Assembly: GCA_045546615.1 (NCBI GenBank) | Contig: JAZQDD010000020.1 | Coordinates: 972 to 64,971 of the forward strand | Source of the DNA: Eubacteriales bacterium | GTDB lineage: Bacteria; Bacillota; Clostridia; Oscillospirales; CAG-272 | DNA: 64,000 bases | Direction: 5' to 3' | Shown: positions 1-64,000 of the stretch, piece by piece | How the letters are laid out: each line of letters begins with the position of its first letter | Numbering within the stretch: position 1 is the first letter of the stretch | The notes under the pieces: model-generated | The model's input: only the letters and a program-made list of their open reading frames with translations | What the model was told of the DNA's origin: nothing | Database searches by the model: none | Made by a program: the position numbers and the translations under genes

Positions 1-2
1 TA

Positions 3-323
3 GATCTGCATTCCAACGGTGAAACGGCATTGCGCTATTTCTTTGATCGTATTGACGAGGATGCTGTATATCTTTTGGATGAGCCGGAAAATAGCCTGTC
101 AATAGAGTTTCAAATTGAACTTGCGGAATATATATCCGTAACAGCCCGTGCCACAAAAAGTCAGTTCGTTATTGCTACGCATTCCCCTATTTTGTTATCT
201 ATGCAAAATGCGAAAATATATAATTTAGATGCTTATCCCGCAGATGTTTGTTCGTGGACAGAGCTTGATAACGTGCGTAAATATTTTGATTTCTTTATGG
301 AGCATAAGGATGAATTTTGCTGA
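3..323 (+). CDS. AAA/ABC-like ATPase, C-terminal fragment (gene begins upstream of the window)
   Basis: Reading frame is open to the window edge (DLHSNGETALRYF...). Has a Walker B-like YLLDEPENSLS and an H-loop-like IATHSPILL. Confidence 0.7.
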   Translation, partial: DLHSNGETALRYFFDRIDEDAVYLLDEPENSLSIEFQIELAEYISVTARATKSQFVIATHSPILLSMQNAKIYNLDAYPADVCSWTELDNVRKYFDFFMEHKDEFC

Positions 324-547
324 TTTTATTTGTTGCTTTTTTATCCTATGAACTCAAACTCATAGGTCAAAATTGCAACCTATGCCAAAAAGCCTTGTTT
401 TACAAGGCTTTTTCGGTTTTTTAGGGCAATATTTTTGACCTTTCTTTTTTTGCAACTTTTTCCGAGCCATCGGGACTTGACCCCTCGGCAATATAATCTA
501 CTGCACTAAAACAACTCGTCGTTGTTTTTTTCTCAATTAACGAGATG

Positions 548-576
548 TGGACGGTTTTTGGAAATTGTGATATAAT
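548..576 (+). promoter_or_regulatory. putative sigma-A promoter of the 630 gene
   Basis: TGGACG-N17-TATAAT with a TG extended -10 (tgtgaTATAAT), ~55 nt upstream of the ATG. Confidence 0.5.
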
Positions 577-629
577 ATAATCACAGGAATGGTACCACCT
601 AAAATTTTCAATAAGGAGTTAATTATATT

Positions 630-1718
630 ATGTCATTTGGTCAAGTAATAAAGAGGCTACGTAGAAATGCGGAGATTACACAAGAACAACTGGCTGAAAT
701 GCTCTCGATTTCTCCACAAGCTGTTAGTCGTTGGGAAACCGATACCGCAATGCCTGATATTTCTTTTCTTCGACCACTTTCCAACATTTTTGGTGTAACG
801 GCAGACGTATTGCTGGAAATTGATGTGTCGCGTGTGAATGAGTCTGTTGAAAGCTACAAACAAATGATAGCAGAATTTTATAGGGATCATAAGTATCAAG
901 AAATGCTTGACTTGGCACGGTTGGCTTGCAAAGAAATTCCTAACAATTTTGAACTCGTAGGGGAATTGGCATTTGCACTTACAAGTGGAGAAAATGTAAA
1001 AAAAGAAGAAAATATTAACGAGGCCATTTCTCTATACAAACAGATTTTAGAAAAGTCTGTTGATAATATTTTGCGTTTCAGAGCTACTTCGGCATTATGT
1101 CGTTTGTATGCTGAGAAAAAGGCTAACAAAGAACAAGCATTGTATTTTGCCAAGCAATTACCAAAAGGCTTGATACAAACATCCTCTTATCTTATGATGC
1201 GATATGATTTGATAGATGATGACGAGAAAAACGAAACGTATCGACTTTGGATTGAACAGTATTTGAGAGCAATGACGGATACGATTTATCTCTTAGCTGA
1301 TCCAAATTACAAAAATCCGGAAAACGATTTTAGTGTGGCACAAAGAATTGAACTTTTGGAAAAATCGTTATCTATTTTTGAAATTGTTTATGGAGAGAAC
1401 CTTTTATCAGTCAACCGTGAGTTTTATGAGATTAATTGTGTGATAGCCGGTTTGCAGCTTTTAGAGAAACAATATGAAGCTGCATTGGACAAATTGGAAA
1501 AGGCGGCGGAGTATGCGATTGCTTTTGATACATATAAAGATGGTGATTCTTATACTTCGCTTATGATGTACGGTATATCTGCCGATGAGCATGGCTTATG
1601 GGATGAAAAAACAACTGACGATATGTTGCATAGACTTACAAGTCAATCTAGATATGAATGCTTGAAAAATAATGTGCGATATGAGAATATTATTAAGAAA
1701 TTGAGCAAAAGATCGTAA
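630..1718 (+). CDS. XRE-family HTH regulator with long helical (TPR-like) C-terminal domain
   Basis: AAGGAG RBS. N-terminal HTH motif LAEMLSISPQAVSRWETDTAMPDISFL. The remaining ~290 aa are helical-repeat-like. Confidence 0.85.
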   Translation: MSFGQVIKRLRRNAEITQEQLAEMLSISPQAVSRWETDTAMPDISFLRPLSNIFGVTADVLLEIDVSRVNESVESYKQMIAEFYRDHKYQEMLDLARLACKEIPNNFELVGELAFALTSGENVKKEENINEAISLYKQILEKSVDNILRFRATSALCRLYAEKKANKEQALYFAKQLPKGLIQTSSYLMMRYDLIDDDEKNETYRLWIEQYLRAMTDTIYLLADPNYKNPENDFSVAQRIELLEKSLSIFEIVYGENLLSVNREFYEINCVIAGLQLLEKQYEAALDKLEKAAEYAIAFDTYKDGDSYTSLMMYGISADEHGLWDEKTTDDMLHRLTSQSRYECLKNNVRYENIIKKLSKRS

Positions 1719-1760
1719 ATAAAAGAAGTTGTATTTTCGTACTATGACCCCAAGAAAAAA

Positions 1761-1790
1761 GCAGAAGCCTCGGGCTTCTGCTTCTTTCTT
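1761..1790 (+). terminator. rho-independent terminator-like hairpin
   Basis: GCAGAAGCC-TCG-GGCTTCTGC followed by a T-rich tract. Homologous to the hairpin at 2776, with compensatory stem changes. Confidence 0.6.
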
Positions 1791-1862
1791 CCACCCCTGC
1801 CGCCCGCTCCCCCGAGCGCGCGCGTGCGGCGCGCTCGCCCCCTCCCCGTCCCCCGAGGGGGC
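1783..1862. repeat. GC-rich palindromic repeat module, copy A
   Basis: CCGCCCGCTCCCCCGAGCGCGCGCGTGCGGCGCGCTCGCCCCCTCCCCGTCCCCCGAGGG. Clearly homologous by eye to 3255-3332. Contains a GAGCGCGC...GCGCGCTC hairpin. Confidence 0.8.
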
Positions 1863-1952
1863 ACCCATCTTACACCATTGCACCCTTTTTGCCCCTTATG
1901 CCTTGAAGTTGCTGCTTCAACCGCAGGTTGAAAAATATAAACCATTGGCTTA

Positions 1953-1981
1953 TTGTATAAATGAATTACATGTGATATAAT
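1953..1981 (+). promoter_or_regulatory. putative promoter of the 2007 gene
   Basis: TTGTAT-N17-TATAAT with a TG extended -10 (tgtgaTATAAT). Confidence 0.5.
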
Positions 1982-2006
1982 TAATTCAACGAAAGGAGTT
2001 GACAAA

Positions 2007-2738
2007 ATGGAAAACGCAAATATGGTTTTAGCAGCAAATATTTTAAAGTATAGAAAGAAAAGCGGTTTAAGTCAAGATGAGCTTGCACAAAAGTTAGGTG
2101 TTACTTTCCAATCTGTTTCAAAATGGGAAAATGCAAAATCCGCACCCGATATTACGTTCTTGCCGATAATGGCTGACATTTTCGGTTGCTACATCGATGA
2201 GCTGTTTTCACGAGAGGTCAAGACCGAAATTCATTACGACCACTGTGCGGGATTCCCATGGGCGGATGATAGCGTTATTCGCGGAGTAGTTTGCGAAGGA
2301 AGAAAAATACTGCAATATGATTCTTTAGTCGATAGATTCACCTTTGAGATAATTGGAGATGCAAAGAATGTGCAGAGTGAATGCAATATTGAGGTAAATG
2401 GGAATATATCCGGCGGTTGTAAAGCGGGAATGAATATCAATGTTTCCGGCCTTGTTTCCGGAGGATGTAATTCTGGCACAGAGACCGTTATTGGCGGTTA
2501 TTTGTCGGGCGGTTGTAATAGTGGTGGAGATATCACGGTCAGAGGCTCTTTGTCAGGAGGCTGTAATACAGGCGGCACAATTACTTGCGGTGGAAATCTT
2601 TCGGGTGATATTCACTGTGGAGGAGACGTGACAGTAAAGGGAGACATTGAAGCTGTAAGAATTAAAGGAAATGTTATTTGCAATTCTCTGAAATGTGATA
2701 AAGTTGACGGCGACATTACGATAAATAGTGTTGGCTAA
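2007..2738 (+). CDS. XRE HTH domain fused to a Cys-containing beta-helix-like (bactofilin-like) repeat domain
   Basis: AAGGAG RBS. HTH motif LAQKLGVTFQSVSKWENAKSAPDITFL. C-terminal ~16-aa repeats of type LSGGCNSGGDITVRGS (x5-6). Confidence 0.85.
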   Translation: MENANMVLAANILKYRKKSGLSQDELAQKLGVTFQSVSKWENAKSAPDITFLPIMADIFGCYIDELFSREVKTEIHYDHCAGFPWADDSVIRGVVCEGRKILQYDSLVDRFTFEIIGDAKNVQSECNIEVNGNISGGCKAGMNINVSGLVSGGCNSGTETVIGGYLSGGCNSGGDITVRGSLSGGCNTGGTITCGGNLSGDIHCGGDVTVKGDIEAVRIKGNVICNSLKCDKVDGDITINSVG

Positions 2739-2775
2739 AAAAGATTCAAATTTGTTGGGGCAACCTAAGAAAAAA

Positions 2776-2802
2776 GCAGGAGCCTCGCGCTCCTGCTTTT
2801 TT
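2776..2802 (+). terminator. rho-independent terminator
   Basis: GCAGGAGC-CTCGC-GCTCCTGC followed by TTTTTT. Confidence 0.8.
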
Positions 2803-2805
2803 CAA

Positions 2806-2985
2806 CGAAATTTGCCCTTGGGGCAAGTGAAATAGCTTCGCTGTGAAATATTTGCTACGCAAATGTGAAATGTTCGCTAACGCGAACGTGCAAATTTCAT
2901 TTCACATTGCGACTATCGGGAGCAATATTTCACAATTTTCGCAAGAAAATTATTTCACATTCGGCAACGCCGAATATTTCACTAA
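2806..2985. repeat. array of GTGAAAT / ATTTCAC heptamers separated by short unrelated hairpins
   Basis: GTGAAAT at 2827, 2843 and 2865 (variant GTGCAAAT at 2888). ATTTCAC at 2899, 2927, 2952 and 2976. Every interval is itself a small palindrome. Confidence 0.85.
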
Positions 2986-3017
2986 ATATATGAGTTGCTT
3001 TTTTGTACTATGAGGCC

Positions 3018-3243
3018 AAGGGGCTGTCTCATTTAGCGCAGAACAAAAATACAAAAATAAGTAAAGAAAAAAAGACCGTTTTTTTCGTTCAAAAGGATGA
3101 AGGAAGCGGTCTTTTTAGGTAGAAATCCTCACGGATTTCGATTTTTATACGTATTTTTTAGCCGCGCTTTTGCCATCACGCGTACCCTCGTACGCCGACG
3201 ACGGCAAAATCGCGACTTCTGCATCTAACTGAGACAGCCCCTT
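3018..3243. repeat. ~226-bp structured element bounded by ~25-bp imperfect inverted repeats (MITE-like or structured RNA)
   Basis: AAGGGGCTGTCTCATTTAGCGCAGA (3018-3042) versus the reverse complement of TCTGCATCTAACTGAGACAGCCCCTT (3218-3243). Several nested internal hairpins. No ORF. Confidence 0.75.
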
Positions 3244-3254
3244 TCTTTTTCCTT

Positions 3255-3332
3255 TTCTTTACCACCCCAACCGCCCACTCCCCCGAGCGCGGCTTGCGCG
3301 GCGCGCTCACCCCTTCGCCGTCCTCCGAGGGC
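3255..3332. repeat. GC-rich palindromic repeat module, copy B
   Basis: CCGCCCACTCCCCCGAGCGCGGCTTGCGCGGCGCGCTCACCCCTTCGCCGTCCTCCGAGGG, homologous to 1783-1862. Confidence 0.8.
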
Positions 3333-3503
3333 AAGAGAAACCGTTAGTAAGCACCTTTTTTACGCCCTTTTGGGCTTGAGGGTGCGGCTTTATCACATCA
3401 TCCGAGATCAACTGCCTTGATCGAAATTTCCTCACCAAAGCAATAAAAACTATATGCAGTCAATAAATCACTTTTTGGTTGAGGCATATCATTCATAAAT
3501 TGC

Positions 3504-3532
3504 TTGATTCAAATTCTACCGTGTGCTATAAT
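3504..3532 (+). promoter_or_regulatory. promoter of the 3560 gene
   Basis: TTGATT-N17-TATAAT. It lies inside the N-terminal extension of the longest ORF, which argues for the ATG at 3560. Confidence 0.7.
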
Positions 3533-3559
3533 ATAAATAAATCAACCGAGGGGAAGAAA

Positions 3560-5092
3560 ATGAAAATTCAGATTGCGGAAAATATAAAAAAATTTCGTAT
3601 AGCAAGCGGATATACTCAAAATGAGCTTGCGATACTTTTGTCTGTCTCTCCTCAAGCGGTGAGCCGTTGGGAAAACAGTCAAGCTTTCCCCGATATTACT
3701 CTTTTACCGACGCTTGCAAAGTATCTCAACGTAACTATAGACGAGATCGTGGGGAGTGAAGGGCAACGAAGTGAATGCTTGAAAAAAGAGTTATTCGAAC
3801 GCAAGATGGCAAATATTGACGATGAATCAGAAAGGGTGAAAAATGAACTTCGTATTCTTGTGCTTTATGAAGAATTGGCACATACGGAGTTGCCTTATCT
3901 GATCAGCTATTTTCGGCATTTAATGGATATAAAAGCCTATAAACGGTTTATACTAAATGATTTAGAGAGCCGAATTGAAAACGCGCGGCAAATGATTCGG
4001 GATCGCCTGAGAATATCAAATATGCGTGACCGTGTGACTCTGCTAAGCACCGTGGCCGCCTTCGAGGACGATGAGAACCTGACACGTTGGGCAGACGAAT
4101 ATCGGCTCCCCGAATATATTAGAGCAAACTTTTGGGATGAGCTTTTGCTGACAAGATATACAAGAGAACAAAACGTCAAAAAATTGAGCGAGCAAAACCA
4201 AAAAATCCTGTACGGGCATATCAAAAACACTATTTATTATTTGACCGACAGTATTCACGGTGATATGAGAGCGCGGGGAACAGAATTTAGTGCCCCTGAA
4301 AGATATAAAACGGCGCTTGATACGCTTTCCCTTTATTCGACACAAGTGGACGATATCTTTATCTTTGTGCGAATTATCGCAGAGGTGAGATACGCCGAAG
4401 CGCTTTTGGTGAATGAGCGCATTGAAGAAAGTCTTTCATCGTTTGCGTTAGCCGCCGAGCATCTTTCGGTATTGCATCAATTACCCGACGGGGGAGTGCT
4501 TTGCGGTTCTGTTTTTGCGCTCAGTTCGGTTCGTCTTGTCGTTGACGGTATGGATAAGCTTGAAAAATGCGTGTTCAATTTGGGCGGCTATGATGAAAAT
4601 CCGCTCTTTGACAAAATTCGCACAGACAAGCGTTTTATAGAATTTATAGAGGTGTTAGAAAAATTTCTTCCGCGGCGCAGATCGGGATGTTGGGTGAATG
4701 AGAAAGGGAGAGATACCCTCGATGCTCAATGGGAAATGCTTCTAAACAGGGCAAGCAAAGAGGCAGATAAGCTTTCGGATGGCAACGTTGTGGTGATTCT
4801 TACCGCCAAGGGAGCGGTTGCTTCGATTTCGTTTCAGAATATACATTCCGCAATTGAGGCAGAAAATGCGATGAAGTTTCTTATTGAGAAAAAGAAAAGG
4901 GGAGATGACAAAATCGAGCGGCTGATATGTATGCGGCACGATGGTGGTATTGATCTGCCTTCATTTGCTTTCAGAGAGGCGCTTGTGGCTATTGACAGCA
5001 AGAATCTTTTGACGCAGATGCTTTTGAATGGATCAAGCGGGTATGTTGTCAAGACGGTAAACGTGACGATGCCTAAAGGATACAAAAGTTAA
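3560..5092 (+). CDS. XRE-family HTH regulator with large (~440 aa) uncharacterised C-terminal region
   Basis: GAGGGGAAG RBS before ATG 3560. HTH motif LAILLSVSPQAVSRWENSQAFPDITLL. The upstream TTG at 3479 is rejected (promoter inside, no RBS). Confidence 0.85.
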   Translation: MKIQIAENIKKFRIASGYTQNELAILLSVSPQAVSRWENSQAFPDITLLPTLAKYLNVTIDEIVGSEGQRSECLKKELFERKMANIDDESERVKNELRILVLYEELAHTELPYLISYFRHLMDIKAYKRFILNDLESRIENARQMIRDRLRISNMRDRVTLLSTVAAFEDDENLTRWADEYRLPEYIRANFWDELLLTRYTREQNVKKLSEQNQKILYGHIKNTIYYLTDSIHGDMRARGTEFSAPERYKTALDTLSLYSTQVDDIFIFVRIIAEVRYAEALLVNERIEESLSSFALAAEHLSVLHQLPDGGVLCGSVFALSSVRLVVDGMDKLEKCVFNLGGYDENPLFDKIRTDKRFIEFIEVLEKFLPRRRSGCWVNEKGRDTLDAQWEMLLNRASKEADKLSDGNVVVILTAKGAVASISFQNIHSAIEAENAMKFLIEKKKRGDDKIERLICMRHDGGIDLPSFAFREALVAIDSKNLLTQMLLNGSSGYVVKTVNVTMPKGYKS

Positions 5093-5136
5093 AGAACCTT
5101 TTGTAAGACTCGAATTTGTTGGGATAACTCAGAAAA

Positions 5137-5190
5137 AGGGGGTGAGTCAAATGCAAAAATGCATTTGGTACTCACCCCCTTTTTCTTTTT
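5137..5190. terminator. bidirectional terminator hairpin
   Basis: AGGGGGTGAGT...ACTCACCCCCT with an inner palindrome CAAATGCA-AAAA-TGCATTTG. A-tract upstream and T-tract downstream. Sits between convergent genes. Confidence 0.8.
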
Positions 5191-5195
5191 TGCTT

Positions 5196-5468
5196 TTACG
5201 CCGCGAGGGCTTTTTCGCGCCTTGCGTTGATAAAGTATAGCCCAAGGTCGATGCTTACGACGATCAAATTGATAAAGTAAAGCGCTGTTACGTAATTTAA
5301 TTGATGATTCACGATCTTTCCGATAATTCCCGAAATATATCCTATTATGATAGCAATGATGAAGACGACGCTTTTGCCTTTAGTTGATTTTGAGCTTATG
5401 CTTTTGTACACGGAGATGGGCCAAGACATACCAAAGCATAGGAGCATAATAATTTCGAAGATCTGCAT
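5196..5468 (-). CDS. small 3-TM membrane protein, PQ-loop/SemiSWEET-like
   Basis: AGGAGG RBS. 90 aa. Motif SWPISVYKSISSKSTKGKS resembles the PQ-loop motif. Three hydrophobic segments. Confidence 0.6.
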   Translation of the reverse strand: MQIFEIIMLLCFGMSWPISVYKSISSKSTKGKSVVFIIAIIIGYISGIIGKIVNHQLNYVTALYFINLIVVSIDLGLYFINARREKALAA

Positions 5469-5505
5469 TTTTTGTTCCTCCTGATAAGATACCTTAATTA
5501 TACTC

Positions 5506-5534
5506 TTGACAAATGCAAAAGTAAAATATATAAT
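5506..5534 (+). promoter_or_regulatory. promoter of the LysR gene
   Basis: TTGACA-N17-TATAAT. Confidence 0.65.
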
Positions 5535-5547
5535 TTTTATTAAAATG

Positions 5548-5562
5548 ATAGGTTATTCCTAT
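5548..5562. promoter_or_regulatory. LysR-type T-N11-A box
   Basis: ATAGG-TTATT-CCTAT perfect dyad in the divergent intergenic region, 15 nt upstream of the LysR start. Confidence 0.55.
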
Positions 5563-5576
5563 ATAATGGAGGAGTT

Positions 5577-6434
5577 ATGGACATACAAAAGCTGAAATAT
5601 TTCCAAACAACAGCCCGACTTGAGCATATCACACGGGCTTCGGAGGTGTTACATATATCCCAACCGTCTCTTACCCAAGCGATACATTTACTTGAAAGTG
5701 AGCTTGGCGTTCCGCTGTTCAGGCGTGAGGGGAGAAAAGTAGCATTAACCGAGTTTGGCGTTTATTTGAAGCAGAGGTTAGATGTGTTAATACCCGAATT
5801 TGACCATCTTGCGGTTGAAATCGAGGAATTAAAGCAATCGCTTACCAAAAAGATAAGACTTAATATACTGGCAGCTTCATCCTTTGTCATAAATGCGATC
5901 ATGGAATACAAAAAGGAGAACAGCGAGGCTATCTTTGATTTCGAGCAAAACGAAACAAAAAGCAACTGCGACATACTGATCACAACGAACGGCTTGAATA
6001 GCGATTCTGAAAACAAATATTCTCGCCGTTTTGTGAAAAAAGAAAATATTTACCTTGCAGTGCCGAAAGATTCAAAGTATGCCGAGGTTTCATCTATTGA
6101 TTTGAGCGCAGTAAAGGACGAAAGCTTTATTATGCTATCCAACACCCGTTTGTTCGGTGCTATATGCAGCAGGTATTGTTCTATAGCAGGATTTTATCCC
6201 AAGGTCATATTTGAATCCGATTCGCCGACCGCGGTGCAGAATATCATCAGCATGGGCGCGGGAATAGCGTTTTGGCCCGAGCATTCGTGGGGAAAGCTAC
6301 ACAATGAAAATTTGAAGCTCGTTACCATTGCCGAGCCTGTTTGCGAGCGAGATCTGATCGTGGAATTACACGAGAGGATGCCTAAATCCATTTATGCAGA
6401 AGATTTTTACAACTTTCTGATAAATAAACTATAA
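5577..6434 (+). CDS. LysR-family transcriptional regulator
   Basis: GGAGG RBS. N-terminal LKYFQTTARLEHITRASEVLHISQPSLTQAIHLLESELGVPLF. 285 aa, typical LysR-type regulator length. Confidence 0.92.
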   Translation: MDIQKLKYFQTTARLEHITRASEVLHISQPSLTQAIHLLESELGVPLFRREGRKVALTEFGVYLKQRLDVLIPEFDHLAVEIEELKQSLTKKIRLNILAASSFVINAIMEYKKENSEAIFDFEQNETKSNCDILITTNGLNSDSENKYSRRFVKKENIYLAVPKDSKYAEVSSIDLSAVKDESFIMLSNTRLFGAICSRYCSIAGFYPKVIFESDSPTAVQNIISMGAGIAFWPEHSWGKLHNENLKLVTIAEPVCERDLIVELHERMPKSIYAEDFYNFLINKL

Positions 6435-6525
6435 GCGCATAATGGAGCAGAAGAATAGCTTTCCAACGCAAAAGCCCTTGATTTAAGGCTTTTTGGGGGA
6501 AAAAGCGAAAGCAACATAATGTTGC

Positions 6526-6554
6526 TTGACTTTTATGCCGATTATTCTTATAAT
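6526..6554 (+). promoter_or_regulatory. promoter of the 6584 gene
   Basis: TTGACT-N17-TATAAT. Confidence 0.7.
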
Positions 6555-6583
6555 GTTGATAAAGACATAAGGGGGATTTCTCG

Positions 6584-6976
6584 ATGGTAGAAAAAAATAT
6601 TAAAAATTTCAGGGAGCAAAAGGGTATTAGCCAATCTGAACTCGCGGAAAAATTAAACGTTACAAGACAAGCGGTCTCGAATTGGGAAACGGGAAAAACG
6701 CAACCCGATATAGACACGCTTCATAAAATTGCGGACATACTTGAAGTAAGCATTGATGAACTGATTTACGGCAATAAAAGAACGAATCGCGTGGAAAATA
6801 AATATTATCACATTCAAAATATTACCAATAAAGCAGGCAAAGGGATCGGCTTTGGCGCGGTTTTAGCTATGGTCATATCCTACGTAAACTGGCACTCTAT
6901 CGGTTGGGCGATCCTTCACGGCATCTTTAATTGGGGATACGTTATATATTATATCATTAAATACGGTTGGTCGTAA
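6584..6976 (+). CDS. XRE HTH protein with C-terminal membrane anchor
   Basis: GGGGGA RBS. HTH motif LAEKLNVTRQAVSNWETGKTQPDIDTL. C-terminal hydrophobic GFGAVLAMVISYV...GWAILHGIFNWGYVIYYII. Confidence 0.85.
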   Translation: MVEKNIKNFREQKGISQSELAEKLNVTRQAVSNWETGKTQPDIDTLHKIADILEVSIDELIYGNKRTNRVENKYYHIQNITNKAGKGIGFGAVLAMVISYVNWHSIGWAILHGIFNWGYVIYYIIKYGWS

Positions 6977-7026
6977 GTGCGAGAAAAGGTTCAAAGTCCG
7001 CTATCAATAAAGTAAATCAGAGGGTC

Positions 7027-7057
7027 AAAGGGGCTGCGTTATTGGCGCAGTCCCTTT
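7027..7057 (+). terminator. terminator-like hairpin
   Basis: AAAGGGGCTGCG-TTATTGG-CGCAGTCCCTTT. Confidence 0.55.
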
Positions 7058-7146
7058 CTAAAATATTGACACTGTGCGCTGTGCGTGATATAATTAATTA
7101 AAAGGAAAAAATTGCTTTTGCAAGCTTGAAAACAGAGGTTAGCGCG

Positions 7147-8256
7147 ATGGAAAAAATACTTACAGCCTTTTGCTTTACGGACATACACAACCAGCAAGCG
7201 ATGCTTGACTATCCCACCACGGTGCGCCGTTCGCTCATCCAAGCCGCGGAGCTTGCCGCGGCGGAGTTTGGGCTTGCCGACATTGCGATAGTCGGCGGGG
7301 ATAACGTGTCCGACTACCCGCATTGGAACAAGTCCTGCGCTTTGCCGAAAAAGAATTTCCTTGACTTAAAGGCTAAAATGCACGCTTGCATTTCGGACTG
7401 CACCAAGGACGGCAGGGTGCTGTACGTTGCGGGCAACAACGATATGATACTCGGCGACATCGGAACGGACGAAAACGAGCCGTATAATACCACCGATTTT
7501 TACGATCTTATGGACGGCGCATTCGGTGAGCTTCCCGACGGCGAAAAGATCATCCTTACCTCGCGCGAAAAGCCCAATGAGCTGTATTGGGGTGCGTTCC
7601 ATTACGTTGTGGGCGGTATTGACTTTATCGGCATCAATATACACCCCGACACCGCGTTCAACACCCACGAGGGGTATTACAGCGACGAAACGCTCCGCTG
7701 GGTAAAGAATAAGCTCGATGAAATCGACCCCGACGGGCATAAATGCGTATTTGTCGTAGGGCATTTGTCGGCAATATATTATTTTAACAACGGAAATCTT
7801 TGCGAAACGATGATAAACGGCGACCGCGGCTTGTTTTACGATATATTCCGCGGACACAAAAACGCCTTTTACCTCTACGGTCACGTTCACGGCGAGGATT
7901 CCTGCTACAAGGAGCATTCATCGGGCGCGGTTTTGCACATCGACGGGGACAATAAGCCCCTCGGACGCAATTTGAGTGAGGCGGATTCGCGCGGTAAGGA
8001 GTACGAGTATTCATTCGTCCACATGGGCGGACTTCGTCCCTTTGGCGGTAAATATTTCGAGAATGACGGGCTTGAGGGCTTTGGCGGCGGCACAGAGAAA
8101 AAGTATTTCCCCTGCACCGCAACGCCGCGCCTTGTGCAGTTTTTGGTTTTTGAGGTCTACGGCGACCGCGTGGTTTTTCACGTTAGAAACACGGGCGAGC
8201 ATGAGGAATATAACAAAAATGACAGACTTGCGCAATATACGGTGTATCTGACGTAA
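7147..8256 (+). CDS. metallophosphoesterase (calcineurin-like)
   Basis: AGAGG RBS before ATG 7147 (the TTG at 7126 is less likely). Motifs FTDIHN, GGDNVSD, AGNND, VGHLS, GHVHGE. Confidence 0.85.
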   Translation: MEKILTAFCFTDIHNQQAMLDYPTTVRRSLIQAAELAAAEFGLADIAIVGGDNVSDYPHWNKSCALPKKNFLDLKAKMHACISDCTKDGRVLYVAGNNDMILGDIGTDENEPYNTTDFYDLMDGAFGELPDGEKIILTSREKPNELYWGAFHYVVGGIDFIGINIHPDTAFNTHEGYYSDETLRWVKNKLDEIDPDGHKCVFVVGHLSAIYYFNNGNLCETMINGDRGLFYDIFRGHKNAFYLYGHVHGEDSCYKEHSSGAVLHIDGDNKPLGRNLSEADSRGKEYEYSFVHMGGLRPFGGKYFENDGLEGFGGGTEKKYFPCTATPRLVQFLVFEVYGDRVVFHVRNTGEHEEYNKNDRLAQYTVYLT

Positions 8257-8394
8257 AATTTCTTAAACGCCAGCGTCCTCGGCGTGAAGTTTATATAGTT
8301 AAAACAAGAATAATTTTTATAATATTTATCAAAATAAGTGTGGGTAGGAATTTGTGCCGAAAGAGGCGTAAAATACCTGCGCGGGGGGACATCT

Positions 8395-9456
8395 ATGCAG
8401 AAGAATATTTTGCTCATACTAACGGGCGGTACGATATGCTCATTTGCCGACAGCAAGGGAGAGCGCGATGCTGATACCTTGGCGGCGAGGGCTTTGATAA
8501 TCGATAATTTCAGAAACGGCACTTCGCCGTACAGAAGCAAGGAGTGCGTCAAATTCGATTCAAAATTCCCCTTGAATATTTTAAGCGAAAATCTTACGCC
8601 CGACCATTGGAACACGCTCATCGGGGAAATGAGGACGTATGATCTCTCATCCTATGACGGAGTCATTATACTTCACGGTACTGATACGCTGGCGTACACG
8701 GCGGCGCTATTTTCGCTTTTGCTTGCGGGTATTTGCGTTCCTGTGATATTCGTTTCCAGCCAGCTTGGGCTGAATGAGGCCGGAACGAACGGCAACGATA
8801 ATTTCAAAGCCGCGGTGGAGCTTATAGTCAACGGGATATCGCCAAACGTGTATGCGGTATACAGAAACGACGAGACGATGGGCAACGAGACGAAAAAAAC
8901 GCTGTATCTGCACTATGCCGCGCATTTGTTGCAGTGTGCCAACCACTCCGATAATTTTTACAGCTGTGATATGCAAGAGATAGCGTTTGAAAACGCCGCG
9001 CACGCGGGGCGCAGATGCGCATCCGCGCAAATGATTTTTAATGACGCTCGTTTTGACGGCATAAGCGCAAACGTCCTCAAGCTGTCGCCGTACGTTGGTA
9101 TAGATTACTCCAAATATTCGTTGGATGGGGTGGATGCCGTGGTGCATGGGACGTATCATTCAAGCACCGTGCCGACAGATCCTTGCGGCAGATCGACGGA
9201 TATCAGCAAGCATTCGATAATGTATTTGAAGAAAAAATGCGGCGAGGCGGGCGGCATCCCCCTCTTTATCGAGCCATGCAGCAAAACAGCGTATATAAGC
9301 ACGGGAAACGCTTTGCGCGGCGGAATACTGCCGATAAGGGGGTTAAGCTCCGAAATGGCGTATGTAAAAACGCTTTTGGGATGCTCTTTGGGGCTTCGAG
9401 CAGAAGAGCTGTACAATTTTATTAATAAAACAAACGTCAATGATGAGTTTGTGTGA
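8395..9456 (+). CDS. type I L-asparaginase family protein (AnsA/GatD-like)
   Basis: G-rich RBS before ATG 8395. Signature LILTGGTICS, second signature ILHGTDTLAYTA, and SSQLGLNEAGTNGNDNF. Confidence 0.85.
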   Translation: MQKNILLILTGGTICSFADSKGERDADTLAARALIIDNFRNGTSPYRSKECVKFDSKFPLNILSENLTPDHWNTLIGEMRTYDLSSYDGVIILHGTDTLAYTAALFSLLLAGICVPVIFVSSQLGLNEAGTNGNDNFKAAVELIVNGISPNVYAVYRNDETMGNETKKTLYLHYAAHLLQCANHSDNFYSCDMQEIAFENAAHAGRRCASAQMIFNDARFDGISANVLKLSPYVGIDYSKYSLDGVDAVVHGTYHSSTVPTDPCGRSTDISKHSIMYLKKKCGEAGGIPLFIEPCSKTAYISTGNALRGGILPIRGLSSEMAYVKTLLGCSLGLRAEELYNFINKTNVNDEFV

Positions 9457-9478
9457 GATGTTTTTTTCGAAATTGTAG

Positions 9479-9507
9479 TTGACATCGTTTGAAAAACGTG
9501 ATATAAT
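9479..9507 (+). promoter_or_regulatory. promoter of the Asn T-box leader
   Basis: TTGACA-N17-TATAAT. Confidence 0.75.
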
Positions 9508-9513
9508 AAAGCA

Positions 9514-9760
9514 AAATAAAGACAGTGATGAAGCGAGTACTGTGAGTATCTTGTGTACAGAGAGCCGTGGGTGCTGAGACACGGCACAAGACTTATGGGA
9601 AAAACACTTCGGAGTCGGCGGAAGAAAGCTACGGCGAGTAGAACCGCACGTTCGTCGCGTAAAGACGCAGTTGAGTGGATCGCCCTTGGCGGTCAATTTG
9701 GGTGGTATCGCGGAAGCTTGCCTTTCGTCCCATGCGGGGCGGAAGGCTTTTTGTTTTTAA
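9514..9760 (+). promoter_or_regulatory. T-box riboswitch leader, specifier AAC (Asn)
   Basis: AGAGAG bulge and GGTGCTGAGA distal loop. T-box sequence AATTTGGGTGGTATCGCGG (9695-9713). Terminator GCCTTTCGTCCC-ATGC-GGGGCGGAAGGC plus TTTTT. AAC-A (9603-9606) sits directly before helix CTTC, which pairs with GAAG. Confidence 0.9.
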
Positions 9761-9804
9761 TTTATAAAAAATATGCTTAAATATTTTCTTGGGAGGAAGA
9801 AAAA

Positions 9805-11580
9805 ATGTTGAGAACACATAATTGTAATGAAATAAGGCCCGAGCATATCGGTCAGAAGGTCGTTTTGACGGGATGGATGGATACGGTCCGCGATCACGGC
9901 GGTATTCTTTTCGTTGACCTTCGCGACCATTTCGGAACTACGCAGGTCGTTTTTTCCGATGATAAGATGCTTAACGGTATCCTCAAGGAGACCGTTGTGC
10001 TTATCGAGGGTGTTGTAACCGAGAGAAGCGAGGACACCGTAAACCCCAAGATCGAAACGGGAATGGTAGAGGTAAAGGCTGACCGCATTGAGGTTCTCGG
10101 CCCTTGCCTTTTCGGACTTCCTTTTGATATCGACGCGTCTACCGCCACCCGCGAGGACGTAAGACTTAAATATCGCTATCTTGACTTGAGAAACAGAAAG
10201 ATACACGATAATATCGTGCTTCGTTCAAAGATACTCAGCTATCTGCGTTCGCAGATGGAGGAGCTGGGCTTTGTTGAGATACAAACTCCCATTCTTACCG
10301 CATCGTCTCCTGAGGGCGCGCGCGACTATCTTGTACCCAGCCGTAAGCACAAGGGCAAGTTCTATGCGCTTCCGCAGGCTCCCCAGCAGTTCAAGCAGCT
10401 GCTTATGGTATCGGGCTTTGACCGCTATTTCCAGATAGCTCCTTGCTTCCGTGACGAGGACGCGCGTCAGGACCGTTCCCCCGGAGAATTCTATCAGCTC
10501 GACTTTGAGATGTCCTTCGCAACGCAGGAGGATGTATTCGAGGTTGCCGAGAGTGTTGTATACAATACTTTCTCCAAGTTCAGCAACAAGAAGGTCTCAA
10601 AGCCCCCCTTCAAGAGAATAACTTTTGCCGAGTCCATGCTTAAATACGGAACGGATAAGCCCGACCTCAGAAACCCGCTTGAGATCAAGGATCTTACGGA
10701 CTTCTTTGCCGCAAATGAATTTCTTACCGTAAACGGCAGAACCGTACCTTTCAAGAACAAGCTCGTTCGCGGTATCGTTGCCAATTATCTCGTTAAGAGA
10801 GACGGCGAGGGCGACGGCAAAAAGGCGTTTGAGAAAGCTATCGACACCTATTCAAGAAGCATAGGTATGAAGTTTGGTTGCGGTTATATCACGCTTGAGG
10901 ACGGCGAGTTCAAGGGCCCGATCGCAAAGTTCCTTACCGATGAGCAAAAGAAGGAGCTGTGCGAGCTTTGCGCAATCAAGGAGGGCGATTCTCTGTTCTT
11001 CATCAGCGACAACGCCTCCGTAATCAACAAGCTTGCGGGCGAAATGCGCACTTGGATAGCCAACGAGCTTGGTCTTATTAATAAGGATGCGTTTGAGTTC
11101 TGCTTTATCGTTGATTTCCCGATGTATGAGCTTAATCCCGAGACTAACAAGATCGACTTTACGCACAATCCCTTCTCCATGCCTCAGGGCGGAATGGATG
11201 CGCTTCTTAACAAAGATCCTCTTGAAATTTTTGCATACCAGTATGATATCGTCTGCAACGGAGTAGAATTATCCTCGGGAGCTGTCAGAAACCACAACCC
11301 CGAGATAATGAGAAAGGCGTTTGAGATCGCGGGCTACGGCGAGGACGACCTCAAGGCGAAATTCGGCGCACTCTACACGGCATTCTCCTACGGCGCACCG
11401 CCTCACGCGGGCATGGCTCCCGGCGTTGACAGAATGATAATGCTCATTGCCGAGGAGGAGACTATCCGCGACGTTATCGCATTCCCGCTTAACGGTAACG
11501 CGCAAGACCTCATGATGGGCGCACCCGGTGAGGTCACCGAACAACAGCTCCGCGAAGTTCATATAAAAGTAAGAGATTAA
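9805..11580 (+). CDS. aspS: aspartate--tRNA ligase (bacterial type, probably non-discriminating given the context)
   Basis: GGGAGGAAG RBS. 591 aa. Motifs FVDLRDHFG, LPQAPQQFKQLLMVSG, FRDEDARQDRSPGEFYQLD. Confidence 0.96.
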   Translation: MLRTHNCNEIRPEHIGQKVVLTGWMDTVRDHGGILFVDLRDHFGTTQVVFSDDKMLNGILKETVVLIEGVVTERSEDTVNPKIETGMVEVKADRIEVLGPCLFGLPFDIDASTATREDVRLKYRYLDLRNRKIHDNIVLRSKILSYLRSQMEELGFVEIQTPILTASSPEGARDYLVPSRKHKGKFYALPQAPQQFKQLLMVSGFDRYFQIAPCFRDEDARQDRSPGEFYQLDFEMSFATQEDVFEVAESVVYNTFSKFSNKKVSKPPFKRITFAESMLKYGTDKPDLRNPLEIKDLTDFFAANEFLTVNGRTVPFKNKLVRGIVANYLVKRDGEGDGKKAFEKAIDTYSRSIGMKFGCGYITLEDGEFKGPIAKFLTDEQKKELCELCAIKEGDSLFFISDNASVINKLAGEMRTWIANELGLINKDAFEFCFIVDFPMYELNPETNKIDFTHNPFSMPQGGMDALLNKDPLEIFAYQYDIVCNGVELSSGAVRNHNPEIMRKAFEIAGYGEDDLKAKFGALYTAFSYGAPPHAGMAPGVDRMIMLIAEEETIRDVIAFPLNGNAQDLMMGAPGEVTEQQLREVHIKVRD

Positions 11581-11601
11581 TCGCTTTAAAAGGAGTTTTT
11601 T

Positions 11602-11883
11602 ATGAATAAAGAAACACTTGGAAGACTTGAGCTTCTGAATCAGCTCAAGCTCACGGAAGAGCAAAGGAGCGACGTGCTGTCTTTCTTTGAGAGCAGGGAA
11701 AGAGACATGGAGCAGGTAAACACAATAGATACCGCCGACACGGAACGCATGGTTCACGTTATGCCGATTATGACGGTTGTCCGCGAGGACGTAGTTGTTC
11801 AGAACTTCTCGCGCGAGGCACTTCAAGAGGGCGCACCCGAAACCGACGAGGGCTATTGGTGCGTTCCCAAGGTCGTTGAATGA
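11602..11883 (+). CDS. gatC: aspartyl/glutamyl-tRNA amidotransferase subunit C
   Basis: AAGGAG RBS. 93 aa. Position between aspS and gatA/gatB, and typical GatC size. Confidence 0.8.
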   Translation: MNKETLGRLELLNQLKLTEEQRSDVLSFFESRERDMEQVNTIDTADTERMVHVMPIMTVVREDVVVQNFSREALQEGAPETDEGYWCVPKVVE

Positions 11884-11895
11884 TCGGAGGATGGG

Positions 11896-13071
11896 ATGAT
11901 GGAAGAAAAAAAGATCATTATTGCCGATGATATGATACTCACGGTGGGAAGCCCCACCACCGCAGGCTCAAAAATGCTTGACGGATATAACAGCTTGTTT
12001 GAGGCAGAGGTGCTTACTCGCCTTAATGCCGCAGGATATCAGCTCGGCGGCAAAGCCGACGTTGGCGAGTTCGCCATAGACCTTCTCGGCGAGACTTCAT
12101 ATAAGGGTGCTTTGGTTGCTGACGGCAAGATCAAAAATGCCGCGGCAGAGGCAATCAAGGCAAGCGATGCCGCAGCGGCAATTTGCCTTGACGTAAACGG
12201 CAGCGTCAGACGCGCCGCCGCCCAAAGCGGACTTGTCAGCCTCAAGGCTACCTACGGTACTGTTTCCCGCTACGGTACGGTTCCCGTTGCTTGCTCGGGT
12301 GAGACTGTAAGCATTCTTGCCGCAGATGCCGAGGTCTGCCGTGACGTTCTTGACGTTGTGGCAGGAAATGATAAAAAGGACGGAACGAGCCTTTCCGACG
12401 ATATCTGCGCCAAGGTCAAAAAGGGCGCGGAGTATGCTCCCGTCCGCAAGGTCGCGCTCATTTCTTCTATGATGAATGGCGCGGACGCTGACGTAAAGGA
12501 AAAGATCGACGCGGCAGTTGCCGCCATGGAGAGCAAGGGAGTTGAGGTAACTTCCGTAGATAACGGCGTTATCCCCATGGCAAGGGGCGCGTGGAACGTT
12601 CTTATGAGCGCGGAGCTTTGCAATAACGTTTCGCGTTACGACGGCGTGAAGTACGGATACCGTTCCAATACTTTTTCCAATATCGAGGAGCTTTACACCA
12701 ACAGCCGTACCGAGGCGTTCGGTGATTTGCTCAAGGCGGCAATACTCTTTGGCTCTGATACGCTCTCAAGCGAGAACTATGACGGCGTATACGATAAGTG
12801 CCTGAGAATGCGCAGAGTCATTGTTGATGAATTTTCCAAGATATTTGAAGAATTCGACGCGGTCATTATGCCGAGCTGTTCGTCCATGTCGTATGCGGCA
12901 GAGGACGTTGCGGCAAACAAATATATTTCCTTTGAGGAGAATTACTATACCGCACCTGCGTCCATTACGGGATTGCCCGCAGTAGTGGCTGGCGGCGTTC
13001 AGGTGATCGGAAGAGCTTTTTCGGAGCAGGCTTTGCTGGATTTAGCGAGAATTATTAAGGAGGGCAGATAA
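11896..13071 (+). CDS. gatA: GatA-like amidase-signature protein, short form lacking the GGSSGGS motif
   Basis: GGAGGATGGG RBS. Collinear with GatA (TTAGSKML, NGSVRRAAA, LKATYGTVSRYG, SRYDGVKYGY). Only 391 aa, and the Gly/Ser-rich loop is replaced by DGKIKNAAAEAIKAS. Confidence 0.8.
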   Translation: MMEEKKIIIADDMILTVGSPTTAGSKMLDGYNSLFEAEVLTRLNAAGYQLGGKADVGEFAIDLLGETSYKGALVADGKIKNAAAEAIKASDAAAAICLDVNGSVRRAAAQSGLVSLKATYGTVSRYGTVPVACSGETVSILAADAEVCRDVLDVVAGNDKKDGTSLSDDICAKVKKGAEYAPVRKVALISSMMNGADADVKEKIDAAVAAMESKGVEVTSVDNGVIPMARGAWNVLMSAELCNNVSRYDGVKYGYRSNTFSNIEELYTNSRTEAFGDLLKAAILFGSDTLSSENYDGVYDKCLRMRRVIVDEFSKIFEEFDAVIMPSCSSMSYAAEDVAANKYISFEENYYTAPASITGLPAVVAGGVQVIGRAFSEQALLDLARIIKEGR

Positions 13072-13072
13072 G

Positions 13073-14515
13073 ATGAGATACGAAACTGTCATAGGACTTG
13101 AGGTTCACGTTGAGCTGGCAACAAAGTCAAAGATATTTTGCTCTTGCTCCGCCCATTCTTACGGCGCTGACCCCAATACCCACGTTTGTCCCGCCTGCTG
13201 CGGAATGCCCGGAATGCTTCCCGTAGTAAACAAAAGCGTTGTTGACTACGGTATGAAGGCGGGTATGATGCTCAATTGCCATATAAACAGAGTTACAACC
13301 TTTGACAAGAAGAGCTATTATTACCCCGATCTTCCCGCCGCGTATCAAACCACGCAGTGGTTTGCTCCCGTTGCGGTAAACGGACTCGTTGAGATAAAAA
13401 CGTCAAAAGGAACAAAAAACGTCAGAATAAAGCAGATCCACATGGAAGAGGATGCAGGAAAGCTGGTTCACGACATCCGCGAGGATACGACTCACGTTGA
13501 CTTCAACCGCACGAGCGTTCCGCTTATAGAAATAGTAAGCCAGCCCGATCTGTCAAGCGCAGAGGAGGTCGAGGCTTATCTTGAAAGACTCAAGACACTG
13601 CTTCGTTATGCGAGAGTTGCGGAGTGCGAAATGGCACACGGAACTATGCGTTGCGACGTTAACCTTTCCGTACGTCCCGAGGGCAGTGACAAGCTCGGCG
13701 TTAGAACCGAGATAAAGAATATGAACTCCATAGAGGCTATAAAGCGCGCTATTGAGTATGAAACCGCAAGACATATCGACGCTATTGAGAACGGCACGGA
13801 GGTTCTCCGTCAGGAGACCAGACGCTGGGATGATATCAAGGCGAGAAGCTACGCCATGAGAACCAAGGAAACTGCGGGCGACTACCGCTATTTCCCAGAT
13901 CCCAACGTAATGCCCGTAGAGATCGACGAGGATTGGTTTGAGAATGTCAAAGCATCTCTCCCCGAATTCCCCGAGGTCAAGCTCGAGAGATATATGCGCG
14001 ATTACGGACTTAGCGAATATGACGCAACACAGCTTACCAAGAGCATTGCGCTTTGCGACTGCTTTGAGGATGCGTACCGCGTTTGCAAGTCGGCAAAGGA
14101 TGCGGCTAACTGGATGATATCCGAGGTTATGAGCATATTGAACGCCAGAAAAATGACGTATGATATGCTTGATATATGCGGAAATTCTCTCGGAAACCTG
14201 ATACTTCTCGTGTCAGAGGGTAAGGTCGGCAGAGCAAATGCCAAGAAAATACTCTTTGCCATGTTTGACGACTCATCCATCGAGCCTTACGCTTACGCCG
14301 AGGCTAACGGATATATCATTTCAAACGACGTATCCAAGATCGAGTCTGTTGTAAAAGCCGTTCTCGAGGCAGATCCCGCTTCGGTTGCTGACTATAAGGG
14401 CGGAAAAGAAAAGGCGCTTATGGCACTTTTCGGAAGATGTATGAAAGACCTCAAGGGCAACTGCGATCCGCAGACCTTGAGAGGTATTTTGATCGATCTT
14501 ATCTCCAAATCGTAA
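13073..14515 (+). CDS. gatB: aspartyl/glutamyl-tRNA amidotransferase subunit B
   Basis: 480 aa. YETVIGLEVHVELATKSKIFCSC, followed by the GatB/YqeY C-terminal region. Start is 2 nt after the gatA stop. Confidence 0.95.
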   Translation: MRYETVIGLEVHVELATKSKIFCSCSAHSYGADPNTHVCPACCGMPGMLPVVNKSVVDYGMKAGMMLNCHINRVTTFDKKSYYYPDLPAAYQTTQWFAPVAVNGLVEIKTSKGTKNVRIKQIHMEEDAGKLVHDIREDTTHVDFNRTSVPLIEIVSQPDLSSAEEVEAYLERLKTLLRYARVAECEMAHGTMRCDVNLSVRPEGSDKLGVRTEIKNMNSIEAIKRAIEYETARHIDAIENGTEVLRQETRRWDDIKARSYAMRTKETAGDYRYFPDPNVMPVEIDEDWFENVKASLPEFPEVKLERYMRDYGLSEYDATQLTKSIALCDCFEDAYRVCKSAKDAANWMISEVMSILNARKMTYDMLDICGNSLGNLILLVSEGKVGRANAKKILFAMFDDSSIEPYAYAEANGYIISNDVSKIESVVKAVLEADPASVADYKGGKEKALMALFGRCMKDLKGNCDPQTLRGILIDLISKS

Positions 14516-14617
14516 TTCGAATGCCTTGAGCCGCGCTTTAATTTGCGTATAACGTCGAAATAAATAATACGATCAAGGTATTATGTTTATCCGAAGTTTT
14601 TTGGAGGGCACAAAAGA

Positions 14618-15802
14618 ATGAAAAATTTTAAGAATCATATTGAATTCAGCACAAAGGAAGAGCTTCATTTTGAGTCTAAAGCTGTCCACGGCGCGCTTGG
14701 ATGCGAGCCGTTGACGGGTGCTGTAAGTATGCCTATCTATCAGTCAGCCACATTCCGCCACCCCGAGCTTGGAAACTCCACGGGTTTTGATTACAGCCGT
14801 CTTTCAAACCCCACAAGGCTGGAGCTGGAGCGCACCGTCGCCATTCTTGAGGGCGGCGTGCAGGGCTTTGCCTTTTCAAGCGGACAGGCGGCAAATATGG
14901 CTGTTTTCTCCCTGCTCAACGTGGGGGATCACGTCGTTATGTCCGACGATATATACGGCGGAACGCTCAGAATCATAAATGACGTTTTCGGAAAATACGG
15001 TATCAAGCACACCTGTGTTGACATGGGCGATCTTGACGCGGTAAGGGCGGCTATCACCCCCGAAACGAAAATGCTTTACGTTGAAACGCCCACAAACCCG
15101 ATGATGAAGGTTGCGGATATCGCCGCAGTCAGCGCGATAGCAAAGGAGATCGGCGCGTTGTGTGTTGTTGACAACACGTTCCTGACGCCGTATTACCAAA
15201 GACCGCTGGAGCTTGGCGCTGATATTGTAACCCACAGCTCAACGAAATACCTCGGCGGTCATAATGATACCATTTCGGGCATCGTTGTGGTAAAGGACGA
15301 TCTTGACATCTGCGCAAAGATCAGGGTGCATACCAAATCCTACGGCAGTCAGCTTGCTCCCTTGGACAGCTGGCTTGTGATACGCGGAATCAAAACGCTT
15401 GCCGTTCGTATGGACAAGCATACGGAAAACGCCAAAAAGGTTGCCGCTTGGCTCAGAACGCAGGAAAAGGTCAAAAAGGTCTACTACGTCGGCTTTGAGG
15501 ATCACGAGGGCTATGCCATCACCAAAAAGCAGACTACGGGCTTTGGCGGTATGATATCCTTTAGTGTTGACAGCGTTGATACGGTCAAAAAGATACTCAA
15601 AAACGTTGATATGGTCATGTTTGCGGAGAGTCTTGGCGGTACGGAAACGCTCATCACCTATCCCACTACGCAAACTCACGAGGATACCCCCAAGCACATC
15701 AAGGACGCTCTCGGTATAACCGACTGCTTCCTGCGCCTTTCCGTGGGTATTGAGAACGCAGAGGACATAATTGCCGACCTTGACAGGGCGATGAACGCTT
15801 AA
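14618..15802 (+). CDS. Cys/Met-metabolism PLP-dependent enzyme (cystathionine beta-lyase/gamma-synthase family)
   Basis: GGAGGG RBS. 394 aa. Contains YSRLSNPTR and the PLP-lysine motif HSSTKYLGGHND. Confidence 0.88.
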   Translation: MKNFKNHIEFSTKEELHFESKAVHGALGCEPLTGAVSMPIYQSATFRHPELGNSTGFDYSRLSNPTRLELERTVAILEGGVQGFAFSSGQAANMAVFSLLNVGDHVVMSDDIYGGTLRIINDVFGKYGIKHTCVDMGDLDAVRAAITPETKMLYVETPTNPMMKVADIAAVSAIAKEIGALCVVDNTFLTPYYQRPLELGADIVTHSSTKYLGGHNDTISGIVVVKDDLDICAKIRVHTKSYGSQLAPLDSWLVIRGIKTLAVRMDKHTENAKKVAAWLRTQEKVKKVYYVGFEDHEGYAITKKQTTGFGGMISFSVDSVDTVKKILKNVDMVMFAESLGGTETLITYPTTQTHEDTPKHIKDALGITDCFLRLSVGIENAEDIIADLDRAMNA

Positions 15803-15805
15803 ACG

Positions 15806-16699
15806 ATGAAATTTACTAAAATGCAGGCGTTTGGAAACGATTACGTTTACATTAACGCCATAAACGAGGAGCTGTGCGATCTTCCCACACTTGCGAGGTT
15901 CGTCAGCGACCGTCATTTTGCCATCGGCTCGGACGGAATGGTGCTTATCTGCCCGTCGCAGAGGGGCGATTTCCGTATGCGGATGTTCAACCCCGACGGA
16001 ACGGAGGGCGAAATGTGCGGAAACGCGCTCAGGAGCGTTGGAAAATACGTTTATGACCACGCGCTGACGGACAAGACCGAGCTTGTTATCGAAACTCTCG
16101 GCGGAATGCAAAAGCTCGCTCTTACCGTCGAGGACAGAGAGCCGAAGGACGGCGAGAGGGCGATGCCGTACAAAAACCGAGGATTTGTATCGAATATCAA
16201 AGCCGACATCGGTGCGCCCTGCCTTGACACGTCAAAAATCCCCGTAAACACGGCACTTCCCGAGTTCGTGGAGCAAAGGGTTCGTGTGCTTGACAGAGAG
16301 TTTTTCATAACCGCCGTATCGTGGGGAAATCCGCACGTTGCGATGTTTGTTGACGACGTTGCCTCGCTTGACGTTGAAAAATACGGCAAGGCGATAGAGT
16401 ATATGACGGAGCTTTTTCCGAACAAGACAAACGTCACGTTTGCCGAGCTTGTGTCGCGCGACGTGATAAAGATGCGTGAGTGGGAGCGAGGCACGGGTGA
16501 GACTATCGGATGCGGAACGGGCTGTTGCACCGCCGCCGTTGCGGGCGTGCTTACGGGCAGATGCGACAGGCGCGTGACCGTCCATCAGATAGGCGGGCCG
16601 CTTCTTGTCGAGTGGGACGAAGAAAGCGGACGTATGCTTATGACAGGCCCCAGCCACAACGTGTTTGAGGGCGAGATAGATATTTCGCATTTGTTTTAA
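15806..16699 (+). CDS. dapF: diaminopimelate epimerase
   Basis: FTKMQAFGNDYVYIN, with catalytic Cys motifs MCGNALR and GCGTGCC. Starts 4 nt after the preceding stop. Confidence 0.92.
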   Translation: MKFTKMQAFGNDYVYINAINEELCDLPTLARFVSDRHFAIGSDGMVLICPSQRGDFRMRMFNPDGTEGEMCGNALRSVGKYVYDHALTDKTELVIETLGGMQKLALTVEDREPKDGERAMPYKNRGFVSNIKADIGAPCLDTSKIPVNTALPEFVEQRVRVLDREFFITAVSWGNPHVAMFVDDVASLDVEKYGKAIEYMTELFPNKTNVTFAELVSRDVIKMREWERGTGETIGCGTGCCTAAVAGVLTGRCDRRVTVHQIGGPLLVEWDEESGRMLMTGPSHNVFEGEIDISHLF

Positions 16700-16706
16700 A
16701 ATAAGG

Positions 16707-16746
16707 ACAAAAGGTGGTTGAAGCCGAGGCTTCAACCACCTTTTGT
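16707..16746. terminator. bidirectional terminator
   Basis: ACAAAAGGTGGTTGAAGC-CGAG-GCTTCAACCACCTTTTGT between convergent genes. Confidence 0.85.
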
Positions 16747-16774
16747 CCTTCATGTTTGCCATTGGGCAAATATA

Positions 16775-17443
16775 TCACTCGCCCGAAGGGAGAATGTCAA
16801 CGTGACCGACGGTGCGTATTTTACCGTCCTCAACCACGATTCCGCCCTCGCGGGTATGGAAAACGTAGATTGGCAGTCCGCGCTCGGCGCGAGCACGGCG
16901 AATGCCATCGTCCTGCTCTTGCCTATGCTCGTAATGCACCTCAAGGTCAAAGCCCGAAAGGTAGGGCAGACCCTCGTAGTATCCGAACTCGGGGTAGTCC
17001 GCGTCGGGGGAAAGGTGATATTTGTCAAGCTGTATCACAGCTCCCGCGCTGTATCCCATTACTACGCCCTTGTGCGCCAAAAGCACGTCGCAAAGGTCAA
17101 ATTCGCGTATGCGCTCCAGCATTCTGTCGGGCAGTCCGCCCGTGAAATACACGGTGTCGGACATAAGGATCTTTTGCTTTGCGGACTCGGGTGTGTCCGT
17201 AAAATAGTTTATAAAGGTTATGTTTTCCTCGCGTACGCCAAAGGGACGAAAGGAGTCGACGGTTTCAAAATACATCCGTCCGACACCCCTGCCGAAAACG
17301 CGCTCCCACGACGGCGCGTCGAACACCTCGCTGTCGTAAAATGAAAACGCGACCACGGCGACCTTGGTTTTCGGAGAAAAATACTCTTTTAGCTCGTCGT
17401 AAAAATCATCTATATTGGGGCAGTCAAATAAAATATTTACCAT
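16775..17443 (-). CDS. peptidase S51 (dipeptidase E)-like protein
   Basis: AGGAGG RBS before ATG at 17443. Contains YFTGGLPDRM and the nucleophile-elbow-like VVMGYSAGAV. Confidence 0.7.
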   Translation of the reverse strand: MVNILFDCPNIDDFYDELKEYFSPKTKVAVVAFSFYDSEVFDAPSWERVFGRGVGRMYFETVDSFRPFGVREENITFINYFTDTPESAKQKILMSDTVYFTGGLPDRMLERIREFDLCDVLLAHKGVVMGYSAGAVIQLDKYHLSPDADYPEFGYYEGLPYLSGFDLEVHYEHRQEQDDGIRRARAERGLPIYVFHTREGGIVVEDGKIRTVGHVDILPSGE

Positions 17444-17588
17444 TTTTTCGCCTCCTTTTTTCGATATTATACCATTCCATACAGATAAAGTCAACCGGCG
17501 CGGTTCTTATTATTCATAAAACTTGTTGCTTTTTTTCGTTGCAGATGTTATAATAGATGTGACAAACATTACGAACAAGGAGAAGATC

Positions 17589-20264
17589 ATGAAAAAATCT
17601 GTGCGTATTATCTCTATTATCATGGCGCTTTTGGCGGCGCTTTGTTTTATGCTTTCATCGTGCGGCGGCACGGGTGTGTCGGGTGAAACGACCACGGGCG
17701 GCGAAACTACCACCGCGACTCCGCAAACACCGTCTGTACCCAAGGATGAATTTACTCTCCCGCTTGAGGACGGATACAACCAGCTCACCCTCTATTGGAC
17801 ACATAAGGGCGGATATGAAAATTGCGACATCTGGATGTGGTGGGGCGACAAGGCAGGTCAGGGCTACACCTTCCACGAGTGCGCCTACGGCGGCAAGGTC
17901 GTCATAAACGTTCCCGAGGGCGTAGAGGAAGTTGGCTTCATCGTCCGTGTGGATTGCTCCGAACCCGGCGGAAGCTCGTGGGGCAGTGCAACCAAGGATT
18001 TCGATCAGGACAGATTTGCCGTCATTGACGGACGCGAAACTGTCATTTATCTGAAATCGGGCGTGGAGGATCAATATACAAGTAACGATGGAGGAAAAAC
18101 TCTCGAAATGATTAAGAAATTCTCACTTGCAGGAATGGCAGACGAGAACAGAATACAGTTCAGAGTCACCCCCAAGGTGACGATATCAAGCCTTGATCAG
18201 GTCAAGGTATACAACGGTGAGCGCGAGGTCGCCGTAAAGAGCGTCTCCACTATGGGAACGGGTGCTATCAGCGGTTACATAGAGGTATCAGAGCCGCTTG
18301 ATCTTGCGGGCAATTACCGCGTTTCCATCGCAGGCTACGGCGAAAAGGCTGTTGTCCCTGTGGGCGTTTTCGACAGCAAATATTTTGCGGATAATTATCA
18401 CTACGACGGCAACGACCTTGGTGCCGTTGTCGATGGCGAGAACACGGTGTTCAAGCTCTGGGCGCCTACCGCGCAAAAGGTAGTGCTGAATCTCTTTAGC
18501 GCGGGCAACGGTGTTGATGCGTACAAGCAGGTCGAGCTTGTAAAGGGCGACAAGGGCGTTTGGTCGCACACCGAGCAGTGCGGACACGGCACTTACTACA
18601 CCTACTCCGTTACCACATCGGTCGGCACGCAGGAGGCGGTAGACCCCTACGCAAAGGCGGCAGGCGTTAACGGTGAGAGAGGAATGGTCGTTGACCTTTC
18701 ACGCACCAACCCCGAGGGCTGGGAGTCCGACTCCTCGCTCAAGAGCGTTTCGAGCTATTCCGAGGCTGTTATCTGGGAGATACACGTTCGTGATTTTTCC
18801 AACAAGATAAGCACCTCGCAGTACAAGGGCAAGTACCTTGCCTTTACCGAAAAGGGACTTGTAAACGAGCACGGACAGCCCATTGGTATCGATTACCTTA
18901 AAAATCTCGGCATCACGCACGTTCACCTGCTCCCCGTTTACGATTACGCATCGGTGGACGAGGCATCTGCCGAGCCGCAGTTCAACTGGGGATACGACCC
19001 CGAGAACTATAACGTTCCCGAGGGAAGCTATTCCACCGACCCCTACAACGGCGAGGTGAGAATAAAGGAATTCAAAGAGATGGTCATGGCTCTGCACGGG
19101 GCGGGTATCGGCGTTGTTATGGACGTTGTATATAACCACACCTACGATGCAAACAGCTCTTTTAACAAGATAGTTCCTTATTATTATTACAGATACACCG
19201 CCTCGGGCGCTAATTCTTCCGCCAGCGGATGCGGAAACGATACCGCTTCCGAGCGTTATATGTACGGCAAGTTCATGGTGGATTCCACTTCCTATTGGAT
19301 GGAAGAATATAACCTTGACGGCTTCCGCTTCGACCTTATGGGACTTCACGACCTTGCCACTATGCAAGAGGTCGAGAGTGCCGTGCACACGATAAACCCG
19401 AATGCGCTGATATACGGCGAGGGATGGACGATGGGCGCAACCATCGACGGAAGTGCGCAGGCAAATCAAGGACAGATAAGCAACGTAAAGCCCACGGGCA
19501 ACGCCATAGGTTCTATTGCCGTGTTTAACGACGTTATGCGTGACGGACTCAAGGGAAGTGTGTTTGAAAAGACCGCGCAGGGCTATATAAACGGCGCACC
19601 GAACAGCGCAAACCTTTCAAAGATAATATTCAGCATGAAGGGCGGAGTAGGCGTCGGCAAGGGCTGGACTGTGGAAAACGCTATGGTCGTAAACTATATG
19701 AGCGCGCACGACAACAACACCCTGTGGGATAAGCTCCTTTTGTCCAACGCCACCGCTTCCGACGCGGAGAGAATAGCCATGAACCGTCTTGGCGCAGCTA
19801 TTATTTTGGCGTCCAAGGGTATGCCCTTCTGGCAGGCAGGCGAGGAGATGCTCCGTACCAAGGGCGGTGACGAAAACAGCTATAAATCTTCCGACGAGGT
19901 CAACAATATCAACTGGTCCGTGCTGAAGGAAGGCAACGCCGAGTATGAAATGATGCTCTACTACAAGGGACTTATCGAAATGAGAAAGACCTTTGGCATC
20001 TTCTCGGACGGCGCAACTCTGATTAAAGAGGACGCACAGGGAAGCGGAGTCGTTGCGGTCAGCTTCGATGACGGAAACGGCGGCAAGGCGCTTCTGGTTA
20101 TGAACCCCAACAAGGTAGCTCTCCCCTATGAGCTTGGCGAGGAGTGGAATCTCGTTGCTGACTCTAATGTTGCGGGCGGCAGTGTGATAGCGCGTGAAAG
20201 CGGCTCGGTCAGCGTTAGTCCTTACGGCGTGAGAATATATGTAAACGACGCTCTTGTAAAGTGA
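17589..20264 (+). CDS. pulA: type I pullulanase (GH13), lipoprotein
   Basis: AAGGAG RBS before ATG 17589. Lipobox MLSSCGG. GH13 regions VVYNHT, GFRFDLMG, YGEGW, YMSAHDN. N-terminal CBM-like domains. Confidence 0.9.
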   Translation: MKKSVRIISIIMALLAALCFMLSSCGGTGVSGETTTGGETTTATPQTPSVPKDEFTLPLEDGYNQLTLYWTHKGGYENCDIWMWWGDKAGQGYTFHECAYGGKVVINVPEGVEEVGFIVRVDCSEPGGSSWGSATKDFDQDRFAVIDGRETVIYLKSGVEDQYTSNDGGKTLEMIKKFSLAGMADENRIQFRVTPKVTISSLDQVKVYNGEREVAVKSVSTMGTGAISGYIEVSEPLDLAGNYRVSIAGYGEKAVVPVGVFDSKYFADNYHYDGNDLGAVVDGENTVFKLWAPTAQKVVLNLFSAGNGVDAYKQVELVKGDKGVWSHTEQCGHGTYYTYSVTTSVGTQEAVDPYAKAAGVNGERGMVVDLSRTNPEGWESDSSLKSVSSYSEAVIWEIHVRDFSNKISTSQYKGKYLAFTEKGLVNEHGQPIGIDYLKNLGITHVHLLPVYDYASVDEASAEPQFNWGYDPENYNVPEGSYSTDPYNGEVRIKEFKEMVMALHGAGIGVVMDVVYNHTYDANSSFNKIVPYYYYRYTASGANSSASGCGNDTASERYMYGKFMVDSTSYWMEEYNLDGFRFDLMGLHDLATMQEVESAVHTINPNALIYGEGWTMGATIDGSAQANQGQISNVKPTGNAIGSIAVFNDVMRDGLKGSVFEKTAQGYINGAPNSANLSKIIFSMKGGVGVGKGWTVENAMVVNYMSAHDNNTLWDKLLLSNATASDAERIAMNRLGAAIILASKGMPFWQAGEEMLRTKGGDENSYKSSDEVNNINWSVLKEGNAEYEMMLYYKGLIEMRKTFGIFSDGATLIKEDAQGSGVVAVSFDDGNGGKALLVMNPNKVALPYELGEEWNLVADSNVAGGSVIARESGSVSVSPYGVRIYVNDALVK

Positions 20265-20268
20265 TAAA

Positions 20269-21564
20269 ATGAAGGCGTTTGTAAGGAGCTTTGCCCTGCT
20301 TTTACTCTGTGCCGCGTGCCTTGCCTCCTGCGGCGGAAAGAAGATAAACGCCGATTGGCGTCCGCACCCAAGCACCGCGAGGGTAGACTCCGACAGCCTT
20401 GAAATTGACACGGTGGCGGGACTTTCCGAGGATTTCATCCTCGGAATGGACGCCTCGTGCGTTCCCGCGCTTGAGGCGGCGGGGGTGAGATACTATGACC
20501 ACGGCGGCGCAGAGCGCGACGTGTACGGTATACTTGCTGACAACGGGATAAATTATATACGCGTCAGAGTGTGGAACGATCCTTTTGATGCTAATGGCAA
20601 CGGCTACGGCGGCGGAAACTGCGATATTGAAAACGCCGTAAACATAGGCAAACGCGCAACCGCGGCGGGGCTTAAACTGCTTGTGAATTTCCACTATTCG
20701 GATTTTTGGGCAGACCCCGCAAAGCAAATTGCACCAAAGGCGTGGCAGGGAATGAGCATCGAGCAAAAGGCGGATGCGCTGTATTCCTACACAAAGGAAA
20801 GTCTTACAAGGCTTGTTACGGCGGGCGTTGACGTTGGAATGGTGCAGATAGGCAACGAGACCAACGGCGCAATGTGCGGCGAAAAGTCAAGCTCGCTTGG
20901 CGGCTGGGAGCGAATAACGCGCCTTATGTCGGCGGGTGCGCGCGCTGTGCGAGACGTATGTCCCCACGCTCTTGTGGCGGTGCATTTCGCAAACCCCGAA
21001 AAGGTCGATAGTTACAAAAGCTACGGTAAAAACCTCGAATACTACGGCGTAGATTACGATGTTTTTGCATCTTCCTACTATCCGTTCTGGCACGGAAGCC
21101 TTGAAAATCTCTCCGCCGTTCTTTCGGATATAAACGAAAAGTACGGCAAAAAGGTTATGGTCGCGGAGACCTCGTATGCGTTTACGATGCGGGACAGCGA
21201 CAATTACGCAAACACCGTCGGCGGTGTTGACAGCATGGTCAAGGGGTATTCCTTTACCACAAGCGGTCAGGCAAAGCTCGTGCGTGACGTAATAGATACC
21301 GTGGCTCACACGGCGGGTGGAATAGGCGTGTTTTATTGGGAAGGCACGTGGATATCCGTCGGCGGCGGAAGCTACGGGGAAAATCTCGCCCTTTGGGAGA
21401 GGTACGGCGCAGGCTGGGCAAGCTCCTATGCATCGGAGTATGACTCTGCCGATGCGGGAAAGTGGTACGGCGGCTGTGCCGTGGACAATCAGGCGTTTTT
21501 TACCGCCGACGGAAAGGCGACAGAGGCCCTGAAGGTTTTTGCTCTCGTAAGAGGGAACGATTGA
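20269..21564 (+). CDS. arabinogalactan endo-beta-1,4-galactanase (GH53), lipoprotein
   Basis: Lipobox CLASCGG. Contains GINYIRVRVWNDP, NFHYSDFWADPAKQ, the acid/base motif VQIGNETNG and the nucleophile motif VMVAETSYA. Confidence 0.9.
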   Translation: MKAFVRSFALLLLCAACLASCGGKKINADWRPHPSTARVDSDSLEIDTVAGLSEDFILGMDASCVPALEAAGVRYYDHGGAERDVYGILADNGINYIRVRVWNDPFDANGNGYGGGNCDIENAVNIGKRATAAGLKLLVNFHYSDFWADPAKQIAPKAWQGMSIEQKADALYSYTKESLTRLVTAGVDVGMVQIGNETNGAMCGEKSSSLGGWERITRLMSAGARAVRDVCPHALVAVHFANPEKVDSYKSYGKNLEYYGVDYDVFASSYYPFWHGSLENLSAVLSDINEKYGKKVMVAETSYAFTMRDSDNYANTVGGVDSMVKGYSFTTSGQAKLVRDVIDTVAHTAGGIGVFYWEGTWISVGGGSYGENLALWERYGAGWASSYASEYDSADAGKWYGGCAVDNQAFFTADGKATEALKVFALVRGND

Positions 21565-21588
21565 AAACAATAAAAATGGAGAAGAATA

Positions 21589-23187
21589 ATGACGAAAAAA
21601 ATTGCTTTTTTATTAGCGGCGGTTATGCTTTTTGCGGCTTGCGTGCTTACGGGCTGTGATAAGCCCGAGGAGGAGCTTCCCGTGCAAGCAGATACAATAA
21701 ACGATAATTACAGAACTTTTTATCAGATATTCGTAGGCTCGTTCTCCGACTCGAACGGCGACGGCATCGGAGATCTGCGCGGTATTATCAACCGTTTTGA
21801 TTATCTGAATGACGGTAATATAAATTCGGGCAAGAGCCTTGGCGTGCAGGGAATATGGCTCTCTCCCATCTTCTCCTCGCCCTCGTACCACAAGTACGAT
21901 GCAAAGGATTACTATCAGGTGGATTGGCGTTTCGGCACACAGGCTGACCTTAAAGAGCTTATTGAGCTTTGCCATTCCCGCAACGTAAAGATAATACTTG
22001 ACGTTGCCATAAATCACACTTCAAGCTCGCATGCGTGGTACACCGAGTTCAAGAACGCGCGTGCCGCGGGGGATACGAATAACAAGTATTACGATTACTA
22101 TTCCTGCGTAACTGCGGCGGAGAAAAAGAACGGTATCGCCTATCAGAAGATAGCGGGTGCTGACTGCTGGGTGGAGTGCAACTTCTCGGGGGATATGCCC
22201 GAGCTGAATTTTGATAATCCCGAGGTAAAGGCGCAGACGCTTGATATCGCCAAGCACTATCTTGACCTTGGCGTTGACGGCTTCCGCTTTGACGCGGTCA
22301 AGTACATTTACTACGGCGACACCGCACGCTCGGTTGCGTTCTGGAAGTGGTATATGAGCGAGCTTCGCGCGATAAAGCCCGATATCTACTGCGTTGGCGA
22401 GTGCTGGTCGGGCGAGACGGAGATACTTGATTACTACGGCGCGATGAACTGCTTTAATTTCGCTATGTCGCAGGCAGAGGGTGTTGTCGCAACGGCGGCA
22501 AAGGGCTCGTCCATCACCACATATACAAAATACATCGAATCCTTTGGGGATAAGATAGCGGCAAAGAATCCAAGCGGAATGGCAATGCCCTTCCTTTCCA
22601 ATCACGATATGGATAGAATTGCAGGTGCGTTCGTTACCGAGAACCACATGCGCATGGCGGCAAATCTCTATCTTTTAAGCCCCGGCTCGCCCGTTATCTA
22701 CTACGGCGAGGAGATAGGAATGCGCGGCTCGCGCGGAAGCGAGAATACCGATGCCAACCGCCGTCTTGCTATGCTTTGGGGTGACGAGGACATGATCAAA
22801 GACCCCGTCGGCTCAACCTACCCCGAAAAAAATCAGATAAAGACAACTGTCGCACAGCAGACGGCTGATGCGGGCAGTATGTATAACTACTATTGCAAGC
22901 TCATCGCTGTCCGTCACAAATATCCCGCCATCGCACGCGGCGATTACAAGGCTGTGGACTGCTCAAGCAGATATCTCGGCGGCTTCGTTATCGAGCATGA
23001 CGGAGACAAGATAGGTCTTTTCCACAACACCTCGTCTACCGAGGAGATGAGCGTCGACCTTTCGAGCTGTGCGGCGCTTTCGGGTATCAATTTCGTTGCC
23101 GTTTGCGACTCTATCGGCATTTCGGGCGCAAGGCTTGAGGGAACGATACTCACCGTAGGCCCGCAGACCAGCGTTATTATAAAATAA
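21589..23187 (+). CDS. GH13 alpha-amylase family enzyme, lipoprotein
   Basis: Lipobox VLTGCDK. Contains GDGIGDLRGI, DVAINHTS, GVDGFRFDAVKY, VGECW, FLSNHDMDR. Confidence 0.9.
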   Translation: MTKKIAFLLAAVMLFAACVLTGCDKPEEELPVQADTINDNYRTFYQIFVGSFSDSNGDGIGDLRGIINRFDYLNDGNINSGKSLGVQGIWLSPIFSSPSYHKYDAKDYYQVDWRFGTQADLKELIELCHSRNVKIILDVAINHTSSSHAWYTEFKNARAAGDTNNKYYDYYSCVTAAEKKNGIAYQKIAGADCWVECNFSGDMPELNFDNPEVKAQTLDIAKHYLDLGVDGFRFDAVKYIYYGDTARSVAFWKWYMSELRAIKPDIYCVGECWSGETEILDYYGAMNCFNFAMSQAEGVVATAAKGSSITTYTKYIESFGDKIAAKNPSGMAMPFLSNHDMDRIAGAFVTENHMRMAANLYLLSPGSPVIYYGEEIGMRGSRGSENTDANRRLAMLWGDEDMIKDPVGSTYPEKNQIKTTVAQQTADAGSMYNYYCKLIAVRHKYPAIARGDYKAVDCSSRYLGGFVIEHDGDKIGLFHNTSSTEEMSVDLSSCAALSGINFVAVCDSIGISGARLEGTILTVGPQTSVIIK

Positions 23188-23238
23188 GATGGAAAAAATT
23201 ATAATTGAGATCAAATATTTTACAAACGAAGGTAAACT

Positions 23239-24336
23239 ATGATACTTGGAATAGATGCATCTACATATCTTGAGGAGCTGGAGCACGGCGCGAAATTTTT
23301 TGACGGCGAGCGCGAGATAGACCCGCTTGCCGCGCTTGCGGACAACGGCGTTAACTGTATGCGCATCCGCGTGTGGAACGATCCGCGCGGCGAAGACGGT
23401 GCGCCCTACCTTGCGGGCAACTGTGATATTGATAATTACGTAAAGCTCGGCAAGCTCGCAAAGAGCCGCGGTTATGACCTTCTGCTGGATTTTCATTACA
23501 GCGATTTTTGGGCAGACCCCGCAAAGCAACTTCTCCCCAAGGCGTGGCGCGGACTTGGTTTTGACGAGCTGTGCGACGCGGTGTATTCGTTTACGCGCGA
23601 GTGCCTTTGCACCGCCGCAGAGAACGGCGTTGCCCCCGCGTATATTCAGGTCGGCAACGAGATAACCCACGGTATACTCTGGCCTCACGGTAGGCTCGAG
23701 GAGGACGGCAAACGCGGAAATTATGAAAATTTCTGCCGTCTTGTCAAGGCGGGCGTGCGCGCCTGCCGCGAGATATGCCCCGAGGCAAAGCTGATACTCC
23801 ACCTTGAGCGTAGCAACGATGCGGCGGTTTATCAGGAGTTTTACGCGAAAATGGACGAATTTGGCGTGGATTACGACATTATCGGCGCGTCATACTATAC
23901 ATATTGGCACGGCACGCCCGACGAGCTTTTTGCAAATCTTCGCGCCTGCCGACGTTTCGGTAAGCCGATAATGATAATGGAGCTTGGCTACGGCTTTACG
24001 GACGAGCCGTATTACATCGACGGCAAGGCGTACCCCGTCATTATTGATGCCGAGAGGGCGTATATCAAGGGCTTGTCCGAAAAATACCCCTTTACGCCCG
24101 ACGGTCAGGCGCGCTTTATACGCGACCTGCTTGCAAGGGCGCGTGCCGACGGCATTGCGGGCGCGTTTTACTGGGAGCCGCTGTGGATACCGCGTAAGGG
24201 AATTTGCTGGGCATCCGAGTCCGCGCTTGAATATATCGGTGAGGCGGGCAAGCCCACCGCCAACGAATGGGCAAATCAATGTATGTTCGATTACGATGGA
24301 CGAAAGCTTCCCGTTTTTGAAGAATATAAGAATTAA
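23239..24336 (+). CDS. GH53 endo-beta-1,4-galactanase paralog without signal peptide
   Basis: In-frame TAA two codons upstream of ATG 23239 (23233-23235). Contains GVNCMRIRVWNDP, DFHYSDFWADPAKQ, VGNEITHG, IMIMELGYG. Confidence 0.88.
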   Translation: MILGIDASTYLEELEHGAKFFDGEREIDPLAALADNGVNCMRIRVWNDPRGEDGAPYLAGNCDIDNYVKLGKLAKSRGYDLLLDFHYSDFWADPAKQLLPKAWRGLGFDELCDAVYSFTRECLCTAAENGVAPAYIQVGNEITHGILWPHGRLEEDGKRGNYENFCRLVKAGVRACREICPEAKLILHLERSNDAAVYQEFYAKMDEFGVDYDIIGASYYTYWHGTPDELFANLRACRRFGKPIMIMELGYGFTDEPYYIDGKAYPVIIDAERAYIKGLSEKYPFTPDGQARFIRDLLARARADGIAGAFYWEPLWIPRKGICWASESALEYIGEAGKPTANEWANQCMFDYDGRKLPVFEEYKN

Positions 24337-24422
24337 TTCCAATTTTCTTTTAGATTTTGTTTAAAAATTAACCAAGTGTTTTGTATAAAGTTCATAAATC
24401 TGATTAATTTTTGACACGCTCC

Positions 24423-24451
24423 TTGACAAAAGTCTGAAAATTCGGTATAAT
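24423..24451 (+). promoter_or_regulatory. promoter of the ABC transporter genes
   Basis: TTGACA-N17-TATAAT, ~55 nt upstream of the binding-protein start. Confidence 0.7.
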
Positions 24452-24505
24452 AACAATGACGCTTTATGCGTGAATAAAAAATTACATCACAGGAGGAAAA
24501 CTTTA

Positions 24506-26056
24506 ATGAAGAAATTTTTTGCTCTTATGCTGTCAGTCCTCATGCTCGCAGCATGCCTGACCGCTTGTTCCAAGCCCGGCGACGGCGACACTACCACTAC
24601 CGGTGGCACCATTGCACCTGCAGTTGACCTTACCGGTACTTACGACATCACCATGTGGGTTTCCGAGAAGGAAGGCGTTGCCGCTAAATTCCAGGAACAG
24701 ATCGACGCTTTCGAGGCTGCTAACCCCGGCATCGTTATCAACGCTCAGATCGAGGGTGTTACCGAGGCTGACGCAGGCTCCCTCGTAGTTAACGACGTTG
24801 CTACCGCACCCGACATCTACTGCTTTGCACAGGACCAGCTCGCTCGTCTTGTTCAGGCAGCAGCTCTCGCAGCTCCCCCCTCTAAGATCGCTGATAACAT
24901 CAAGAATTCTAACGATGCAGGCTCCGTAGCAGCAGCTACCGTTGCAGGCACTCTTTACGCTTATCCTATGACCAGCGATAACGGTTACTTTATGTACTAT
25001 GACAAGAGCATAATCTCTGACGAGGATGCTGAGAGCCTTGAGAAGATCATCGCAGCTTGCGAGGCTAACAATGTTAAGTTCCGTTACGCTCTTGAGAACG
25101 CTTGGTACACCGCTTCCTTCTTCTTTGCAACCGGATGCCACTCCAACTGGACCATGGATGCAGAGGGCAAATTCAACGCAGTTGACGATACCTTCAACTC
25201 TGCTGCAGGTCTTGCCGCAATGAAGGGTATGCAGAAGCTCGCTAAGTCCTCTTGCTACGACAGCAACGCTGATATCTTCACCGATGCAGGTGTTGTTATC
25301 ACCGGTATCTGGAACGCAGAGGCAGCAGCAGCTCACTTCGGCGCAAACCTCGGTGCTACCGACCTTCCTTCCTTCAACGTTGACGGCAAGGATTACCACC
25401 TCGGCTCCTACACCGGTAACAAGCTTATGGGTGTAAAGCCTCAGACTGACGTTAACAAGGCAGCTGTTCTTGCTCTTCTTGCTGAGTACCTTACCGGTGA
25501 AGCTTGCCAGAGCCAGAGATTCGAGTCTTTCCAGTGGGGTCCCTCCAACAAGGCAGCTCAGGCTTCCCCCGCAGTTCAGGCTAACGTATCCCTCGCAGCT
25601 CTTGCTAAGCAGGGCGAGTTCGGTGTTCCCCAGGGCCAGATCCACGGTTCTTGGTGGGATATCGCAAAGGTTCTCGGCGCTGACGCTAAGGCAGCAGCTT
25701 CCGACGCTGACCTCCAGACTGCTCTTAACGAGTACAAGGCAGCTATCGACGGTCTTCTTACCATGACCGACGAGCAGAAGAGCGCTTGGGGCGTTATCGG
25801 TGCTATCTGCGGTACCAACTGGGATACCGATTTCCCCATGACCAAGGTCAACGACACCACCTATGAGTCTGCAGTTCTCGAGCTGAAGGCCGGTCAGGAG
25901 TTCAAGGTTCGTCAGGGCGCATCTTGGGACGTAAACTTCGGCGCAGATGGCTTCAACAGCTCCACTAACTGCGTTGTAGAGGCTGACGGCAACTACAAGG
26001 TACAGCTTGTTTGGGACGGCGCACAGACCGGCACCGTAACCCTTATTCCCGCATAA
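24506..26056 (+). CDS. ABC sugar-binding lipoprotein (MalE/CycB/GanS-like) with extra C-terminal beta-sandwich, CBM-like domain
   Basis: AGGAGG RBS before ATG 24506. Lipobox LTACSK. Family-1 solute-binding-protein (SBP) length, plus a ~100-aa tail WGVIGAICGTNWDTDFPM...GQEFKVRQGASWDVNFG. Strongly biased codon usage. Confidence 0.88.
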   Translation: MKKFFALMLSVLMLAACLTACSKPGDGDTTTTGGTIAPAVDLTGTYDITMWVSEKEGVAAKFQEQIDAFEAANPGIVINAQIEGVTEADAGSLVVNDVATAPDIYCFAQDQLARLVQAAALAAPPSKIADNIKNSNDAGSVAAATVAGTLYAYPMTSDNGYFMYYDKSIISDEDAESLEKIIAACEANNVKFRYALENAWYTASFFFATGCHSNWTMDAEGKFNAVDDTFNSAAGLAAMKGMQKLAKSSCYDSNADIFTDAGVVITGIWNAEAAAAHFGANLGATDLPSFNVDGKDYHLGSYTGNKLMGVKPQTDVNKAAVLALLAEYLTGEACQSQRFESFQWGPSNKAAQASPAVQANVSLAALAKQGEFGVPQGQIHGSWWDIAKVLGADAKAAASDADLQTALNEYKAAIDGLLTMTDEQKSAWGVIGAICGTNWDTDFPMTKVNDTTYESAVLELKAGQEFKVRQGASWDVNFGADGFNSSTNCVVEADGNYKVQLVWDGAQTGTVTLIPA

Positions 26057-26070
26057 ACGAATCATTTACA

Positions 26071-26097
26071 GATTGGGGAGCTCTTAGCTCCCCAATC
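26071..26097 (+). terminator. intercistronic hairpin (attenuator/mRNA stabiliser) after the binding-protein gene
   Basis: GATTGGGGAGC-TCTTA-GCTCCCCAATC, with no U-tract. Confidence 0.5.
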
Positions 26098-26145
26098 TCG
26101 AAAAAAAGGCATTGTTAGCCGAATACATGGACAACAATTGTCGTT

Positions 26146-27792
26146 ATGTATCGCCTGACAATGTTTTCTTATTATAAAAAGGAGTTTATAAACTCGGTTT
26201 ATGTTTTGGCTATGAAAAGATTAAACGATTTAGATTATTTAAAGCTAAATAAGTTCGGAAAACTTTTATATAAGCTAAAGCTGTTCCTTTTTGCCATTCC
26301 CGTTTTCTTCAAAAATCTCGGGCTTAAAATATTCGGAGCCATTAAGGGCTTCGGCTTGGGTATCAAGAACAGCGTTTCGGATATTGCTTACACCTTTGCA
26401 AAGGGTAACTGGGCTGTAAAGCTTTCATTTTTTGTGTTTGGCTTTGGTAACTTCTACTACGGTCAGATACTTCGCGGAATCCTCTTTTTGCTTTTTGAGG
26501 TGGTATTTATCGGGTACATGATAGTCCCCAGCGGCGGTATGTATTGGCTCTCAAAGGTCAATTGGTTCCAAAACGGCGAAACTGTCGGAACTGTGCAGGG
26601 CGGAAATATTTTAGTTGAACACCCCGTTCTTGGTTTTATGACGCAGAAGGTGGAGGGCGATGACTCGGTAAAGGTACTTCTCTATGGACTTCTTACCGTT
26701 ATTTTCATAATTGCCTTTGTTTACACATGGCGGATGCAGATCAAGCAGTGCCGTATCTGTATGGACATTACCGCAAAGGGCAAAAAGGTCAAGAGTGGCA
26801 AGGACGACCTTCGCTCCCTTGTTGACGACCAGTTCCACAAGACTTTGCTTGCTCTTCCTCTTGCGGGAATACTCATTTTCACGGTTCTTCCCATCATTTA
26901 CATGGTGCTTATCGCCTTTACGAGCTATGACGCCGCGCACGACGGATACTCCAACCTCTTTTCTTGGGTAGGTCTTGAGCATTTCAACGAGCTTTTGGAC
27001 TTCGGTAAGGGCGGTATCGGTCTTGCCTTTGGCGAGATACTCTCGTGGACTCTTATGTGGGCATTTTTTGCGACGTTTACAAACTACTTCCTTGGTATGT
27101 TCGTTGCGATACTGATAAACAAAAAGGGCATAAGGCTTAAAAAGCTCTGGAGAACGGTGCTGGTAATGACTATCGCTATTCCCCAGTTTGTTTCTCTGCT
27201 TTACGTTGCGAAGCTCTTTGATTCGTCGGGTATCATAGGTAAGCTCTTGCTTGAATGGAATCTTATTCCCGACTCGATGGTTGCGGCAAATCAGTTGTCC
27301 CTTTGGCAAAACCCGATATCTTCAAAGATACTTCTCATAGTTCTGAATATCTGGGTAGGTATCCCCTACATTATGCTTATGGCTACGGGAATACTGATGA
27401 ATATTCCGCAGGACCTCTACGAATCCTCTCGCATTGACGGTGCAACGGGCTGGAAGCAGTATTCAAAGATCACGCTTCCCTATATGATGTTCGTTATGGG
27501 TCCGTATCTGCTGACGAGCTTCGTTAACAACCTCAACAACTTCAACGTTATCTACCTGCTTACGCAGAACAACCAGCTCATCAATACCGACATCGGTACT
27601 GCGGGCGGCGTTTCGGTCTGCGAGACTGACCTTCTTATCACGTGGCTGTATAAGATGACGCTGAACAGCGCAGAGAGTAAATACTATATGGCGTCGATCA
27701 TTGGTATTCTCGTGTTCGTCGTTGTTGCGGTGCTGTCCCTTATCGTATATAACGTAATGCCGTCTACGAGAAACGAGGAGGATTACAAGTGA
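26146..27792 (+). CDS. ABC sugar permease (MalF/GanP-like)
   Basis: Multi-TM protein with an EAA-type loop (ESSRIDGATGWKQYSKITLP). The start is ambiguous (ATG at 26146, 26161 or 26212) and no convincing SD sequence is seen. Confidence 0.85.
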   Translation: MYRLTMFSYYKKEFINSVYVLAMKRLNDLDYLKLNKFGKLLYKLKLFLFAIPVFFKNLGLKIFGAIKGFGLGIKNSVSDIAYTFAKGNWAVKLSFFVFGFGNFYYGQILRGILFLLFEVVFIGYMIVPSGGMYWLSKVNWFQNGETVGTVQGGNILVEHPVLGFMTQKVEGDDSVKVLLYGLLTVIFIIAFVYTWRMQIKQCRICMDITAKGKKVKSGKDDLRSLVDDQFHKTLLALPLAGILIFTVLPIIYMVLIAFTSYDAAHDGYSNLFSWVGLEHFNELLDFGKGGIGLAFGEILSWTLMWAFFATFTNYFLGMFVAILINKKGIRLKKLWRTVLVMTIAIPQFVSLLYVAKLFDSSGIIGKLLLEWNLIPDSMVAANQLSLWQNPISSKILLIVLNIWVGIPYIMLMATGILMNIPQDLYESSRIDGATGWKQYSKITLPYMMFVMGPYLLTSFVNNLNNFNVIYLLTQNNQLINTDIGTAGGVSVCETDLLITWLYKMTLNSAESKYYMASIIGILVFVVVAVLSLIVYNVMPSTRNEEDYK

Positions 27793-28673
27793 TGAAAAAA
27801 GATAATAAGGCTATAAAAAAGACGGGGCTTGGCGCAAAGGCAAGCCGCAGGATCGGCAATGCCGTCGCATATATATTGCTTATTCTTATTTCTCTTATAT
27901 GGCTCTTCCCCCTGTTCGGCTTGATACTTGAGTCTTTCAAGGTCGAGGGAACGGGACAGACGAGCTATCTGTGGCCTCAGCAATTCGGACTTGATAACTA
28001 TATCCGTCTTTTCAAGGAAACGGATTTCTTTAAGTGGTTCATCAACACGGGCATTATGGGTGTTTGCACCGCCGTTTTGCAGACGATTTTCGTGCTTGCA
28101 ATGAGCTACGTTCTGTCCAGACTCAGATTTAAGGGCAGAAAGGGACTTATGAACGCTATGCTCGTTCTGGGAATGTTCCCCGGCTTCCTTACGATGCTTC
28201 TTATATATAAAGTGTTCGCGGATTTTGGACTCATTAAGGAAATGGCACCTCTCGGTCTTATTATTGTGTACTGCGCATCCAGCGGTATGGGATACTACGT
28301 TTCCAAGGGCTTCTTTGACACTATTCCGAAGAGCCTTGACGAGGCGGCGAGAGTTGACGGTGCAACGCGCTTTCAGGTGTTCTACAAGGTCATTATGCCG
28401 CTTGCAAAGCCCATCGTAATTTATACGATACTTATGGGCTTTATGGCGCCTTGGGGCGACTTTATGCTCGCAAGCTATCTGATACATCAGAACAGCGCGG
28501 GAATGAACGTTGCCGTCGGTATGTTCGAATGGCTTTCTAAAACTATGGTAAACTCACACTACACCATGTTCTGTGCTGCGGGCGTTGTTGTCGCCATTCC
28601 CGTAACCACCGTATTCCTCTGCTTGCAGAAGTATTACGTTGAGGGCGTCACGGGCGGAGCAGTAAAAGGATAA
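27789..28673 (+). CDS. ABC sugar permease (MalG/GanQ-like)
   Basis: Overlaps the previous stop by 4 nt. EAA loop LDEAARVDGATRFQVFYKVIMPLAKP. Confidence 0.9.
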   Translation: MMKKDNKAIKKTGLGAKASRRIGNAVAYILLILISLIWLFPLFGLILESFKVEGTGQTSYLWPQQFGLDNYIRLFKETDFFKWFINTGIMGVCTAVLQTIFVLAMSYVLSRLRFKGRKGLMNAMLVLGMFPGFLTMLLIYKVFADFGLIKEMAPLGLIIVYCASSGMGYYVSKGFFDTIPKSLDEAARVDGATRFQVFYKVIMPLAKPIVIYTILMGFMAPWGDFMLASYLIHQNSAGMNVAVGMFEWLSKTMVNSHYTMFCAAGVVVAIPVTTVFLCLQKYYVEGVTGGAVKG

Positions 28674-28685
28674 GAGGAGATAAAA

Positions 28686-29810
28686 ATGGCTACTGTAAAA
28701 TTAACTAACGTAAAGAAGATCTACGGCAAGGATACCGTTGCCGTTCAGGACTTCAATCTTGATATTGCTGATAAGGAATTTATCGTTTTCGTAGGTCCTT
28801 CGGGATGCGGAAAATCCACTACTCTCCGTATGATAGCAGGTCTTGAGGACATTTCGGCAGGTACTGTCGAGATCGACGGCGTTGTTGTAAACGATCTTCA
28901 GCCCCGCGACCGTGATATAGCGATGGTATTCCAGAACTACGCGCTTTATCCGCACCTTACGGTATTTGAAAATATGGCATTCAGCCTGCGCCTCAAGAAA
29001 GTTCCGCAGGATGTGGTTTACGAAAAGGTCACTCAGGCGGCTGAAATACTCGGAATTACCGAATATCTCATGAGAAAGCCCCGCGCTCTTTCGGGCGGTC
29101 AGAGACAGCGTGTTGCTATCGGACGCGCTATGGTTCGTGACAGTAAGGTATTCCTTATGGACGAGCCGCTCTCCAACCTTGACGCAAAGCTCCGTAACCA
29201 GATGAGAGCCGAGATCATTTTGCTCCGTCAGAAGATCGACACCACCTTTATCTACGTTACTCACGATCAGACCGAGGCTATGACTCTCGGTGACCGTATC
29301 GTAATAATGAAGGACGGCTTCGTTCAGCAGGTCGGCACGCCTACCGAGGTATTTGATATGCCCGACAACCTCTTCGTTGCAGAGTTTATCGGTGCGCCCA
29401 AGATGAACACCTTTAAGACCCAGCTCGTTTGCGAGAACGGCAAGTACTACGTTACTCCCTACGGTGCAAAGATAGAGGTCACGGGCGCAAAGGCAAATAT
29501 GCTGAAAGAAAAGGGAATCACCTCGCGCGAGATCATTCTCGGTGTTCGTCCCGAGCACTTCGTTCTTTCAAACAAAGACGACAGCGCGGCTATCCCCTGC
29601 AAGATAACCGTAAACGAGATGATGGGTAGTGAGCTTCACCTGCACGGTGTTGAGGAGAACGGCGACAAGCTCATCGTTCGCATTCCTACCATTTCTCTTA
29701 CCGATGAGCAGAGAAGCTCTCTGACATTTGGATCGTACATTCACGTTACTTGCGAGGGCAAGGTAATGCACTTCTTCGATCCCGAAACCGAGAAGAATCT
29801 TCTCACATAA
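28686..29810 (+). CDS. ABC sugar-transport ATPase (MsmK/MalK/UgpC type)
   Basis: Walker A GPSGCGKST, signature LSGGQRQR, Walker B FLMDEPLS, and a C-terminal TOBE-like domain. Confidence 0.94.
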   Translation: MATVKLTNVKKIYGKDTVAVQDFNLDIADKEFIVFVGPSGCGKSTTLRMIAGLEDISAGTVEIDGVVVNDLQPRDRDIAMVFQNYALYPHLTVFENMAFSLRLKKVPQDVVYEKVTQAAEILGITEYLMRKPRALSGGQRQRVAIGRAMVRDSKVFLMDEPLSNLDAKLRNQMRAEIILLRQKIDTTFIYVTHDQTEAMTLGDRIVIMKDGFVQQVGTPTEVFDMPDNLFVAEFIGAPKMNTFKTQLVCENGKYYVTPYGAKIEVTGAKANMLKEKGITSREIILGVRPEHFVLSNKDDSAAIPCKITVNEMMGSELHLHGVEENGDKLIVRIPTISLTDEQRSSLTFGSYIHVTCEGKVMHFFDPETEKNLLT

Positions 29811-29832
29811 TTATCGTTTTCAGAGGGCAAAA

Positions 29833-30456
29833 ATGTTTGAAGAAAAGGAATTTGGCAGTTTAAAATACGTGGTGCGCTATCCCAAGGGACACAAGGCGGG
29901 CGACAAGCACCCGACCATACTGTTTTTGCACGGTGCGGGTACGCGCGGCGATGATCTTGAGATGATAAAGACCAATTCGTTCTTCCGCATCACGGGCGAG
30001 TATGAGGATTTTCCATTCGTATGCGTTGCGCCGCAGTGCAGATGCGTTGACACGTGGTATGATTATTGGGAAACGCTCAAGGCGTTTGTAAAGGATATTC
30101 TTGCGTCGGATTATTGCGACGAGCATCGTTTTTACGTCATAGGCAACAGCATGGGCGGTTACGCCACGTGGCAGATGGGCATCAGTATGCCCGAGGTCAT
30201 TGCCGCCATCGCGCCCATTTGCGGCGGCGGTGTTGCGTGGAATACGGGCAGACTCAAGGACGTTGGCGTTTGGGCGTTCCATGGCGCAAAGGACCCTGCG
30301 GTGAATATCGCGGAATCCATAAGAATGGTCGACGGCGTAAACAAGCGCGGCGGCAATGCAAAGCTGACCGTGTACCCCGACGTGCAGCACGACTGCTGGC
30401 TCAACGCCTACGCAGACCCTGCGCTCTTTGAATGGTTTTTGTCACATACGAAATAA
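29833..30456 (+). CDS. alpha/beta-hydrolase esterase (phospholipase/carboxylesterase-like)
   Basis: FLHGAGTRGDD, nucleophile elbow GNSMGG, FHGAKDP, and a C-terminal His (QHDCW). Confidence 0.7.
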   Translation: MFEEKEFGSLKYVVRYPKGHKAGDKHPTILFLHGAGTRGDDLEMIKTNSFFRITGEYEDFPFVCVAPQCRCVDTWYDYWETLKAFVKDILASDYCDEHRFYVIGNSMGGYATWQMGISMPEVIAAIAPICGGGVAWNTGRLKDVGVWAFHGAKDPAVNIAESIRMVDGVNKRGGNAKLTVYPDVQHDCWLNAYADPALFEWFLSHTK

Positions 30457-30502
30457 AAGCAACAGCAGTTGGTGCAAATGCACCAACTGCTGTTGCTTTT
30501 TT
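30455..30502 (+). terminator. strong rho-independent terminator
   Basis: Perfect stem GCAACAGCAGTTGGTGCA-AA-TGCACCAACTGCTGTTGC followed by TTTTTT. Confidence 0.9.
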
Positions 30503-30513
30503 ATGTGAAAAAC

Positions 30514-30541
30514 TTGACTTTTATACAAAATAAGGTATAAT
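30514..30541 (+). promoter_or_regulatory. promoter of the GH2 gene
   Basis: TTGACT-N16-TATAAT. Confidence 0.65.
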
Positions 30542-30568
30542 ATATAATAGGGTGTCTTAGGCATCTAA

Positions 30569-33157
<2,589 letters not shown>

Positions 33158-33168
33158 GTGAAAGGAGC

Positions 33169-33819
33169 ATGGCTATGCCCGAGAACAAAACCACCCGAGG
33201 AAAGCTTATAATTTTTGAGGGAACGGACGGTTGCGGAAAGACTACGCAGACCGAGCTTTTGCGCCGCCGCATAGCCGAGCATACGGGCGCGCCCTGTCTT
33301 ATTGAGCGCGAACCCGATTCACGAAACATAGTTGGCGCAATCATTCGCTCCGCCCTTTACGGCGGAGTGAAGATAGCGCCTATGAGCATGGCGTATCTCC
33401 ACGTTGCCGACCGTATTGAGCATATTGAGTTTATGCTCCCGTTGCTTGAGCGCGGCACTCACATTGTCTGCGACAGATACTACCCTTCGAATATGGCGTA
33501 CAATTCGGGCGATGCGCTCAGCGTTGAGGACATTTACGAGCTTAACCGTCCCTGCGCCATGCGCCTTGCGCCCGATGCGATAGTGTATCTTGACGTGCCG
33601 CCCGAGGTCACTCGCGCGCGCCGCGAGGCGGACAGAGCCTCGGAGGAGATATACGATGCCGACGATAAGCAAAGGCAGATAAGGGCGCGATTTGAAAACG
33701 CGCTTGACCACATTGCAAAAATGGAGGGCGAGGCGAAGATAATAAGAATCAATGCCGCGCGTCCGATAGATGAGGTCGCGGACGAGATATGGAACAGAGT
33801 CAGCGCGCTTTTGTTCTGA
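33169..33819 (+). CDS. tmk: thymidylate kinase-like nucleotide kinase
   Basis: P-loop FEGTDGCGKTTQ, then REP, VADR, CDRYYPSNMAYN. Start is 11 nt after the GH2 stop. Confidence 0.75.
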   Translation: MAMPENKTTRGKLIIFEGTDGCGKTTQTELLRRRIAEHTGAPCLIEREPDSRNIVGAIIRSALYGGVKIAPMSMAYLHVADRIEHIEFMLPLLERGTHIVCDRYYPSNMAYNSGDALSVEDIYELNRPCAMRLAPDAIVYLDVPPEVTRARREADRASEEIYDADDKQRQIRARFENALDHIAKMEGEAKIIRINAARPIDEVADEIWNRVSALLF

Positions 33820-33840
33820 TAAAATAATTTAAGTCAATAA

Positions 33841-33876
33841 AAGAACCAAGTTCACAAGTGGACTTGGTTCTTTTTT
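33841..33876 (+). terminator. rho-independent terminator
   Basis: AAGAACCAAGT-TCACAAGTGG-ACTTGGTTCTT followed by TTTT. Confidence 0.85.
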
Positions 33877-33997
33877 GTAATATAAATTCAGAAAAAATGC
33901 AGATTAACAAAACGCAAACATTTCACAAAAAAATCAAAAACAACCCAAAGATATAATAAAGGCACAAAATCAAACAAAGACAGAGAGGTAATTTATT

Positions 33998-34363
33998 ATG
34001 AACAGAAACGATCAGCAGTTTATGGCACAGAAAATTCGTACGCAGTATATGGAAAAAGAGTCCACCGAGCTTGACGCGCTCCGCGCGCTTGACGCAAAGG
34101 TAAAGCGTCCAGCAAACGTATTCGCCTACACCTTCGGAAGCATTTCCGCGATCATCATGGGTAGCGGTATGAGCCTCGTTATGACCGACATCGGTGACAT
34201 CATCGGTATCACAAGCGCACTTGTTCCCGGTATTGCGATCGGTGTTGTCGGGCTTGGTATGGCTCTTCTCACCTACCCGATATATAAGAGAATTCTCGGC
34301 AATCGCAAGAAAAAGTACGGCGCTGAAATTTTGAAGATCAGCGAAAAGATAATGAATAACTGA
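33998..34363 (+). CDS. small 2-TM membrane protein, paralog of 37369..37776
   Basis: AGAGAGG RBS. Motifs shared with the paralog: GxGMSL(V/I)MT, GIA(I/V)GVVG, YPIY, (R)KK, EI(L/I). Confidence 0.8.
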   Translation: MNRNDQQFMAQKIRTQYMEKESTELDALRALDAKVKRPANVFAYTFGSISAIIMGSGMSLVMTDIGDIIGITSALVPGIAIGVVGLGMALLTYPIYKRILGNRKKKYGAEILKISEKIMNN

Positions 34364-34379
34364 CAGGAGATGAATTACA

Positions 34380-34628
34380 ATGGGAATCAAGGAATTTTTC
34401 AAGAATGCATTCGCTGATATGAAGGAAAGCACCAAGGCACAGCACGAGGTCGACAAGGCAAACTTTGCCGCAGCAAAAGCAGAGGCAAAAGCAAATTGGG
34501 AGGAAGCAAAGATGTCACCCTCTCAAAGACAGGCAAAAATGCAGGAAGAGCGCGATGCTCAGATTGCGGCGGCGAACGAGCGCAAAGCGGCAGCCGATGC
34601 ACGCATTGATGCGGCAAAGAAAAAATAA
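34380..34628 (+). CDS. small Lys/Ala/Glu-rich coiled-coil protein
   Basis: AGGAG RBS. 82 aa, helical low-complexity (AAKAEAKANWEEAK...). Confidence 0.6.
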   Translation: MGIKEFFKNAFADMKESTKAQHEVDKANFAAAKAEAKANWEEAKMSPSQRQAKMQEERDAQIAAANERKAAADARIDAAKKK

Positions 34629-34637
34629 GAAAGTATA

Positions 34638-34666
34638 AGGCAACACTTATTTTGGTGTTGCCTTTT
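34638..34666 (+). terminator. rho-independent terminator
   Basis: AAGGCAACAC-TTATTTTG-GTGTTGCCTT followed by TTT. Confidence 0.85.
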
Positions 34667-34754
34667 TACAAAAACACGAAGACAGCAACAAAACTTTAAC
34701 ATTTCTGTGCTATAATGAATTGTAAAAACGCAAATAAGTCTTCGGAGGAAGAAA

Positions 34755-35414
34755 ATGTTTAAAATTTTGATCGTGGAGGATGACAGAGATCTCAACCGCA
34801 GTGTGTGTTCTTTTCTCAACAACAGCGGGTATGAGGCGATAGGCTGTCTCGACGCGGAAAGCGCCTACGACGAGATGTACAAGACCACGTTTGACCTTAT
34901 CGTGTCGGACATTATGATGCCGAACATCGACGGGTTTGAATTTGCAAAGACCGTGCGCTCGCTAAACAACGATATCCCGATTTTGTTTATGACCGCGCGT
35001 GACGATTTTGCGTCCAAGCAGAGGGGCTTCCGCATCGGTATCGACGATTATATGACCAAGCCCATCGACCTTGACGAGCTTTTTTTGCGCATCGGCGCAC
35101 TTTTGCGCCGTTCCAAGATCGCCTCAAGCCGTCGCCTTGAGGTTGGTAATTTCATAATGGACGCCGACGAGAGAAGCGCAACGCTTGACGGCGAGGAGAT
35201 ACCCTTGACGGCAAGAGAATTTGACCTTCTTTACAAGCTGTTGTCATATCCGAAAAAGACCTTTACCCGCACACAGCTGATGGATGAGTTTTGGGACGTG
35301 GATACACAGACAAGCACGCGCACCGTTGACGTGTACAGCGCAAAGCTCGCGGATTGCGAATCCTTTGAGATACAGACTGTCCACGGTCTTGGGTACAAGG
35401 CGGTGGTCAAGTGA
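34755..35414 (+). CDS. OmpR-family response regulator
   Basis: GGAGGAAG RBS. Receiver motifs ILIVEDD, DLIVSDIMMP. Winged-helix C-terminus LTAREFDLLYKL...VHGLGYK. Confidence 0.93.
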   Translation: MFKILIVEDDRDLNRSVCSFLNNSGYEAIGCLDAESAYDEMYKTTFDLIVSDIMMPNIDGFEFAKTVRSLNNDIPILFMTARDDFASKQRGFRIGIDDYMTKPIDLDELFLRIGALLRRSKIASSRRLEVGNFIMDADERSATLDGEEIPLTAREFDLLYKLLSYPKKTFTRTQLMDEFWDVDTQTSTRTVDVYSAKLADCESFEIQTVHGLGYKAVVK

Positions 35415-36508
35415 AAAAGGATAAAATAAACCGAAAAATATTCAGTACGGTCAGCAACTTTTTCGTTTTCTTTCTGCTTGCCGCCTTCGTGACGACCTGC
35501 TGTATTATGCTGTTTATTTCGGCTTTGCAGGATTCTGTCGGCAGAGAGTTTACACGGAGCGAGATAACACTTGCCGCAAAGATCACGTTAGTAAACGTGG
35601 TGCTTATCAGTGTTGTAATGGCAACTATAGACTATCTGCGCCGTAAAATCACAGTGGAGCGCCCCGTGAAGATGATCAGCGAAGCAACCTCCAAAATGAT
35701 AGAGGGCGATTTTGACGTTCGTGTTGAGCAGATCGGAAAAATCGGCACGGACGATGGTTTTCATGAGATAATCGAATGTATCAACAAGATGGCAGAGGAG
35801 CTAAAGGGTGTTGAAACGCTCCGCACGGATTTTATTGCCAACGTATCCCATGAGATGAAAACGCCGCTTGCGGTTATGCAAAACTACGGAACGCTCCTTC
35901 AAGCCCCCGAACTTTCGGAGGAAAAGCGCATCGAGTACGCCAAGGTTATTACCGATTCCTCGCGCCGTCTTGCCGACATGATGACGAATATTCTCAAGCT
36001 CAATCGCCTTGAAAACCAGCAGATATACCCAAACCTCACCACATTTGACCTTGGCGAACAGCTATGCGAGAGCCTTTTGCAATTTGAGCATATCTGGGAA
36101 AGAAAAAATATCGAAATTGAAACCGACATAGCCGAGGGAGTATTTATTTTAGCCGATGCGGAGCTTCTCTCGCTTGTATGGAATAATCTTTTCTCCAACG
36201 CCTTTAAGTTTACCGAAGATGGCGGCAAGGTCAGCCTTACTCTTACGTCAGACGGCAAGTATGCTACGGTCAAAATAGCCGACACGGGATGCGGAATGAG
36301 CCGTGAGGTCGGCGAGCATATCTTTGAAAAGTTTTATCAGGCTGATACTTCGCACGCAACGCAGGGCAACGGTCTTGGACTTGCGCTCGTCAAGCGCGTG
36401 GTCGATATCATGCAGGGTGAGATAGGCGTGGAAAGCGCGGTGGGCGTCGGTACTGTCTTTAGTGTTAAAATTGGGAGAATATCTGATGAATTGGAAGAAG
36501 ATAGGTAA
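35411..36508 (+). CDS. sensor histidine kinase with very short extracytoplasmic loop (intramembrane-sensing type)
   Basis: GTG start overlapping the response-regulator stop. Two TM segments ~18 aa apart, then a HAMP domain. H-box FIANVSHEMKTPL, N-box NLFSNAFKF, G-box DTGCGM, GLGLALV. Confidence 0.92.
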   Translation: MKKDKINRKIFSTVSNFFVFFLLAAFVTTCCIMLFISALQDSVGREFTRSEITLAAKITLVNVVLISVVMATIDYLRRKITVERPVKMISEATSKMIEGDFDVRVEQIGKIGTDDGFHEIIECINKMAEELKGVETLRTDFIANVSHEMKTPLAVMQNYGTLLQAPELSEEKRIEYAKVITDSSRRLADMMTNILKLNRLENQQIYPNLTTFDLGEQLCESLLQFEHIWERKNIEIETDIAEGVFILADAELLSLVWNNLFSNAFKFTEDGGKVSLTLTSDGKYATVKIADTGCGMSREVGEHIFEKFYQADTSHATQGNGLGLALVKRVVDIMQGEIGVESAVGVGTVFSVKIGRISDELEEDR

Positions 36509-37376
36509 AGCCTTACTGTTTCCCCATATCGCAATTATGCTCATTCTCGTTCCCATAGCTACCGTTTTGCTTGTCGGCTCTATGGTGTTTATCGGAACAA
36601 CTTCCCCCATCGCCATCGCATCTTACGTTCTTGCGGCGTACACCTTGACGGTGTGGTGCTTTAAGATCCCAACACTTATCAAATTTTTTAAGACCTTCAA
36701 GGACGAAAATAAATACGCCAGAGCGTGGCTTGACGATACACGACTGCGCGTAAACGTGTCGCTCTACGGCTCGCTTGTGTGGAATTCCTTGTATGGGGTC
36801 TTTCAGTTGTGGCTTGGATTTTACCACCACACCTTTTGGTTTTACTCGCTTGGCGCATACTATATTTGCCTTGCCGCTATGCGCTTCTTTTTGGTCAGAC
36901 ACACGCGCAGATATGCGGCGGGGGAGAGGATGGAGACGGAGCTTGTGAAATACCGCGCTTGCGGGTGGGTATTTCTTTTGATGAATTTGTCGCTTGCCCT
37001 TATCATTTTCTTTATGGTATATTGGAACAGGACGTTTGAGCATCACATGATAACGGCAATTGCGATGGCGGCTTACACCTTTTCGGCATTAACTATCGCC
37101 ATTGTGAACGTCATAAAATACAGAAAATATAACAGCCCCGTCTTTTCGGCTTCAAAGGCTACCAGCTTGGCGGCGGCGCTTGTGTCGGTGCTGACACTCG
37201 AAGCCACTATGCTTACGACCTTTGGCAACGGAACGATGACGGCACTTGAGCAAAAATTACTGCTTGGCGCGACGGGCGCTGTTATCTCTTCGCTCATCGT
37301 GGCAACGGCGATATATATGATAGTTGTGGGTACAAGGAAACTTAAAACATTAAAATCAGAGGTACAAAATGGATAA
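36486..37376 (+). CDS. polytopic membrane protein (about 7-8 TM), unknown function
   Basis: GGGAG RBS before ATG 36486. Overlaps the kinase 3' end by 23 nt. Hydrophobic throughout. Confidence 0.75.
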   Translation: MNWKKIGKALLFPHIAIMLILVPIATVLLVGSMVFIGTTSPIAIASYVLAAYTLTVWCFKIPTLIKFFKTFKDENKYARAWLDDTRLRVNVSLYGSLVWNSLYGVFQLWLGFYHHTFWFYSLGAYYICLAAMRFFLVRHTRRYAAGERMETELVKYRACGWVFLLMNLSLALIIFFMVYWNRTFEHHMITAIAMAAYTFSALTIAIVNVIKYRKYNSPVFSASKATSLAAALVSVLTLEATMLTTFGNGTMTALEQKLLLGATGAVISSLIVATAIYMIVVGTRKLKTLKSEVQNG

Positions 37377-37776
37377 TAACGGACAAAACGGTTTCTCATA
37401 TAACTACTCCGCCAAGGAGCAGGCAGAGCTTAAACGCATCCGTGATAAATATACTGCTCCTACCGAGGCAGAGGACAAAATGGCACGCCTTTACCGCCTT
37501 GATGCGAGCGTGACTAACACGGCGCAAGCCGTTGCGATAATTTTAGGTGTGATCGGCACACTCCTTCTCGGCTTTGGAATGAGCCTTATTATGACAGAGC
37601 TTGCCGAAATTCTGGGGATGAGCCAAAACACGGCTATGTTTATCGGTATTGCGGTTGGCGTTGTCGGCGGTATTCTCGCAAGCCTTGCGTATCCTATATA
37701 CATCGCGGTAGTTAAGGCAAAACGCAAAAAGCTCGCGCCCGAGATAATCCGACTTACCGACGAGCTTATGAAATGA
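37369..37776 (+). CDS. small 2-TM membrane protein, paralog of 33998..34363
   Basis: Overlaps the previous gene by 8 nt. Shares motifs with 33998..34363. Confidence 0.8.
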   Translation: MDNNGQNGFSYNYSAKEQAELKRIRDKYTAPTEAEDKMARLYRLDASVTNTAQAVAIILGVIGTLLLGFGMSLIMTELAEILGMSQNTAMFIGIAVGVVGGILASLAYPIYIAVVKAKRKKLAPEIIRLTDELMK

Positions 37777-37793
37777 TATGATATATAAAAAAT

Positions 37794-37826
37794 ACGGTAT
37801 GTTTCCGAAGAAACATACCGTGTTTT
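37794..37826. terminator. bidirectional terminator
   Basis: ACGGTATGTTTC-CGAA-GAAACATACCGT flanked by A and T tracts, between convergent genes. Confidence 0.85.
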
Positions 37827-38267
37827 TTATTGTGCGTTGGGATCTTCCAACGCGGCGTCAAGGAACGCGTTAAAGACGTCCTTGTTGAAATCGACTATCT
37901 TGTATCTGCCTTCCCTGCCTGAATTAACTATGGGGTTGATATAGAGTTCGGATACCTCATCGTTAATGTAGTACACCTGATCCTCAATAGAGACTCTGTA
38001 GAACTGTCTTTGCTTAAAGACGGTGTCGGTGTCATCGTCATCGTCGAATTTTTCATAGGTGCAGTTATTTAGCATATCGACGAATGCCTTTATTTGCTGA
38101 CCATCCGCGATCTTGTATATCTCGCCGTCCTTTCTTACGTCCTTGACGGTAATAAAATCGGGTATGTCAATTGACGAAAACGGACGTCCGTTGGGGTAGC
38201 ATGCCGAAAGCAAAAGGCAACAAACAGCCAAAAGCGCAATCAGAGAAATCTTTCGGGAACGAAGCAT
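37827..38267 (-). CDS. lipoprotein, unknown function
   Basis: AAGGAG RBS. Lipobox LLLSACYP. 146 aa. Confidence 0.75.
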   Translation of the reverse strand: MLRSRKISLIALLAVCCLLLSACYPNGRPFSSIDIPDFITVKDVRKDGEIYKIADGQQIKAFVDMLNNCTYEKFDDDDDTDTVFKQRQFYRVSIEDQVYYINDEVSELYINPIVNSGREGRYKIVDFNKDVFNAFLDAALEDPNAQ

Positions 38268-38294
38268 TTTTTGAGGTTCTCCTTTAATTTAAGA

Positions 38295-39407
38295 TCAGTC
38301 CTCGGCAACGAACGCGATCTTGAGACCTTCCATGGAGATGTTCATTTCCATAGCCTCGTTCATCTTGTCGAGAGGATATTTGTGGGTGAGAAGATCGGTG
38401 ATGGGCAGACCTCTGTCCTGTGCTTCCTTGAGGAAGGAGAAGGACTGGATCCAATCCTGTGCCTGATACGTCCAAGAGCCGATAACCTTAACTTCCTTGT
38501 TGCAAAGGTCAAGGTGAGGATTGTAGGTGGTGTCACCGTTGTTTACGAAGAAGCCAAGCTCGCAGTAAGAGCCGCCGCGGCGAACGTAGCTCCATGCCTT
38601 GGAAGCAGCCTTGGGAGAGCCGGTGCACTGGAAGAGCATTTCAGCGCCGAGACCGCCCGTGATAGCCTTTACCTGCTCGGTAGCGTCAGCAGCACCTGCG
38701 TTTACGGTGTAAGCCGCGCCGAGTCTCTTTGCCATTGCAAGACGCTTGTCATCCATATCGCAAGCGATGATGTTGCGTACGCCAAGGCAACGAACCATAG
38801 CGAGAAGGAGAAGTCCGATAGGTCCGCAACCCTGAACGAGAACGTAGGAATCGAACTTGAAGTCAAAGATCTTCTTTGCCTGCTCAACAGCGTGAACGAT
38901 AACGGCTGCAGGCTCAATGAGGATGCGGAGATCGCGGTCCATATCGGAAACGTTGAATACAACGCCGCCTGCGTTGACCTTCATATACTCGCCAAACCAA
39001 CCGTTGAAGTAGTTTGCCTCACCGGGCATAAGACCGAAGATCTCGCCGCCCTCGCAAAGGTGAACGATCTCGGGCTTGAACTTGCAAACGTCGCACTCGC
39101 CGCAGGGCTTAAGACCTGTAACGATCTTGTCACCGACTGCAAGGGGCTTGCCCGTGTAGTCCTTGGTGATGTTTTTGCCGAGCTTAACGATAGTGCCCGT
39201 ACCTTCGTGACCGAGCTGAACGGGGCAGTAGCCGAAGGGGTCGCCCTTGAATTCGTGAACGTCAGTACCGCAAATGCCGCAGCCCTCGACCTTAACGAGT
39301 ATCTCGTCGTCGCTTATCTCGGGTATGGGAAGTTCCTTGAGGACCATCTTGCGGGGTTCTTCGAGAACGGAAATTTTTGCTGTCTTGGGGATGTCGAACT
39401 GTGCCAT
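38295..39407 (-). CDS. zinc-dependent medium-chain alcohol/polyol dehydrogenase
   Basis: GGAGG RBS. GCGICGTDVHEF, GHEGTG, a structural-Zn Cys cluster CGECDVCKF, and GCGPIGL. Strongly biased codons. Confidence 0.9.
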   Translation of the reverse strand: MAQFDIPKTAKISVLEEPRKMVLKELPIPEISDDEILVKVEGCGICGTDVHEFKGDPFGYCPVQLGHEGTGTIVKLGKNITKDYTGKPLAVGDKIVTGLKPCGECDVCKFKPEIVHLCEGGEIFGLMPGEANYFNGWFGEYMKVNAGGVVFNVSDMDRDLRILIEPAAVIVHAVEQAKKIFDFKFDSYVLVQGCGPIGLLLLAMVRCLGVRNIIACDMDDKRLAMAKRLGAAYTVNAGAADATEQVKAITGGLGAEMLFQCTGSPKAASKAWSYVRRGGSYCELGFFVNNGDTTYNPHLDLCNKEVKVIGSWTYQAQDWIQSFSFLKEAQDRGLPITDLLTHKYPLDKMNEAMEMNISMEGLKIAFVAED

Positions 39408-39573
39408 TTTAGTTTTCCTCCGTATATTTTATTTTATGTAGGGAATTGGCTAACTATAAACATTATACAATATTAACGGGCGTTTGTCAACTGTAAAAAT
39501 GCGCTTACAAAAGCGGGGAGAAACAAAAATCGGAAGGGAACGATCCTTTCCGATTTTTGATGTTTATGTTAAC

Positions 39574-41490
39574 TTATTTGGTCTCTTCCGTAGGAGCTGT
39601 GGTGGTTACAGCGGGAGCTGTGGTGGTGGGCATGGGAACAAATCCTGCCTGACCGAAATCGTTTGAGCCGAAGATGGATGCAATGTGCTTTGCAACGTCG
39701 ATGTTCTCAAGCGAATAGGTACTGTTTATCCACTCCTTGACTCCGCCGCCGAGGGCGAAGAGGGGAACGTTGGTGTTGGTGTGGTTGGTGCTGGTGTAGA
39801 TGAATCCGTCCTCGCTCTCCAAGATACCGCCGCACTCGTGGTCAGCAGTTATGATAAGGGCGGTGGTGGGGTGCAGCATCGTGAAGGCGATGCAGTATGC
39901 GATGCACTCGTTGTAGCGCTGTACGCAGGACATGGTGGATGCGGGATCGTTGCTGTGGGAGTTCTTGTCGATGTACGCTTCCTCGATCATGATAAAGAAC
40001 TTTTCGTTGTTTGCGGATATCTGGCTGAGGGCGTTGCGCGTTTTGGGAACGAGCTGACGGCGCAGGGAGCTTGAATTTGCGCCCCAAACGTAGTCTACGG
40101 CGTTCTCGGCAACGAGCGCGTCTATCTGTCCCTGAAGAATGCTTGAGTCGGTTCTGTCATTGTGGTGGCAAAGGAAGCCCGAGGGAGTTGCGCCCGTGAT
40201 AACGTCGGTGGTGACTACCGCGGTGTTGTAGCCGAGGGAGTGTGCAAGCTCACGAACATTGGGGATCACGTCACCCGTGGGGAGCATTCCGAGGAAGCCG
40301 TTGTTGGTCTTGTATCCCGTTGCGAGCGCGGTTGCGGATGCCGCCGAGTCGGTGTAGGTCGCTACGCCGTTGATAACGGATTGAGAGTAGGTCTTGCAGG
40401 TGGTAACTACGGGGAGTCTTGTTGCTACAAACTCATCAATGACCTGATTCTTTATGGTCATATCGATGTGGCTCTGTCCCATACCGTCACCAATCATGAG
40501 GATAGCGGAGGTGGGCTTGGGGAAGGTGAAGGAAGCCGCTTTTGCGGTGGTGGGCAGGTTAGTTACGTTAAGAGAGACGTTAGAGCCGCTTACGTTGATG
40601 TAGTTATTGACAAAATCGCTTGCGGCTGCGCCGACGAAGTAGGACGCGCCCTGCATAACGATCTTGTTGTCCGTCTGCCAGAGTATGTATTTATCGTCGC
40701 CAAGAGAGATCTTGGATGCTTCTTGGGAAACGGTACGGTTTGTAAGACCTACGAGTATCTCGTATTCGGATTCCTCTTTGGCGTCATCTACGACTTCCAA
40801 CGCAAAGCCGAGGTTGGAATTGATATAGTCGGAAAGAGCAACTGCGGTAAAGTATGTAATGCGATCCGCGGTCTTGGGATATACGATCTTGTAATTCTTT
40901 ATGTCAACACCGTTTATCGAAATGTCCTTGAACATATACGCGCGGCTCTCGACAAGATCGGGGGCGGCGGAGTTAAGAACCATGGAGGATGCGCCTGCTA
41001 CCACGTACTTTTCGATAAAGTAGTCAACAGCCGTTTCAAGGAGCGCGTCGCAACCGCCGACAATGATGATACGGTCGTTTTCAAATGCAACGGCGTAGTC
41101 AAACTCGCGCAGCATATCTTTGTACTTGGTGGATTCGGGGCGGTTTGTGTAGCCTACGAGTATCTCGTATGCCTTGGGAGCGATCTCCTCGTTTTTGCCG
41201 AGGGTGTCGTCCTTGAGCGCGGGCTTTGAGCCGAAAGCGTCACCGATCGCGTTACGAACCTTCTGCGCAAGGGCGATGGTCTCATTATCGGCGTATTCAT
41301 AGCGCACAACTGCGTACGATGCAAGTGTTTCGGGGGATATCTCTACGGGAATGTAAGGGCCGGTCGTTCCCTCGGACGTATTTGAGGGGGCGGTAGTTCC
41401 CGAACCGTCAGAGTTTGCGGGTGTACAGCCGATCAAAGTGAGGGACACCATGAGAATGGCTAAAAGAAGGGCAGTTGCTTTTTTAAACAT
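39574..41490 (-). CDS. alkaline phosphatase family lipoprotein with ~300-aa N-terminal duplicated domain
   Basis: AGGAGG RBS before ATG at 41490. Lipobox LTLIGCTP. MIGDGMGQSHID and the active-site motif TDSAASATALATGYKT. Two EILVGxTNR-containing repeats at the N-terminus. Confidence 0.88.
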   Translation of the reverse strand: MFKKATALLLAILMVSLTLIGCTPANSDGSGTTAPSNTSEGTTGPYIPVEISPETLASYAVVRYEYADNETIALAQKVRNAIGDAFGSKPALKDDTLGKNEEIAPKAYEILVGYTNRPESTKYKDMLREFDYAVAFENDRIIIVGGCDALLETAVDYFIEKYVVAGASSMVLNSAAPDLVESRAYMFKDISINGVDIKNYKIVYPKTADRITYFTAVALSDYINSNLGFALEVVDDAKEESEYEILVGLTNRTVSQEASKISLGDDKYILWQTDNKIVMQGASYFVGAAASDFVNNYINVSGSNVSLNVTNLPTTAKAASFTFPKPTSAILMIGDGMGQSHIDMTIKNQVIDEFVATRLPVVTTCKTYSQSVINGVATYTDSAASATALATGYKTNNGFLGMLPTGDVIPNVRELAHSLGYNTAVVTTDVITGATPSGFLCHHNDRTDSSILQGQIDALVAENAVDYVWGANSSSLRRQLVPKTRNALSQISANNEKFFIMIEEAYIDKNSHSNDPASTMSCVQRYNECIAYCIAFTMLHPTTALIITADHECGGILESEDGFIYTSTNHTNTNVPLFALGGGVKEWINSTYSLENIDVAKHIASIFGSNDFGQAGFVPMPTTTAPAVTTTAPTEETK

Positions 41491-41579
41491 AATAAATCCT
41501 CCTAATTCGAAAAAATCGAACATAATAACTAATTATATCATACTCAAGGAGCTTAATTGTGAACTTTTGGTTAATTTTG

Positions 41580-42362
41580 TTATGGTAGCGAGATGAAAGC
41601 GCAAAGAGGCAGGTGGTCGGAAATAAAGAAGCCGCCGCGGTCATATTCATCCACTGCGTAGGTGCGTTTTTCGTCGCACGGCATATTGGTAAAGATGTAG
41701 TCTATCTTTATGGGGTCAGCCAGCCGTCCGAAGTCGTGGAACGTGCCGCCGCACAGTCTTGTTGCGTCGGTAACTTCCGCTCCGCAAAGACTGTCGGCGG
41801 TAAAGGCGCGAATAGCCTCGGAGTCGGGCAGGGCATTCATGTCTCCCGTCAGGATAAAGGGCAGACCTATCTCGGATATTCTCTTTTTTATCACCGCCGC
41901 GCCGCGCTTGCGGGCGTTTGCGCCCTCGTGGTCGAGGTGGGTGTTGATGAAAAGGAAAGGGGAGTCATATTCCTTGTGCTTCAGCACGAGGGCGGTGTGT
42001 ATCCTCGGAAAACAGCTTTGGTCGCCGTCAAAGCGTGTACCGGGGATAAGCGGTGTGCCGGACACCCAACGGTTCTCAAGCGAGAAAAGCTCCATGTTTT
42101 CGTGTTTGTAAGCAACTATAACGGATTCGCCGCGCATATTTGCGTCTCTGCCGCATCCGACGGTAATGTATCCTCGGTGCGCCAGCTCCTCGCGCAGATA
42201 CGAGCGCATGGGGTTGGTAGCCTCTTGAAAACCGATTATATCGGGTGAGTGCTTTTCAATGCAAGCGAGGACGGTCCCGCGGCGGTTAAGAAAGCGATGT
42301 TCGCCGTCGCTCGCGACGTCTACACGCAGGTTGAAGGTCATGATTTTAAGTTCAGCAGACAC
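41580..42362 (-). CDS. endonuclease/exonuclease/phosphatase (EEP) family protein
   Basis: AAGGAG-N7-GTG start at 42362. Contains MTFNLR, IGFQE, NTHLDH, LTGDMN, SDHLP. Confidence 0.85.
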   Translation of the reverse strand: MSAELKIMTFNLRVDVASDGEHRFLNRRGTVLACIEKHSPDIIGFQEATNPMRSYLREELAHRGYITVGCGRDANMRGESVIVAYKHENMELFSLENRWVSGTPLIPGTRFDGDQSCFPRIHTALVLKHKEYDSPFLFINTHLDHEGANARKRGAAVIKKRISEIGLPFILTGDMNALPDSEAIRAFTADSLCGAEVTDATRLCGGTFHDFGRLADPIKIDYIFTNMPCDEKRTYAVDEYDRGGFFISDHLPLCAFISLP

Positions 42363-42381
42363 GGTATTTCTCCTTGTTGGT

Positions 42382-43095
42382 CTAATTATTTTTTTTAGCG
42401 GCAAAAACGAAAACGGTGAGCGCCGCAACGGATGCGAATGCAAATATTGCGCAAAGCCCGAACATGATAAAGGTCACGTCGTCGCTGTCAAGCGGTGAAA
42501 CGGCGTCGGTATTTACACTTGCCGATGTTGAGTCGGCGGATGGTTTTTCGGACGGGCTTGTATTGCTGTCGGTCTCGGGGCGGGACGGCTCATTGTCCGA
42601 GGGGGCGGCGGTGCTTGGCGGCGGGAGCCGGTCCATGTCCTCATAGGACGGGGACTGCTCGGTGTTTTCCGTCGGAGCATCCCCTGCCATGTTGTTTTCG
42701 GCAGTTGCCTTATCCTCCGACAGGCGCGGAGGAGTGGACATAAAGAATGCCGCAACAAGGAATATGCAAAGGAATGCGGCGGCAAGCGGAACAAGGCGCG
42801 ATATCTTCGGTGCGTGATACTCTTTTGTCCTGTTTTTTGCGGCATCATTTTTTACCGATGCCATTATTTGCGCGTGAAGTCCGTGGGGGAGCGGAGTCAT
42901 ATCGGGTACGTCCACGGCTTCCTCGGTCTTTACGGTTATTTCAAGATACCTGCGGCATTCGGGGCAGTTTTCCACGTGGTCAAAAAGCTCGTTTATCTCT
43001 TTTTCGGTCAGCTCGCCGTCAATATATTTATCGGTATACGAGGCAAAGCGTTCAAATTGCTCACAGCCGCGTTCCGTTTTGTTTTTTATTTCCAA
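42382..43095 (-). CDS. anti-sigma factor (zf-HC2) with two TM segments flanking a Pro/Ser/Asp-rich region
   Basis: HVENCPECRRYLE zinc-finger motif. TM segments LVPLAAAFLCIFLVAAFF and FGLCAIFAFASVAALTVFVF. Confidence 0.8.
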   Translation of the reverse strand: MEIKNKTERGCEQFERFASYTDKYIDGELTEKEINELFDHVENCPECRRYLEITVKTEEAVDVPDMTPLPHGLHAQIMASVKNDAAKNRTKEYHAPKISRLVPLAAAFLCIFLVAAFFMSTPPRLSEDKATAENNMAGDAPTENTEQSPSYEDMDRLPPPSTAAPSDNEPSRPETDSNTSPSEKPSADSTSASVNTDAVSPLDSDDVTFIMFGLCAIFAFASVAALTVFVFAAKKNN

Positions 43096-43135
43096 GAGCC
43101 TTGCCTCCTTTCGTTTTACTCATCGTTTATGACGT

Positions 43136-43735
43136 TCAGCGGGATGAAAAGTTCCGCTTGGCGAGTATTTCGCACAGCTTTTTGCGCGCCCTGTGCAGTC
43201 GGCTTTTCACCGTTCCCTCGGGTATGCCGAGCAGCTCTGCTATTTCGGCGTAGTCGGCGTTTGCCATGTGGCGCAAAAGTATCATTCTGCGCATATCGGG
43301 CGGCAGAGCGTCGACAGCCGCGCGAACCTGCGCCGCCTCGGCGTTTCTTATGTAATCCTCATCGGGAGTTGGCTCGGTGTCGGGAACATCCATGGGTGTT
43401 TCCTCGCCGTCCTCGTCGGTGTAAACGAGGGGCAGGGGCGCTCTTTTGCGTCGGCGCAGAACGTCGAGCGCGGCGTTTCGGCAAATGCGCAAAACGTAGG
43501 AGTAGAGCGATTGCGCGTCTCCCCGATATTGCGGAAGGGAGCGCCACAGCTTCAAGAAGGTGTCCTGCGCTACGTCCTCGGCATCCTCGCGGTGCGCCGT
43601 CAGCGACAGCGCAAGACCGTAAACGTAGCCCTCGTAGGCGTAGAGTATCTCTTCAAAGGCGGCGACGTCTCCATCTTTTGCGCGCGAAAGGATCTCCGCG
43701 CTGACGGCGGCAGGGCGCTTATCTGTTGTTTTCAA
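43136..43735 (-). CDS. ECF-type RNA polymerase sigma factor
   Basis: AAGGAGG RBS plus TTG start. Region 2 DAEDVAQDTFLKLW. Region 4 YAEIAELLGIPEGTVKSRLHRARKKL. Confidence 0.9.
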   Translation of the reverse strand: MKTTDKRPAAVSAEILSRAKDGDVAAFEEILYAYEGYVYGLALSLTAHREDAEDVAQDTFLKLWRSLPQYRGDAQSLYSYVLRICRNAALDVLRRRKRAPLPLVYTDEDGEETPMDVPDTEPTPDEDYIRNAEAAQVRAAVDALPPDMRRMILLRHMANADYAEIAELLGIPEGTVKSRLHRARKKLCEILAKRNFSSR

Positions 43736-43765
43736 GAGGCTCGCCTCCTTTCGTGAATTTTAAAA

Positions 43766-44767
43766 TCAGGGCAAAAGCACTCGGAGCAAGGCTTCCTCGA
43801 TCGCGGCGGCATCGCTTTGTGCCATTATCTCGGCGCGTGCGCGTGTTGCGCCGTGCAGTCCCTTGACGTAGTGCGACAGCGTGACCTTGACCTCTGCCAC
43901 GCCTTGGCGCTCGCCTTTTTCGGCAACACTGCGGCGGAGCTGGTCAATAGCGGTCGCGGCTATTTCCTCTCGCGTGGGCGGCGTGTATTCTCTGCCGTCG
44001 AGGGCGGCGGCTATCTCGTCAAATATCCACGGGTTGCCCATGGCGGCTCTGCCGATGGCAAGACCGTCACAGCCCGTTTCCTTTTTCATTTTCAGCGCGT
44101 CGGCGGCGCAGGTGATATCACCGTTGCCGAATACGGGGATCTTAACTTTTTCTTTTACGAGGCGGATAACCTCGGGCATGATGCCGGGGGTGTAGAACTG
44201 CTCGCGCGTTCTTGCGTGGATGCAAACGGCGGCGGCGCCCGCGCTTTCTGCGGCGGCGGCGCACTCGGGAGCGTTTATGCTGTCAAAGTCCCAGCCCGCG
44301 CGGAGCTTTACGGTCACGGGAAGGGCGGACGCGCGGCAAACGGCAAGGACGATATCGTGTATTTTATCGGGACGGCGCATCAGCGCACTGCCCTCGCCGC
44401 AACTTACCACCTTTTTTACGGGACAGCCCATATTTATATCAATTGCGGCGGGCAATATTCCGCAAAAGCCTCGATAATTGCCGCTTGACAGAAGCCGTGC
44501 CGCTTCAGCCATAAACTCGCTCTCCGAGCCGAATATCTGCACGGCGGTGGGGAGAGAGCCGTCTATCTTGCAAAGGGCGGCAGTTTTTACGGGGGCGGAT
44601 GCACGCCCTGATTGCTCGTAAACGAGCGCCTTTGCCGAGACCATCTCACTCACGGCGTATTGCGCCCCATGCTCGGCGCAGACGGCACGCATAGTCAGGT
44701 CAGTCACTCCCGCCATCGGTGCAAGCAAAAGCCCGTGGCGAAGTCTGACGTTTCCAATCTCTATCAT
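43766..44767 (-). CDS. dus: tRNA-dihydrouridine synthase
   Basis: LAPMAGVTD, DINMGCP, a TIM-barrel FMN enzyme pattern, and a C-terminal helical domain. Confidence 0.9.
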   Translation of the reverse strand: MIEIGNVRLRHGLLLAPMAGVTDLTMRAVCAEHGAQYAVSEMVSAKALVYEQSGRASAPVKTAALCKIDGSLPTAVQIFGSESEFMAEAARLLSSGNYRGFCGILPAAIDINMGCPVKKVVSCGEGSALMRRPDKIHDIVLAVCRASALPVTVKLRAGWDFDSINAPECAAAAESAGAAAVCIHARTREQFYTPGIMPEVIRLVKEKVKIPVFGNGDITCAADALKMKKETGCDGLAIGRAAMGNPWIFDEIAAALDGREYTPPTREEIAATAIDQLRRSVAEKGERQGVAEVKVTLSHYVKGLHGATRARAEIMAQSDAAAIEEALLRVLLP

Positions 44768-44891
44768 TACATCACCATAAATAGTTTTAATAACTTAATA
44801 ATATCACAGAAAACAGAGCAAGTCAATATTAAATCCGTACTTGACTAAAAGAGGGAATAAGTGGTATAATTAGAAAAAAGGCGGTGGTAAA

Positions 44892-47027
44892 ATGGCAGAA
44901 AAGATGAAAAGTAATATTTCTCCGTCCTCGCCCGTCAGCGTGCTGTCGGGTGTCGGTGCTACGCGTGCGGCGGCTTATGCCAAGGCGGGCGTTACAACGC
45001 TTGAGGAGCTTCTTTACCACATCCCCCGCGCCTACGAAAACAGGGGCGATATAAGACCGCTTTCCGAGTCTTATACGGGCGGCGGAAAGTCCGCGCTCGT
45101 GCTTACGATAGGAACGGAGCCGCGTGCGGCAAAGCTGCGCGGGAGAATGACGGTGATAAAGCTCCGCGCGTTTGATGAAAGCGGAACTTGCGAGCTGACG
45201 TTTTTTAATCAGCCGTATTTAAAGCAGACCTTCACCGTTGGCAGTGAGTGGCGTTTTTACGGCGTAGTGGAGCGCAAGGAAACACGCAGCGGCGTAAAGT
45301 ATTTTATGACCTCGCCTGCGTTTGAGCCGTGGCGAGAGGGCGCACTCCCCGATTTTTGCGCGGTATATCCGCTTTCCGAGGGGCTTACGCAAAAGCAGGT
45401 GGCGGCAAACGCCGCCGAGGCTATGAGGTACTGTCTGCCGCACCTGTCTGACCATCTGCCCGAAGAGGTCAGGACGTCGCGCGGACTTTGTACGCTTGCC
45501 TTTGCTATACGGAACATACACTCGCCCGAAAGCTATTCGGCTCTCGCGGCGGCAAAGCGCAGACTGATATTTGACGAGCTGTTTTTCTTTTCCCTCGGAC
45601 TTGCTATGCAAAATAAGAGGGTGAAAAAAAGCGGCGCGTTCCCCTGCAAAAAGCAGAATATATCCCCGATGTTATCCCTGCTCGGCTACGAGCTTACGGG
45701 CGCGCAAAAGCGCGTTATCAGCGAGATAGCCGCCGATATGCGCACGGACGTGCCGATGAGCCGTATCGTCGTCGGAGACGTTGGATGCGGCAAGACCGCA
45801 GTTGCGGCGGCGGCGATGTATATCGCCGCGCTGAACGGCAGGCAGTCCGCGCTTATGGCGCCCACCGAGATACTCGCACGCCAGCATTTCGAGGACTTAT
45901 CTCCGCTTTTTGAAAAGCTCGGACTTAAATGTGCGCTTCTCGTCGGCGCGACAACGGCGGCGGAGAAAAAGCGTATCCGCGCCGCACTCGCAAGCGAGGG
46001 CGAGGACAGGTGCGACATCGTTATCGGTACTCACGCGCTTATTTCGTCGGGAGTTGAGTTTTCGTCCCTTTCGCTCGTCGTGACGGACGAACAGCACCGC
46101 TTCGGCGTGGCACAGCGCGCGGCGCTTGCGGCAAAGGCGCAGAACGTTCACGTTCTCGCCATGAGCGCAACTCCCATACCCCGTTCGCTTGCGCTTGCCG
46201 TATACGGTGACCTTGATATATCAAAAATCGACGAGATGCCTGCGGGCAGACAGCGCGTGGACACCTTTACGGTGGACGAGAGCTATCGCAGGCGGCTTAA
46301 TGCATTTATTGAAAAGACCGCCGCAGAGGGCGGTCAGGTGTACGTGGTTTGCCCCGCGATAGAGGAAAACACAACGCCGAGCGGCGAGGTGGAGCTTTCG
46401 GATATCGGCATGGACGGTATCGAGCAAAAGCCGCCGCTTAAAGCCGCCACCGTTTACGCCGAGGAGCTTTCCGAGGCTTTGCCGAGCGTTAGCGTTGCGC
46501 TTATCCACGGCAAGATGAAGGCGGCAGAGAAGGAAGCGATAATGACCACGTTCTCGGCGGGGGATATCGACGTGCTGGTGTCCACCACCGTTATCGAGGT
46601 CGGCGTGAACGTGCCGAACGCCTCGCTCATGATAGTTGAAAATGCGGAACGCTTCGGACTCTCACAGCTCCATCAGCTACGCGGCAGAGTGGGCAGAGGA
46701 GCGCGCAAATCATACTGCGTTCTCGTCTCCGACACGCACAGCCCCACCTCGCGCAAGCGGCTTGAGACGATGCGCGACAATTACGACGGCTTTGCTATTG
46801 CCGAGGCAGACCTTGAATCCCGAGGTCCGGGTGACTTTTTCGGCAAGGACGGCGGCATACGGCAAAGCGGCGGTGTGAGATTCAGATTTGCCGACCTTTG
46901 CGGTGACGCTTCACTCCTCGCCGCGGCTACCGAGTCGGCACACGCCCTGCTTGCGGCAGACCCCGCACTTGACGGTCATATTGAGCTTAAAAGAATAATG
47001 ACGGAAATGCTTTCCGTCACGGATTGA
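44892..47027 (+). CDS. recG: ATP-dependent DNA helicase RecG
   Basis: 711 aa. Wedge domain, Walker A GDVGCGKT, DEQHRFG, QLHQLRGRVGRG. Confidence 0.95.
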   Translation: MAEKMKSNISPSSPVSVLSGVGATRAAAYAKAGVTTLEELLYHIPRAYENRGDIRPLSESYTGGGKSALVLTIGTEPRAAKLRGRMTVIKLRAFDESGTCELTFFNQPYLKQTFTVGSEWRFYGVVERKETRSGVKYFMTSPAFEPWREGALPDFCAVYPLSEGLTQKQVAANAAEAMRYCLPHLSDHLPEEVRTSRGLCTLAFAIRNIHSPESYSALAAAKRRLIFDELFFFSLGLAMQNKRVKKSGAFPCKKQNISPMLSLLGYELTGAQKRVISEIAADMRTDVPMSRIVVGDVGCGKTAVAAAAMYIAALNGRQSALMAPTEILARQHFEDLSPLFEKLGLKCALLVGATTAAEKKRIRAALASEGEDRCDIVIGTHALISSGVEFSSLSLVVTDEQHRFGVAQRAALAAKAQNVHVLAMSATPIPRSLALAVYGDLDISKIDEMPAGRQRVDTFTVDESYRRRLNAFIEKTAAEGGQVYVVCPAIEENTTPSGEVELSDIGMDGIEQKPPLKAATVYAEELSEALPSVSVALIHGKMKAAEKEAIMTTFSAGDIDVLVSTTVIEVGVNVPNASLMIVENAERFGLSQLHQLRGRVGRGARKSYCVLVSDTHSPTSRKRLETMRDNYDGFAIAEADLESRGPGDFFGKDGGIRQSGGVRFRFADLCGDASLLAAATESAHALLAADPALDGHIELKRIMTEMLSVTD

Positions 47028-47043
47028 TGAAAGGATATATATT

Positions 47044-47652
47044 ATGGAAAAATCAAGAGGAATTATCGTAGTAGACGCGGGCCACGGCGAAAAGGGCAAC
47101 CCCCACACCACGCGCGAGGGATTTTACGAGGGAACGCAGAACTATAAGCTCTCGCTTTATCTTCGTGACGAGCTTGTGGCTCGCGGTTTTGAGGTAAAGC
47201 TCACGCGTGAGCAGGTAACAGACGACCCCGAGCTTATGTGGCGCGGCGGTATCGCGGGCGAGATAGGTGCTGTAATGTTCATCTCGCTCCATTCAAACGC
47301 CCCCTCTACGAGCATTCCGCCCGAGGAATACATAGCCACACGCGGCGTTGAGACCTACTATTCCGTCAAGGACCTTGAGGGCAACGCCCCCATCGCGAAG
47401 GCGCTCAACGACGCCGTTATCGGCGTTATGAATACCGCTGACCGCGGCATTAAGATACGCCGTTCAAATGAAAATCCCGACGAGGATTTCTACCGCGTTA
47501 TCAGAAGCGCGGCAAATTCGGGATGCGTACGCGCCTTCCTGGTTGAGCACGGCTTCCACACCAATCCTGAGGACTCCGCAATGCTCCGGAGCGACGAGTA
47601 TCTTGCAAGAATCGCCAAGGCAGAGGCAGAGGTCATCGATAAATTCTTTTAA
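47044..47652 (+). CDS. N-acetylmuramoyl-L-alanine amidase (Amidase_3 family)
   Basis: IVVDAGHGE, SLHSNA, VEHGFHTN. Confidence 0.85.
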   Translation: MEKSRGIIVVDAGHGEKGNPHTTREGFYEGTQNYKLSLYLRDELVARGFEVKLTREQVTDDPELMWRGGIAGEIGAVMFISLHSNAPSTSIPPEEYIATRGVETYYSVKDLEGNAPIAKALNDAVIGVMNTADRGIKIRRSNENPDEDFYRVIRSAANSGCVRAFLVEHGFHTNPEDSAMLRSDEYLARIAKAEAEVIDKFF

Positions 47653-47669
47653 TAAGAAAGGGCGCATAA

Positions 47670-48362
47670 ATGAGCCTTGATACGTCAAGAACGGAATATA
47701 TTTTGGGCAAGGACGGTTGCCGCCGTCTTGCCGAGGCGCGCGTTCTCGTTTTCGGCGTCGGCGGTGTCGGCGGACATCTGTGCCAGGCGCTTGCCCGCGC
47801 GGGTGTCGGCGCGATAACGGTGATTGACGGTGACGACGTTGCCCCCTCGAACATAAACAGACAGATAATCGCTCTATCCACCACCGTCGGCAGAGCGAAG
47901 GTCGAGGTCGTAAAGGAGCGTATCGCCCTGATAAATCCCGAGTGCAAGGTAGAGGCGAAAAAGCTGTTTTATCTGCCCGAAAATGCGGACGAGATAGATT
48001 TTTCCGCCTATGATTTTGTTGCCGACGCGGTAGATACCGTCGCGGCAAAGGTGGATATAATCTGCCGCGCAAGCGCGGCGGGTGTCGGCGTGATATCCTC
48101 GATGGGCGCGGGAAATAAGCTGTATCCCGAGCGTTTTCGCGTGTCGGATATATACGAGACGTCCGTTTGCCCGCTGGCGCGAGTGATGCGCCGTGAGCTG
48201 AAAGCTCGCGGGATAAGCGCACTTACGGTGGTGTGGTCGGACGAGCCGCCCATAGCGCCGAAGGTTGCCGTCGAGGGACGCGCACCGGGCAGTATCTCCT
48301 TCGTTCCCGCCGCCGCGGGACTTGTCATGGCGGGCGAGATAGTGCGCAGATTGGCATTGTGA
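47670..48362 (+). CDS. tcdA: ThiF/TcdA-family tRNA threonylcarbamoyladenosine dehydratase
   Basis: Rossmann motif VFGVGGVGG, NINRQ, and a length of ~230 aa. Confidence 0.85.
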   Translation: MSLDTSRTEYILGKDGCRRLAEARVLVFGVGGVGGHLCQALARAGVGAITVIDGDDVAPSNINRQIIALSTTVGRAKVEVVKERIALINPECKVEAKKLFYLPENADEIDFSAYDFVADAVDTVAAKVDIICRASAAGVGVISSMGAGNKLYPERFRVSDIYETSVCPLARVMRRELKARGISALTVVWSDEPPIAPKVAVEGRAPGSISFVPAAAGLVMAGEIVRRLAL

Positions 48363-48400
48363 TTTTTTTTCGGGGGTTTTGAAAATTTTTTCAAAACCCC

Positions 48401-48429
48401 TTGACAAAGCAAACTCACTGTGTTAAAAT
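48401..48429 (+). promoter_or_regulatory. promoter of the Leu T-box leader
   Basis: TTGACA-N17-TAAAAT, directly after the tcdA terminator hairpin (GGGGTTTTGAAAA/TTTTCAAAACCCC). Confidence 0.7.
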
Positions 48430-48435
48430 GACTTT

Positions 48436-48700
48436 GTAAATTTCAAAAATCAAACGCAATGACGGAAAATGTGTATGTGAAAAGCGTTTCAGAGAGCCGA
48501 CGGCAGCTGTGAGTCGGTACGCGGTCACGATGCACTCTCATTCCCGAGTGGGACATTTGAAAGGGTGTCACGGATGCCACCGTTACAGGGCAGGGAGCTG
48601 TTAGGCTCTTGTAAAGGAGGTCGCGTAAGCGGCAATTTGGGTGGTACCGCGGTTTTTATCGTCCCTGAAGCAATGGCTTCGGGGGTTTTTTGTTTTTTAC
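48436..48700 (+). promoter_or_regulatory. T-box riboswitch leader, specifier CUC (Leu)
   Basis: AGAGAG bulge and GCAGCTGTGAG distal loop. T-box sequence AATTTGGGTGGTACCGCGG (48634-48652). Terminator CCCTGAAGC-AATG-GCTTCGGGG plus T-run. CTC-A (48537-48540) sits directly before helix TTCC, which pairs with GGAA. Confidence 0.9.
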
Positions 48701-48744
48701 GGCAATCCCACAAAATCAAAATTTTTTCAAGAGAGGTTCTAACT

Positions 48745-50157
48745 ATGAACGCAAACGCAAGAAGGATCAGAATATCGGACGCAACCATCCGCACGGGTGC
48801 GGGGGGCTATACCTTTAAGGAAAAGCTCGAGGTGCTTCGTATGCTTGGCAGGATAGGGGCTGACATCATCGAGCTTGGCTCTATCAGCGAGACGGAGGCA
48901 AAGAGCGATGCGCTTCTTTACCGCACCGCAAGCGCGATCCTTGACGATTGCACGCTTTCCCTCACCGTGAGTGCAGATAAGGCGGGTATAGATGCGGCTT
49001 GGGCTGCCATCGGCGGCGCAACAAGCCCGAGACTTTCCGTAGCTCTCCCCGTTTCCACCGTTCAGGCTGAATACATATATCATAAAAAGCCCGAGGCGAT
49101 GATCGCCGTCATCAGCGACACGGTATCATACGCCAAGAGTCTTGGCGCAGAGGTCGAATTCCGTGCGCTTGACTCAACAAGATGCGAGCTTGACTATCTT
49201 ATTACTGCCGCAAAGACTGCGGCGGAAGCGGGCGCGTCGGTAATTACCGTTTGCGACACATCGGGCGAGTCTCTCCCCGATGAGATAGCCGCCATCGTTT
49301 CATCTCTTCGCGCCGCGCTTGACGGTGTCAGCATCGGCGTTGAATGCTCCGATGCCATGGGACTTGCAAACGCCGCCGCCCTTGCCGCCATCGCGGCGGG
49401 AGCTGACGAGGTCAGCACCGTATTCTGCCGCGGCGGAGTATCCGTTTGCGACCTTGCCGCCGCCCTTGCGATAAAGGGTGATGCGATGGGCGTAACGCTT
49501 CGCATCGACACCACAAAGCTCTCCAGCACCGCCGACAGAGTTTCCCACCTTTCGGGCGACCGTCACGGCAAGAGCGTAAAGAGCGTAGTTTCCGCCTACG
49601 AGGATAGGGAGATCCCCACCGATGCCGATATTATAACGGTTGGTGAGGCTGCCGCCGCCATCGGATACAGCCTGACCGAGGACGACAGAGCAAAGGTATA
49701 CGAGTCTCTTCGCCGCCTCGGTGAAAAGACGGGCAGAAAGAGTATTACCGCACGTGAGCTTGACGCGATCGTTGCCGCCGATGCTTTGCAGGTGCCCCCC
49801 ACCTACCACCTTGTTTCTTACCTTATAAACAGCGGTAATACCATCAGCGCCACCGCGCAGATCACCCTTGACAAGAACGGTGAGATGATGACGGGACTTT
49901 GCGCGGGTGACGGCCCTATTGACGCCGCTTTCCGTGCTATCGAGCAGATACTCGGTTACCGCTACGAGCTTGACGATTTCCGCATCAGCTCCGTTACCGA
50001 GGGCAAGGGTGCGATGGGTGATGCGCTCGTCCGTCTGCGCTACGACGGTAAGCTCTATTCGGGAAGGGGACTTTCCACCGACATTATCGGCGCTTCCATC
50101 AGAGCCTACGTCAGCGCGCTGAACAAGATAGTATACGAACAGAACAACTCAAAATAA
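48745..50157 (+). CDS. 2-isopropylmalate/citramalate synthase-like protein with degenerate catalytic motifs (probable pseudoenzyme) and intact LeuA C-terminal regulatory domain
   Basis: GAGAGG RBS before ATG 48745 (the longer ORF from 48565 overlaps the T-box). Collinear with LeuA, but DTTLRDGEQ is DATIRTGAGG and HxH-NDLG is ECSDAMG. The C-terminus GDGPIDAAFRAIEQI...GRGLSTDIIGASIRAYVSALNK is conserved. Confidence 0.8.
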   Translation: MNANARRIRISDATIRTGAGGYTFKEKLEVLRMLGRIGADIIELGSISETEAKSDALLYRTASAILDDCTLSLTVSADKAGIDAAWAAIGGATSPRLSVALPVSTVQAEYIYHKKPEAMIAVISDTVSYAKSLGAEVEFRALDSTRCELDYLITAAKTAAEAGASVITVCDTSGESLPDEIAAIVSSLRAALDGVSIGVECSDAMGLANAAALAAIAAGADEVSTVFCRGGVSVCDLAAALAIKGDAMGVTLRIDTTKLSSTADRVSHLSGDRHGKSVKSVVSAYEDREIPTDADIITVGEAAAAIGYSLTEDDRAKVYESLRRLGEKTGRKSITARELDAIVAADALQVPPTYHLVSYLINSGNTISATAQITLDKNGEMMTGLCAGDGPIDAAFRAIEQILGYRYELDDFRISSVTEGKGAMGDALVRLRYDGKLYSGRGLSTDIIGASIRAYVSALNKIVYEQNNSK

Positions 50158-50175
50158 TAAAAGGAATTATCCAAA

Positions 50176-52707
50176 ATGAAACTTTCACTTTCCACAAACG
50201 GTTGGGAATCCTACGGCTGGGGTAAGCTCTTTGACGCGTTTCGTGATGCGGGCATCGAGGGTATCGAGCTTCACGGCATAGCTTCTCCCGAGCTTTCGGG
50301 CGCGGGCAAGCCCTTTTCCACCGAAAATATAAAGACCACCGCGCGCAGATTTTCAAACGTCGGAGTCACCGTTACCTGTGTTGATTCTCTCTCGGACATC
50401 TCTCTTACCGATCCCGACGCGATAGATGCGGCGATATATGAGATAGAGGAGTGCATTGCCGCCGCGCGTGACCTGCGTTGCAGATTTGTAAGGATCCACG
50501 CGTTTGGTGAGGATAAGGGCGAGACTACCGACGCCGCCGTGCGCCGTATGATAATGCGCCTGCTGCCCACCTCGGTAAATATGGGCGTTACGCTTCTTGT
50601 TGAGACCGCTGGCATCTACGCCGATACCGCGCGTCTTTGCGAGCTTCTCAATTCCTTTGCATCCGACAACGTTGGCGCACTTTGGGATATGCACCATCCG
50701 TACAGATATTGCGGCGAGGACCCCGAGCTTACCATACAGCGTCTCGGCGCGTACGTCAAGCACGTCCACATCCGCGATTCCGTAAAGAACGCCTCGGGCG
50801 ATGCGGACTTCTGCCTGATGGGTGACGGCGACCTTCCCGTTGCGGAAATGCTTGACGCGCTTGATTCCGTCGGCTACGGCGGATACATCAGCTACGAGTG
50901 CGCGCAGGGCGTTATCGAGGAGTTCGGTGCGGCGGAGATAGTTCTGCCTCATTTTGTAAGTTATATGCAAAAATTCGGCAAAAGCCAGCCGTCGATGTCA
51001 CGCCTGCCCGAAAACCGTTCAAGAACGGGACGTTTCGTTTGGCAGAAAAACGAGCTTATCGACCTCACCTTCCCGCAGGTGCTTGACAAAATGGTTGAGG
51101 AATTTCCCGACCAGCTCGCGTTCAAGTACACCACGCTCGATTACACCCGCACCTACTCGCAATTCCGTGACGACGTTGACAGCTTTGCACGCGCCCTCAT
51201 CGCTATGGGTGTTGGTGTTGGCGATCACGTTGCTATCTGGGCGACCAACGTCCCCGCGTGGTTTATCACCTTCTGGGCGGCTACCAAGATAGGCGCGGTG
51301 CTTGTTACCGTAAATACCGCGTACAAGATACATGAGGCGGAATATCTTTTCCGTCAGTCCGATACACACACGCTCGTTATGGTGGAGAGCTGCCGTGATT
51401 CCGATTACCGCGCCATCATCAACGAGATTTGCCCCGAGATCGCCTCGACTCCCTCGGGTCAGCCGCTTCATTGCAAACGGCTTCCGTTTTTGCGCAACGT
51501 CGTTACCGTCGGTTTTTCGATGGCGGGCGGCGTGACGCTTGAGGATGCTATACGAATGGGCGAGAGCGTTCCCGCCGAGGAAGTATCAAGGCGTGCCGCC
51601 GCAGTCCGTCCCGACGACGTGGCGAATATGCAGTACACCTCGGGAACTACGGGCTTCCCCAAGGGCGTTATGCTCACTCACCGCAATATAGTAAATAACG
51701 GCAAATGTATAGGCGACAGAATGGACCTTTCCACCGCCGACCGTATGATGATACAAGTGCCGATGTTCCATTGCTTCGGAATGGTGCTGTCAATGACGTC
51801 GTCAATGACGCACGGCGCAACGCTCCTTCCCATGCCGTATTTCAGCCCCAAATCCTCGCTTGCGTGCGTTCAGGCAGAGCGCATAACCGTATTTAACGGC
51901 GTTCCCACCATGTTTATCGCTATGCAGTCGCATCCCGACTTTGCAAAGACTGATTTTTCGTCCGTCCGTACGGGCATCATGGCAGGCTCTAACTGCCCTG
52001 CCGACCTTATGCTCAGCGCAACAAAGACGATGAATATGACCGAGATCATAAGCGTCTACGGTCAGACCGAGGCATCCCCCGGCTGTACTATGAGCTGTGT
52101 TGACGATCCGCTCGAGGCGCGTGTAGGCACTGTTGGTCACGCCTTCCCGAACGTTGAGTGCAAGATAATCGATCCCGAAACGGGACTTGATCTGCCCGAC
52201 GGCGAGAACGGTGAGTTCGTTGCGCGCGGATATAACATAATGAAGGGCTATTACAAGATGCCCCGCGCAACGCGTGAGGCAATTGATAGCGACGGCTGGC
52301 TTCATACGGGTGACATCGCCTGCCGCGATGCTGACGGAAACTATCGCATCACCGGCAGACTCAAGGATATGATAATCCGCGGCGGAGAGAATATCTACCC
52401 CCGCGAACTTGAGGAATTCCTCTTTACGCACCCCAAGGTCAGCGATGTTCAGGTCGTAGGCGTTCCCGACAAGAGATACGGCGAGGAATGTATGGCTTGG
52501 GTAATTCCGAAGGACGGCGAAACTCTCACCGCTGAGGAACTTCGCGAGTATTCGCTGGAGCGCATGGCTCGCCATAAAGTGCCGAGATACATCCATATCT
52601 GCTCGACCTTCCCGATGAACGATGCGGGCAAGATACTCAAATACAAGATGCGCGAGTGGGGTGCCGAGATGATAGCAGACCCAGAAAATCCCCTCTCCAA
52701 GCAGTAA
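50176..52707 (+). CDS. fusion protein: xylose-isomerase-like TIM barrel (N-terminal) plus AMP-dependent acyl-CoA ligase (C-terminal)
   Basis: 843 aa. The first ~280 aa look like a sugar-phosphate isomerase/epimerase fold (GIEGIELHG, LLVETAG, HVHIRD). The remainder has MQYTSGTTGFPKGVMLTH, YGQTE, LHTGD, GRLKDMIIRGGENIYP. Confidence 0.85.
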   Translation: MKLSLSTNGWESYGWGKLFDAFRDAGIEGIELHGIASPELSGAGKPFSTENIKTTARRFSNVGVTVTCVDSLSDISLTDPDAIDAAIYEIEECIAAARDLRCRFVRIHAFGEDKGETTDAAVRRMIMRLLPTSVNMGVTLLVETAGIYADTARLCELLNSFASDNVGALWDMHHPYRYCGEDPELTIQRLGAYVKHVHIRDSVKNASGDADFCLMGDGDLPVAEMLDALDSVGYGGYISYECAQGVIEEFGAAEIVLPHFVSYMQKFGKSQPSMSRLPENRSRTGRFVWQKNELIDLTFPQVLDKMVEEFPDQLAFKYTTLDYTRTYSQFRDDVDSFARALIAMGVGVGDHVAIWATNVPAWFITFWAATKIGAVLVTVNTAYKIHEAEYLFRQSDTHTLVMVESCRDSDYRAIINEICPEIASTPSGQPLHCKRLPFLRNVVTVGFSMAGGVTLEDAIRMGESVPAEEVSRRAAAVRPDDVANMQYTSGTTGFPKGVMLTHRNIVNNGKCIGDRMDLSTADRMMIQVPMFHCFGMVLSMTSSMTHGATLLPMPYFSPKSSLACVQAERITVFNGVPTMFIAMQSHPDFAKTDFSSVRTGIMAGSNCPADLMLSATKTMNMTEIISVYGQTEASPGCTMSCVDDPLEARVGTVGHAFPNVECKIIDPETGLDLPDGENGEFVARGYNIMKGYYKMPRATREAIDSDGWLHTGDIACRDADGNYRITGRLKDMIIRGGENIYPRELEEFLFTHPKVSDVQVVGVPDKRYGEECMAWVIPKDGETLTAEELREYSLERMARHKVPRYIHICSTFPMNDAGKILKYKMREWGAEMIADPENPLSKQ

Positions 52708-52790
52708 TATTTGTAAATTCAAAAAATATAGTGCATTTTGCGCTGTAATGTGATATAATTGACTTAACCTAAAACTTAAGGAGAAAAACT

Positions 52791-53855
52791 ATGGAAATCA
52801 AGATTACAAGAACTACAACCCCCAAGGCAAAGCCCGCAAAAGGTCAGGCTCTCGGCTTTGGCAAGATATTTACCGACCACATGTTTATGATGAATTACAC
52901 CGAGGGCAAGGGCTGGCACGATGCCAGAATCGAGCCTTTCCACAATATCGAGCTTTCCCCTGCCTGCGTGGTATTCCACTACGGTCAGGAGATGTTCGAG
53001 GGACTCAAGGCTTATCGCGGAGTTGACGGCAAGGTTCGCCTTTTCCGCCCCGAGATGAACGCCCGCCGTACCAACGCTTCGAACAAGCGTCTTTGCATCC
53101 CCGAGCTTCCCGAGGATATGTTCGTAGAGGCTGTTCGCGCAGTCGTTGACGTTGATGCGGATTGGATACCCACCGACGACGGCACTTCGCTCTACATCCG
53201 CCCCTTCATCATCGGTACTGATGAATTCCTCGGCGTTGCCCCCTCAAAGACCTACCTTTTCTGCGTAATTCTTTCTCCCTCGGGAGCATACTACGCTGAC
53301 GGACTCAAGCCCGTCGGCATTTGGATCGAGGACGATTACGTAAGAGCCGTTCGCGGCGGTATGGGCTTTGCAAAGACGGGCGGTAACTACGCTTGCTCCC
53401 TCGCGGCTCAGGTAAAGGCGCATGACGACGGATATTCTCAGGTACTTTGGCTTGACGGCGTTGAGAGAAAGTACATTGAGGAAGTTGGCGCGATGAACAT
53501 CTTCTTCAAGATCGGCGGCAAGGTAGTAACTCCCATGCTCAACGGCTCTATCCTCCCCGGTATCACCCGTGACAGCGTTCTTACGCTCTGCCGCGCGTGG
53601 GGACTTGACGTTGAGGAGCGCAAGATCTCCGTTGACGAGCTTATCGAGGCTCAAAAGAACGGTACGCTCGAGGAAGTTTTCGGAACGGGTACTGCCGCAG
53701 TTATCTCTCCCGTCGGCAAGCTCCGCTACGTTGACGAGGTAATGACCATCGGTGACGGCTCTATCGGCCCGCTCAGCCAGAAGCTCTATGATACCGTAAC
53801 GGGTATCCAGTGGGGCAAGGTAGAGGACACCATGGGCTGGACACAGACCGTCTGA
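52791..53855 (+). CDS. ilvE: branched-chain amino acid aminotransferase
   Basis: AAGGAG RBS. 354 aa. Contains FEGLKAYR, a class IV aminotransferase pattern, GGNYA, EVGAMNIFF, PGITR. Confidence 0.93.
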   Translation: MEIKITRTTTPKAKPAKGQALGFGKIFTDHMFMMNYTEGKGWHDARIEPFHNIELSPACVVFHYGQEMFEGLKAYRGVDGKVRLFRPEMNARRTNASNKRLCIPELPEDMFVEAVRAVVDVDADWIPTDDGTSLYIRPFIIGTDEFLGVAPSKTYLFCVILSPSGAYYADGLKPVGIWIEDDYVRAVRGGMGFAKTGGNYACSLAAQVKAHDDGYSQVLWLDGVERKYIEEVGAMNIFFKIGGKVVTPMLNGSILPGITRDSVLTLCRAWGLDVEERKISVDELIEAQKNGTLEEVFGTGTAAVISPVGKLRYVDEVMTIGDGSIGPLSQKLYDTVTGIQWGKVEDTMGWTQTV

Positions 53856-53856
53856 T

Positions 53857-54573
53857 ATGGAGTCGATCCTTAACAGAAACGCCAGAGTCACGCTTTTTGC
53901 GGGACACTACGGAAGCGGAAAAAGCACGGCGGCAATAGCGTTTGCCGCCGCGCTCCGCGCCAAATTTCCGCACGAAAGGCTGACTCTTGCAGACCTTGAT
54001 ATAGTAAATCCGTATTTCCGTACGACCGACTGTGCCGAGCTGCTTCGCTCGCTTGGTGTGGAGGTGGTCGCATCGGATTTTGCAGGTACTAACGTCGACG
54101 TTCCCGCCCTGCCGGGCGCGGCGTACTCGCTTATTGAAAGGCGAGACGTACGCTCAATTATCGACGTCGGCGGTGATGACCGCGGCGCACTTGCGCTCGG
54201 ACGTTACGTTCCCGCCCTCAAGGAGGAGGGAAGCTACGATATGCTTGCCGTTATCAATCCCTACCGTCCGCTGACAAGAAATGCCGCGGACACCGCAGAG
54301 GTGCTTCGCGAGATAGAGGCGGCGTGCGGCTTGGCTTTTACGGCGATACTTAACAATCCCGCCCTCGGTGTTAACACCACCGCTGACAGCGTGGTGTCGG
54401 CAACGCCCTACGCGCTTGCCGTCAGTGAGGCTATGGGCATTCCCGTGGCGTTCACCATGGCGCGCGAGGATCTGTGCGGCGAGCTTGCGACGAGAAGCGC
54501 AGAGCTGCCCGCAGACGGGCTTTTGCTGCCGTTTGCCCATAAAATCGCCCACGGCGGCATAGTTAACGGATAA
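53857..54573 (+). CDS. P-loop NTPase of unknown function (MinD/CooC-like SIMIBI type)
   Basis: Start is 2 nt after the ilvE stop. Walker A-like FAGHYGSGKST and a Walker B-like IIDVGGDD. Confidence 0.65.
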   Translation: MESILNRNARVTLFAGHYGSGKSTAAIAFAAALRAKFPHERLTLADLDIVNPYFRTTDCAELLRSLGVEVVASDFAGTNVDVPALPGAAYSLIERRDVRSIIDVGGDDRGALALGRYVPALKEEGSYDMLAVINPYRPLTRNAADTAEVLREIEAACGLAFTAILNNPALGVNTTADSVVSATPYALAVSEAMGIPVAFTMAREDLCGELATRSAELPADGLLLPFAHKIAHGGIVNG

Positions 54574-54580
54574 AATTGTA

Positions 54581-54609
54581 AAAAAACGGCTTTATAGAGC
54601 CGTTTTTTT
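54581..54609 (+). terminator. rho-independent terminator
   Basis: AAAAAACGGCT-TTATAG-AGCCGTTTTTTT. Confidence 0.85.
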
Positions 54610-54691
54610 GCAAAAAACTGTTGAACTAACGGGAATTATAATATATAATAATATAATAAGTTAAATTTTACATACCGAAAGGGAAATAAAA

Positions 54692-54901
54692 ATGGTAAAA
54701 ATCAGCTTCAGAACCGACAGATGTAAGGGCTGCGGGCTTTGCGTTACCGCCTGCCCCAAAAAGCTGCTCGCTATGGACAGCGAGAAGATAAACGCGCAGG
54801 GCCATCACCCTGCCACCATCACCGACGCATCCGCTTGCATAGGCTGTGCTTCATGCGCACTTATCTGCCCCGATTGCGTCATTACGATCATCAAGGAATA
54901 A
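54692..54901 (+). CDS. 2-oxoacid:ferredoxin oxidoreductase delta subunit (2x[4Fe-4S] ferredoxin)
   Basis: 69 aa. CKGCGLCVTACP and CIGCASCALICP. Confidence 0.9.
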   Translation: MVKISFRTDRCKGCGLCVTACPKKLLAMDSEKINAQGHHPATITDASACIGCASCALICPDCVITIIKE

Positions 54902-54913
54902 AGGAGAGAGAAA

Positions 54914-55975
54914 ATGGCAGAAAAGGTACTTATGAAAGGTAACGAGGCTATTGCCGAGGCTGCTATCGCCGCAGGCTGCCGCCATTATTTCGGTTACCCC
55001 ATCACCCCCCAGACAGAAATTGCCGCATATATGGCAAAGCGTATGCCCAAGATAGGCGGCGTTTTCCTTCAGGCTGAAAGCGAAGTTTCCGCTGTTAATA
55101 TGGTCATCGGTGCGGCTTCCGCAGGCGTGCGCGTTATGACCTCGTCCTCCTCCCCCGGAATATCCCTTAAGAGCGAGGGACTTTCCTACATGGCAGGATG
55201 CGACCTGCCCGCACTCATCGTCAACGTTCAGCGCGGCGGCCCGGGTCTTGGCGGTATCCAGCCCTCCCAGTCCGACTATTTCCAAGCTACCCGCGGCGGC
55301 GGACACGGTGACTATCACATGCTCGTTCTCGCTCCCGACTCCGTGCAGGAAATGGCTCAAATGACCATTCAGGGCTTTGCCCTTGCTGAGAAATACCGTA
55401 TGCCCTGTATGCTTTTGGCAGACGGTACTATGGGACAGATGATGGAGCCCGTTGAGCTTCCCGACACCGCACCCGAAATGGTGGAGAAGCCTTGGGCGCT
55501 CACGGGTACGGGACTTTCTCGCAAGCACAATATCATAAACTCCCTCTCTCTTACTCCGGACGAGCTTGAGAGATGGAATATCGACAGATACGCAAGATAT
55601 GCAAAGGTCGAGGCTGACGAGGTAATGTACGAGGAGTATCTTACCGAGGATGCCGACGTTTGCGTAGTTGGCTACGGCATCGCCGCAAGAGTTGCGCGTA
55701 ACGCCGTTAACGCCGCACGCGCCAAGGGCATCAAGGCAGGAATGTTCCGCCCCATCACCCTCTGGCCCTTCCCCAAGGCAGCACTTAACAAGCTCGCAAC
55801 CACCTGCCGTGCGTTCATTTCCGTTGAGCTTTCCATGGGACAGCTTATCGAGGATGTTGAGCTTGCTATCCGTTGCAGCCGCCCCGTAACTCTTTGCAAC
55901 CGTACGGGCGGTATGATCCCCTCACCCGAGCAGGTGCTTGCCTCTATCGAGGAAGCCGCCGCAAAACTTAATTAA
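54914..55975 (+). CDS. 2-oxoacid:ferredoxin oxidoreductase alpha subunit
   Basis: GGAGAG RBS. 353 aa. MKGNEAIAEAAIAAGCRHYFGYPITPQTEI. Confidence 0.9.
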   Translation: MAEKVLMKGNEAIAEAAIAAGCRHYFGYPITPQTEIAAYMAKRMPKIGGVFLQAESEVSAVNMVIGAASAGVRVMTSSSSPGISLKSEGLSYMAGCDLPALIVNVQRGGPGLGGIQPSQSDYFQATRGGGHGDYHMLVLAPDSVQEMAQMTIQGFALAEKYRMPCMLLADGTMGQMMEPVELPDTAPEMVEKPWALTGTGLSRKHNIINSLSLTPDELERWNIDRYARYAKVEADEVMYEEYLTEDADVCVVGYGIAARVARNAVNAARAKGIKAGMFRPITLWPFPKAALNKLATTCRAFISVELSMGQLIEDVELAIRCSRPVTLCNRTGGMIPSPEQVLASIEEAAAKLN

Positions 55976-55989
55976 GGAGGATGCTGAAA

Positions 55990-56739
55990 ATGGCAGTTGT
56001 ATTTGAAAGACCTCACTCCCTTGTTGACGTGCCGATGCACTATTGCCCCGGTTGCGGTCACGGTATAATTCACCGCCTTGTTGCAGAGGCTATCGACAGC
56101 CTCGGTATCGAGGGTAAGACCATTGGCGTTGCCTCGGTTGGTTGCTCGGTATTTTCCTATAATTATTTCAACACCGACATGGTTCAGGCGGCTCACGGAC
56201 GCGCTCCCGCCGTTGCTACGGGCGTAAAGCGTGCTAACCCCGAGAACATCGTTTTCACCTATCAGGGTGACGGCGACCTTGCCGCTATCGGTACTGCGGA
56301 GACTGTTCACGCCGCCGCAAGAGGTGAGAACATCACCATTATCTTTGTAAACAACGCAATTTACGGTATGACGGGCGGTCAGATGGCTCCCACCTCTCTC
56401 CCCGGTCAGATCACGCAGACCTCGCCCTACGGACGTGACGTTAACACCGTCGGATACCCCGTAAAGGTCAGCGAGATGCTTTCCCAGCTTGACGGCGCGG
56501 CTTATATCGAGCGCGTTGCTATCAACAACACAAAGAACATTCGCGCCGCCGCAAAGGCTATCAAAAAGGCGTTTACTTATCAGACCGAGGGCAAGGGTTT
56601 TACTCTTATCGAGGTAGTTTCCACCTGCCCGACCAACTGGGGACTTACTCCCGAAAAGTCTATGGCATGGCTTGAGGAGAATATGCTTCCTTACTATCCT
56701 CTCGGCGTATACAAGGATAAGTACGCCGACAAAAACTGA
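55990..56739 (+). CDS. 2-oxoacid:ferredoxin oxidoreductase beta subunit (TPP-binding)
   Basis: AAGGAGG-N9-ATG at 55990 (the ATG at 55981 abuts the RBS). Contains CPGCGHG, GDGD, NNAIYGMTGGQ. Confidence 0.9.
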   Translation: MAVVFERPHSLVDVPMHYCPGCGHGIIHRLVAEAIDSLGIEGKTIGVASVGCSVFSYNYFNTDMVQAAHGRAPAVATGVKRANPENIVFTYQGDGDLAAIGTAETVHAAARGENITIIFVNNAIYGMTGGQMAPTSLPGQITQTSPYGRDVNTVGYPVKVSEMLSQLDGAAYIERVAINNTKNIRAAAKAIKKAFTYQTEGKGFTLIEVVSTCPTNWGLTPEKSMAWLEENMLPYYPLGVYKDKYADKN

Positions 56740-56754
56740 TAGGGGGTATTGACT

Positions 56755-57291
56755 ATGACAAAGAATATTCTTATTGCCGGCTTTGGTGGACAGGGCGTGC
56801 TTTTCACTGGTAAATTTATCGCTTACGGTGCGCTTATCGAGGGCAAGGAGCTTAGCTGGCTTCCTTCCTACGGCCCTGAAATGCGCGGCGGAACTTGCAA
56901 TTGCTCCGTTATCGTCAGCGACGAGCCCGTAGGCTCTCCCATTGTTAACGAGCCTGATGTGCTTATTGCTATGAACCGCCCCTCGCTTGATAAATTTGAG
57001 GACTCTGTTGTTCCCGGCGGTGATATTTATATCGACTCCTCCCTTGTTGACAGAGAGGTACGCCGTACCGACGTAAACGTTCATTATATTCCCGCTACCC
57101 GCCTTTCCACCGAGCGCGGCTTTGACGGTATCGCCAATATGATACTGCTTGGAAGCGTTATCAAGGGAAGCGGCGTTATCAAGGAGGAGACTATCCCCGC
57201 GGCTATGTCGAAGGTAGTTTCCGCAAAGCGTCAGAATCTTTTTGATTTCAATATCCGCGCACTGCAGCTTGGCGCGGAAGTGCTTAAATAA
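56755..57291 (+). CDS. 2-oxoacid:ferredoxin oxidoreductase gamma subunit
   Basis: [32 protein letters not shown]. Confidence 0.9.
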
Positions 57292-57301
57292 TAGGTGTAG
57301 T

Positions 57302-57865
57302 ATGGCTAAAACACATTCCGAAGAGCTTCGTGAGATAGCCGCACGCCTTCAGGATATGCGCGAGATATGCGAGATATCCGAGGAGGAAATGGCGCAAAAG
57401 CTTGGCGAAACGCTCGCAGACTATCAGTCCTACGAGCGCGGCGAAAGAGATTTTCAGATCAGCTTTCTCTGCGAGGCGGCAAACGTTCTCGGTATTGACG
57501 TGCTTGATCTTATGAGCGGTACGTCGCCAACTCTTTCAGTTTGCACCGTTGTTAAAAAAGGTCAGGGCTTTAACGTTGACCGTAACAACGCGTATAAATA
57601 TAAGCACCTTGCGTTCCCCTTCCGCAACAAAAAGGCAGAGCCCTTCCTTGTTACCGTTGAGCCTAACGATTCCATCCCCGCCCTCAACTCCCACCCCGGT
57701 CAGGAATTTGACTATATGGTGTCGGGTGCGATGAAGCTCTTTATAGGTGAGGAAGAATATCTTCTTGAGGCGGGAGACAGCGCGTATTTTGACTCTTCCA
57801 CACCCCACGCGCTCAAAGCCGTGGGCGACACTGCCGCAGAGTTTTTGGCAATAGTTATCAAGTAA
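57302..57865 (+). CDS. XRE HTH plus cupin-domain transcriptional regulator
   Basis: ATG 57302 follows the gamma-subunit stop. The HTH is in the first 70 aa. C-terminal cupin motifs HPGQEFDYMVSG...YFDSSTPHA. Confidence 0.85.
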   Translation: MAKTHSEELREIAARLQDMREICEISEEEMAQKLGETLADYQSYERGERDFQISFLCEAANVLGIDVLDLMSGTSPTLSVCTVVKKGQGFNVDRNNAYKYKHLAFPFRNKKAEPFLVTVEPNDSIPALNSHPGQEFDYMVSGAMKLFIGEEEYLLEAGDSAYFDSSTPHALKAVGDTAAEFLAIVIK

Positions 57866-57874
57866 GGACGTAAA

Positions 57875-59569
57875 ATGGCTATTTATGAAAAATATCTGGG
57901 GCGCTCAAGGGACAGCTTTTCCTCGCTGAAGGATGCGCAGGAGAACTTGAAGTTCAGTTGCCCAGATGACTTTAATTTCGCGTATGACGTTATAGACGAG
58001 CTTGGCAGAACCAAACCCGACAAAACGGCTATGGTCTGGGTATCAAAGAATTGGGAGGAGAAGATAATAAGCTTCTCCGAGCTTTCGCGTGAGTCCGACC
58101 GTGCCGCCGCGTTTCTTTACGGACTCGGCATTCGTCGCGGCGACAGAGTGCTTCTCGTTCTCAAGCGCCATTACTATTTCTGGTATCTGCTCCTCGGACT
58201 TCACAAGATAGGTGCGGTTGAGGTACACGCTACGTCCATGCTCACGGCAAAGGACTATGTTTACCGCTGTAACGCCGCAAAGGTCAAGGCGGTCATAGTC
58301 TCCTGCGACGATGGCTGTACCGAGCATTTTGACGGCGGTATGGGCAAGTATGAAACTGTCGAACACCGGTTCGTTATCGGCGGCAACGCACCCGACGGCT
58401 GGCGTGATTTCAACGCCGAGTTCGAATCAACCCCCGCCGAATGGAAAAAGCCCGACTACCTTGCGGATTTCTCTGCCGACGAGACGATGATGCTCTGCTT
58501 CTCGTCGGGAACTACGGGATATCCAAAGCTCATTTCCCACGATTACCGCTACCCCCTCGGTCATATTATGACGGGTGTTTTCTGGCATCGCTGTGTTGAC
58601 GGCGGACTCCATCTGTCCGTGTCCGACACGGGCTGGATGAAGGCTTTCTGGGGTAAGATGTACGGTCAGTGGTTTGCCGAAAGCGCGATAATGGTCTATG
58701 ATTTTGACCGCTTTAACGGAGACGATATACTTAAAATAGTGGAAAAATACAAGGTCACCACCTTCTGTGTTCCCCCCACTATGTACCGCATGATACTGCT
58801 CAAGGACGTTGAAAAGTACGACCTTTCATCCATCGTGCATTGTTGCACGGCGGGTGAGGCACTCGGCCCTGAAATTTATAACGAATGGCTCACGCGCACG
58901 GGACACAAGATATACGAGGGCTTCGGACAGAGCGAAACTCCCGTTATTATTGCCTCGCTCGCGCCGTATACCGAGCCTGTACCGGGTGCGGCGGGACTTC
59001 CCGTTCCGGGTTATGACGTTCAGATAGTGGACGAGGACTGCAATCCCTGTCCGCGCGGTGTAAACGGCGAGATATGCGTTCGTGTGGACAGCATGGCGAC
59101 TCGCCCATACGGTCTGCTTTCGAGCTATAATTTCAACGAGGAGGAGACTGCAAACGCCTACCGCGACGGCTTCTATCACACGGGAGACATTGCCTACCGC
59201 GATGAAAAGGGTATGTTCCGCTACGTTGGACGTAACGATGATATAATCAAATCATCGGGTTACCGTATAGGCCCGTTCGAGATAGAGTCGGTAATGATCG
59301 AGCACCCCGCGGTGCTGGAGGTTGCGGTTACGGGCGTTCCCGACGCTCTGCGCGGCTTCCTTGTTAAGGCAACGGTCGTTCTGCGCGAGGGATATACACC
59401 CTCTGACGAGCTTGTAAAGGAGCTTCAGAACTATGTTAAGGCCAACACAGCACCGTACAAGTACCCTCGCATTATCGAGTTTGTCGATGCGCTTCCCAAG
59501 ACCTTCAGCGGAAAGATACGCCGTACGGAGATACGTCAGCGTGATGCTGAAAAGTATGCTAATAAATAA
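57875..59569 (+). CDS. medium-chain-type AMP-forming acyl-CoA synthetase
   Basis: 564 aa. FSSGTTGYPK, GFGQSET, YHTGD, GRNDDIIKSSGYRIGPFEIES, and a C-terminal SGKIRR. Confidence 0.9.
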   Translation: MAIYEKYLGRSRDSFSSLKDAQENLKFSCPDDFNFAYDVIDELGRTKPDKTAMVWVSKNWEEKIISFSELSRESDRAAAFLYGLGIRRGDRVLLVLKRHYYFWYLLLGLHKIGAVEVHATSMLTAKDYVYRCNAAKVKAVIVSCDDGCTEHFDGGMGKYETVEHRFVIGGNAPDGWRDFNAEFESTPAEWKKPDYLADFSADETMMLCFSSGTTGYPKLISHDYRYPLGHIMTGVFWHRCVDGGLHLSVSDTGWMKAFWGKMYGQWFAESAIMVYDFDRFNGDDILKIVEKYKVTTFCVPPTMYRMILLKDVEKYDLSSIVHCCTAGEALGPEIYNEWLTRTGHKIYEGFGQSETPVIIASLAPYTEPVPGAAGLPVPGYDVQIVDEDCNPCPRGVNGEICVRVDSMATRPYGLLSSYNFNEEETANAYRDGFYHTGDIAYRDEKGMFRYVGRNDDIIKSSGYRIGPFEIESVMIEHPAVLEVAVTGVPDALRGFLVKATVVLREGYTPSDELVKELQNYVKANTAPYKYPRIIEFVDALPKTFSGKIRRTEIRQRDAEKYANK

Positions 59570-59572
59570 AAT

Positions 59573-59602
59573 AAGGGGTAGAAACGCGAGTTTCTACCCC
59601 TT
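59573..59602. terminator. bidirectional terminator
   Basis: AAGGGGTAGAAAC-GCGAG-TTTCTACCCCTT between convergent genes. Confidence 0.85.
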
Positions 59603-59619
59603 ATTTTATACTTGGAGAT

Positions 59620-60390
59620 TTAAAAAACTATTCTCTCGACCTTTGTGCATCCTTTTCCCGCGGCGACCTCAAAAAGCACGGCGTTGGCGCGCACCTTGCC
59701 GCGCGCGGCGCGAAAACGCGCGGGCATAGCCGTTAGAAATTGCGCCATGATCGGCTCTGCCGCCGCGCCGAGGATGCTGTCCTCAACGCCCGTCATTCCG
59801 ACGTCGGTGATGTATCCGCTGCCGTTTGGCAATATGCGCTCGTCAGCGGTAGGAACGTGTGTGTGCGTTCCGAAAATAACGTCCACTCTGCCGTCAAGAT
59901 AACGGCCCATGGCTTGCTTTTCCGAGGTTGCCTCGGCGTGAAAATCAAGCACGGCTACGTCATACTTGCCACTCTCGCGGCGCAGAATAGCATCTGCGGC
60001 GGAAAATGGCGAGGCGAGCGCGACCTTCATCGACACGTTGCCTTGCAGATTCATAACAAGCACGCGCTGTCCTGCCGCGTTAATTATCACACTTCCGTGT
60101 CCGGGTGCGCCGCCTGGGAAATTATCGGGGCGCAAAAGGCGTTTTTCATCGTCAAGGGCGGAGTAGCAATCGCGTTGGCCAAAGGCGTGATTCCCCGTCG
60201 TTATCACGTCCGCGCCCGCATCAAAAAGAGCCGAAACGTCATCTCGGGAGATGCCCTTGATATCGGCGGCGTTTTCGCCGTTCACTATTGTCAGATCTAC
60301 GCCGAGGGCGTTTATTTTTTTTCGTAATTCTTTTCGCAAAAAGCTCACGGCATCCGCGCCGACAACGTCGCCAACAGCTAATATTCTCAT
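59620..60390 (-). CDS. ymdB: YmdB-family metallophosphoesterase (2',3'-cyclic-nucleotide phosphodiesterase)
   Basis: MRILAVGDVVG, NGENAA, TGNH, DFHAEATSEK, GTHTHVPT. Confidence 0.9.
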   Translation of the reverse strand: MRILAVGDVVGADAVSFLRKELRKKINALGVDLTIVNGENAADIKGISRDDVSALFDAGADVITTGNHAFGQRDCYSALDDEKRLLRPDNFPGGAPGHGSVIINAAGQRVLVMNLQGNVSMKVALASPFSAADAILRRESGKYDVAVLDFHAEATSEKQAMGRYLDGRVDVIFGTHTHVPTADERILPNGSGYITDVGMTGVEDSILGAAAEPIMAQFLTAMPARFRAARGKVRANAVLFEVAAGKGCTKVERIVF

Positions 60391-60392
60391 TT

Positions 60393-60893
60393 TTATCCTT
60401 CTGATTTTTTGATAGATTTCATTTTGTCCGCAAACTTGCCAACTGCGATGAACACGGCAGCTCCAAGCGCGCTCTGCGCAACGTTAAGCGGCACTCCCGC
60501 CAGCGCGCCGAATGCGCTGTGATAGACGAAGACCGTTTCGTATGCCCAATATCCCGCCGAGATGATGAGTGTTGAAGTGATTACGGCGATGATGTTGCGG
60601 CGGCTGCATATTTTGGTTTTGCGTGTGAAAAGTACCGTTGCGGCGATGCGAGTCAGCACCGTTGCGGGTATCCACAGCGTGTAGCCGAGGATGAGGTCGC
60701 AAAGCCCCATACCGATAGCGGATGCCGCCATAGCGTAGGGAAGCGGCAAGAACGCCGCCGCAAGAAAAACAAGACCGTCTCCCGCGTGCACGTAGCCGAC
60801 AGGGAGGGGGATCTTAATAAAGCAGGTAGCCGCAAATATCAGCGCGGCGAACATTGCCGATGCGGTAAGGGTGCGGACAGAGAGTTTTTTCAT
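60393..60893 (-). CDS. ECF-transporter S component (substrate unknown)
   Basis: 166 aa, ~5-6 TM. The N-terminus LTASAMFAALIFAATCFIKIPLPVGYVHAGDGLVFLAA is typical of ECF S units. Confidence 0.7.
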   Translation of the reverse strand: MKKLSVRTLTASAMFAALIFAATCFIKIPLPVGYVHAGDGLVFLAAAFLPLPYAMAASAIGMGLCDLILGYTLWIPATVLTRIAATVLFTRKTKICSRRNIIAVITSTLIISAGYWAYETVFVYHSAFGALAGVPLNVAQSALGAAVFIAVGKFADKMKSIKKSEG

Positions 60894-61813
60894 TGTAGAT
60901 TACCTTCCTTTAAGAGTGATTCATTTCCTTCAGGTGAGCATATCTGTAAAAGTCTTTCTCGCGTGCCGTCAAATTTGACGGTCTTTATTGCATTGCAATT
61001 TGAAAATGCGTAAATGCCGATCTCGGCAAGGGTAGAGGGAAGCGTGATTTTTTCAAGTGAGGTGCAATTATTAAAGGCACGGTTTTCAATTATCGTGCAT
61101 CCTTCGGGAATGGAGACGGTTTTGAGCGCTTTGCATCCGAAAAATGCGTTTTGATTTATCTTTTCGAGCTTTGCGGGCAGATTTATTTCTTCAAGTCCGA
61201 TACAGCCCGAAAACGCGCGGTCGTCAATGACACTGACCGAGTCGGGAAGAGTTACCGAGCGCAGAAAATCCGCGCCGTTGAATGCTTTTGTTCCCACGGC
61301 GGTGACAAGTGCGCCGTCAAAAACGTCGGGAACTGATACGTCCGCCCCGCCCTTGTAAAGTTCGCTGTCAAATCTTATAGCGCCTGCCGATTGAGAGTCG
61401 AGCGAGAACCACGGCATACTCTCCGAGGTCGCAACGAGAATGTCCTCCTTGCCCGCAAGCACTTGCGCGTATTTCAGCGCGGCGTCGGCGGCACGCTCAC
61501 GAGCATCGGAAAAATCGCCAAGCTCGCAAAAAAGCTCGTATGCCTTGTGGTATTCGCCCGCGTTAAAGAGTGCTGTGGCATCGTCGTATTTGTTTGAGGG
61601 GATAACGGTGTTTTTTATATAAAGCGTCAAAAGCACCGCGCCTGTTACGAGCAATAGAGCGCCGCATATTGCGGCAGAGGCGAATATGAGCTTTCTTTTG
61701 TTTTTGCGCAGAGCCGCGGCTGCGTTTTTTTCGTCGGCGCGCTGTTGGTAAAGCGCGCGCCTCTCTGCGCTTGTCAGTCGGCGTTCGCTCTCGCTGTTTT
61801 TATTTTCTTCCAT
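60890..61813 (-). CDS. membrane-anchored BspA-type leucine-rich-repeat protein
   Basis: ATG at 61813. One TM (LIFASAAICGALLLVTGAVLLTLYI). LRR units of type AFSGCIGLEEINLP / AFFGCKALKTVSIP / AFNNCTSLEKITLP. Confidence 0.8.
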   Translation of the reverse strand: MEENKNSESERRLTSAERRALYQQRADEKNAAAALRKNKRKLIFASAAICGALLLVTGAVLLTLYIKNTVIPSNKYDDATALFNAGEYHKAYELFCELGDFSDARERAADAALKYAQVLAGKEDILVATSESMPWFSLDSQSAGAIRFDSELYKGGADVSVPDVFDGALVTAVGTKAFNGADFLRSVTLPDSVSVIDDRAFSGCIGLEEINLPAKLEKINQNAFFGCKALKTVSIPEGCTIIENRAFNNCTSLEKITLPSTLAEIGIYAFSNCNAIKTVKFDGTRERLLQICSPEGNESLLKEGNLQ

Positions 61814-61817
61814 AATT

Positions 61818-62309
61818 TTATTCCTCGTCGATATAGTGAGCGCCCGCCGCAAACAGAGCAATAAGAAACTCGTCGCAAACGGTGATCTTTACCGCCTCGT
61901 CCTGCGCCTCGGGGGAGATAAAGTAGTGTGCATTCTTATCGAATGCCGCGGGGCAGTAGTTATATGTGCGCCGCTTTTTTTCGGCATCGGGCAGTTTTGC
62001 GCCGCGCGTCAGAGCCGCGCCGGTTACGCTCAAACGGCAGACTGTGCGCCGCGCCTTTCCCTTTTCCTCGACAATGGTCAGGTCAACTCCCTCGCCGTTT
62101 TGCTCAAGGGTGTATACGTATCCTGTCAGTAAATAGCGTGTGCAAAGCATGATAGCACCCATGGCAAATACAAGTCCAAGCATTTGAAGCGCTCCCGTGT
62201 AGGGGAGCTTTGCCGCAGGCGAGAGAAAGAGCAGCAGGGCAATGAAAAGCGCGGAAAAGGTCAGCGCTTTTGTAGGCGTGTTGCCCTGTGGCGGACGGTA
62301 TGAATACAT
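61818..62309 (-). CDS. hypothetical 2-TM membrane protein
   Basis: 163 aa. Its stop is 5 nt before the next start. Two hydrophobic segments, then a soluble domain. Confidence 0.6.
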   Translation of the reverse strand: MYSYRPPQGNTPTKALTFSALFIALLLFLSPAAKLPYTGALQMLGLVFAMGAIMLCTRYLLTGYVYTLEQNGEGVDLTIVEEKGKARRTVCRLSVTGAALTRGAKLPDAEKKRRTYNYCPAAFDKNAHYFISPEAQDEAVKITVCDEFLIALFAAGAHYIDEE

Positions 62310-62446
62310 TTTTACCTCACAAACAGAAATCTACATTTATATTATCACATTTTGCCGTGACAGTCAACTAAAAAGATGTGTTTTTTCTTATATGGCATCG
62401 GTACGACAAATAAATTGCGCGTCTTGAAATAAAATTGCGCAAATAT

Positions 62447-62475
62447 TTGACAAATGCGCAAAAATAGTATATAAT
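62447..62475 (+). promoter_or_regulatory. promoter of araB, overlapped by phased direct repeats
   Basis: TTGACA-N17-TATAAT. AAAT(T)GCGC occurs at 62412, 62432 and 62452. Confidence 0.7.
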
Positions 62476-62506
62476 AAATTAATTATATCTAAATTGAGGA
62501 AAAAGC

Positions 62507-64000
62507 ATGAAAAAATACGCTATCGGAATAGATTTCGGCACGCTTTCCTGCCGTGCGCTCCTCGTTTCCCTTGTAGGTGAGGACGCGGGTGCGGAGCTTG
62601 CCTGCGCTGTTTGCGATTATCCGCACGGCGTTATCGACGGAATGCTCCCCGCAAGCGGGGAGATACTCCCTGCCGACTTTGCCCTGCAGGATCCTGACGA
62701 CTACCTCTACGCCCTATCGCAGGTCGTGCCCGAGGTTATCGCCAAGGCGGGCGTGGACAAGGCAGACGTTGTTAGCGTGGGTGTGGATTTTACCTGCTCC
62801 ACACTTATTCCCGTATATGAAAACGGACTTCCGCTTTGCTTTGACCCGCGCTTTTCAAAGGAAAAGCACGCCTATGCAAAGCTGTGGAAGCACCACGCCG
62901 CGCAGAGCTATGCCGACCGCATAAGCGCCCTTGCAACAGAGCGCGGCGAGCCGTGGATCGCGCGAATGGGCGGTAAGGTCTCAAGCGAGTTTACCTTGCC
63001 AAAGCTTTGGGAGCTTCTTGATTGCGCTCCCGAGGTATACGAGGCTTGCGATTCCGTTATCGAGGCTGGTGACTTTATCGTTTCGCATCTTATCGGCAAG
63101 CAGGTGCGCAGTTACGTGACTGCCGCGTACAAGGCACAGTACAGCGAGGCGGACGGCTATCCGTCCGAGGATTTCCTTGCCGCGCTTGACGAGCGCCTTC
63201 GCTTTGCCGCGCGGGACAAGCTCTCCTCGCCGCTTCTCAAGGCAGGTTCTCTCGCGGGCAGAGTGACGGCTGCCGCCGCCGAGAATTTCGGACTTCCCGA
63301 GGGCGCGGCTGTGTCGGTTGCTATGCCGGACGCGCACGTTGCCGCCCCCGCAATGGGAGTGCTTCGCCCCGGCAAGACGGTTGGTATCTTTGGTACTTCC
63401 AATTGCTATTACTTCCTTTCCGAGGAAAATGTTTCCGTTTCGGGCATCTGCGGAAGTGCGCTTGACGGTGTTGCGCCCTCGCTTTACGGACACGAGGCGG
63501 GACTTTGCTGTGCGGGCGATCATTTTGCGTGGTTTGCTAACAATTTTACAAGCGCCGAGATAAAGGAAGCGGCAAACGCGGCGAACATTTCACCGCTTGC
63601 CTATATGATAGCCGAGGCGGCGCAAAAGCGCCCCGGCGAATCAGGTCTTATTGCGCTTGATTGGTGGAACGGCAACAGAAACATACTTAACGACAGCGAC
63701 CTTTCGGGCATGGTGCTTGGAATGAATCTGCGCACGCGCCCCATGGACGTGCTTCGCGCGCTTATCGAGGCAACGGCTTTTGCCACCCGCGTTATTTTTG
63801 AGAACTTTAAAAAGCACGGCATCGTCACCGAGCTTCTCGTGGCGGCGGGCGGAATGGCACGCAAGGACCCTTTTATGATGCAGATGTATGCCGACGTGCT
63901 TCGCCTGCGCATTGAGGTAGTCTCCTCGGCAAATCTCCCCTCGCTTGCAAGCGCGATATATTCGTCGGTGGCGGCGGGTGTATATCCCGACATATACGCG
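62507..64000 (+). CDS. araB: ribulokinase (FGGY family), 3' end outside the window
   Basis: GAGGAAAAAG RBS. Not in the ORF track because there is no stop in the window. Hand translation gives MKKYAIGIDFGTLSCRALLV...ALDWWNGNRNILNDSDLSGM...AAGGMARKDPFMMQMYADV. Confidence 0.88.
   Translation, partial: MKKYAIGIDFGTLSCRALLVSLVGEDAGAELACAVCDYPHGVIDGMLPASGEILPADFALQDPDDYLYALSQVVPEVIAKAGVDKADVVSVGVDFTCSTLIPVYENGLPLCFDPRFSKEKHAYAKLWKHHAAQSYADRISALATERGEPWIARMGGKVSSEFTLPKLWELLDCAPEVYEACDSVIEAGDFIVSHLIGKQVRSYVTAAYKAQYSEADGYPSEDFLAALDERLRFAARDKLSSPLLKAGSLAGRVTAAAAENFGLPEGAAVSVAMPDAHVAAPAMGVLRPGKTVGIFGTSNCYYFLSEENVSVSGICGSALDGVAPSLYGHEAGLCCAGDHFAWFANNFTSAEIKEAANAANISPLAYMIAEAAQKRPGESGLIALDWWNGNRNILNDSDLSGMVLGMNLRTRPMDVLRALIEATAFATRVIFENFKKHGIVTELLVAAGGMARKDPFMMQMYADVLRLRIEVVSSANLPSLASAIYSSVAAGVYPDIYA

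Follow-up and report, generated by a model that had tools for sequence, protein, structure and literature searches.

Gut-1 is a motif that was described from 43 human-gut metagenome sequences (Weinberg 2010, Genome Biol 11:R31, PMC2864571). Its covariation led the authors to regard it as an RNA with certainty, and they rated it as not cis-regulatory; it was present in no sequenced organism, and no function was assigned to it (PMC2864571). Since 2010 it has been an orphan 'RNA' motif, with neither a host organism, nor a genomic context, nor a function. Pneumococcal BOX and RUP and the Correia elements of Neisseria are MITE-like modules of 100–200 bp with inverted-repeat ends and strong secondary structure, which are dispersed over intergenic sites and can carry terminator or promoter activity. 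Arrays of C-GNA-G mini-hairpins that work only in single-stranded DNA (ssDNA) are known from the complementary-strand origins of G4 and St-1, from ssiA/ssiB of RSF1010 and from the N4 early promoters (PMC13037366), and the palindromes of Streptomyces telomeres form arrays of small hairpins with C-GNA-G loops (PMC5449611). The sequences GCGNAGC and GCGNNAGC are extraordinarily stable mini-hairpins as DNA, and their RNA versions are much less stable (PMC13037366, PMC3201870).

Here we show that an array of heptamers and hairpins represents a full copy of a composite palindromic repeat of gut Clostridia, ~190 bp in length, of which the left arm is Gut-1. Gut-1 is thereby placed in named lineages of gut Clostridia as half of a larger, very regular module lying directly behind tRNA and other terminators in one orientation, and sequence-level grounds are given for suspecting a DNA element, namely strict Watson-Crick covariation, mini-hairpin loops and the use of opposite strands. 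A literature search for the heptamer pair, and for REP-like elements of Clostridia, found nothing beyond Weinberg 2010.

The array in the window and its Gut-1 arm

The window, i.e. the whole 64-kb stretch of DNA analyzed, had been predicted to hold an array of GTGAAAT heptamers and of their reverse complement ATTTCAC separated by small palindromes, and all coordinates of this original prediction were correct when checked on the sequence (Table 1). The heptamer in either orientation occurs at 11 sites in the whole window, compared to 9.1 expected by chance, and 7 of the 11 are located inside 156 nt (2827–2982), a clustering that none of 200,000 random placements of the 11 sites reproduced. As predicted, the seven spacers are all palindromes anchored at the spacer ends, with stems of 2–7 bp counted from the spacer ends (the true stem of the first spacer is 6 bp, offset by one base), and 6 of the 7 exceeded composition-matched shuffles (P ≤ 0.014). 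Folding of 182 nt with DNA parameters gave z = −7.9 and −7.4 relative to shuffles for the + and − strand, respectively, and in the minimum-energy fold the heptamers pair across the arms with the mini-hairpins protruding, which bears out the suggestion that one long helix is possible. Heptamer orientation flips at about 2895. No credible ORF is present between the genes at 2007–2738 and ~3560–5092, and only frames of 42–56 aa run over the array. The array is real and far from chance. In CRISPR arrays, direct repeats of 24–48 nt alternate with unique spacers of about the same length. The present array is neither of this kind nor a simple tandem repeat, its 7-nt repeats being in both orientations and its palindromic spacers 9–21 nt long.

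Two points of the prediction had to be amended. The sequence GTGCAAAT at 2888, taken for a variant heptamer, is not a decayed heptamer but part of a conserved long-range helix (P0), because GCAAATTTC is the 3' strand of this helix and pairs with GAAATTTGC. The start had been set too late, as a degenerate first heptamer lies directly after the terminator. The spacers are unrelated, as had been stated, among themselves within one copy, but each position is conserved or covarying across genomes. Since the 5' strand of P0 overlaps the 5' arm of hairpin 1, these two pairings are mutually exclusive.

Table 1. Parts of the element copy in the window (positions of the 64-kb window)
Feature	Position	Strand	Basis or remark
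hp0, bidirectional intrinsic-terminator hairpin (A-run, 15-bp stem, T-run)	2769–2803	+	inverted repeat, 15 nt, 100% complementary
First heptamer, degenerate, ACGAAAT; left end of element	2805–2811	+	within Rfam Gut-1 consensus CAaUGAAAU
Long-range helix P0, 5' strand GAAATTTGC	2807–2815	+	pairs with 2890–2898
Hairpin 1 (TTGCCC / GGGCAA)	2812–2826	+	sequence, Rfam alignment, palindrome test
Arm A core	2827–2871	+	with 2803–2826, RF01706 Gut-1 match, 64.2 bits
Arm A heptamers GTGAAAT	2827–2833, 2843–2849, 2865–2871	+	sequence
Arm A hairpins AGCTTCGCT, ATTTGCTACGCAAAT	2834–2842, 2850–2864		− strand loops GCGAAGC, GCGTAGC
Central hairpin GTTCGC-TAA-CGCGAAC	2872–2887	+	− strand loop C-GTTA-G
Long-range helix P0, 3' strand GCAAATTTC	2890–2898	+	complementarity, covariation
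Arm B	2899–2982	+	Gut-1 on − strand, 48.0 bits; covariation
Arm B heptamers ATTTCAC	2899–2905, 2927–2933, 2952–2958, 2976–2982	+	sequence
Hairpin B1, tandem G-A pairs	2906–2926	+	
Hairpin B2, loop C-GCAA-G	2934–2951	+	
Hairpin B3	2959–2975	+	
Conserved module extent	2794–2987	+	sole part of the 64-kb window aligning to any of at least 120 related loci

In an Rfam scan, RF01706 (Gut-1; gathering score 50) matched 2803–2876 on the + strand with 64.2 bits and, over arm B, 2894–2984 on the − strand with 48.0 bits, slightly below the gathering score. The Gut-1 consensus in the cmscan alignment reads UGAAAU-hairpin-GUGAAAU-hairpin-GUGAAAU-hairpin-UGUGAAAU; arm A belongs to Gut-1 because its score is above 50 bits and it has three variable hairpins between conserved GUGAAAU linkers. 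To this extent the earlier suggestion of a multi-stem structured RNA agrees with the Rfam annotation of the left half. The raw Gut-1 alignment of Weinberg includes seeds that run on into the inverted heptamer set and have a terminator or tRNA in front, and both arms are also present in the seed BAAZ01000095.1. When 18 further loci were scanned, RF01706 exceeded its threshold for arm A at 14, in each case in the direction of the tRNA, and for arm B at one. The Gut-1 part is already known, and the Rfam model covers the full composite only partly.

The hairpin hp0 ends the upstream XRE-type gene (2007–2738) and belongs to the repeated module in many relatives, in which a counterpart of the central hairpin is also present; the first heptamer is conserved as CAACGAAAT in class-A relatives. 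By blastn the module was 91.7% identical over 193 nt to locus L179, which follows tRNA-Ser, and 89.7% identical to L184. An nhmmer match covered 2797–2987 (E = 1.9e-42) as a single copy in the window, and no tRNA gene was found in the 64-kb window.

The product of the upstream gene has an N-terminal XRE-type HTH followed by C-terminal Gly/Cys-rich repeats (GGC-N/K-S/T-G...), for which there was no Pfam match. The window also holds a second, G+C-rich repeat of ~100 nt in two copies (1788–1880 and 3262–3360; CCACCCC..CCGCCC.CTCCCCCGAGCGCGGC..GCGCGGCGCGCTC..CCGTCC.CCGAGGG) with no Rfam match, the first copy of which follows a terminator at ~1755–1790 much like the one in front of Gut-1 (GAAAAAAGCAGAAGCCTCGGGCTTCTGC vs GAAAAAAGCAGGAGCCTCGCGCTCCTGC). 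Downstream of the array, in the ORF-free stretch, a 19-nt inverted repeat (3018–3036 / 3225–3243, 95% complementary, arms 188 nt apart) brackets a terminator-like hairpin at 3069–3116. Two T-box leaders at 9516–9735 and 48450–48669 were above the Rfam gathering score (118 and 104.9 bits, respectively), as would be expected of DNA from Firmicutes/Clostridia.

A composite module in the genomes of gut Clostridia

The original prediction had proposed a search for similar arrays. When a species-representative genome collection was searched with a pattern of arm B plus the centre, the same composite was recovered at 120 loci or more, and the array is conserved in relatives. All the related loci listed (at least 120) were Clostridia MAGs from human, ruminant and rabbit guts, and the carriers among the matches listed included Oscillospiraceae, Acutalibacteraceae, Ruminococcus, Christensenellaceae, Faecousia and others. 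Searching a viral collection with a three-heptamer pattern gave mostly ordinary tandem repeats and five true elements; the pattern spanned a single arm, four of these five have both arms, and all five are probably host flanks or prophage-adjacent sequence. No match was obtained by blastn against plasmid and cultured-phage collections.

The layout of the module is a terminator hairpin, arm A with four heptamers, a central hairpin and arm B with four inverted heptamers, held together by a covarying long-range helix. Starting from the 3' end of a gene, the order is the terminator, which is strong and in most cases bidirectional, ACGAAAT plus three GTGAAAT with small hairpins, the central hairpin, a back-pairing segment and four ATTTCAC with longer hairpins. 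The module ends in inverted heptamers (ACGAAAT ... ATTTCAC), and its boundaries are sharp. A typical copy has 4+4 heptamers among the matches listed, which fall into a GTGAAAT class (69 copies) and a GTGATAT class (55 copies). Both arms are almost always of the same class; L088 is a mixed copy, with one GTGATAT in a GTGAAAT arm.

Pairing was quantified for both the long-range helix and the small hairpins. The 11 nt to the left of arm B were complementary to the start of arm A at 11 of 11 positions in 67 of 113 elements and at no fewer than 10 of 11 in 98 of 113, and the helix occurs in several covarying types; in a 45-sequence alignment it was 99.2% paired, with 7 of its 11 pairs changed on both sides. 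Stem variety was high, with 26–41 distinct sequences at five of the six hairpin positions counted and 6 at the third arm-A position. Watson-Crick pairing of the stems was 87–95%, compared to 30–42% with shuffled partners, at five positions; at the third arm-A position the shuffled value was 65%. Over the whole 45-sequence alignment, 94.4% of cells were paired vs 70.4% in shuffles, and 301 of 1230 cells were changed on both sides. Judged by this covariation, the folded structure is under selection.

Position behind terminators and distribution of copies

Among the matches listed, the element is always located just 3' of a transcription unit in a single orientation, and all copies are intergenic and behind terminators. 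tRNA genes within 300 nt were found on the arm-A side only (same strand, 63; opposite strand, 1; arm-B side, 0; among the matches listed). Of the listed copies whose flank was long enough, ~45% come after a tRNA gene, whatever its anticodon; diverse protein genes, including rpoC and ppdK, precede the remaining copies. The terminator begins 0–1 nt past the tRNA CCA and runs as an A-run, a strong hairpin, a T-run, CA and then the first heptamer. The association is specific, since the element was present at only 2 of 120 metagenome loci, drawn from many environments, whose tRNA-Gln 3' end is identical. Orientation relative to replication, estimated from per-locus GC skew, was 74 vs 43 overall and 26 vs 20 for the tRNA loci, a bias too weak for the polarity to be tied to replication rather than to the upstream gene.

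A promoter search of the conserved module and its immediate flanks was negative, apart from a match in arm B that was weak and at chance level, and the next promoter in the window is located at 3504–3532, about 500 nt from the element. Terminator-like sites on the + strand within 200 nt after arm B were found at 33 of 89 loci compared to 13 of 89 in a control segment, with enrichment at 15–130 nt. Remnants of a tRNA T-arm after arm B, the signature of island integration, were also sought and rejected, a T-arm-like motif being present in only 3 of 123 loci. A PF05635 gene (23S rRNA intervening-sequence protein, four-helix bundle, 84.9 bits) with its own promoter lies within ~100 nt after arm B at 9–10 of ~120 listed loci (L121, L124, L130, L136, L141, L146, L174, L178 and L194). 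These loci follow different tRNA genes, and this is the only small family recurring beside the element among the matches listed.

Copies that lie after different genes in different species are 90–97% identical. Their similarity ends sharply at about −99 (about −125 with the terminator) and about +90 relative to the centre, and between non-orthologous copies it often reaches about −125. Two copies were present at 19 of 120 listed 8-kb loci, either in tandem at a distance of 0.3–2.7 kb or one behind each member of a divergent tRNA pair. REP/BIME elements number tens to hundreds of near-identical copies per genome; for the present element, at least 5 copies were counted in the MAG RGIG4012 and 1 in the 64-kb window. 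Contigs often end in a copy, which is what a repeat exceeding the assembler k-mer should cause. The element had also been suggested to be a nest of decayed miniature palindromes. This is half right, as the copies are many and dispersed, but what is dispersed is one intact module of high conservation and not a decayed nest.

Among 2076 ORFs of the 8-kb neighbourhoods, no recurrent transposase, RAYT, integrase or recombinase was found. No target-site duplication was recognized and no empty site was recovered; for a same-species comparison, exact look-ups of three window proteins gave no match, nor did the last part of the upstream gene, of which a 24-mer was sought exactly in metagenomes. Judged by the distribution of copies, the module was probably copied or homogenized between terminator-proximal sites in a fixed orientation to the upstream unit. 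At L154, L238, L171 and L198, both classes or different subfamilies occur at one locus, some in tandem ~30–55 nt apart, which suggests repeated arrival at the same intergenic site. Locus L143 (4100–5300) contains a tRNA-Ala, a terminator, the element, a BspA-type leucine-rich repeat gene (PF13306) and a second CCA-terminator-element; its two terminator loops are mutual reverse complements (TTAC vs GTAA), and the layout looks like a duplication or a recombination across the palindrome. In L039, a phage terminase gene is located on the tRNA side away from the element, and host-like sequence with a GH39 gene lies past the centre. The break points of L039 and L120 are both at the element centre.

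Readings of the module and comparison with known systems

Changes in the stems and the composition of the loops bear on whether the module functions as DNA or RNA. One-sided, G-U-type changes were found in 11 of the 1230 cells vs 301 two-sided changes, and in the stems G:T stood to A:C as 42:22 in arm B, compared to 26:25 in arm A. When read on the 5'-ATTTCAC-hairpin strand, the loops were C-GNA-G in 134 cases and C-GNNA-G in many others, with only 3 of the reverse type, and about half of the C-GNNA-G tetraloops (GTTA, GTCA, GACA, GATA) were not GNRA. The strand favored by the loops is + for arm B and − for arm A; the preference of arm A comes mainly from loops and is weaker than that of arm B. 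The loops in the window fit the DNA rule (arm A, −: GCGAAGC, GCGTAGC and C-GTTA-G; arm B, +: C-GCAA-G). The scarcity of G-U changes, the DNA-type loops, the opposite strands and the lack of a promoter argue for an element that acts at the DNA level rather than as RNA. On these sequence-level grounds, we consider it about an even chance that the module is a REP/BIME-like, DNA-level, terminator-associated repeat that would be read through its invariant heptamers.

Weighed against this, a structured noncoding RNA made from the + strand, by read-through of the terminator or from an unrecognized promoter, is less likely, though a serious rival and the main one; in such a transcript the GUGAAAU / AUUUCAC linkers would serve as a platform or sponge for an RNA-binding protein, or the whole would form one long multi-junction RNA. 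It agrees with the above-threshold RF01706 match, the strong covariation of all hairpins and of the long-range helix, the rating by the original authors (PMC2864571) and the greater stability of the arm-B hairpins on the + strand, with G:T exceeding A:C, tandem G-A pairs and some true GNRA loops; the terminator-like sites are enriched after arm B, so that a read-through or independent + strand transcript is conceivable. Yet the element starts right after a strong terminator, the module is promoter-less on either side, G-U intermediates are almost missing, and the arm-A loops favor the opposite strand. Moreover, about half of the tetraloops violate the GNRA rule of RNA and fit the GNNA rule of DNA (PMC13037366), and C-G-closed GNA triloops, which are exceptional in DNA and not in RNA, predominate. 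A site for specific recombination or attachment, comparable to integron attC or island att, into which cassettes or prophages inserted beside tRNA genes, is quite unlikely, although it agrees with the tight and directional adjacency to tRNA 3' ends. Its further evidence consists of individual loci: a one-gene cassette (BspA-type LRR) between two copies in L143, each with CCA and terminator; 2.7-kb segments flanked by copies in L134, L149 and L205; L039 (6268–11806, on a viral contig), which keeps the tRNA, terminator and arm A and diverges at the centre; L120, with arm B only and an unrelated small gene before it; and the PF05635 gene directly after arm B at 9–10 listed loci behind different tRNAs. 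Copies that are split or truncated make up only 2 of about 130, however, most loci are single-copy with ordinary genes on either side, and no integrase or recombinase recurs in the 8-kb neighbourhoods. Integron attC sites have R''/L''-L'/R' boxes with a GTTRRRY core, cassette arrays and an IntI gene nearby; the element has neither an attC-type core (GTTRRRY / RYYYAAC) nor long cassette arrays.

It had also been proposed that the array is a binding platform for the XRE regulators encoded around it. Such a multi-site operator for neighbouring XRE-family HTH regulators would suit the four HTH_3 genes within 7 kb in the window and the invariance of the heptamers, which resemble protein-binding sites in this respect, but we regard it as very improbable: across ~125 related copies listed, the neighbours are unrelated and XRE/TPR genes flank only ~6, the flanking genes are not conserved (~45% of the upstream genes are tRNA and the rest diverse), the irregular 9–21-nt spacing of the half-sites is unsuited to an operator in double-stranded DNA, and the element lies downstream of a terminator, far from the next promoter. 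The heptamer resembles half-sites of Rex, CRP, parS and Noc, and individual hairpins resemble CodY or cre boxes, which we take to be likenesses over 6–7 nt with the wrong spacing or arrangement.

For the favored REP/BIME-like DNA repeat, the most likely course of events is as follows. Supercoiling between units, replication or R-loops would open the duplex, and the palindromes would then form very stable DNA mini-hairpins with C-GNA-G or C-GNNA-G loops on the strand reading 5'-ATTTCAC-hairpin (arm A, −; arm B, +), with the invariant 7-nt linkers displayed as a regular 4+4 array. Alternatively, linkers of the two arms may pair with each other, which would give a stack of four-way junctions. A putative trans-acting protein would recognize the linkers, and the role, the least certain step, would probably be terminator-associated insulation or the control of DNA topology where heavily transcribed units end. 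As a more specific and tentative possibility, Gut-1 may be a chromosomal ssDNA signal of a new kind and not an RNA, consisting of 4+4 DNA mini-hairpins on diverging strands with a dedicated reader protein. In gut Oscillospirales, a mechanism that targets hairpins or terminators would bring such a signal to the 3' ends of tRNA units and of others that are heavily transcribed, its reader protein would have two specificity classes, ATTTCAC and ATATCAC, and its purposes may be management of transcription-replication conflicts or topology, loading of primase or helicase on SSB-free DNA, or self-mobilization. If the DNA reading is true, a repeat family that is widespread among abundant gut bacteria has been wrongly classified, and these bacteria would possess a REP-like system with a putative protein partner. 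In practice, metagenome assemblies are interrupted by the element, which can also give rise to false sRNA annotations.

The window element agrees with the Gut-1 family in its arm-A score above threshold, its consensus and its gut habitat, and the seed alignment itself holds the inverted second arm and the upstream terminator or tRNA. Gut-1 as described, however, has one arm and is named an sRNA, and here it is half of a ~190-bp composite. Compared to the Gut-1 model, the window element adds the un-modelled second arm, the covarying closing helix and a fixed site behind terminators or tRNA genes, and its family differs from Gut-1 as described in having two heptamer classes and loop and pairing statistics that point toward DNA.

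BOX, RUP and Correia elements differ from this element in that no target-site duplication or autonomous partner was found here and the orientation to the upstream gene is fixed; to our knowledge, the 4+4 organization of heptamers and mini-hairpins has no counterpart among them. The REP/BIME elements of Proteobacteria (PMC5581495) share more with it, since they too are short palindromes outside genes, have a conserved short motif where the hairpin starts on its 5' side, occur in multiple copies and inverted clusters at the 3' ends of transcription units, and are thought to act or to be mobilized as ssDNA hairpins. In the present family, ATTTCAC precedes every hairpin on the favored strand, and the copies are intergenic and behind terminators. 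The differences are that REPs have one hairpin sequence per genome, whereas eight different hairpins are combined here in one fixed module; that the motif is GTAG in REP and the 7-mer ATTTCAC here; that REP has a RAYT (Y1 HUH transposase) gene with the repeats on its flanks, none of which was found in the 8-kb neighbourhoods of the listed loci; and that the host clade is Clostridia, with a tRNA association and strict polarity that are much stronger.

The known ssDNA signals belong to replication origins or to the termini of phages, plasmids or linear chromosomes, whereas the present element is a dispersed chromosomal repeat behind terminators. In ssiA/ssiB and the Streptomyces telomeres, opposite strands are used on the two sides, like the two arms here.

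What the first reader, a model, noticed from the sequence alone, without database searches (positions are those of the whole stretch)
11896..13071. GatA in the Asn T-box operon is truncated and lacks the Gly/Ser-rich amidase-signature loop
The protein aligns along its length with GatA (TTAGSKML, NGSVRRAAA, LKATYGTVSRYG, SRYDGVKYGY), but it differs in two ways.
- It is only 391 aa, missing the ~60-90 N-terminal residues of typical ~485-aa GatA.
- The canonical GGSSGGSAAAVA segment, which carries the cis-Ser of the Ser-cisSer-Lys triad, is replaced by DGKIKNAAAEAIKAS.

The Lys (GSK) and the nucleophile-position Ser (NGS) appear retained. Glutaminase activity of this subunit may therefore be impaired or altered, while gatC and gatB look canonical.
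Basis: partly seen in the sequence, partly recalled or inferred. Interest (0 to 1): 0.62.

Follow-up and report, generated by a model that had tools for sequence, protein, structure and literature searches.

The report
Catalytically dead GatA in Asn-tRNA operon
The GatA subunit of this asparagine-regulated tRNA amidotransferase operon has lost its glutamine-splitting active site yet is conserved in many uncultured gut and rumen Clostridia, so the enzyme must get its ammonia elsewhere, most plausibly from an asparaginase-like enzyme that repeatedly sits next to the operon.

Summary
ORF 11896-13071 (391 aa) has a GatA fold and sits in a T-box(Asn)-aspS-gatC-gatA*-gatB operon. It lacks about 68 N-terminal residues and the whole GGSSGGS loop.

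One point is wrong. The "GSK" lysine is not the catalytic lysine. The catalytic one (S. aureus K79, yeast K52, motif "KDN") is Asp11 here. Two of three triad residues are therefore gone, as are both glutamine-binding residues (Arg to Ala282, Asp to Asn349).

The same losses occur in all 121 close homologue clusters, and 20 of them have also lost the nucleophile Ser. More distant operon copies keep none of the triad.

The gene is under purifying selection but evolves about 2.5-3 times faster than aspS and gatB. I read it as a non-catalytic scaffold or tunnel subunit.

A type-I asparaginase-like gene with an intact Thr nucleophile neighbours the operon:
- 5 of 9 loci found through gatA*;
- 4 of 4 loci found through the asparaginase;
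- 0 of 77 canonical gatA loci;
- three different gene arrangements.

This suggests a GatD-like ammonia supplier, with free ammonia as the main alternative. I could not test whether the genome holds a second, canonical gatA. I found no published description.

The parts
8395..9456 (+). ansL: type-I L-asparaginase-like amidohydrolase (353 aa), in its own transcription unit just upstream of the T-box operon. Candidate ammonia supplier.
   Evidence: - Pfam Asparaginase N-terminal domain, 104 bits. It falls below the NCBIfam type-I asparaginase cut-off (87 vs 260.5) and the GatD cut-off (76 vs 310).
- AF2 model: pLDDT 94.6. Best Foldseek match is the T. kodakarensis L-asparaginase (TMq 0.77); GatD ranks 13th (TMq 0.72).
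- The TGGT and HGTDT motifs are invariant in 121 homologues.
- It neighbours the pseudo-GatA operon in 5 of 9 gatA*-seeded loci and 4 of 4 ansL-seeded loci, and in 0 of 77 canonical gatA loci.
9479..9507 (+). Promoter-like site for the operon: TTGACA, 17 nt, TATAAT, with an extended -10 TG.
   Evidence: 12 of 12 consensus matches, 9 nt upstream of the T-box start. This is a consensus scan only.
9516..9757 (+). T-box leader with an Asn (AAC) specifier and a terminator hairpin (9720-9747) followed by a T-run.
   Evidence: - RF00230 scores 118 bits against a gathering score of 93.
- 'GAAAAACAC' is invariant in six homologous leaders while the flanks vary.
- Terminator: 12-bp stem plus TTTTTGTTTT.
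- T-boxes lie at the same place in L001, L003, L090, L091 and L092.
9805..11580 (+). aspS: bacterial-type aspartyl-tRNA synthetase (591 aa). It is presumed non-discriminating because tRNA-Asn controls it.
   Evidence: NF001750 scores 758.5 bits against a cut-off of 443. It is 86-90% identical across related loci. The non-discriminating specificity is inferred, not tested.
11602..11883 (+). gatC (93 aa), canonical.
   Evidence: TIGR00135 scores 60 bits against a cut-off of 47.1 and covers positions 1-93 of 93.
11896..13071 (+). gatA*: short GatA-fold pseudo-amidase (391 aa).
- Catalytic Lys replaced by Asp11.
- cis-Ser loop replaced by 'DGKIKNAAAE'.
- Nucleophile Ser103 kept.
- Gln-binding Arg replaced by Ala282 and Asp by Asn349.
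   Evidence: - Pfam Amidase 168 bits, covering profile positions 56-445 of 445.
- TIGR00132 scores 245.7 against a cut-off of 481.1.
- AF2 model: pLDDT 88.7, pTM 0.90. The ten best Foldseek matches are all GatA chains, TMq 0.79-0.88.
13073..14515 (+). gatB (480 aa), canonical kinase/transamidase subunit.
   Evidence: NF004012 scores 588.6 bits against a cut-off of 338. Pfam finds GatB_N and GatB_Yqey. It is 84-88% identical across related loci.

Best explanation
gatA* encodes a non-catalytic GatA. It keeps the GatA fold and its place in a GatC-GatA*-GatB complex, acting as scaffold and probably still forming the GatA half of the ammonia tunnel. It can no longer bind or hydrolyse glutamine.

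Proposed working of the operon:
1. When tRNA-Asn is uncharged, the T-box switches the operon on.
2. AspRS charges tRNA-Asn with Asp.
3. GatB phosphorylates the Asp-tRNA-Asn and amidates it with ammonia that GatA* did not produce.

The most likely ammonia source is the co-localised type-I asparaginase-like enzyme (ansL). It would hydrolyse Asn or Gln, functionally like archaeal GatD. Free ammonia, which is abundant in gut and rumen habitats, is the fallback or alternative.

Shown:
- loss of the active-site and substrate-binding residues;
- conservation of that state across the family;
- conserved operon and T-box;
- purifying selection;
- statistical linkage of the gene with ansL.

Inferred:
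- complex formation;
- use of external ammonia;
- ansL as the donor;
- non-discriminating AspRS.

My confidence that GatA* is dead as a glutaminase is about 0.85. My confidence that ansL is the donor is about 0.45.
For: Active-site loss:
- Query Asp11 aligns to the triad Lys, the GGSSGGS loop is absent, and Ala282 and Asn349 stand at the Gln-binding Arg and Asp positions. Residue roles are from PMC4027206 and PMC2330236.
- Close family, 121 clusters at 65% identity or more:
  - Lys column: Asp 118, Glu 1.
  - Gly/Ser motif: 0 of 121.
  - Arg column: Ala, Thr or Ser in 121.
  - Asp column: Asn in 121.
  - Nucleophile: Ser 101, Tyr 7, Ala 6, Thr 6, Asn 1.
- Canonical GatAs (75) have K 71, S 73, R 75 and D 68 at these columns.
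- The distant operon copies L004-L006 have Asp / Leu / Ala or Thr at the three triad positions.

Still a GatA-type subunit:
- Foldseek's top ten matches are all GatA chains, TMq 0.79-0.88.
- The order aspS-gatC-gatA*-gatB is conserved in every related locus examined.
- GatA-specific motifs are invariant in the family (KPTYGxVSRYG, SRYDGVKYGYR, SRTEAFG).

Selection:
- pN/pS is 0.30 with synonymous sites saturated, so omega is roughly 0.1 or less.
- dN is 0.26, against 0.08 for aspS and 0.10 for gatB.
- Canonical GatA and GatB normally diverge in step (difference +3 +/- 3.8 identity points). Here GatA* lags GatB by 18 points. That fits loss of catalytic constraint with a structural role kept.

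External ammonia is feasible:
- NH4Cl bypasses the glutaminase step in yeast GatFAB (PMC4027206).

Link to ansL:
- It is adjacent in the window, L001/L002, L091, L092 and L004.
- 4 of 4 ansL-seeded look-ups land beside a triad-less gatA* operon.
- It appears in three arrangements: upstream on the same strand, downstream of gatB, and convergent.
- It is absent from 77 canonical gatA loci. Fisher p = 3.6e-6, without phylogenetic correction.
- The ansL nucleophile Thr and the HGTDT motif are invariant.
Against: - There is no biochemical evidence, and no evidence for physical contact between ansL and GatA*-GatB.
- ansL is missing within 8-10 kb in 4 of 9 gatA*-seeded loci (L003, L090, L005, L006).
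- In the window ansL lies outside the T-box-controlled unit, upstream of the promoter-like site at 9479-9507.
- ansL lacks the N-terminal domain of GatD. It is closer to free-standing archaeal-type asparaginases than to GatD.
- Its Thr-Lys-Asp lysine could not be aligned.
- ansL identity does not track operon identity. L091's ansL is 40% identical to the window's although its aspS is 89% identical. Linkage may therefore reflect metabolic convenience rather than a complex.
- A canonical gatA elsewhere in the genome could not be excluded.
- Ser103 is retained in 101 of 121 clusters, which leaves some unexplained constraint at the old active site.
Confidence: 0.6

Rival explanations
1. The amidotransferase depends on free ammonia only. 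GatA* is a dead scaffold, and GatB uses ambient NH3/NH4+ from the gut or rumen. ansL is merely a metabolically related neighbour, for example one that makes Asp for AspRS or salvages Asn. It is not a dedicated donor.
For: - NH4Cl supports transamidation when the glutaminase step is bypassed (PMC4027206).
- 4 of 9 gatA*-seeded loci have no ansL within 8-10 kb.
- An independent Peptococcaceae gatC-gatA*-gatB operon with a full-length triad-less GatA has no ansL nearby.
- In the window, ansL is outside the T-box unit.
Against: - ansL adjacency is strong and independent of gene arrangement: 4 of 4 ansL-seeded loci, against 0 of 77 canonical loci.
- In L004, ansL follows gatB by about 80 nt on the same strand, which suggests co-transcription.
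Confidence: 0.27
2. GatA* is still a hydrolase with a rebuilt active site. It might use the retained Ser103 or newly fixed cysteines (Cys133, Cys242 in 'AELCNN'), perhaps on a different amide donor.
For: - Ser103 is kept in 101 of 121 close clusters.
- Cys133, Cys148 and Cys242 are invariant in 75 aligned family members.
- 'C-N-N' replaces the canonical 'S-S-N' in many distant short forms.
Against: - Ser103 is Tyr, Ala, Thr or Asn in 20 close clusters, and is not Ser in 19 of 26 distant short forms.
- The Lys, the cis-Ser and both substrate-anchoring residues are gone everywhere.
- Cys133 is not conserved in the distant short forms.
- No known amidase-signature enzyme works without the Lys and the cis-Ser. 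This last point rests on established knowledge of the family, not on a test made here.
Confidence: 0.06
3. The operon is a redundant second copy. A canonical GatA encoded elsewhere supplies glutaminase activity by pairing with this GatB, or a complete second GatCAB does the work. GatA* would then be regulatory, or on its way to being lost.
For: - Clostridia can carry several GatCAB copies and a second AspRS under an Asn T-box. Clostridium acetobutylicum is the example (Saad et al. 2012, known to me and cited in PMC4206432).
- The rest of the genome could not be searched. The window itself holds no other amidase.
Against: - GatA* is conserved in more than 120 clusters and in distant lineages, with intact reading frames and omega well below 1. 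It is therefore not decaying.
- It always occupies the GatA slot between gatC and gatB, with tight or overlapping gene junctions.
- The T-box control implies that the operon is needed when tRNA-Asn is uncharged.
Confidence: 0.07

Closest known systems
Bacterial GatCAB amidotransferase (S. aureus 2DF4, T. maritima 3AL0, P. aeruginosa 4WJ3)
   Same: - Same three genes in the same order.
- Same GatA fold (TMq 0.87).
- Canonical GatB and GatC.
- GatA-specific motifs are retained.
   Different: - GatA* lacks the Lys and the cis-Ser of the Ser-cisSer-Lys triad, the Gly/Ser-rich loop, the Gln-binding Arg and Asp, and about 68 N-terminal residues.
- It fails the TIGR00132 cut-off.
T-box(Asn)-controlled aspS2-gatCAB operon of Clostridium acetobutylicum (Saad et al. 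2012, J Biol Chem 287:20382; reference seen in PMC4206432, content from my own knowledge)
   Same: - An Asn-specifier T-box leader controls an AspRS gene together with gatCAB genes in a Clostridium-class organism.
- The purpose is tRNA-dependent Asn and Asn-tRNA synthesis.
   Different: - As far as I know, that operon encodes a catalytically normal GatA and is associated with an asparagine synthetase gene.
- Here GatA is a pseudo-enzyme and the associated gene is an asparaginase homologue.
Archaeal GatDE (GatD is an asparaginase-type glutaminase; PMC2330236; PDB 1ZQ1, 2D6F)
   Same: An asparaginase-family enzyme with a Thr nucleophile would supply ammonia to a GatB/GatE-type kinase-transamidase. 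ansL has the same two-domain fold (TMq 0.72 to GatD).
   Different: - ansL lacks GatD's N-terminal domain and is closer to free asparaginases.
- The partner is GatB, not GatE (NF003107: 163 bits against a cut-off of 456).
- A dead GatA is retained.
- No interaction has been shown.
Ammonia-using enzymes that keep a dead glutaminase module or have lost it: mammalian carbamoyl-phosphate synthetase I, and ammonia-dependent NadE versus glutamine-dependent NAD synthetase (PMC3376133 for NAD synthetase; CPS I from my own knowledge)
   Same: The amidotransferase keeps or sheds an inactivated glutaminase part and works with ammonia from another source.
   Different: These are different protein families, and none is tRNA-dependent.
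AtzE-AtzG (PDB 6C62): a GatA-derived 1-carboxybiuret hydrolase with a GatC-like partner
   Same: A GatA descendant that keeps a GatC-like partner and has moved away from the classical GatA role. It appeared as a Foldseek hit.
   Different: - AtzE is an active amidase that has left the GatB context.
- GatA* is inactive and has stayed in the GatB context.

Membership tests
GatA (TIGR00132 equivalog) | Whole-protein score at or above the curated cut-off | tested here: not met
   245.7 bits against a cut-off of 481.1.
GatA / amidase-signature enzymes | Catalytic Lys of the Ser-cisSer-Lys triad (S. aureus K79, yeast K52) | tested here: not met
   The residue is Asp11 here. The column is Asp or Glu in 119 of 119 aligned close homologues and Lys in 71 of 75 canonical GatAs. 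The triad is defined in PMC4027206.
GatA / amidase-signature enzymes | cis-Ser within the Gly/Ser-rich signature loop (GGSSGGS) | tested here: not met
   The loop is replaced by 'DGKIKNAAAE' with a 4-5 residue deletion. There is no Ser within 8 residues of position 79. The motif is absent in 121 of 121 close homologues.
GatA / amidase-signature enzymes | Nucleophile Ser (S. aureus S178) | tested here: met
   Ser103 is present in 'VNGSVRR'. It is not conserved across the family: 20 of 121 close clusters and 19 of 26 distant short forms lack it.
GatA | Gln-recognising Arg and Asp (yeast R334 and D418; S. aureus R358 and D425) | tested here: not met
   Ala282 and Asn349 stand at these positions. 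The columns are Ala/Thr/Ser and Asn in 121 of 121 close homologues, and Arg in 75 of 75 and Asp in 68 of 75 canonical GatAs. Roles are from PMC4027206.
GatA | GatA three-dimensional fold | tested here: met
   AF2 model with pLDDT 88.7. The ten best PDB matches are all GatA chains, TMq 0.79-0.88.
GatA | Gene position between gatC and gatB | tested here: met
   True in the window and in every related locus examined.
Pfam Amidase (PF01425) | Score above the gathering threshold | tested here: met
   168.3 bits against 27. The match covers only profile positions 56-445 of 445.
GatCAB complex | Canonical GatB and GatC partners | tested here: met
   GatB NF004012: 588.6 against 338. GatC TIGR00135: 60 against 47.1.
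GatCAB complex | Physical heterotrimer and glutamine-dependent transamidation | not testable with these tools
   Needs co-purification and enzyme assays, or a multimer structure prediction.
T-box leader (RF00230) | Covariance-model score above the gathering score, a specifier codon, and a terminator | tested here: met
   118 bits against 93, over the full model. The AAC specifier context is invariant in six leaders. The terminator lies at 9720-9747.
GatD (archaeal GatDE glutaminase subunit), considered for ansL | NCBIfam GatD cut-off, N-terminal GatD-specific domain, GatE partner | tested here: not met
   - NF003217 scores 75.7 against 310, and TIGR02153 scores 72.9 against 324.
- ansL starts at the TGGT motif (residue 10), so it has no extra N-terminal domain.
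- The partner is GatB, not GatE.
Type I L-asparaginase (TIGR00519 / PF00710), considered for ansL | Family score; nucleophile Thr (TGGT); Thr-Asp of HGTDT; triad Lys | tested here: inconclusive
   - Pfam N-terminal domain is met (104 against 22.5).
- The TIGR00519 cut-off is not met (87.2 against 260.5).
- TGGT and HGTDT are invariant in 121 sequences, but the Lys region is not conserved or alignable.
- The fold matches type-I asparaginases (TMq 0.77).

The most novel reading that the evidence does not exclude
A bacterial hybrid of the two known tRNA-dependent amidotransferase designs. The GatCAB complex would keep a dead, N-terminally trimmed GatA purely as scaffold and tunnel. A separate asparaginase-family enzyme (ansL) would dock on it, or act right beside it, to deliver ammonia from Asn or Gln. 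This would be a convergent, GatD-like solution in Clostridia. In organisms without AsnRS, it could also turn imported Asn into both substrates, Asp and NH3, for Asn-tRNA synthesis.
Probability: 0.3. Interest if true: 0.85.

Novelty: new variant of a known kind. Interest (0 to 1): 0.7.

Why it matters
**Enzyme mechanism.** GatCAB is the textbook case of a glutaminase coupled through a 30 Å ammonia tunnel to a tRNA-bound reaction. A large natural family that keeps GatA but has destroyed its active site would show that the GatA body is needed for something other than catalysis, such as assembly, GatB stability or the tunnel. It would also show that the amide donor step can be outsourced.

**Evolution.** If the linked asparaginase is the donor, bacteria have re-created the archaeal GatD logic. 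That bears on how GatCAB and GatDE evolved.

**Annotation.** These proteins are labelled 'hypothetical protein' or 'amidase' because they fail the GatA model cut-off. Pathway reconstructions for many gut and rumen Clostridia MAGs will therefore wrongly score the indirect Asn-tRNA pathway as incomplete. Alternatively they may assume a glutamine dependence that cannot exist.

**Drug discovery.** GatA-site inhibitors would not act on such enzymes.

Tried and rejected
- **Longer N-terminus or frameshift: rejected.** gatC is full length and ends 12 nt before an RBS-preceded ATG.
- **Second amidase in the window: none.** tblastn found nothing.
- **Second canonical gatA in the same genome: not answerable.**
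It returned mostly canonical GatAs from unrelated phyla and only three family members.
  - The metagenome scan gave six irrelevant or weak loci.
  - A look-up of the exact protein P0001 found no record.
- **Class-II synthetase 10 kb downstream in L091:** checked as a possible AsnRS, but it is LysRS.
- **Literature:**
  - Searches for GatCAB plus pseudoenzyme, and for asparaginase plus GatCAB operon, found nothing relevant.
  - Searches for the S. aureus residue numbers found nothing directly. The yeast GatFAB paper supplied the residue roles instead.
  - The C. acetobutylicum T-box papers, the Aquifex structure paper and the H. pylori tunnel paper are not held.
- **dN/dS with Biopython:** timed out. 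I replaced it with my own Nei-Gojobori script. Synonymous sites are saturated, so only pN/pS and an upper bound on omega are given.
- **ansL as a true GatD orthologue: rejected.** It has no GatD N-terminal domain, falls below the cut-offs, and is closer to free asparaginases.
  - Mapping ammonia-tunnel or interface residues, because no coordinates were available and my recall of tunnel residues is unreliable.
Full report
**What is there**

The finding lies in a compact plus-strand gene cluster.
- An asparaginase-like gene, ansL, runs from 8395 to 9456.
- A consensus promoter-like site (TTGACA, 17 nt, TATAAT) lies at 9479-9507.
- A T-box leader lies at 9516-9735. RF00230 scores 118 bits against a gathering score of 93. 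Its terminator hairpin is at 9720-9747.
- Four genes follow: aspS (9805-11580), gatC (11602-11883), the GatA-like ORF (11896-13071, 391 aa) and gatB (13073-14515).

AspRS, GatC and GatB all pass their NCBIfam equivalog cut-offs. The GatA-like protein does not: TIGR00132 scores 245.7 against 481.1. It does pass Pfam Amidase, but only over profile positions 56-445.

The T-box specifier context GAAAAACAC is invariant in six homologous leaders whose flanks vary. By the usual codon-plus-purine rule the specifier is AAC, which is Asn.

**Checking the observation**

The short length is real. gatC is complete, its stop is 12 nt before the gatA* ATG, and a GGAGGA ribosome-binding site sits between them.

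phmmer against solved structures aligns query 12-378 with S. aureus GatA 80-463. About 68 N-terminal residues are absent, along with small internal and C-terminal deletions.

The stretch equivalent to PGGSSGGSAAAVA reads ADGKIKNAAAEAI and carries a 4-5 residue deletion. The cis-Ser lies 24 residues before the nucleophile in amidase-signature enzymes:
- yeast S130 and S154 (PMC4027206);
- malonamidase S131 and S155 (mutant titles).

The corresponding position here is Ile79, and there is no Ser within eight residues of it. The nucleophile Ser is retained as Ser103. S. aureus Ser178 is the nucleophile according to PMC2330236.

**The correction**

- That column (S. aureus K94) varies among canonical GatAs: K 50, R 16, others 9 of 75.
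- The column of the 'KDN' lysine (S. aureus K79) is Lys in 71 of 75 canonical GatAs.
- The yeast enzyme's catalytic set is K52-S130-S154, and the phmmer match to yeast GatA starts at query 11 = chain 52.
- Query residue 11 is Asp.

Two of the three triad residues are therefore missing.

The two residues that hold the substrate glutamine are also replaced. These are yeast R334 and D418, which correspond to S. aureus R358 and D425. Here they are Ala282 and Asn349.

**Is it a one-off?**

No. A search of 5.8 billion proteins returned more than 120 clusters at 65-100% identity. All are 376-406 aa long, and all come from uncultured Clostridia or Ruminococcaceae in gut and rumen data. Where they are named, they are called 'hypothetical protein'.

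| Residue (S. aureus numbering) | 121 close clusters | 75 canonical GatAs |
|---|---|---|
| Triad Lys K79 | Asp 118, Glu 1 | Lys 71 |
| Gly/Ser motif | absent in 121 | present (used to define this set) |
| Nucleophile S178 | Ser 101, Tyr 7, Ala 6, Thr 6, Asn 1 | Ser 73 |
| Gln-binding R358 | Ala 111, Thr 9, Ser 1 | Arg 75 |
| Gln-binding D425 | Asn 121 | Asp 68 |

An exhaustive search of 50%-identity representatives found a wider set of short forms (344-431 aa, 33-58% identical) with the same pattern. In these the nucleophile is usually lost as well.

Three distant genomic copies keep none of the triad: they have Asp, Leu, and Ala or Thr at the three positions. Two are from Acutalibacteraceae MAGs and one is from a MAG labelled Lachnospiraceae.

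**Fold and selection**

An AlphaFold2 model has pLDDT 88.7 and pTM 0.90. Its ten best PDB matches are all GatA subunits, with TMq 0.79-0.88.

Comparisons among six related operons gave the following:

| Gene | Mean amino-acid identity | pN/pS |
|---|---|---|
| aspS | 0.89 | 0.10 |
| gatB | 0.86 | 0.13 |
| gatC | 0.74 | 0.22 |
| gatA* | 0.68 | 0.30 |

Synonymous sites are saturated. The gene is therefore clearly under purifying selection, yet it evolves about 2.5-3 times faster than its catalytic partners.

In 54 canonical loci, GatA and GatB identities track each other. The mean difference is +3 +/- 3.8 points, and -4.8 at high identity. The 18-point lag here is unusual and fits loss of catalytic constraint with a structural role kept.

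The GatA-specific motifs KPTYGxVSRYG, SRYDGVKYGYR and SRTEAFG are invariant in the family. The second of these falls in the only low-confidence part of the monomer model (residues 245-275). I take that as a hint of a partner-dependent interface. This is an inference only.

**Context**

The order aspS-gatC-gatA*-gatB is conserved in every related locus I examined.

The five close-family loci scanned with Rfam all have a T-box at the same place. The three distant loci show none at the gathering threshold.

Two distant loci, L094 and L096, carry an AspRS-GatC fusion.

**The asparaginase lead**

The upstream gene encodes a two-domain type-I asparaginase fold.
- The AF2 model has pLDDT 94.6.
- The best structural match is the T. 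kodakarensis L-asparaginase (TMq 0.77). GatD ranks 13th (TMq 0.72).
- The nucleophile motif TGGT and the HGTDT motif are invariant in 121 homologues. The triad Lys region is not alignable.

Starting from gatA*, an ansL homologue is adjacent in 5 of 9 independent loci. It lies upstream in the window, L001/L002, L091 and L092, and immediately downstream of gatB in L004.

Starting from ansL, I picked four distant homologues only because their contigs were long. All four lie next to an aspS-gatC-gatA*-gatB cluster, one of them in convergent orientation. All four amidases are triad-less.

None of the 77 canonical gatA loci fetched with 8-kb flanks has an ansL homologue. Fisher p is 3.6e-6, without phylogenetic correction.

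This is only suggestive.

Adjacency that survives rearrangement is good evidence of functional coupling.

**Mechanism**

Shown here:
- GatA* cannot be a Ser-cisSer-Lys glutaminase and has lost its glutamine-binding residues.
- It is a conserved, selected member of the gatC-gatA-gatB unit.

Established elsewhere:
- GatB-type subunits amidate the phosphorylated intermediate with ammonia.
- Ammonium chloride can bypass the glutaminase step (PMC4027206).
- In archaea an asparaginase homologue, GatD, is the ammonia-generating partner (PMC2330236).

Inferred:
- GatA* acts as scaffold or tunnel.
- The ammonia comes from ansL acting on Asn or Gln, or from ambient ammonia.

I favour ansL because of the linkage. 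However, ansL is not always adjacent, and in the window it lies outside the T-box unit. It lacks GatD's extra domain, and its divergence does not track that of the operon. The free-ammonia model is therefore a serious rival.

A rebuilt active site using Ser103 or the newly fixed Cys242 is unlikely, because those residues are not conserved across the wider family. Redundancy with a canonical GatCAB elsewhere could not be tested.

**Comparison with known systems**

The operon works like the Asn-T-box aspS-gatCAB operon of Clostridium acetobutylicum (Saad et al. 2012, reference seen, content from my own knowledge). Its GatA, however, fails four defining GatA features.

It resembles GatDE only in the proposed use of an asparaginase-family donor.

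The evolutionary logic recalls carbamoyl-phosphate synthetase I (dead glutaminase domain, from my own knowledge) and ammonia- versus glutamine-dependent NAD synthetases (PMC3376133).

I found no paper describing a triad-less GatA or an asparaginase-linked gatCAB operon. The library is incomplete, so this is not proof of novelty.

**Verdict**

This is a real, conserved and apparently undescribed variant of a well-known enzyme system.

Interest is 0.7. It is surprising to specialists, it can be tested directly with standard assays, and it has consequences for annotating many gut MAGs. The key mechanistic step, the ammonia source, and the genome-wide context remain unproven.

Noticed in passing
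L097:7509-10930 (JGI 3300002505; relatives named Peptococcaceae bacterium): An independent, full-length (460-474 aa) GatA-like protein sits in a gatC-gatA-gatB operon. It has Asp at the triad Lys, no GGSSGGS motif and Ala at the nucleophile. There is no aspS or ansL nearby. Triad-less GatA therefore seems to have arisen more than once.
   Followed up: partly
proteins P0145-P0262 (representative library): Among the 150 best representatives, 29 full-length GatA-like proteins (415-494 aa) lack the Gly/Ser motif, and most of them also lack the triad Lys or the nucleophile Ser. Apart from the P0145 family (see L097), their genomic contexts are unknown.
   Followed up: no
L094:11795-13870 (-) and L096:9503-11581 (+): AspRS and GatC are fused into one 691-692 aa protein upstream of the pseudo-GatA. 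It resembles NCBIfam NF009460 but scores far below its cut-off (459 vs 1379). The fusion points to a built-in, transamidosome-like coupling.
   Followed up: partly
window 12628-12720 (GatA* residues 245-275): The most conserved motif of the family (NNVSRYDGVKYGYR...) is the only low-confidence region of the monomer AF2 model (pLDDT 51-66). It may be a partner-dependent interface.
   Followed up: no
window 12619-12621 (Cys242), also Cys133 and Cys148: Three cysteines are invariant in 75 family members. 'AELCNN' replaces the canonical 'AEASSN' in many distant short forms as well. The reason is unknown.
   Followed up: no
L091:6399-7496 and L092:1-696 versus window 8395-9456: ansL divergence does not follow the operon. 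It is 36-40% identical to the window's ansL in L091 and L092, whose aspS is 88-89% identical. It is 51-54% identical in L094 and L096, whose aspS is only 63% identical. This suggests paralogue replacement or transfer of ansL.
   Followed up: no
window 48450-52707: A second T-box leader (RF00230, 104.9 bits) lies upstream of a LeuA-like gene (HMGL-like plus LeuA_dimer). A gene fusing an AP_endonuc_2 (xylose-isomerase-like TIM barrel) domain to an AMP-binding enzyme follows. The same gene pair lies near the operon in L093 (1261-5177). The specifier was not read.
   Followed up: partly
window 2803-2876: Gut-1 RNA (RF01706, 64.2 bits against a gathering score of 50). This fits a gut-associated organism.
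   Followed up: no
window 1-8000: G+C is 38-45% in the first 8 kb, against about 50-56% in the rest of the window. This region includes an HTH_3-domain protein (3479-5092) and a LysR-type regulator (5577-6434).
   Followed up: no
L025:9216-12095 (Ruminococcus sp. RGIG8501): Downstream of a canonical gatA, a single stop-free frame of about 960 codons matches both GatB and AspRS. It may be a GatB-AspRS fusion, or two adjacent genes in one frame.
   Followed up: no
window 14618-16699: A Cys/Met-metabolism PLP enzyme and a diaminopimelate epimerase follow gatB directly. This neighbourhood is not conserved in related loci.
   Followed up: partly

Follow-up and report, generated by a model that had tools for sequence, protein, structure and literature searches.

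A leucine T-box-headed gene cluster with a proposed role in making branched-chain amino acids from branched short-chain fatty acids

A gene cluster within a stretch of 64,000 nucleotides from an Eubacteriales bacterium (hereafter the window) very probably encodes a salvage route from branched short-chain fatty acids to branched-chain amino acids, with leucine as the most likely product and isoleucine and valine as probable further ones. According to this proposal, AMP-forming ligases would produce acyl-CoAs from isovalerate (g2) and from 2-methylbutyrate and/or isobutyrate (g10). The oxidoreductase g5–g8 would then reductively carboxylate the acyl-CoAs to 2-oxoacids using ferredoxin, and the aminotransferase IlvE (g3) would transaminate the latter to Leu, Ile or Val, with flux presumably running towards the amino acids. 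Entry would be gated by a T-box that senses uncharged tRNA-Leu through transcription attenuation. In many relatives, Leu, Ile and Val T-box units, each with its own ligase, would all lead into the same single oxidoreductase and ilvE. The pathway as such is already known and the accessory proteins are new; the cluster would thus explain, at the level of genes, a nutritional trait of rumen bacteria known for 60 years.

The T-box leader occupies positions 48450–48669 of the window (Rfam RF00230, full model, 104.9 bits against a gathering score of 93, E = 4e-22); all features lie on the forward (+) strand unless indicated otherwise. Covariance-model alignment places a CUC leucine specifier at 48537–48539, with A as the next nucleotide, in a register matching seven other Rfam alignments. 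The T-box sequence GGGUGGUACCGCG is found at 48639–48651. Transcription of the leader is expected from a near-consensus promoter at 48401–48429 (TTGACA, 17 nt, TAAAAT, TG extension; 11/12 matches), which is the top site of the region. The intrinsic terminator, to which the antiterminator is the alternative, lies at 48661–48696; its hairpin, an 11-pair stem at 48661–48686 followed by a U run, is present in the minimum-free-energy fold. An earlier note on this DNA had called a Leu (CUC) T-box at the head of the cluster, which these data confirm, and the ten genes g1–g10 that it listed downstream are all found in the same order and at the same positions. A terminator hairpin read from the sequence (59573–59609) marks the cluster end. 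T-boxes turn on genes whose products increase the availability of the cognate amino acid. In riboswitch class and specifier, the leader resembles the Leu T-box leaders of Firmicutes ilv-leu and leuA operons, and the first gene of the window cluster resembles leuA, too. Unlike in these operons, however, the 'leuA' of the window is a pseudoenzyme, the proposed route is salvage rather than de novo synthesis, and parallel Ile and Val T-boxes precede paralogous ligases (in relatives, see below).

Gene g1 (48745–50157) had been described as encoding a LeuA-like protein. This holds for its domains (Pfam HMGL-like and LeuA_dimer, the latter with 5.7e-32) and its predicted fold, which agrees with full-length LeuA structures, among them the Leu-bound 3FIG, but not for its active site. 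The Asp/His/His metal ligands are replaced in 78 of 78 family members, with neither Asp nor His at any of the three positions, and the substrate Arg is missing across the family as well. The score of g1 against LeuA equivalog models falls far short of every cut-off (264 versus 532 at best). Within the family, the regulatory domain is better conserved than the barrel (0.79 versus 0.54) and contains a near-invariant GDGPIDAAF loop. Judged from its sequence, g1 is a LeuA that has lost its catalytic capacity but not the leucine-binding allosteric domain. It retains the LeuA_dimer domain of LeuA and CimA but, unlike these enzymes, carries it on a barrel devoid of catalytic residues, and its gene is always paired with a ligase gene. 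Most likely, g1 either senses leucine or regulates the g2 ligase as a partner protein, although this role is a guess; a search of the literature yielded no account of a LeuA_dimer domain on a dead barrel with a ligase partner.

The product of g2 (50176–52707, 843 aa) consists of a xylose-isomerase-like TIM barrel (AP_endonuc_2, about residues 1–285) fused to an AMP-forming acyl-CoA ligase (AMP-binding). Identity across the family amounts to 70–77% in the ligase part as compared to 31–47% in the TIM part. The TIM domain of the window still has the usual metal ligands at all four positions (E143, D171, H198 and E241), while substitutions such as E143K, D171N and E241V occur in 10–15 of 66 family members; what this domain contributes is a matter of guesswork. 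We propose that g2 is an isovalerate-CoA ligase, a predicted specificity against which it counts that the ligase falls in a generic FadD/4CL-like group.

The second ligase, g10 (57875–59569), is likewise an AMP-forming acyl-CoA synthetase. Its previous designation as medium-chain-type has to be abandoned, as its nearest relative is the short branched-chain enzyme MbcS, the top NCBIfam family. Scoring 394 bits where the cut-off is 850, g10 is no MbcS equivalog; it belongs to clade A, the sister of the Ile- and Val-T-box ligase clades. The S. aureus methylbutyryl-CoA synthetase MbcS is selective for 2-methylbutyrate and isobutyrate, activates isovalerate poorly, and supplies 2-methylbutyryl- and isobutyryl-CoA to FabH (PMC10026030). 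This preference agrees with the presence of two types of ligase and with the Ile and Val T-boxes that precede g10-type ligases. We propose 2-methylbutyrate and/or isobutyrate as the putative substrates of g10, against which we count that the window copy, a presumed Ile/Val ligase, has no T-box of its own and resides in a Leu-led cluster. S. aureus MbcS differs from the g10 family in supplying lipid synthesis and in lacking a T-box, and from most g10 relatives in that these bear an N-terminal HTH-cupin fusion. The corresponding module of the window is encoded by the separate gene g9 (57302–57865; XRE-type HTH, HTH_3, plus Cupin_2), which in most relatives forms the N-terminal part of the g10-type ligase in one fused protein. 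Probably, g9 is the counterpart of g1, a module that serves the MbcS-like ligases as sensor or repressor; this role, again, is guessed.

For the downstream steps, g3 (52791–53855) encodes the branched-chain amino acid aminotransferase IlvE, as it passes two NCBIfam equivalog models (NF009897, 502 bits, cut-off 307; TIGR01123, 412 bits, cut-off 250). Genes g5–g8 (54692–57291) together encode a 2-oxoacid:ferredoxin oxidoreductase composed of a 2x[4Fe-4S] ferredoxin-like delta subunit (g5, 54692–54901; profile matches), an alpha subunit (g6, 54914–55975; POR_N and PFOR_II domains), a TPP-binding beta subunit (g7, 55981–56739; TPP_enzyme_C domain) and a gamma subunit (g8, 56749–57291; POR domain). 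The alpha subunit passes the NCBIfam VorB model NF005507 (532.7 bits, cut-off 399). No specific NCBIfam model was passed by the beta, gamma and delta subunits, whose nearest named models are 2-oxoglutarate enzymes, and the predicted specificity of the oxidoreductase thus rests on one subfamily name and on genomic context. The delta-alpha-beta-gamma architecture with TPP-binding and 2x[4Fe-4S] subunits is that of the VOR/2-oxoacid:ferredoxin oxidoreductase family. By score, however, the cluster enzyme is far nearer to bacterial Kor/Oor-type models (337 and 255 bits) than to models of archaeal VOR (82 bits), and it stands apart from the VOR family by a SIMIBI NTPase gene upstream. This gene, g4 (53857–54573), gave zero hits in a Pfam search; a Walker A motif (GHYGSGKS) and an AF2 model identify its product as a P-loop protein of the SIMIBI class. 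It lies directly upstream of the delta gene in 40 of 41 loci, and one homologue elsewhere adjoins aconitase rather than an oxidoreductase. Tentatively, g4 may be an assembly factor of the oxidoreductase.

How far the T-box reaches in the window had been treated with caution before, rightly so, as a terminator-like hairpin and promoter-like sites are present inside the cluster. The bidirectional hairpin (54580–54609, no strand assigned), flanked by A7 and T7, is real. Less convincing is the possible internal promoter at 52731–52759: its extended -10 (TGATATAAT) matches perfectly, but its -35 is weak (2/6); the site overlaps TATAGTGCAT and is absent from the list returned by our promoter scan of the region. 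This site is common to the window and one related locus (L001) only, with a short spacer at the same place in relatives. A further promoter-like site precedes the oxidoreductase genes (54621–54649; TTGAAC, 17 nt, TATAAT; 10/12 matches). Comparison with relatives indicates that the internal promoter and terminator of the window are lineage-specific. As the hairpin and promoter-like sites separate g1–g4 from the oxidoreductase genes, the Leu T-box of the window may leave the carboxylation step uncontrolled.

Related loci (n = 80) were found in MAGs of rumen and hindgut Oscillospiraceae, Acutalibacteraceae and Ruminococcus; Erysipelotrichaceae bacterium NK3D112 (L035) is a further carrier of the cluster. 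Gene g2 directly follows g1 in 78 of the 78 loci with room for it, the oxidoreductase lies at most 10 kb away in 25 of the 35 loci having at least 9 kb on both flanks, and the whole set is present in 23 loci. Conservation of the gene order had been set in advance as a test of the proposal. When run, it did not refute the proposal: the same gene set is present in dozens of species and in four different orders, which suggests that selection has kept these genes together. An Amidohydro_2 gene comes after g2 in 18 loci and is missing from the window and most loci. Three genomes (L012, L019, L072) use a single-chain oxidoreductase of the PFOR type (about 1170 aa) in place of the four-subunit enzyme; its gene comes right after g1–g2 and provides an independent ligase–oxidoreductase link. 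In each of the 51 T-boxes found upstream of g1, the specifier is a Leu codon (CUC or CUG), most specifiers being read by script or eye in the register of eight Rfam alignments rather than by covariance model; this agrees with the earlier claim that entry is wired to uncharged tRNA-Leu. One group of relatives has the identical gene order and no T-box. Many relatives possess two more T-boxes, Ile (AUC) and Val (GUA/GUC), each heading a unit for an MbcS-like ligase (g9–g10). Of the 38 readable cases, 37 have a specifier that fits the ligase clade (Val clade, 19/19; Ile clade, 18/19), and the Leu, Ile and Val units adjoin one common oxidoreductase and one ilvE. With the T-boxes on separate ligases, a shortage of Leu, Ile or Val would in each case induce another of the three carboxylate ligases. 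The only simple interpretation of such a three-unit layout is that each amino acid is made from its cognate branched acid. The conserved gene set, the clade-matched specifiers and the VorB match support the previously suggested sequence of CoA activation, reductive carboxylation and transamination.

The three steps and the ecological setting are those known from rumen anaerobes, which form Leu, Ile and Val by reductive carboxylation from isovalerate, 2-methylbutyrate and isobutyrate, respectively. In the 1960s, labelling by Allison and Bryant reportedly revealed conversion of isovalerate to leucine in rumen bacteria; the work of Allison, Bryant and co-workers is said to have comprised labelling and enzyme assay, with genes and regulation unassigned. 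Unlike this physiology, a conserved T-box-controlled gene set is proposed here. No published description of the cluster was found in the literature; the earlier note, too, could not match its organisation to a known operon. A 2020 Prevotella paper still terms the reverse reaction 'not proven yet' (PMC7709123).

Several other explanations were weighed. It is hardly conceivable that g1 is an active 2-isopropylmalate synthase under an ordinary Leu T-box with the other genes unrelated: its Pfam domains and the name '2-isopropylmalate synthase', given to one homologue by one source, would suit this idea, but the low LeuA scores, the family-wide loss of metal ligands and substrate Arg, and the invariable pairing with the g2 ligase speak against it, and leuB, leuC and leuD were not found nearby. 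Aminotransferases and VOR/POR-type oxidoreductases run oxidatively in proteolytic Clostridia, and the cluster pair might likewise oxidise Leu, Ile and Val via IlvE and then the oxidoreductase to branched acyl-CoAs and acids. Such catabolism is highly improbable, as T-boxes respond to scarcity of the cognate amino acid, which would be the wrong signal. Moreover, AMP-forming ligases are effectively irreversible towards the CoA ester and would waste ATP, and no recurrent phosphotransacylase/kinase or ADP-forming synthetase is present nearby.

A different precursor for the Leu unit is decidedly unlikely, too. Here, the unit would start from a compound other than isovalerate, which catalytic g1 and TIM domains, joined by Amidohydro_2 in 18 genomes, would process before or after CoA activation. 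The intact metal-ligand positions in the window TIM domain, the recurrent amidohydrolase gene and the confinement of these extras to the Leu unit are in its favour. Yet g1 lacks catalytic residues, the TIM domain is conserved far less well than the ligase and has lost metal ligands in part of the family, and the amidohydrolase is missing from the window and most loci. Finally, it is unlikely that the cluster principally provides branched acyl-CoAs as primers for the branched-chain fatty acids of the membrane, amino acid synthesis being secondary or absent, even though MbcS, the best family of g10, feeds FabH (PMC10026030) and rumen bacteria put branched acids into lipids (PMC7709123). The T-boxes for tRNA-Leu, tRNA-Ile and tRNA-Val tie each ligase to amino acid supply, the oxidoreductase and ilvE lie in the same place and are often transcribed together, and recurrent fab genes were not found in the neighbourhoods. 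The acyl-CoAs could nonetheless serve both lipid and amino acid synthesis.

In the window, the cluster begins with a promoter at 48401–48429 (+ strand; TTGACA, 17 nt, TAAAAT, plus a TG extension); no other site in the region matches a promoter better. Next comes a leader at 48450–48669 (+) matching the Rfam T-box model RF00230 over its full length (104.9 bits as compared to a gathering score of 93; E = 4e-22). The leader displays a specifier-loop codon with adjoining purine (CUC for Leu at 48537–48539, A next, according to the Rfam alignment), a T-box sequence containing UGGN (GGGUGGUACCGCG, 48639–48651) and a terminator/antiterminator alternative. The terminator hairpin at 48661–48686 (+) comprises 11 pairs, and with the U run behind it marks the leader as a transcription-attenuation T-box. 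Ten genes follow on the + strand: g1 (48745–50157; HMGL-like and LeuA_dimer domains), g2 (50176–52707; a xylose-isomerase-like TIM barrel fused to an AMP-forming ligase), g3 (52791–53855; IlvE), g4 (53857–54573; a P-loop protein), g5–g8 (54692–57291; delta, alpha, beta and gamma subunits of a 2-oxoacid:ferredoxin oxidoreductase), g9 (57302–57865; HTH and cupin domains) and g10 (57875–59569; an acyl-CoA synthetase). Rfam as well as gene and domain calls thus recovered every particular of the T-box and gene series listed in the earlier note. A hairpin at 59573–59609 terminates the cluster, and the genes on either side are unrelated to it (upstream RecG, amidase and ThiF; downstream YmdB, an ECF S-component and a BspA-type LRR protein). 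No tRNA genes were found within the window.

When one genome per species was scanned, relatives of g1 turned up in as many as 588 genomes, from which the best 80 loci were kept and examined with 10 kb flanks. Almost all of them stem from MAGs of rumen or gut origin, assigned to Oscillospiraceae, Acutalibacteraceae, Ruminococcus and unclassified Clostridia; a single one belongs to Erysipelotrichaceae bacterium NK3D112 (locus L035), a rumen isolate in culture, which displays the triple Leu/Ile/Val layout. The search for conserved gene neighbourhoods, which had been put forward as a check of the salvage module, came out in its favour: g2 directly follows g1 in all 78 loci with room for it, the oxidoreductase is present in 25 of the 35 loci having at least 9 kb on either side, g4 directly precedes the delta subunit gene in 40/41 loci, and the whole gene set occurs in 23 loci. 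Four gene orders were seen, including that of the window. The second consists of the g9–g10 pair once or twice, g4, the oxidoreductase, ilvE, g1 and g2; the third is a divergent version of the second; and the fourth starts with g1 and g2, continues with the g9–g10 pair twice and ends with the remainder. The recurrence of the same partners in four different orders speaks for selection on co-location rather than mere inheritance; co-location by chance was likewise rejected. In 18 loci, an Amidohydro_2 (PF04909) gene of ~268 codons, which is missing from the window, lies directly after g2 (e.g. L029, 13900–14712; L033, 8951–9757; L036, 13891–14697), apparently as part of the Leu T-box unit of these loci.

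Motif searches detected T-boxes ahead of g1 in 50 loci in addition to the window, and revealed that the g9–g10 units of relatives are preceded by T-boxes of their own. The specifier register was set by Rfam alignments of five g1 leaders (CUC or CUG) and three g9–g10 leaders (one AUC, two GUC or GUA), and most of the remaining specifiers were read in this register by script and eye rather than by covariance model. Read in this way, 51/51 g1 leaders carry a Leu specifier, in line with the proposal that entry into the pathway is wired to tRNA-Leu, whereas the g9–g10 leaders specify Ile in 17–18 cases, Val in ~20 and Leu in one (L039). A neighbour-joining tree of g10 homologues resolves three clades. 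The first, the Val clade, has 22 members, 19 of them with a GUA or GUC T-box and three with none found; the second, the Ile clade, has 23, with an AUC T-box in 18, CUC in one, one unread and none found in three; the third, to which g10 of the window belongs, has ten members that lack a T-box of their own. Consequently, three carboxylate ligases, each under a different branched-chain amino acid T-box, are found beside one oxidoreductase and one ilvE, a layout difficult to account for if the ligases did not each supply the synthesis of their own amino acid, and such a supply is therefore likely. Control of the carboxylation step by Leu does also occur, as two loci carry Leu (CUC) T-boxes on oxidoreductase units: in L039 the T-box at 2829 heads the whole set (a g9::g10 fusion, g4, oxidoreductase, ilvE, g1 and g2), and in L064 the T-box at 5544 precedes g4, oxidoreductase, ilvE, g1 and g2.

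The ligases themselves point in the same direction. The best NCBIfam family for g10, which had been taken for a medium-chain-type synthetase, is instead MbcS, the methylbutyryl-CoA synthetase of S. aureus. Judged by its score (394 bits as compared to an equivalog cut-off of 850, which is not reached), g10 is MbcS-like, i.e. of the short branched-chain type. MbcS favours 2-methylbutyrate and isobutyrate, isovalerate being a poor substrate (PMC10026030). This preference fits a division in which MbcS-like ligases would serve Ile and Val and a different ligase class, represented by g2, would serve Leu.

How far the Leu T-box reaches in the window had been considered uncertain, and the internal signals bear this out. 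A hairpin with A7/T7 flanks (54580–54609) and a promoter-like site (54621–54649) split g4 from the oxidoreductase genes, and a consensus extended -10 element (52751–52759) lies ahead of ilvE. The only locus to share these signals is L001, a near relative with proteins that are 88–100% identical; in other genomes of the same gene order both spacers are short and featureless. The relatives L002 and L023 exhibit the single-operon state, in which a Leu T-box is followed by ten genes without interruption. The same order also exists in the absence of a T-box (L005, L014, L016, L018, L020, L021, L027 and L043), and in six of these loci that were checked no Rfam T-box match was obtained. In the T-box-less loci, a conserved promoter (TTGACTTT...TATATATAAT) leads into the palindrome ACTTATAGTGCATAAGT ~70–82 nt upstream of g1. 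This palindrome is probably an operator, which the HTH-cupin protein may recognise, suggesting that these loci are under protein-based control, perhaps by g9. Even with up to 3 mismatches allowed, the palindrome itself does not occur in the window. Its 10-mer core TATAGTGCAT is present at 52727–52736, 64 nt upstream of ilvE, where it shares bases with the -35 region of what may be an internal promoter and is conserved in L001; the core occurs in the window at a frequency no greater than chance, and an operator role at this site is a lead, not an established function.

The oxidoreductase genes of the window encode together a delta (2x[4Fe-4S]), an alpha (POR_N and PFOR_II), a beta (TPP-binding) and a gamma (POR) subunit. 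The alpha subunit exceeds the cut-off of the NCBIfam model NF005507 'VorB' (532.7 vs 399), while the beta, gamma and delta subunits score above no specific NCBIfam model and have 2-oxoglutarate enzymes as nearest named models. Branched-chain specificity of the complex is thus suggested by one subfamily name plus the gene context. In three loci, a single-chain oxidoreductase of the PFOR/NifJ type (~1170 aa) directly follows g1–g2 in place of the four-subunit enzyme (L012, 14076–17615; L019, 14157–17660; L072, 12110–15625), providing an independent link between ligase and oxidoreductase in a different architecture. In L012, this enzyme's gene is followed by one for a LivJ-like periplasmic binding protein. 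The assignment of g3 is supported by scores above two IlvE equivalog cut-offs (502 vs 307 and 412 vs 250; NCBIfam).

Taken together, the cluster would operate as follows. Branched short-chain acids are probably converted with ATP and CoA to acyl-CoA by g2 or g10, the acyl-CoA would be carboxylated with CO2 and reduced ferredoxin by g5–g8, and the resulting 2-oxoacid would be transaminated to the amino acid by g3, with uncharged tRNA presumably inducing the units. A catabolic role of the cluster was considered and rejected.

The reading of g1 as an active LeuA was rejected. The likeness noted earlier holds for fold and domains: Pfam and an AlphaFold model (pLDDT 88) agree on an HMGL-like TIM barrel joined to a LeuA_dimer domain, the barrel superimposes on 3ewb with a TM of 0.92, and full-length structural matches include 3FIG, the leucine-bound LeuA of M. 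tuberculosis. It does not extend to catalysis. With the LeuA models g1 reaches 264 bits at best, where 532 would be needed (LeuA cut-offs start at 517; NCBIfam), solved LeuA structures align RTGAG with the RDGEQ motif and ECS with the HxH motif, Asp/His at the three metal-ligand positions is found in 0/78 family members, and the substrate Arg is retained in 27/78. By these sequence features g1 is not a synthase, and NCBI labels such proteins 'hypothetical' or 'regulatory domain-containing'. The best-conserved part is the C-terminal LeuA allosteric domain (mean top-residue frequency 0.79 vs 0.54 in the barrel), whose GDGPIDAAF loop is nearly invariant across the family. Because the pairing with g2 is invariable, catalysis is lost and the allosteric domain is conserved, we propose, as a guess, that g1 may act as a leucine sensor on the g2 ligase. 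On a bolder reading, which appears to us rather unlikely, a LeuA without catalysis would have been retained, along with the Leu T-box of its ancestor, to serve as a leucine-binding subunit, and a pseudoenzyme from the de novo pathway would have been reused to regulate the salvage pathway replacing it.

The TIM-barrel domain of g2 matches PF01261 (93.3 vs a cut-off of 31.1) and retains the Glu/Asp/His/Glu metal site in the window; substitutions among 66 relatives are E143K (15/66), D171N (10/66) and E241V (10/66). Across the g2 family, identity amounts to 31–47% in the TIM part as compared to 70–77% in the ligase part, and the TIM domain alone retrieved only 21 proteins as homologues, mostly truncated. 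It could be a docking or an otherwise non-essential catalytic module. Members of the Ile and Val clades have g9 and g10 joined in a single ORF of ~755 aa (HTH, cupin, ligase), a fusion confirmed by Pfam in L029 and L035. As a guess, g9 might be the sensor or repressor counterpart for MbcS-like ligases. The bolder reading as a whole, in which each salvage ligase has its own amino-acid sensor, the dead LeuA docking on the g2 TIM domain for feedback inhibition and the HTH-cupin::ligase fusions of the Ile and Val units acting BirA-like as enzyme and repressor in one, appears to us equally unlikely.

The g4 family (P0121–P0240) comprises SIMIBI NTPases of ~225–240 aa with >8000 matches, an invariant signature, GHYGSGK (Walker A) ... 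DxGGDDRGA, and no dedicated Pfam model; some homologues touch the CbiA and ParA/Mrp models. No PDB match to the g4 sequence was found, and its predicted fold, with Ffh/FtsY NG domains and ATPase-type HypB as nearest structures at a TM of only 0.5–0.57, places it at the class level only. Family members do not invariably reside beside an oxidoreductase (L081). As a homologue elsewhere adjoins aconitase, the guess that g4 might be an oxidoreductase assembly factor is a weak one.

The salvage pathway is reportedly old physiology, going back to Allison and Bryant, and both VOR enzymes and T-boxes are well established. The 'isoacids', which are fed to cattle commercially, are a requirement of fibre-degrading Clostridia in rumen and gut; to our knowledge, the genes for their use in amino acid synthesis are poorly assigned. 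In the full-text literature, outside of which most subscription journals lie, we found neither the cluster nor T-boxes on such ligases nor the pseudo-LeuA described. A Prevotella bryantii paper of 2020 calls the reaction from branched acids to amino acids 'not proven yet' (PMC7709123). What appears to be new is the widespread genetic organisation, with several accessory proteins, of a known pathway under a known riboswitch class. It offers, for the genomes of up to several hundred species, a concrete conserved gene set for isoacid use in which the T-box specifier serves as a built-in annotation key telling which ligase serves which amino acid, so that substrate specificity, the prediction of auxotrophies from metagenomes and cross-feeding models become directly testable. 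The pseudo-LeuA, the TIM-barrel::ligase, the HTH-cupin::ligase and the oxidoreductase-linked NTPase are candidates for new regulatory or assembly biology.

The window harbours a second T-box at 9516–9735 (+; 118 bits) with the specifier AAC (Asn), followed at 9805–11580 by a gene for a class II aspartyl-tRNA synthetase with a GAD domain, a pattern expected where a non-discriminating AspRS makes Asn-tRNA. A Gut-1 RNA (RF01706) is located at 2803–2876 (+; 64 bits) and another one in L061 (1293–1368; 76 bits), consistent with a gut-metagenome origin.
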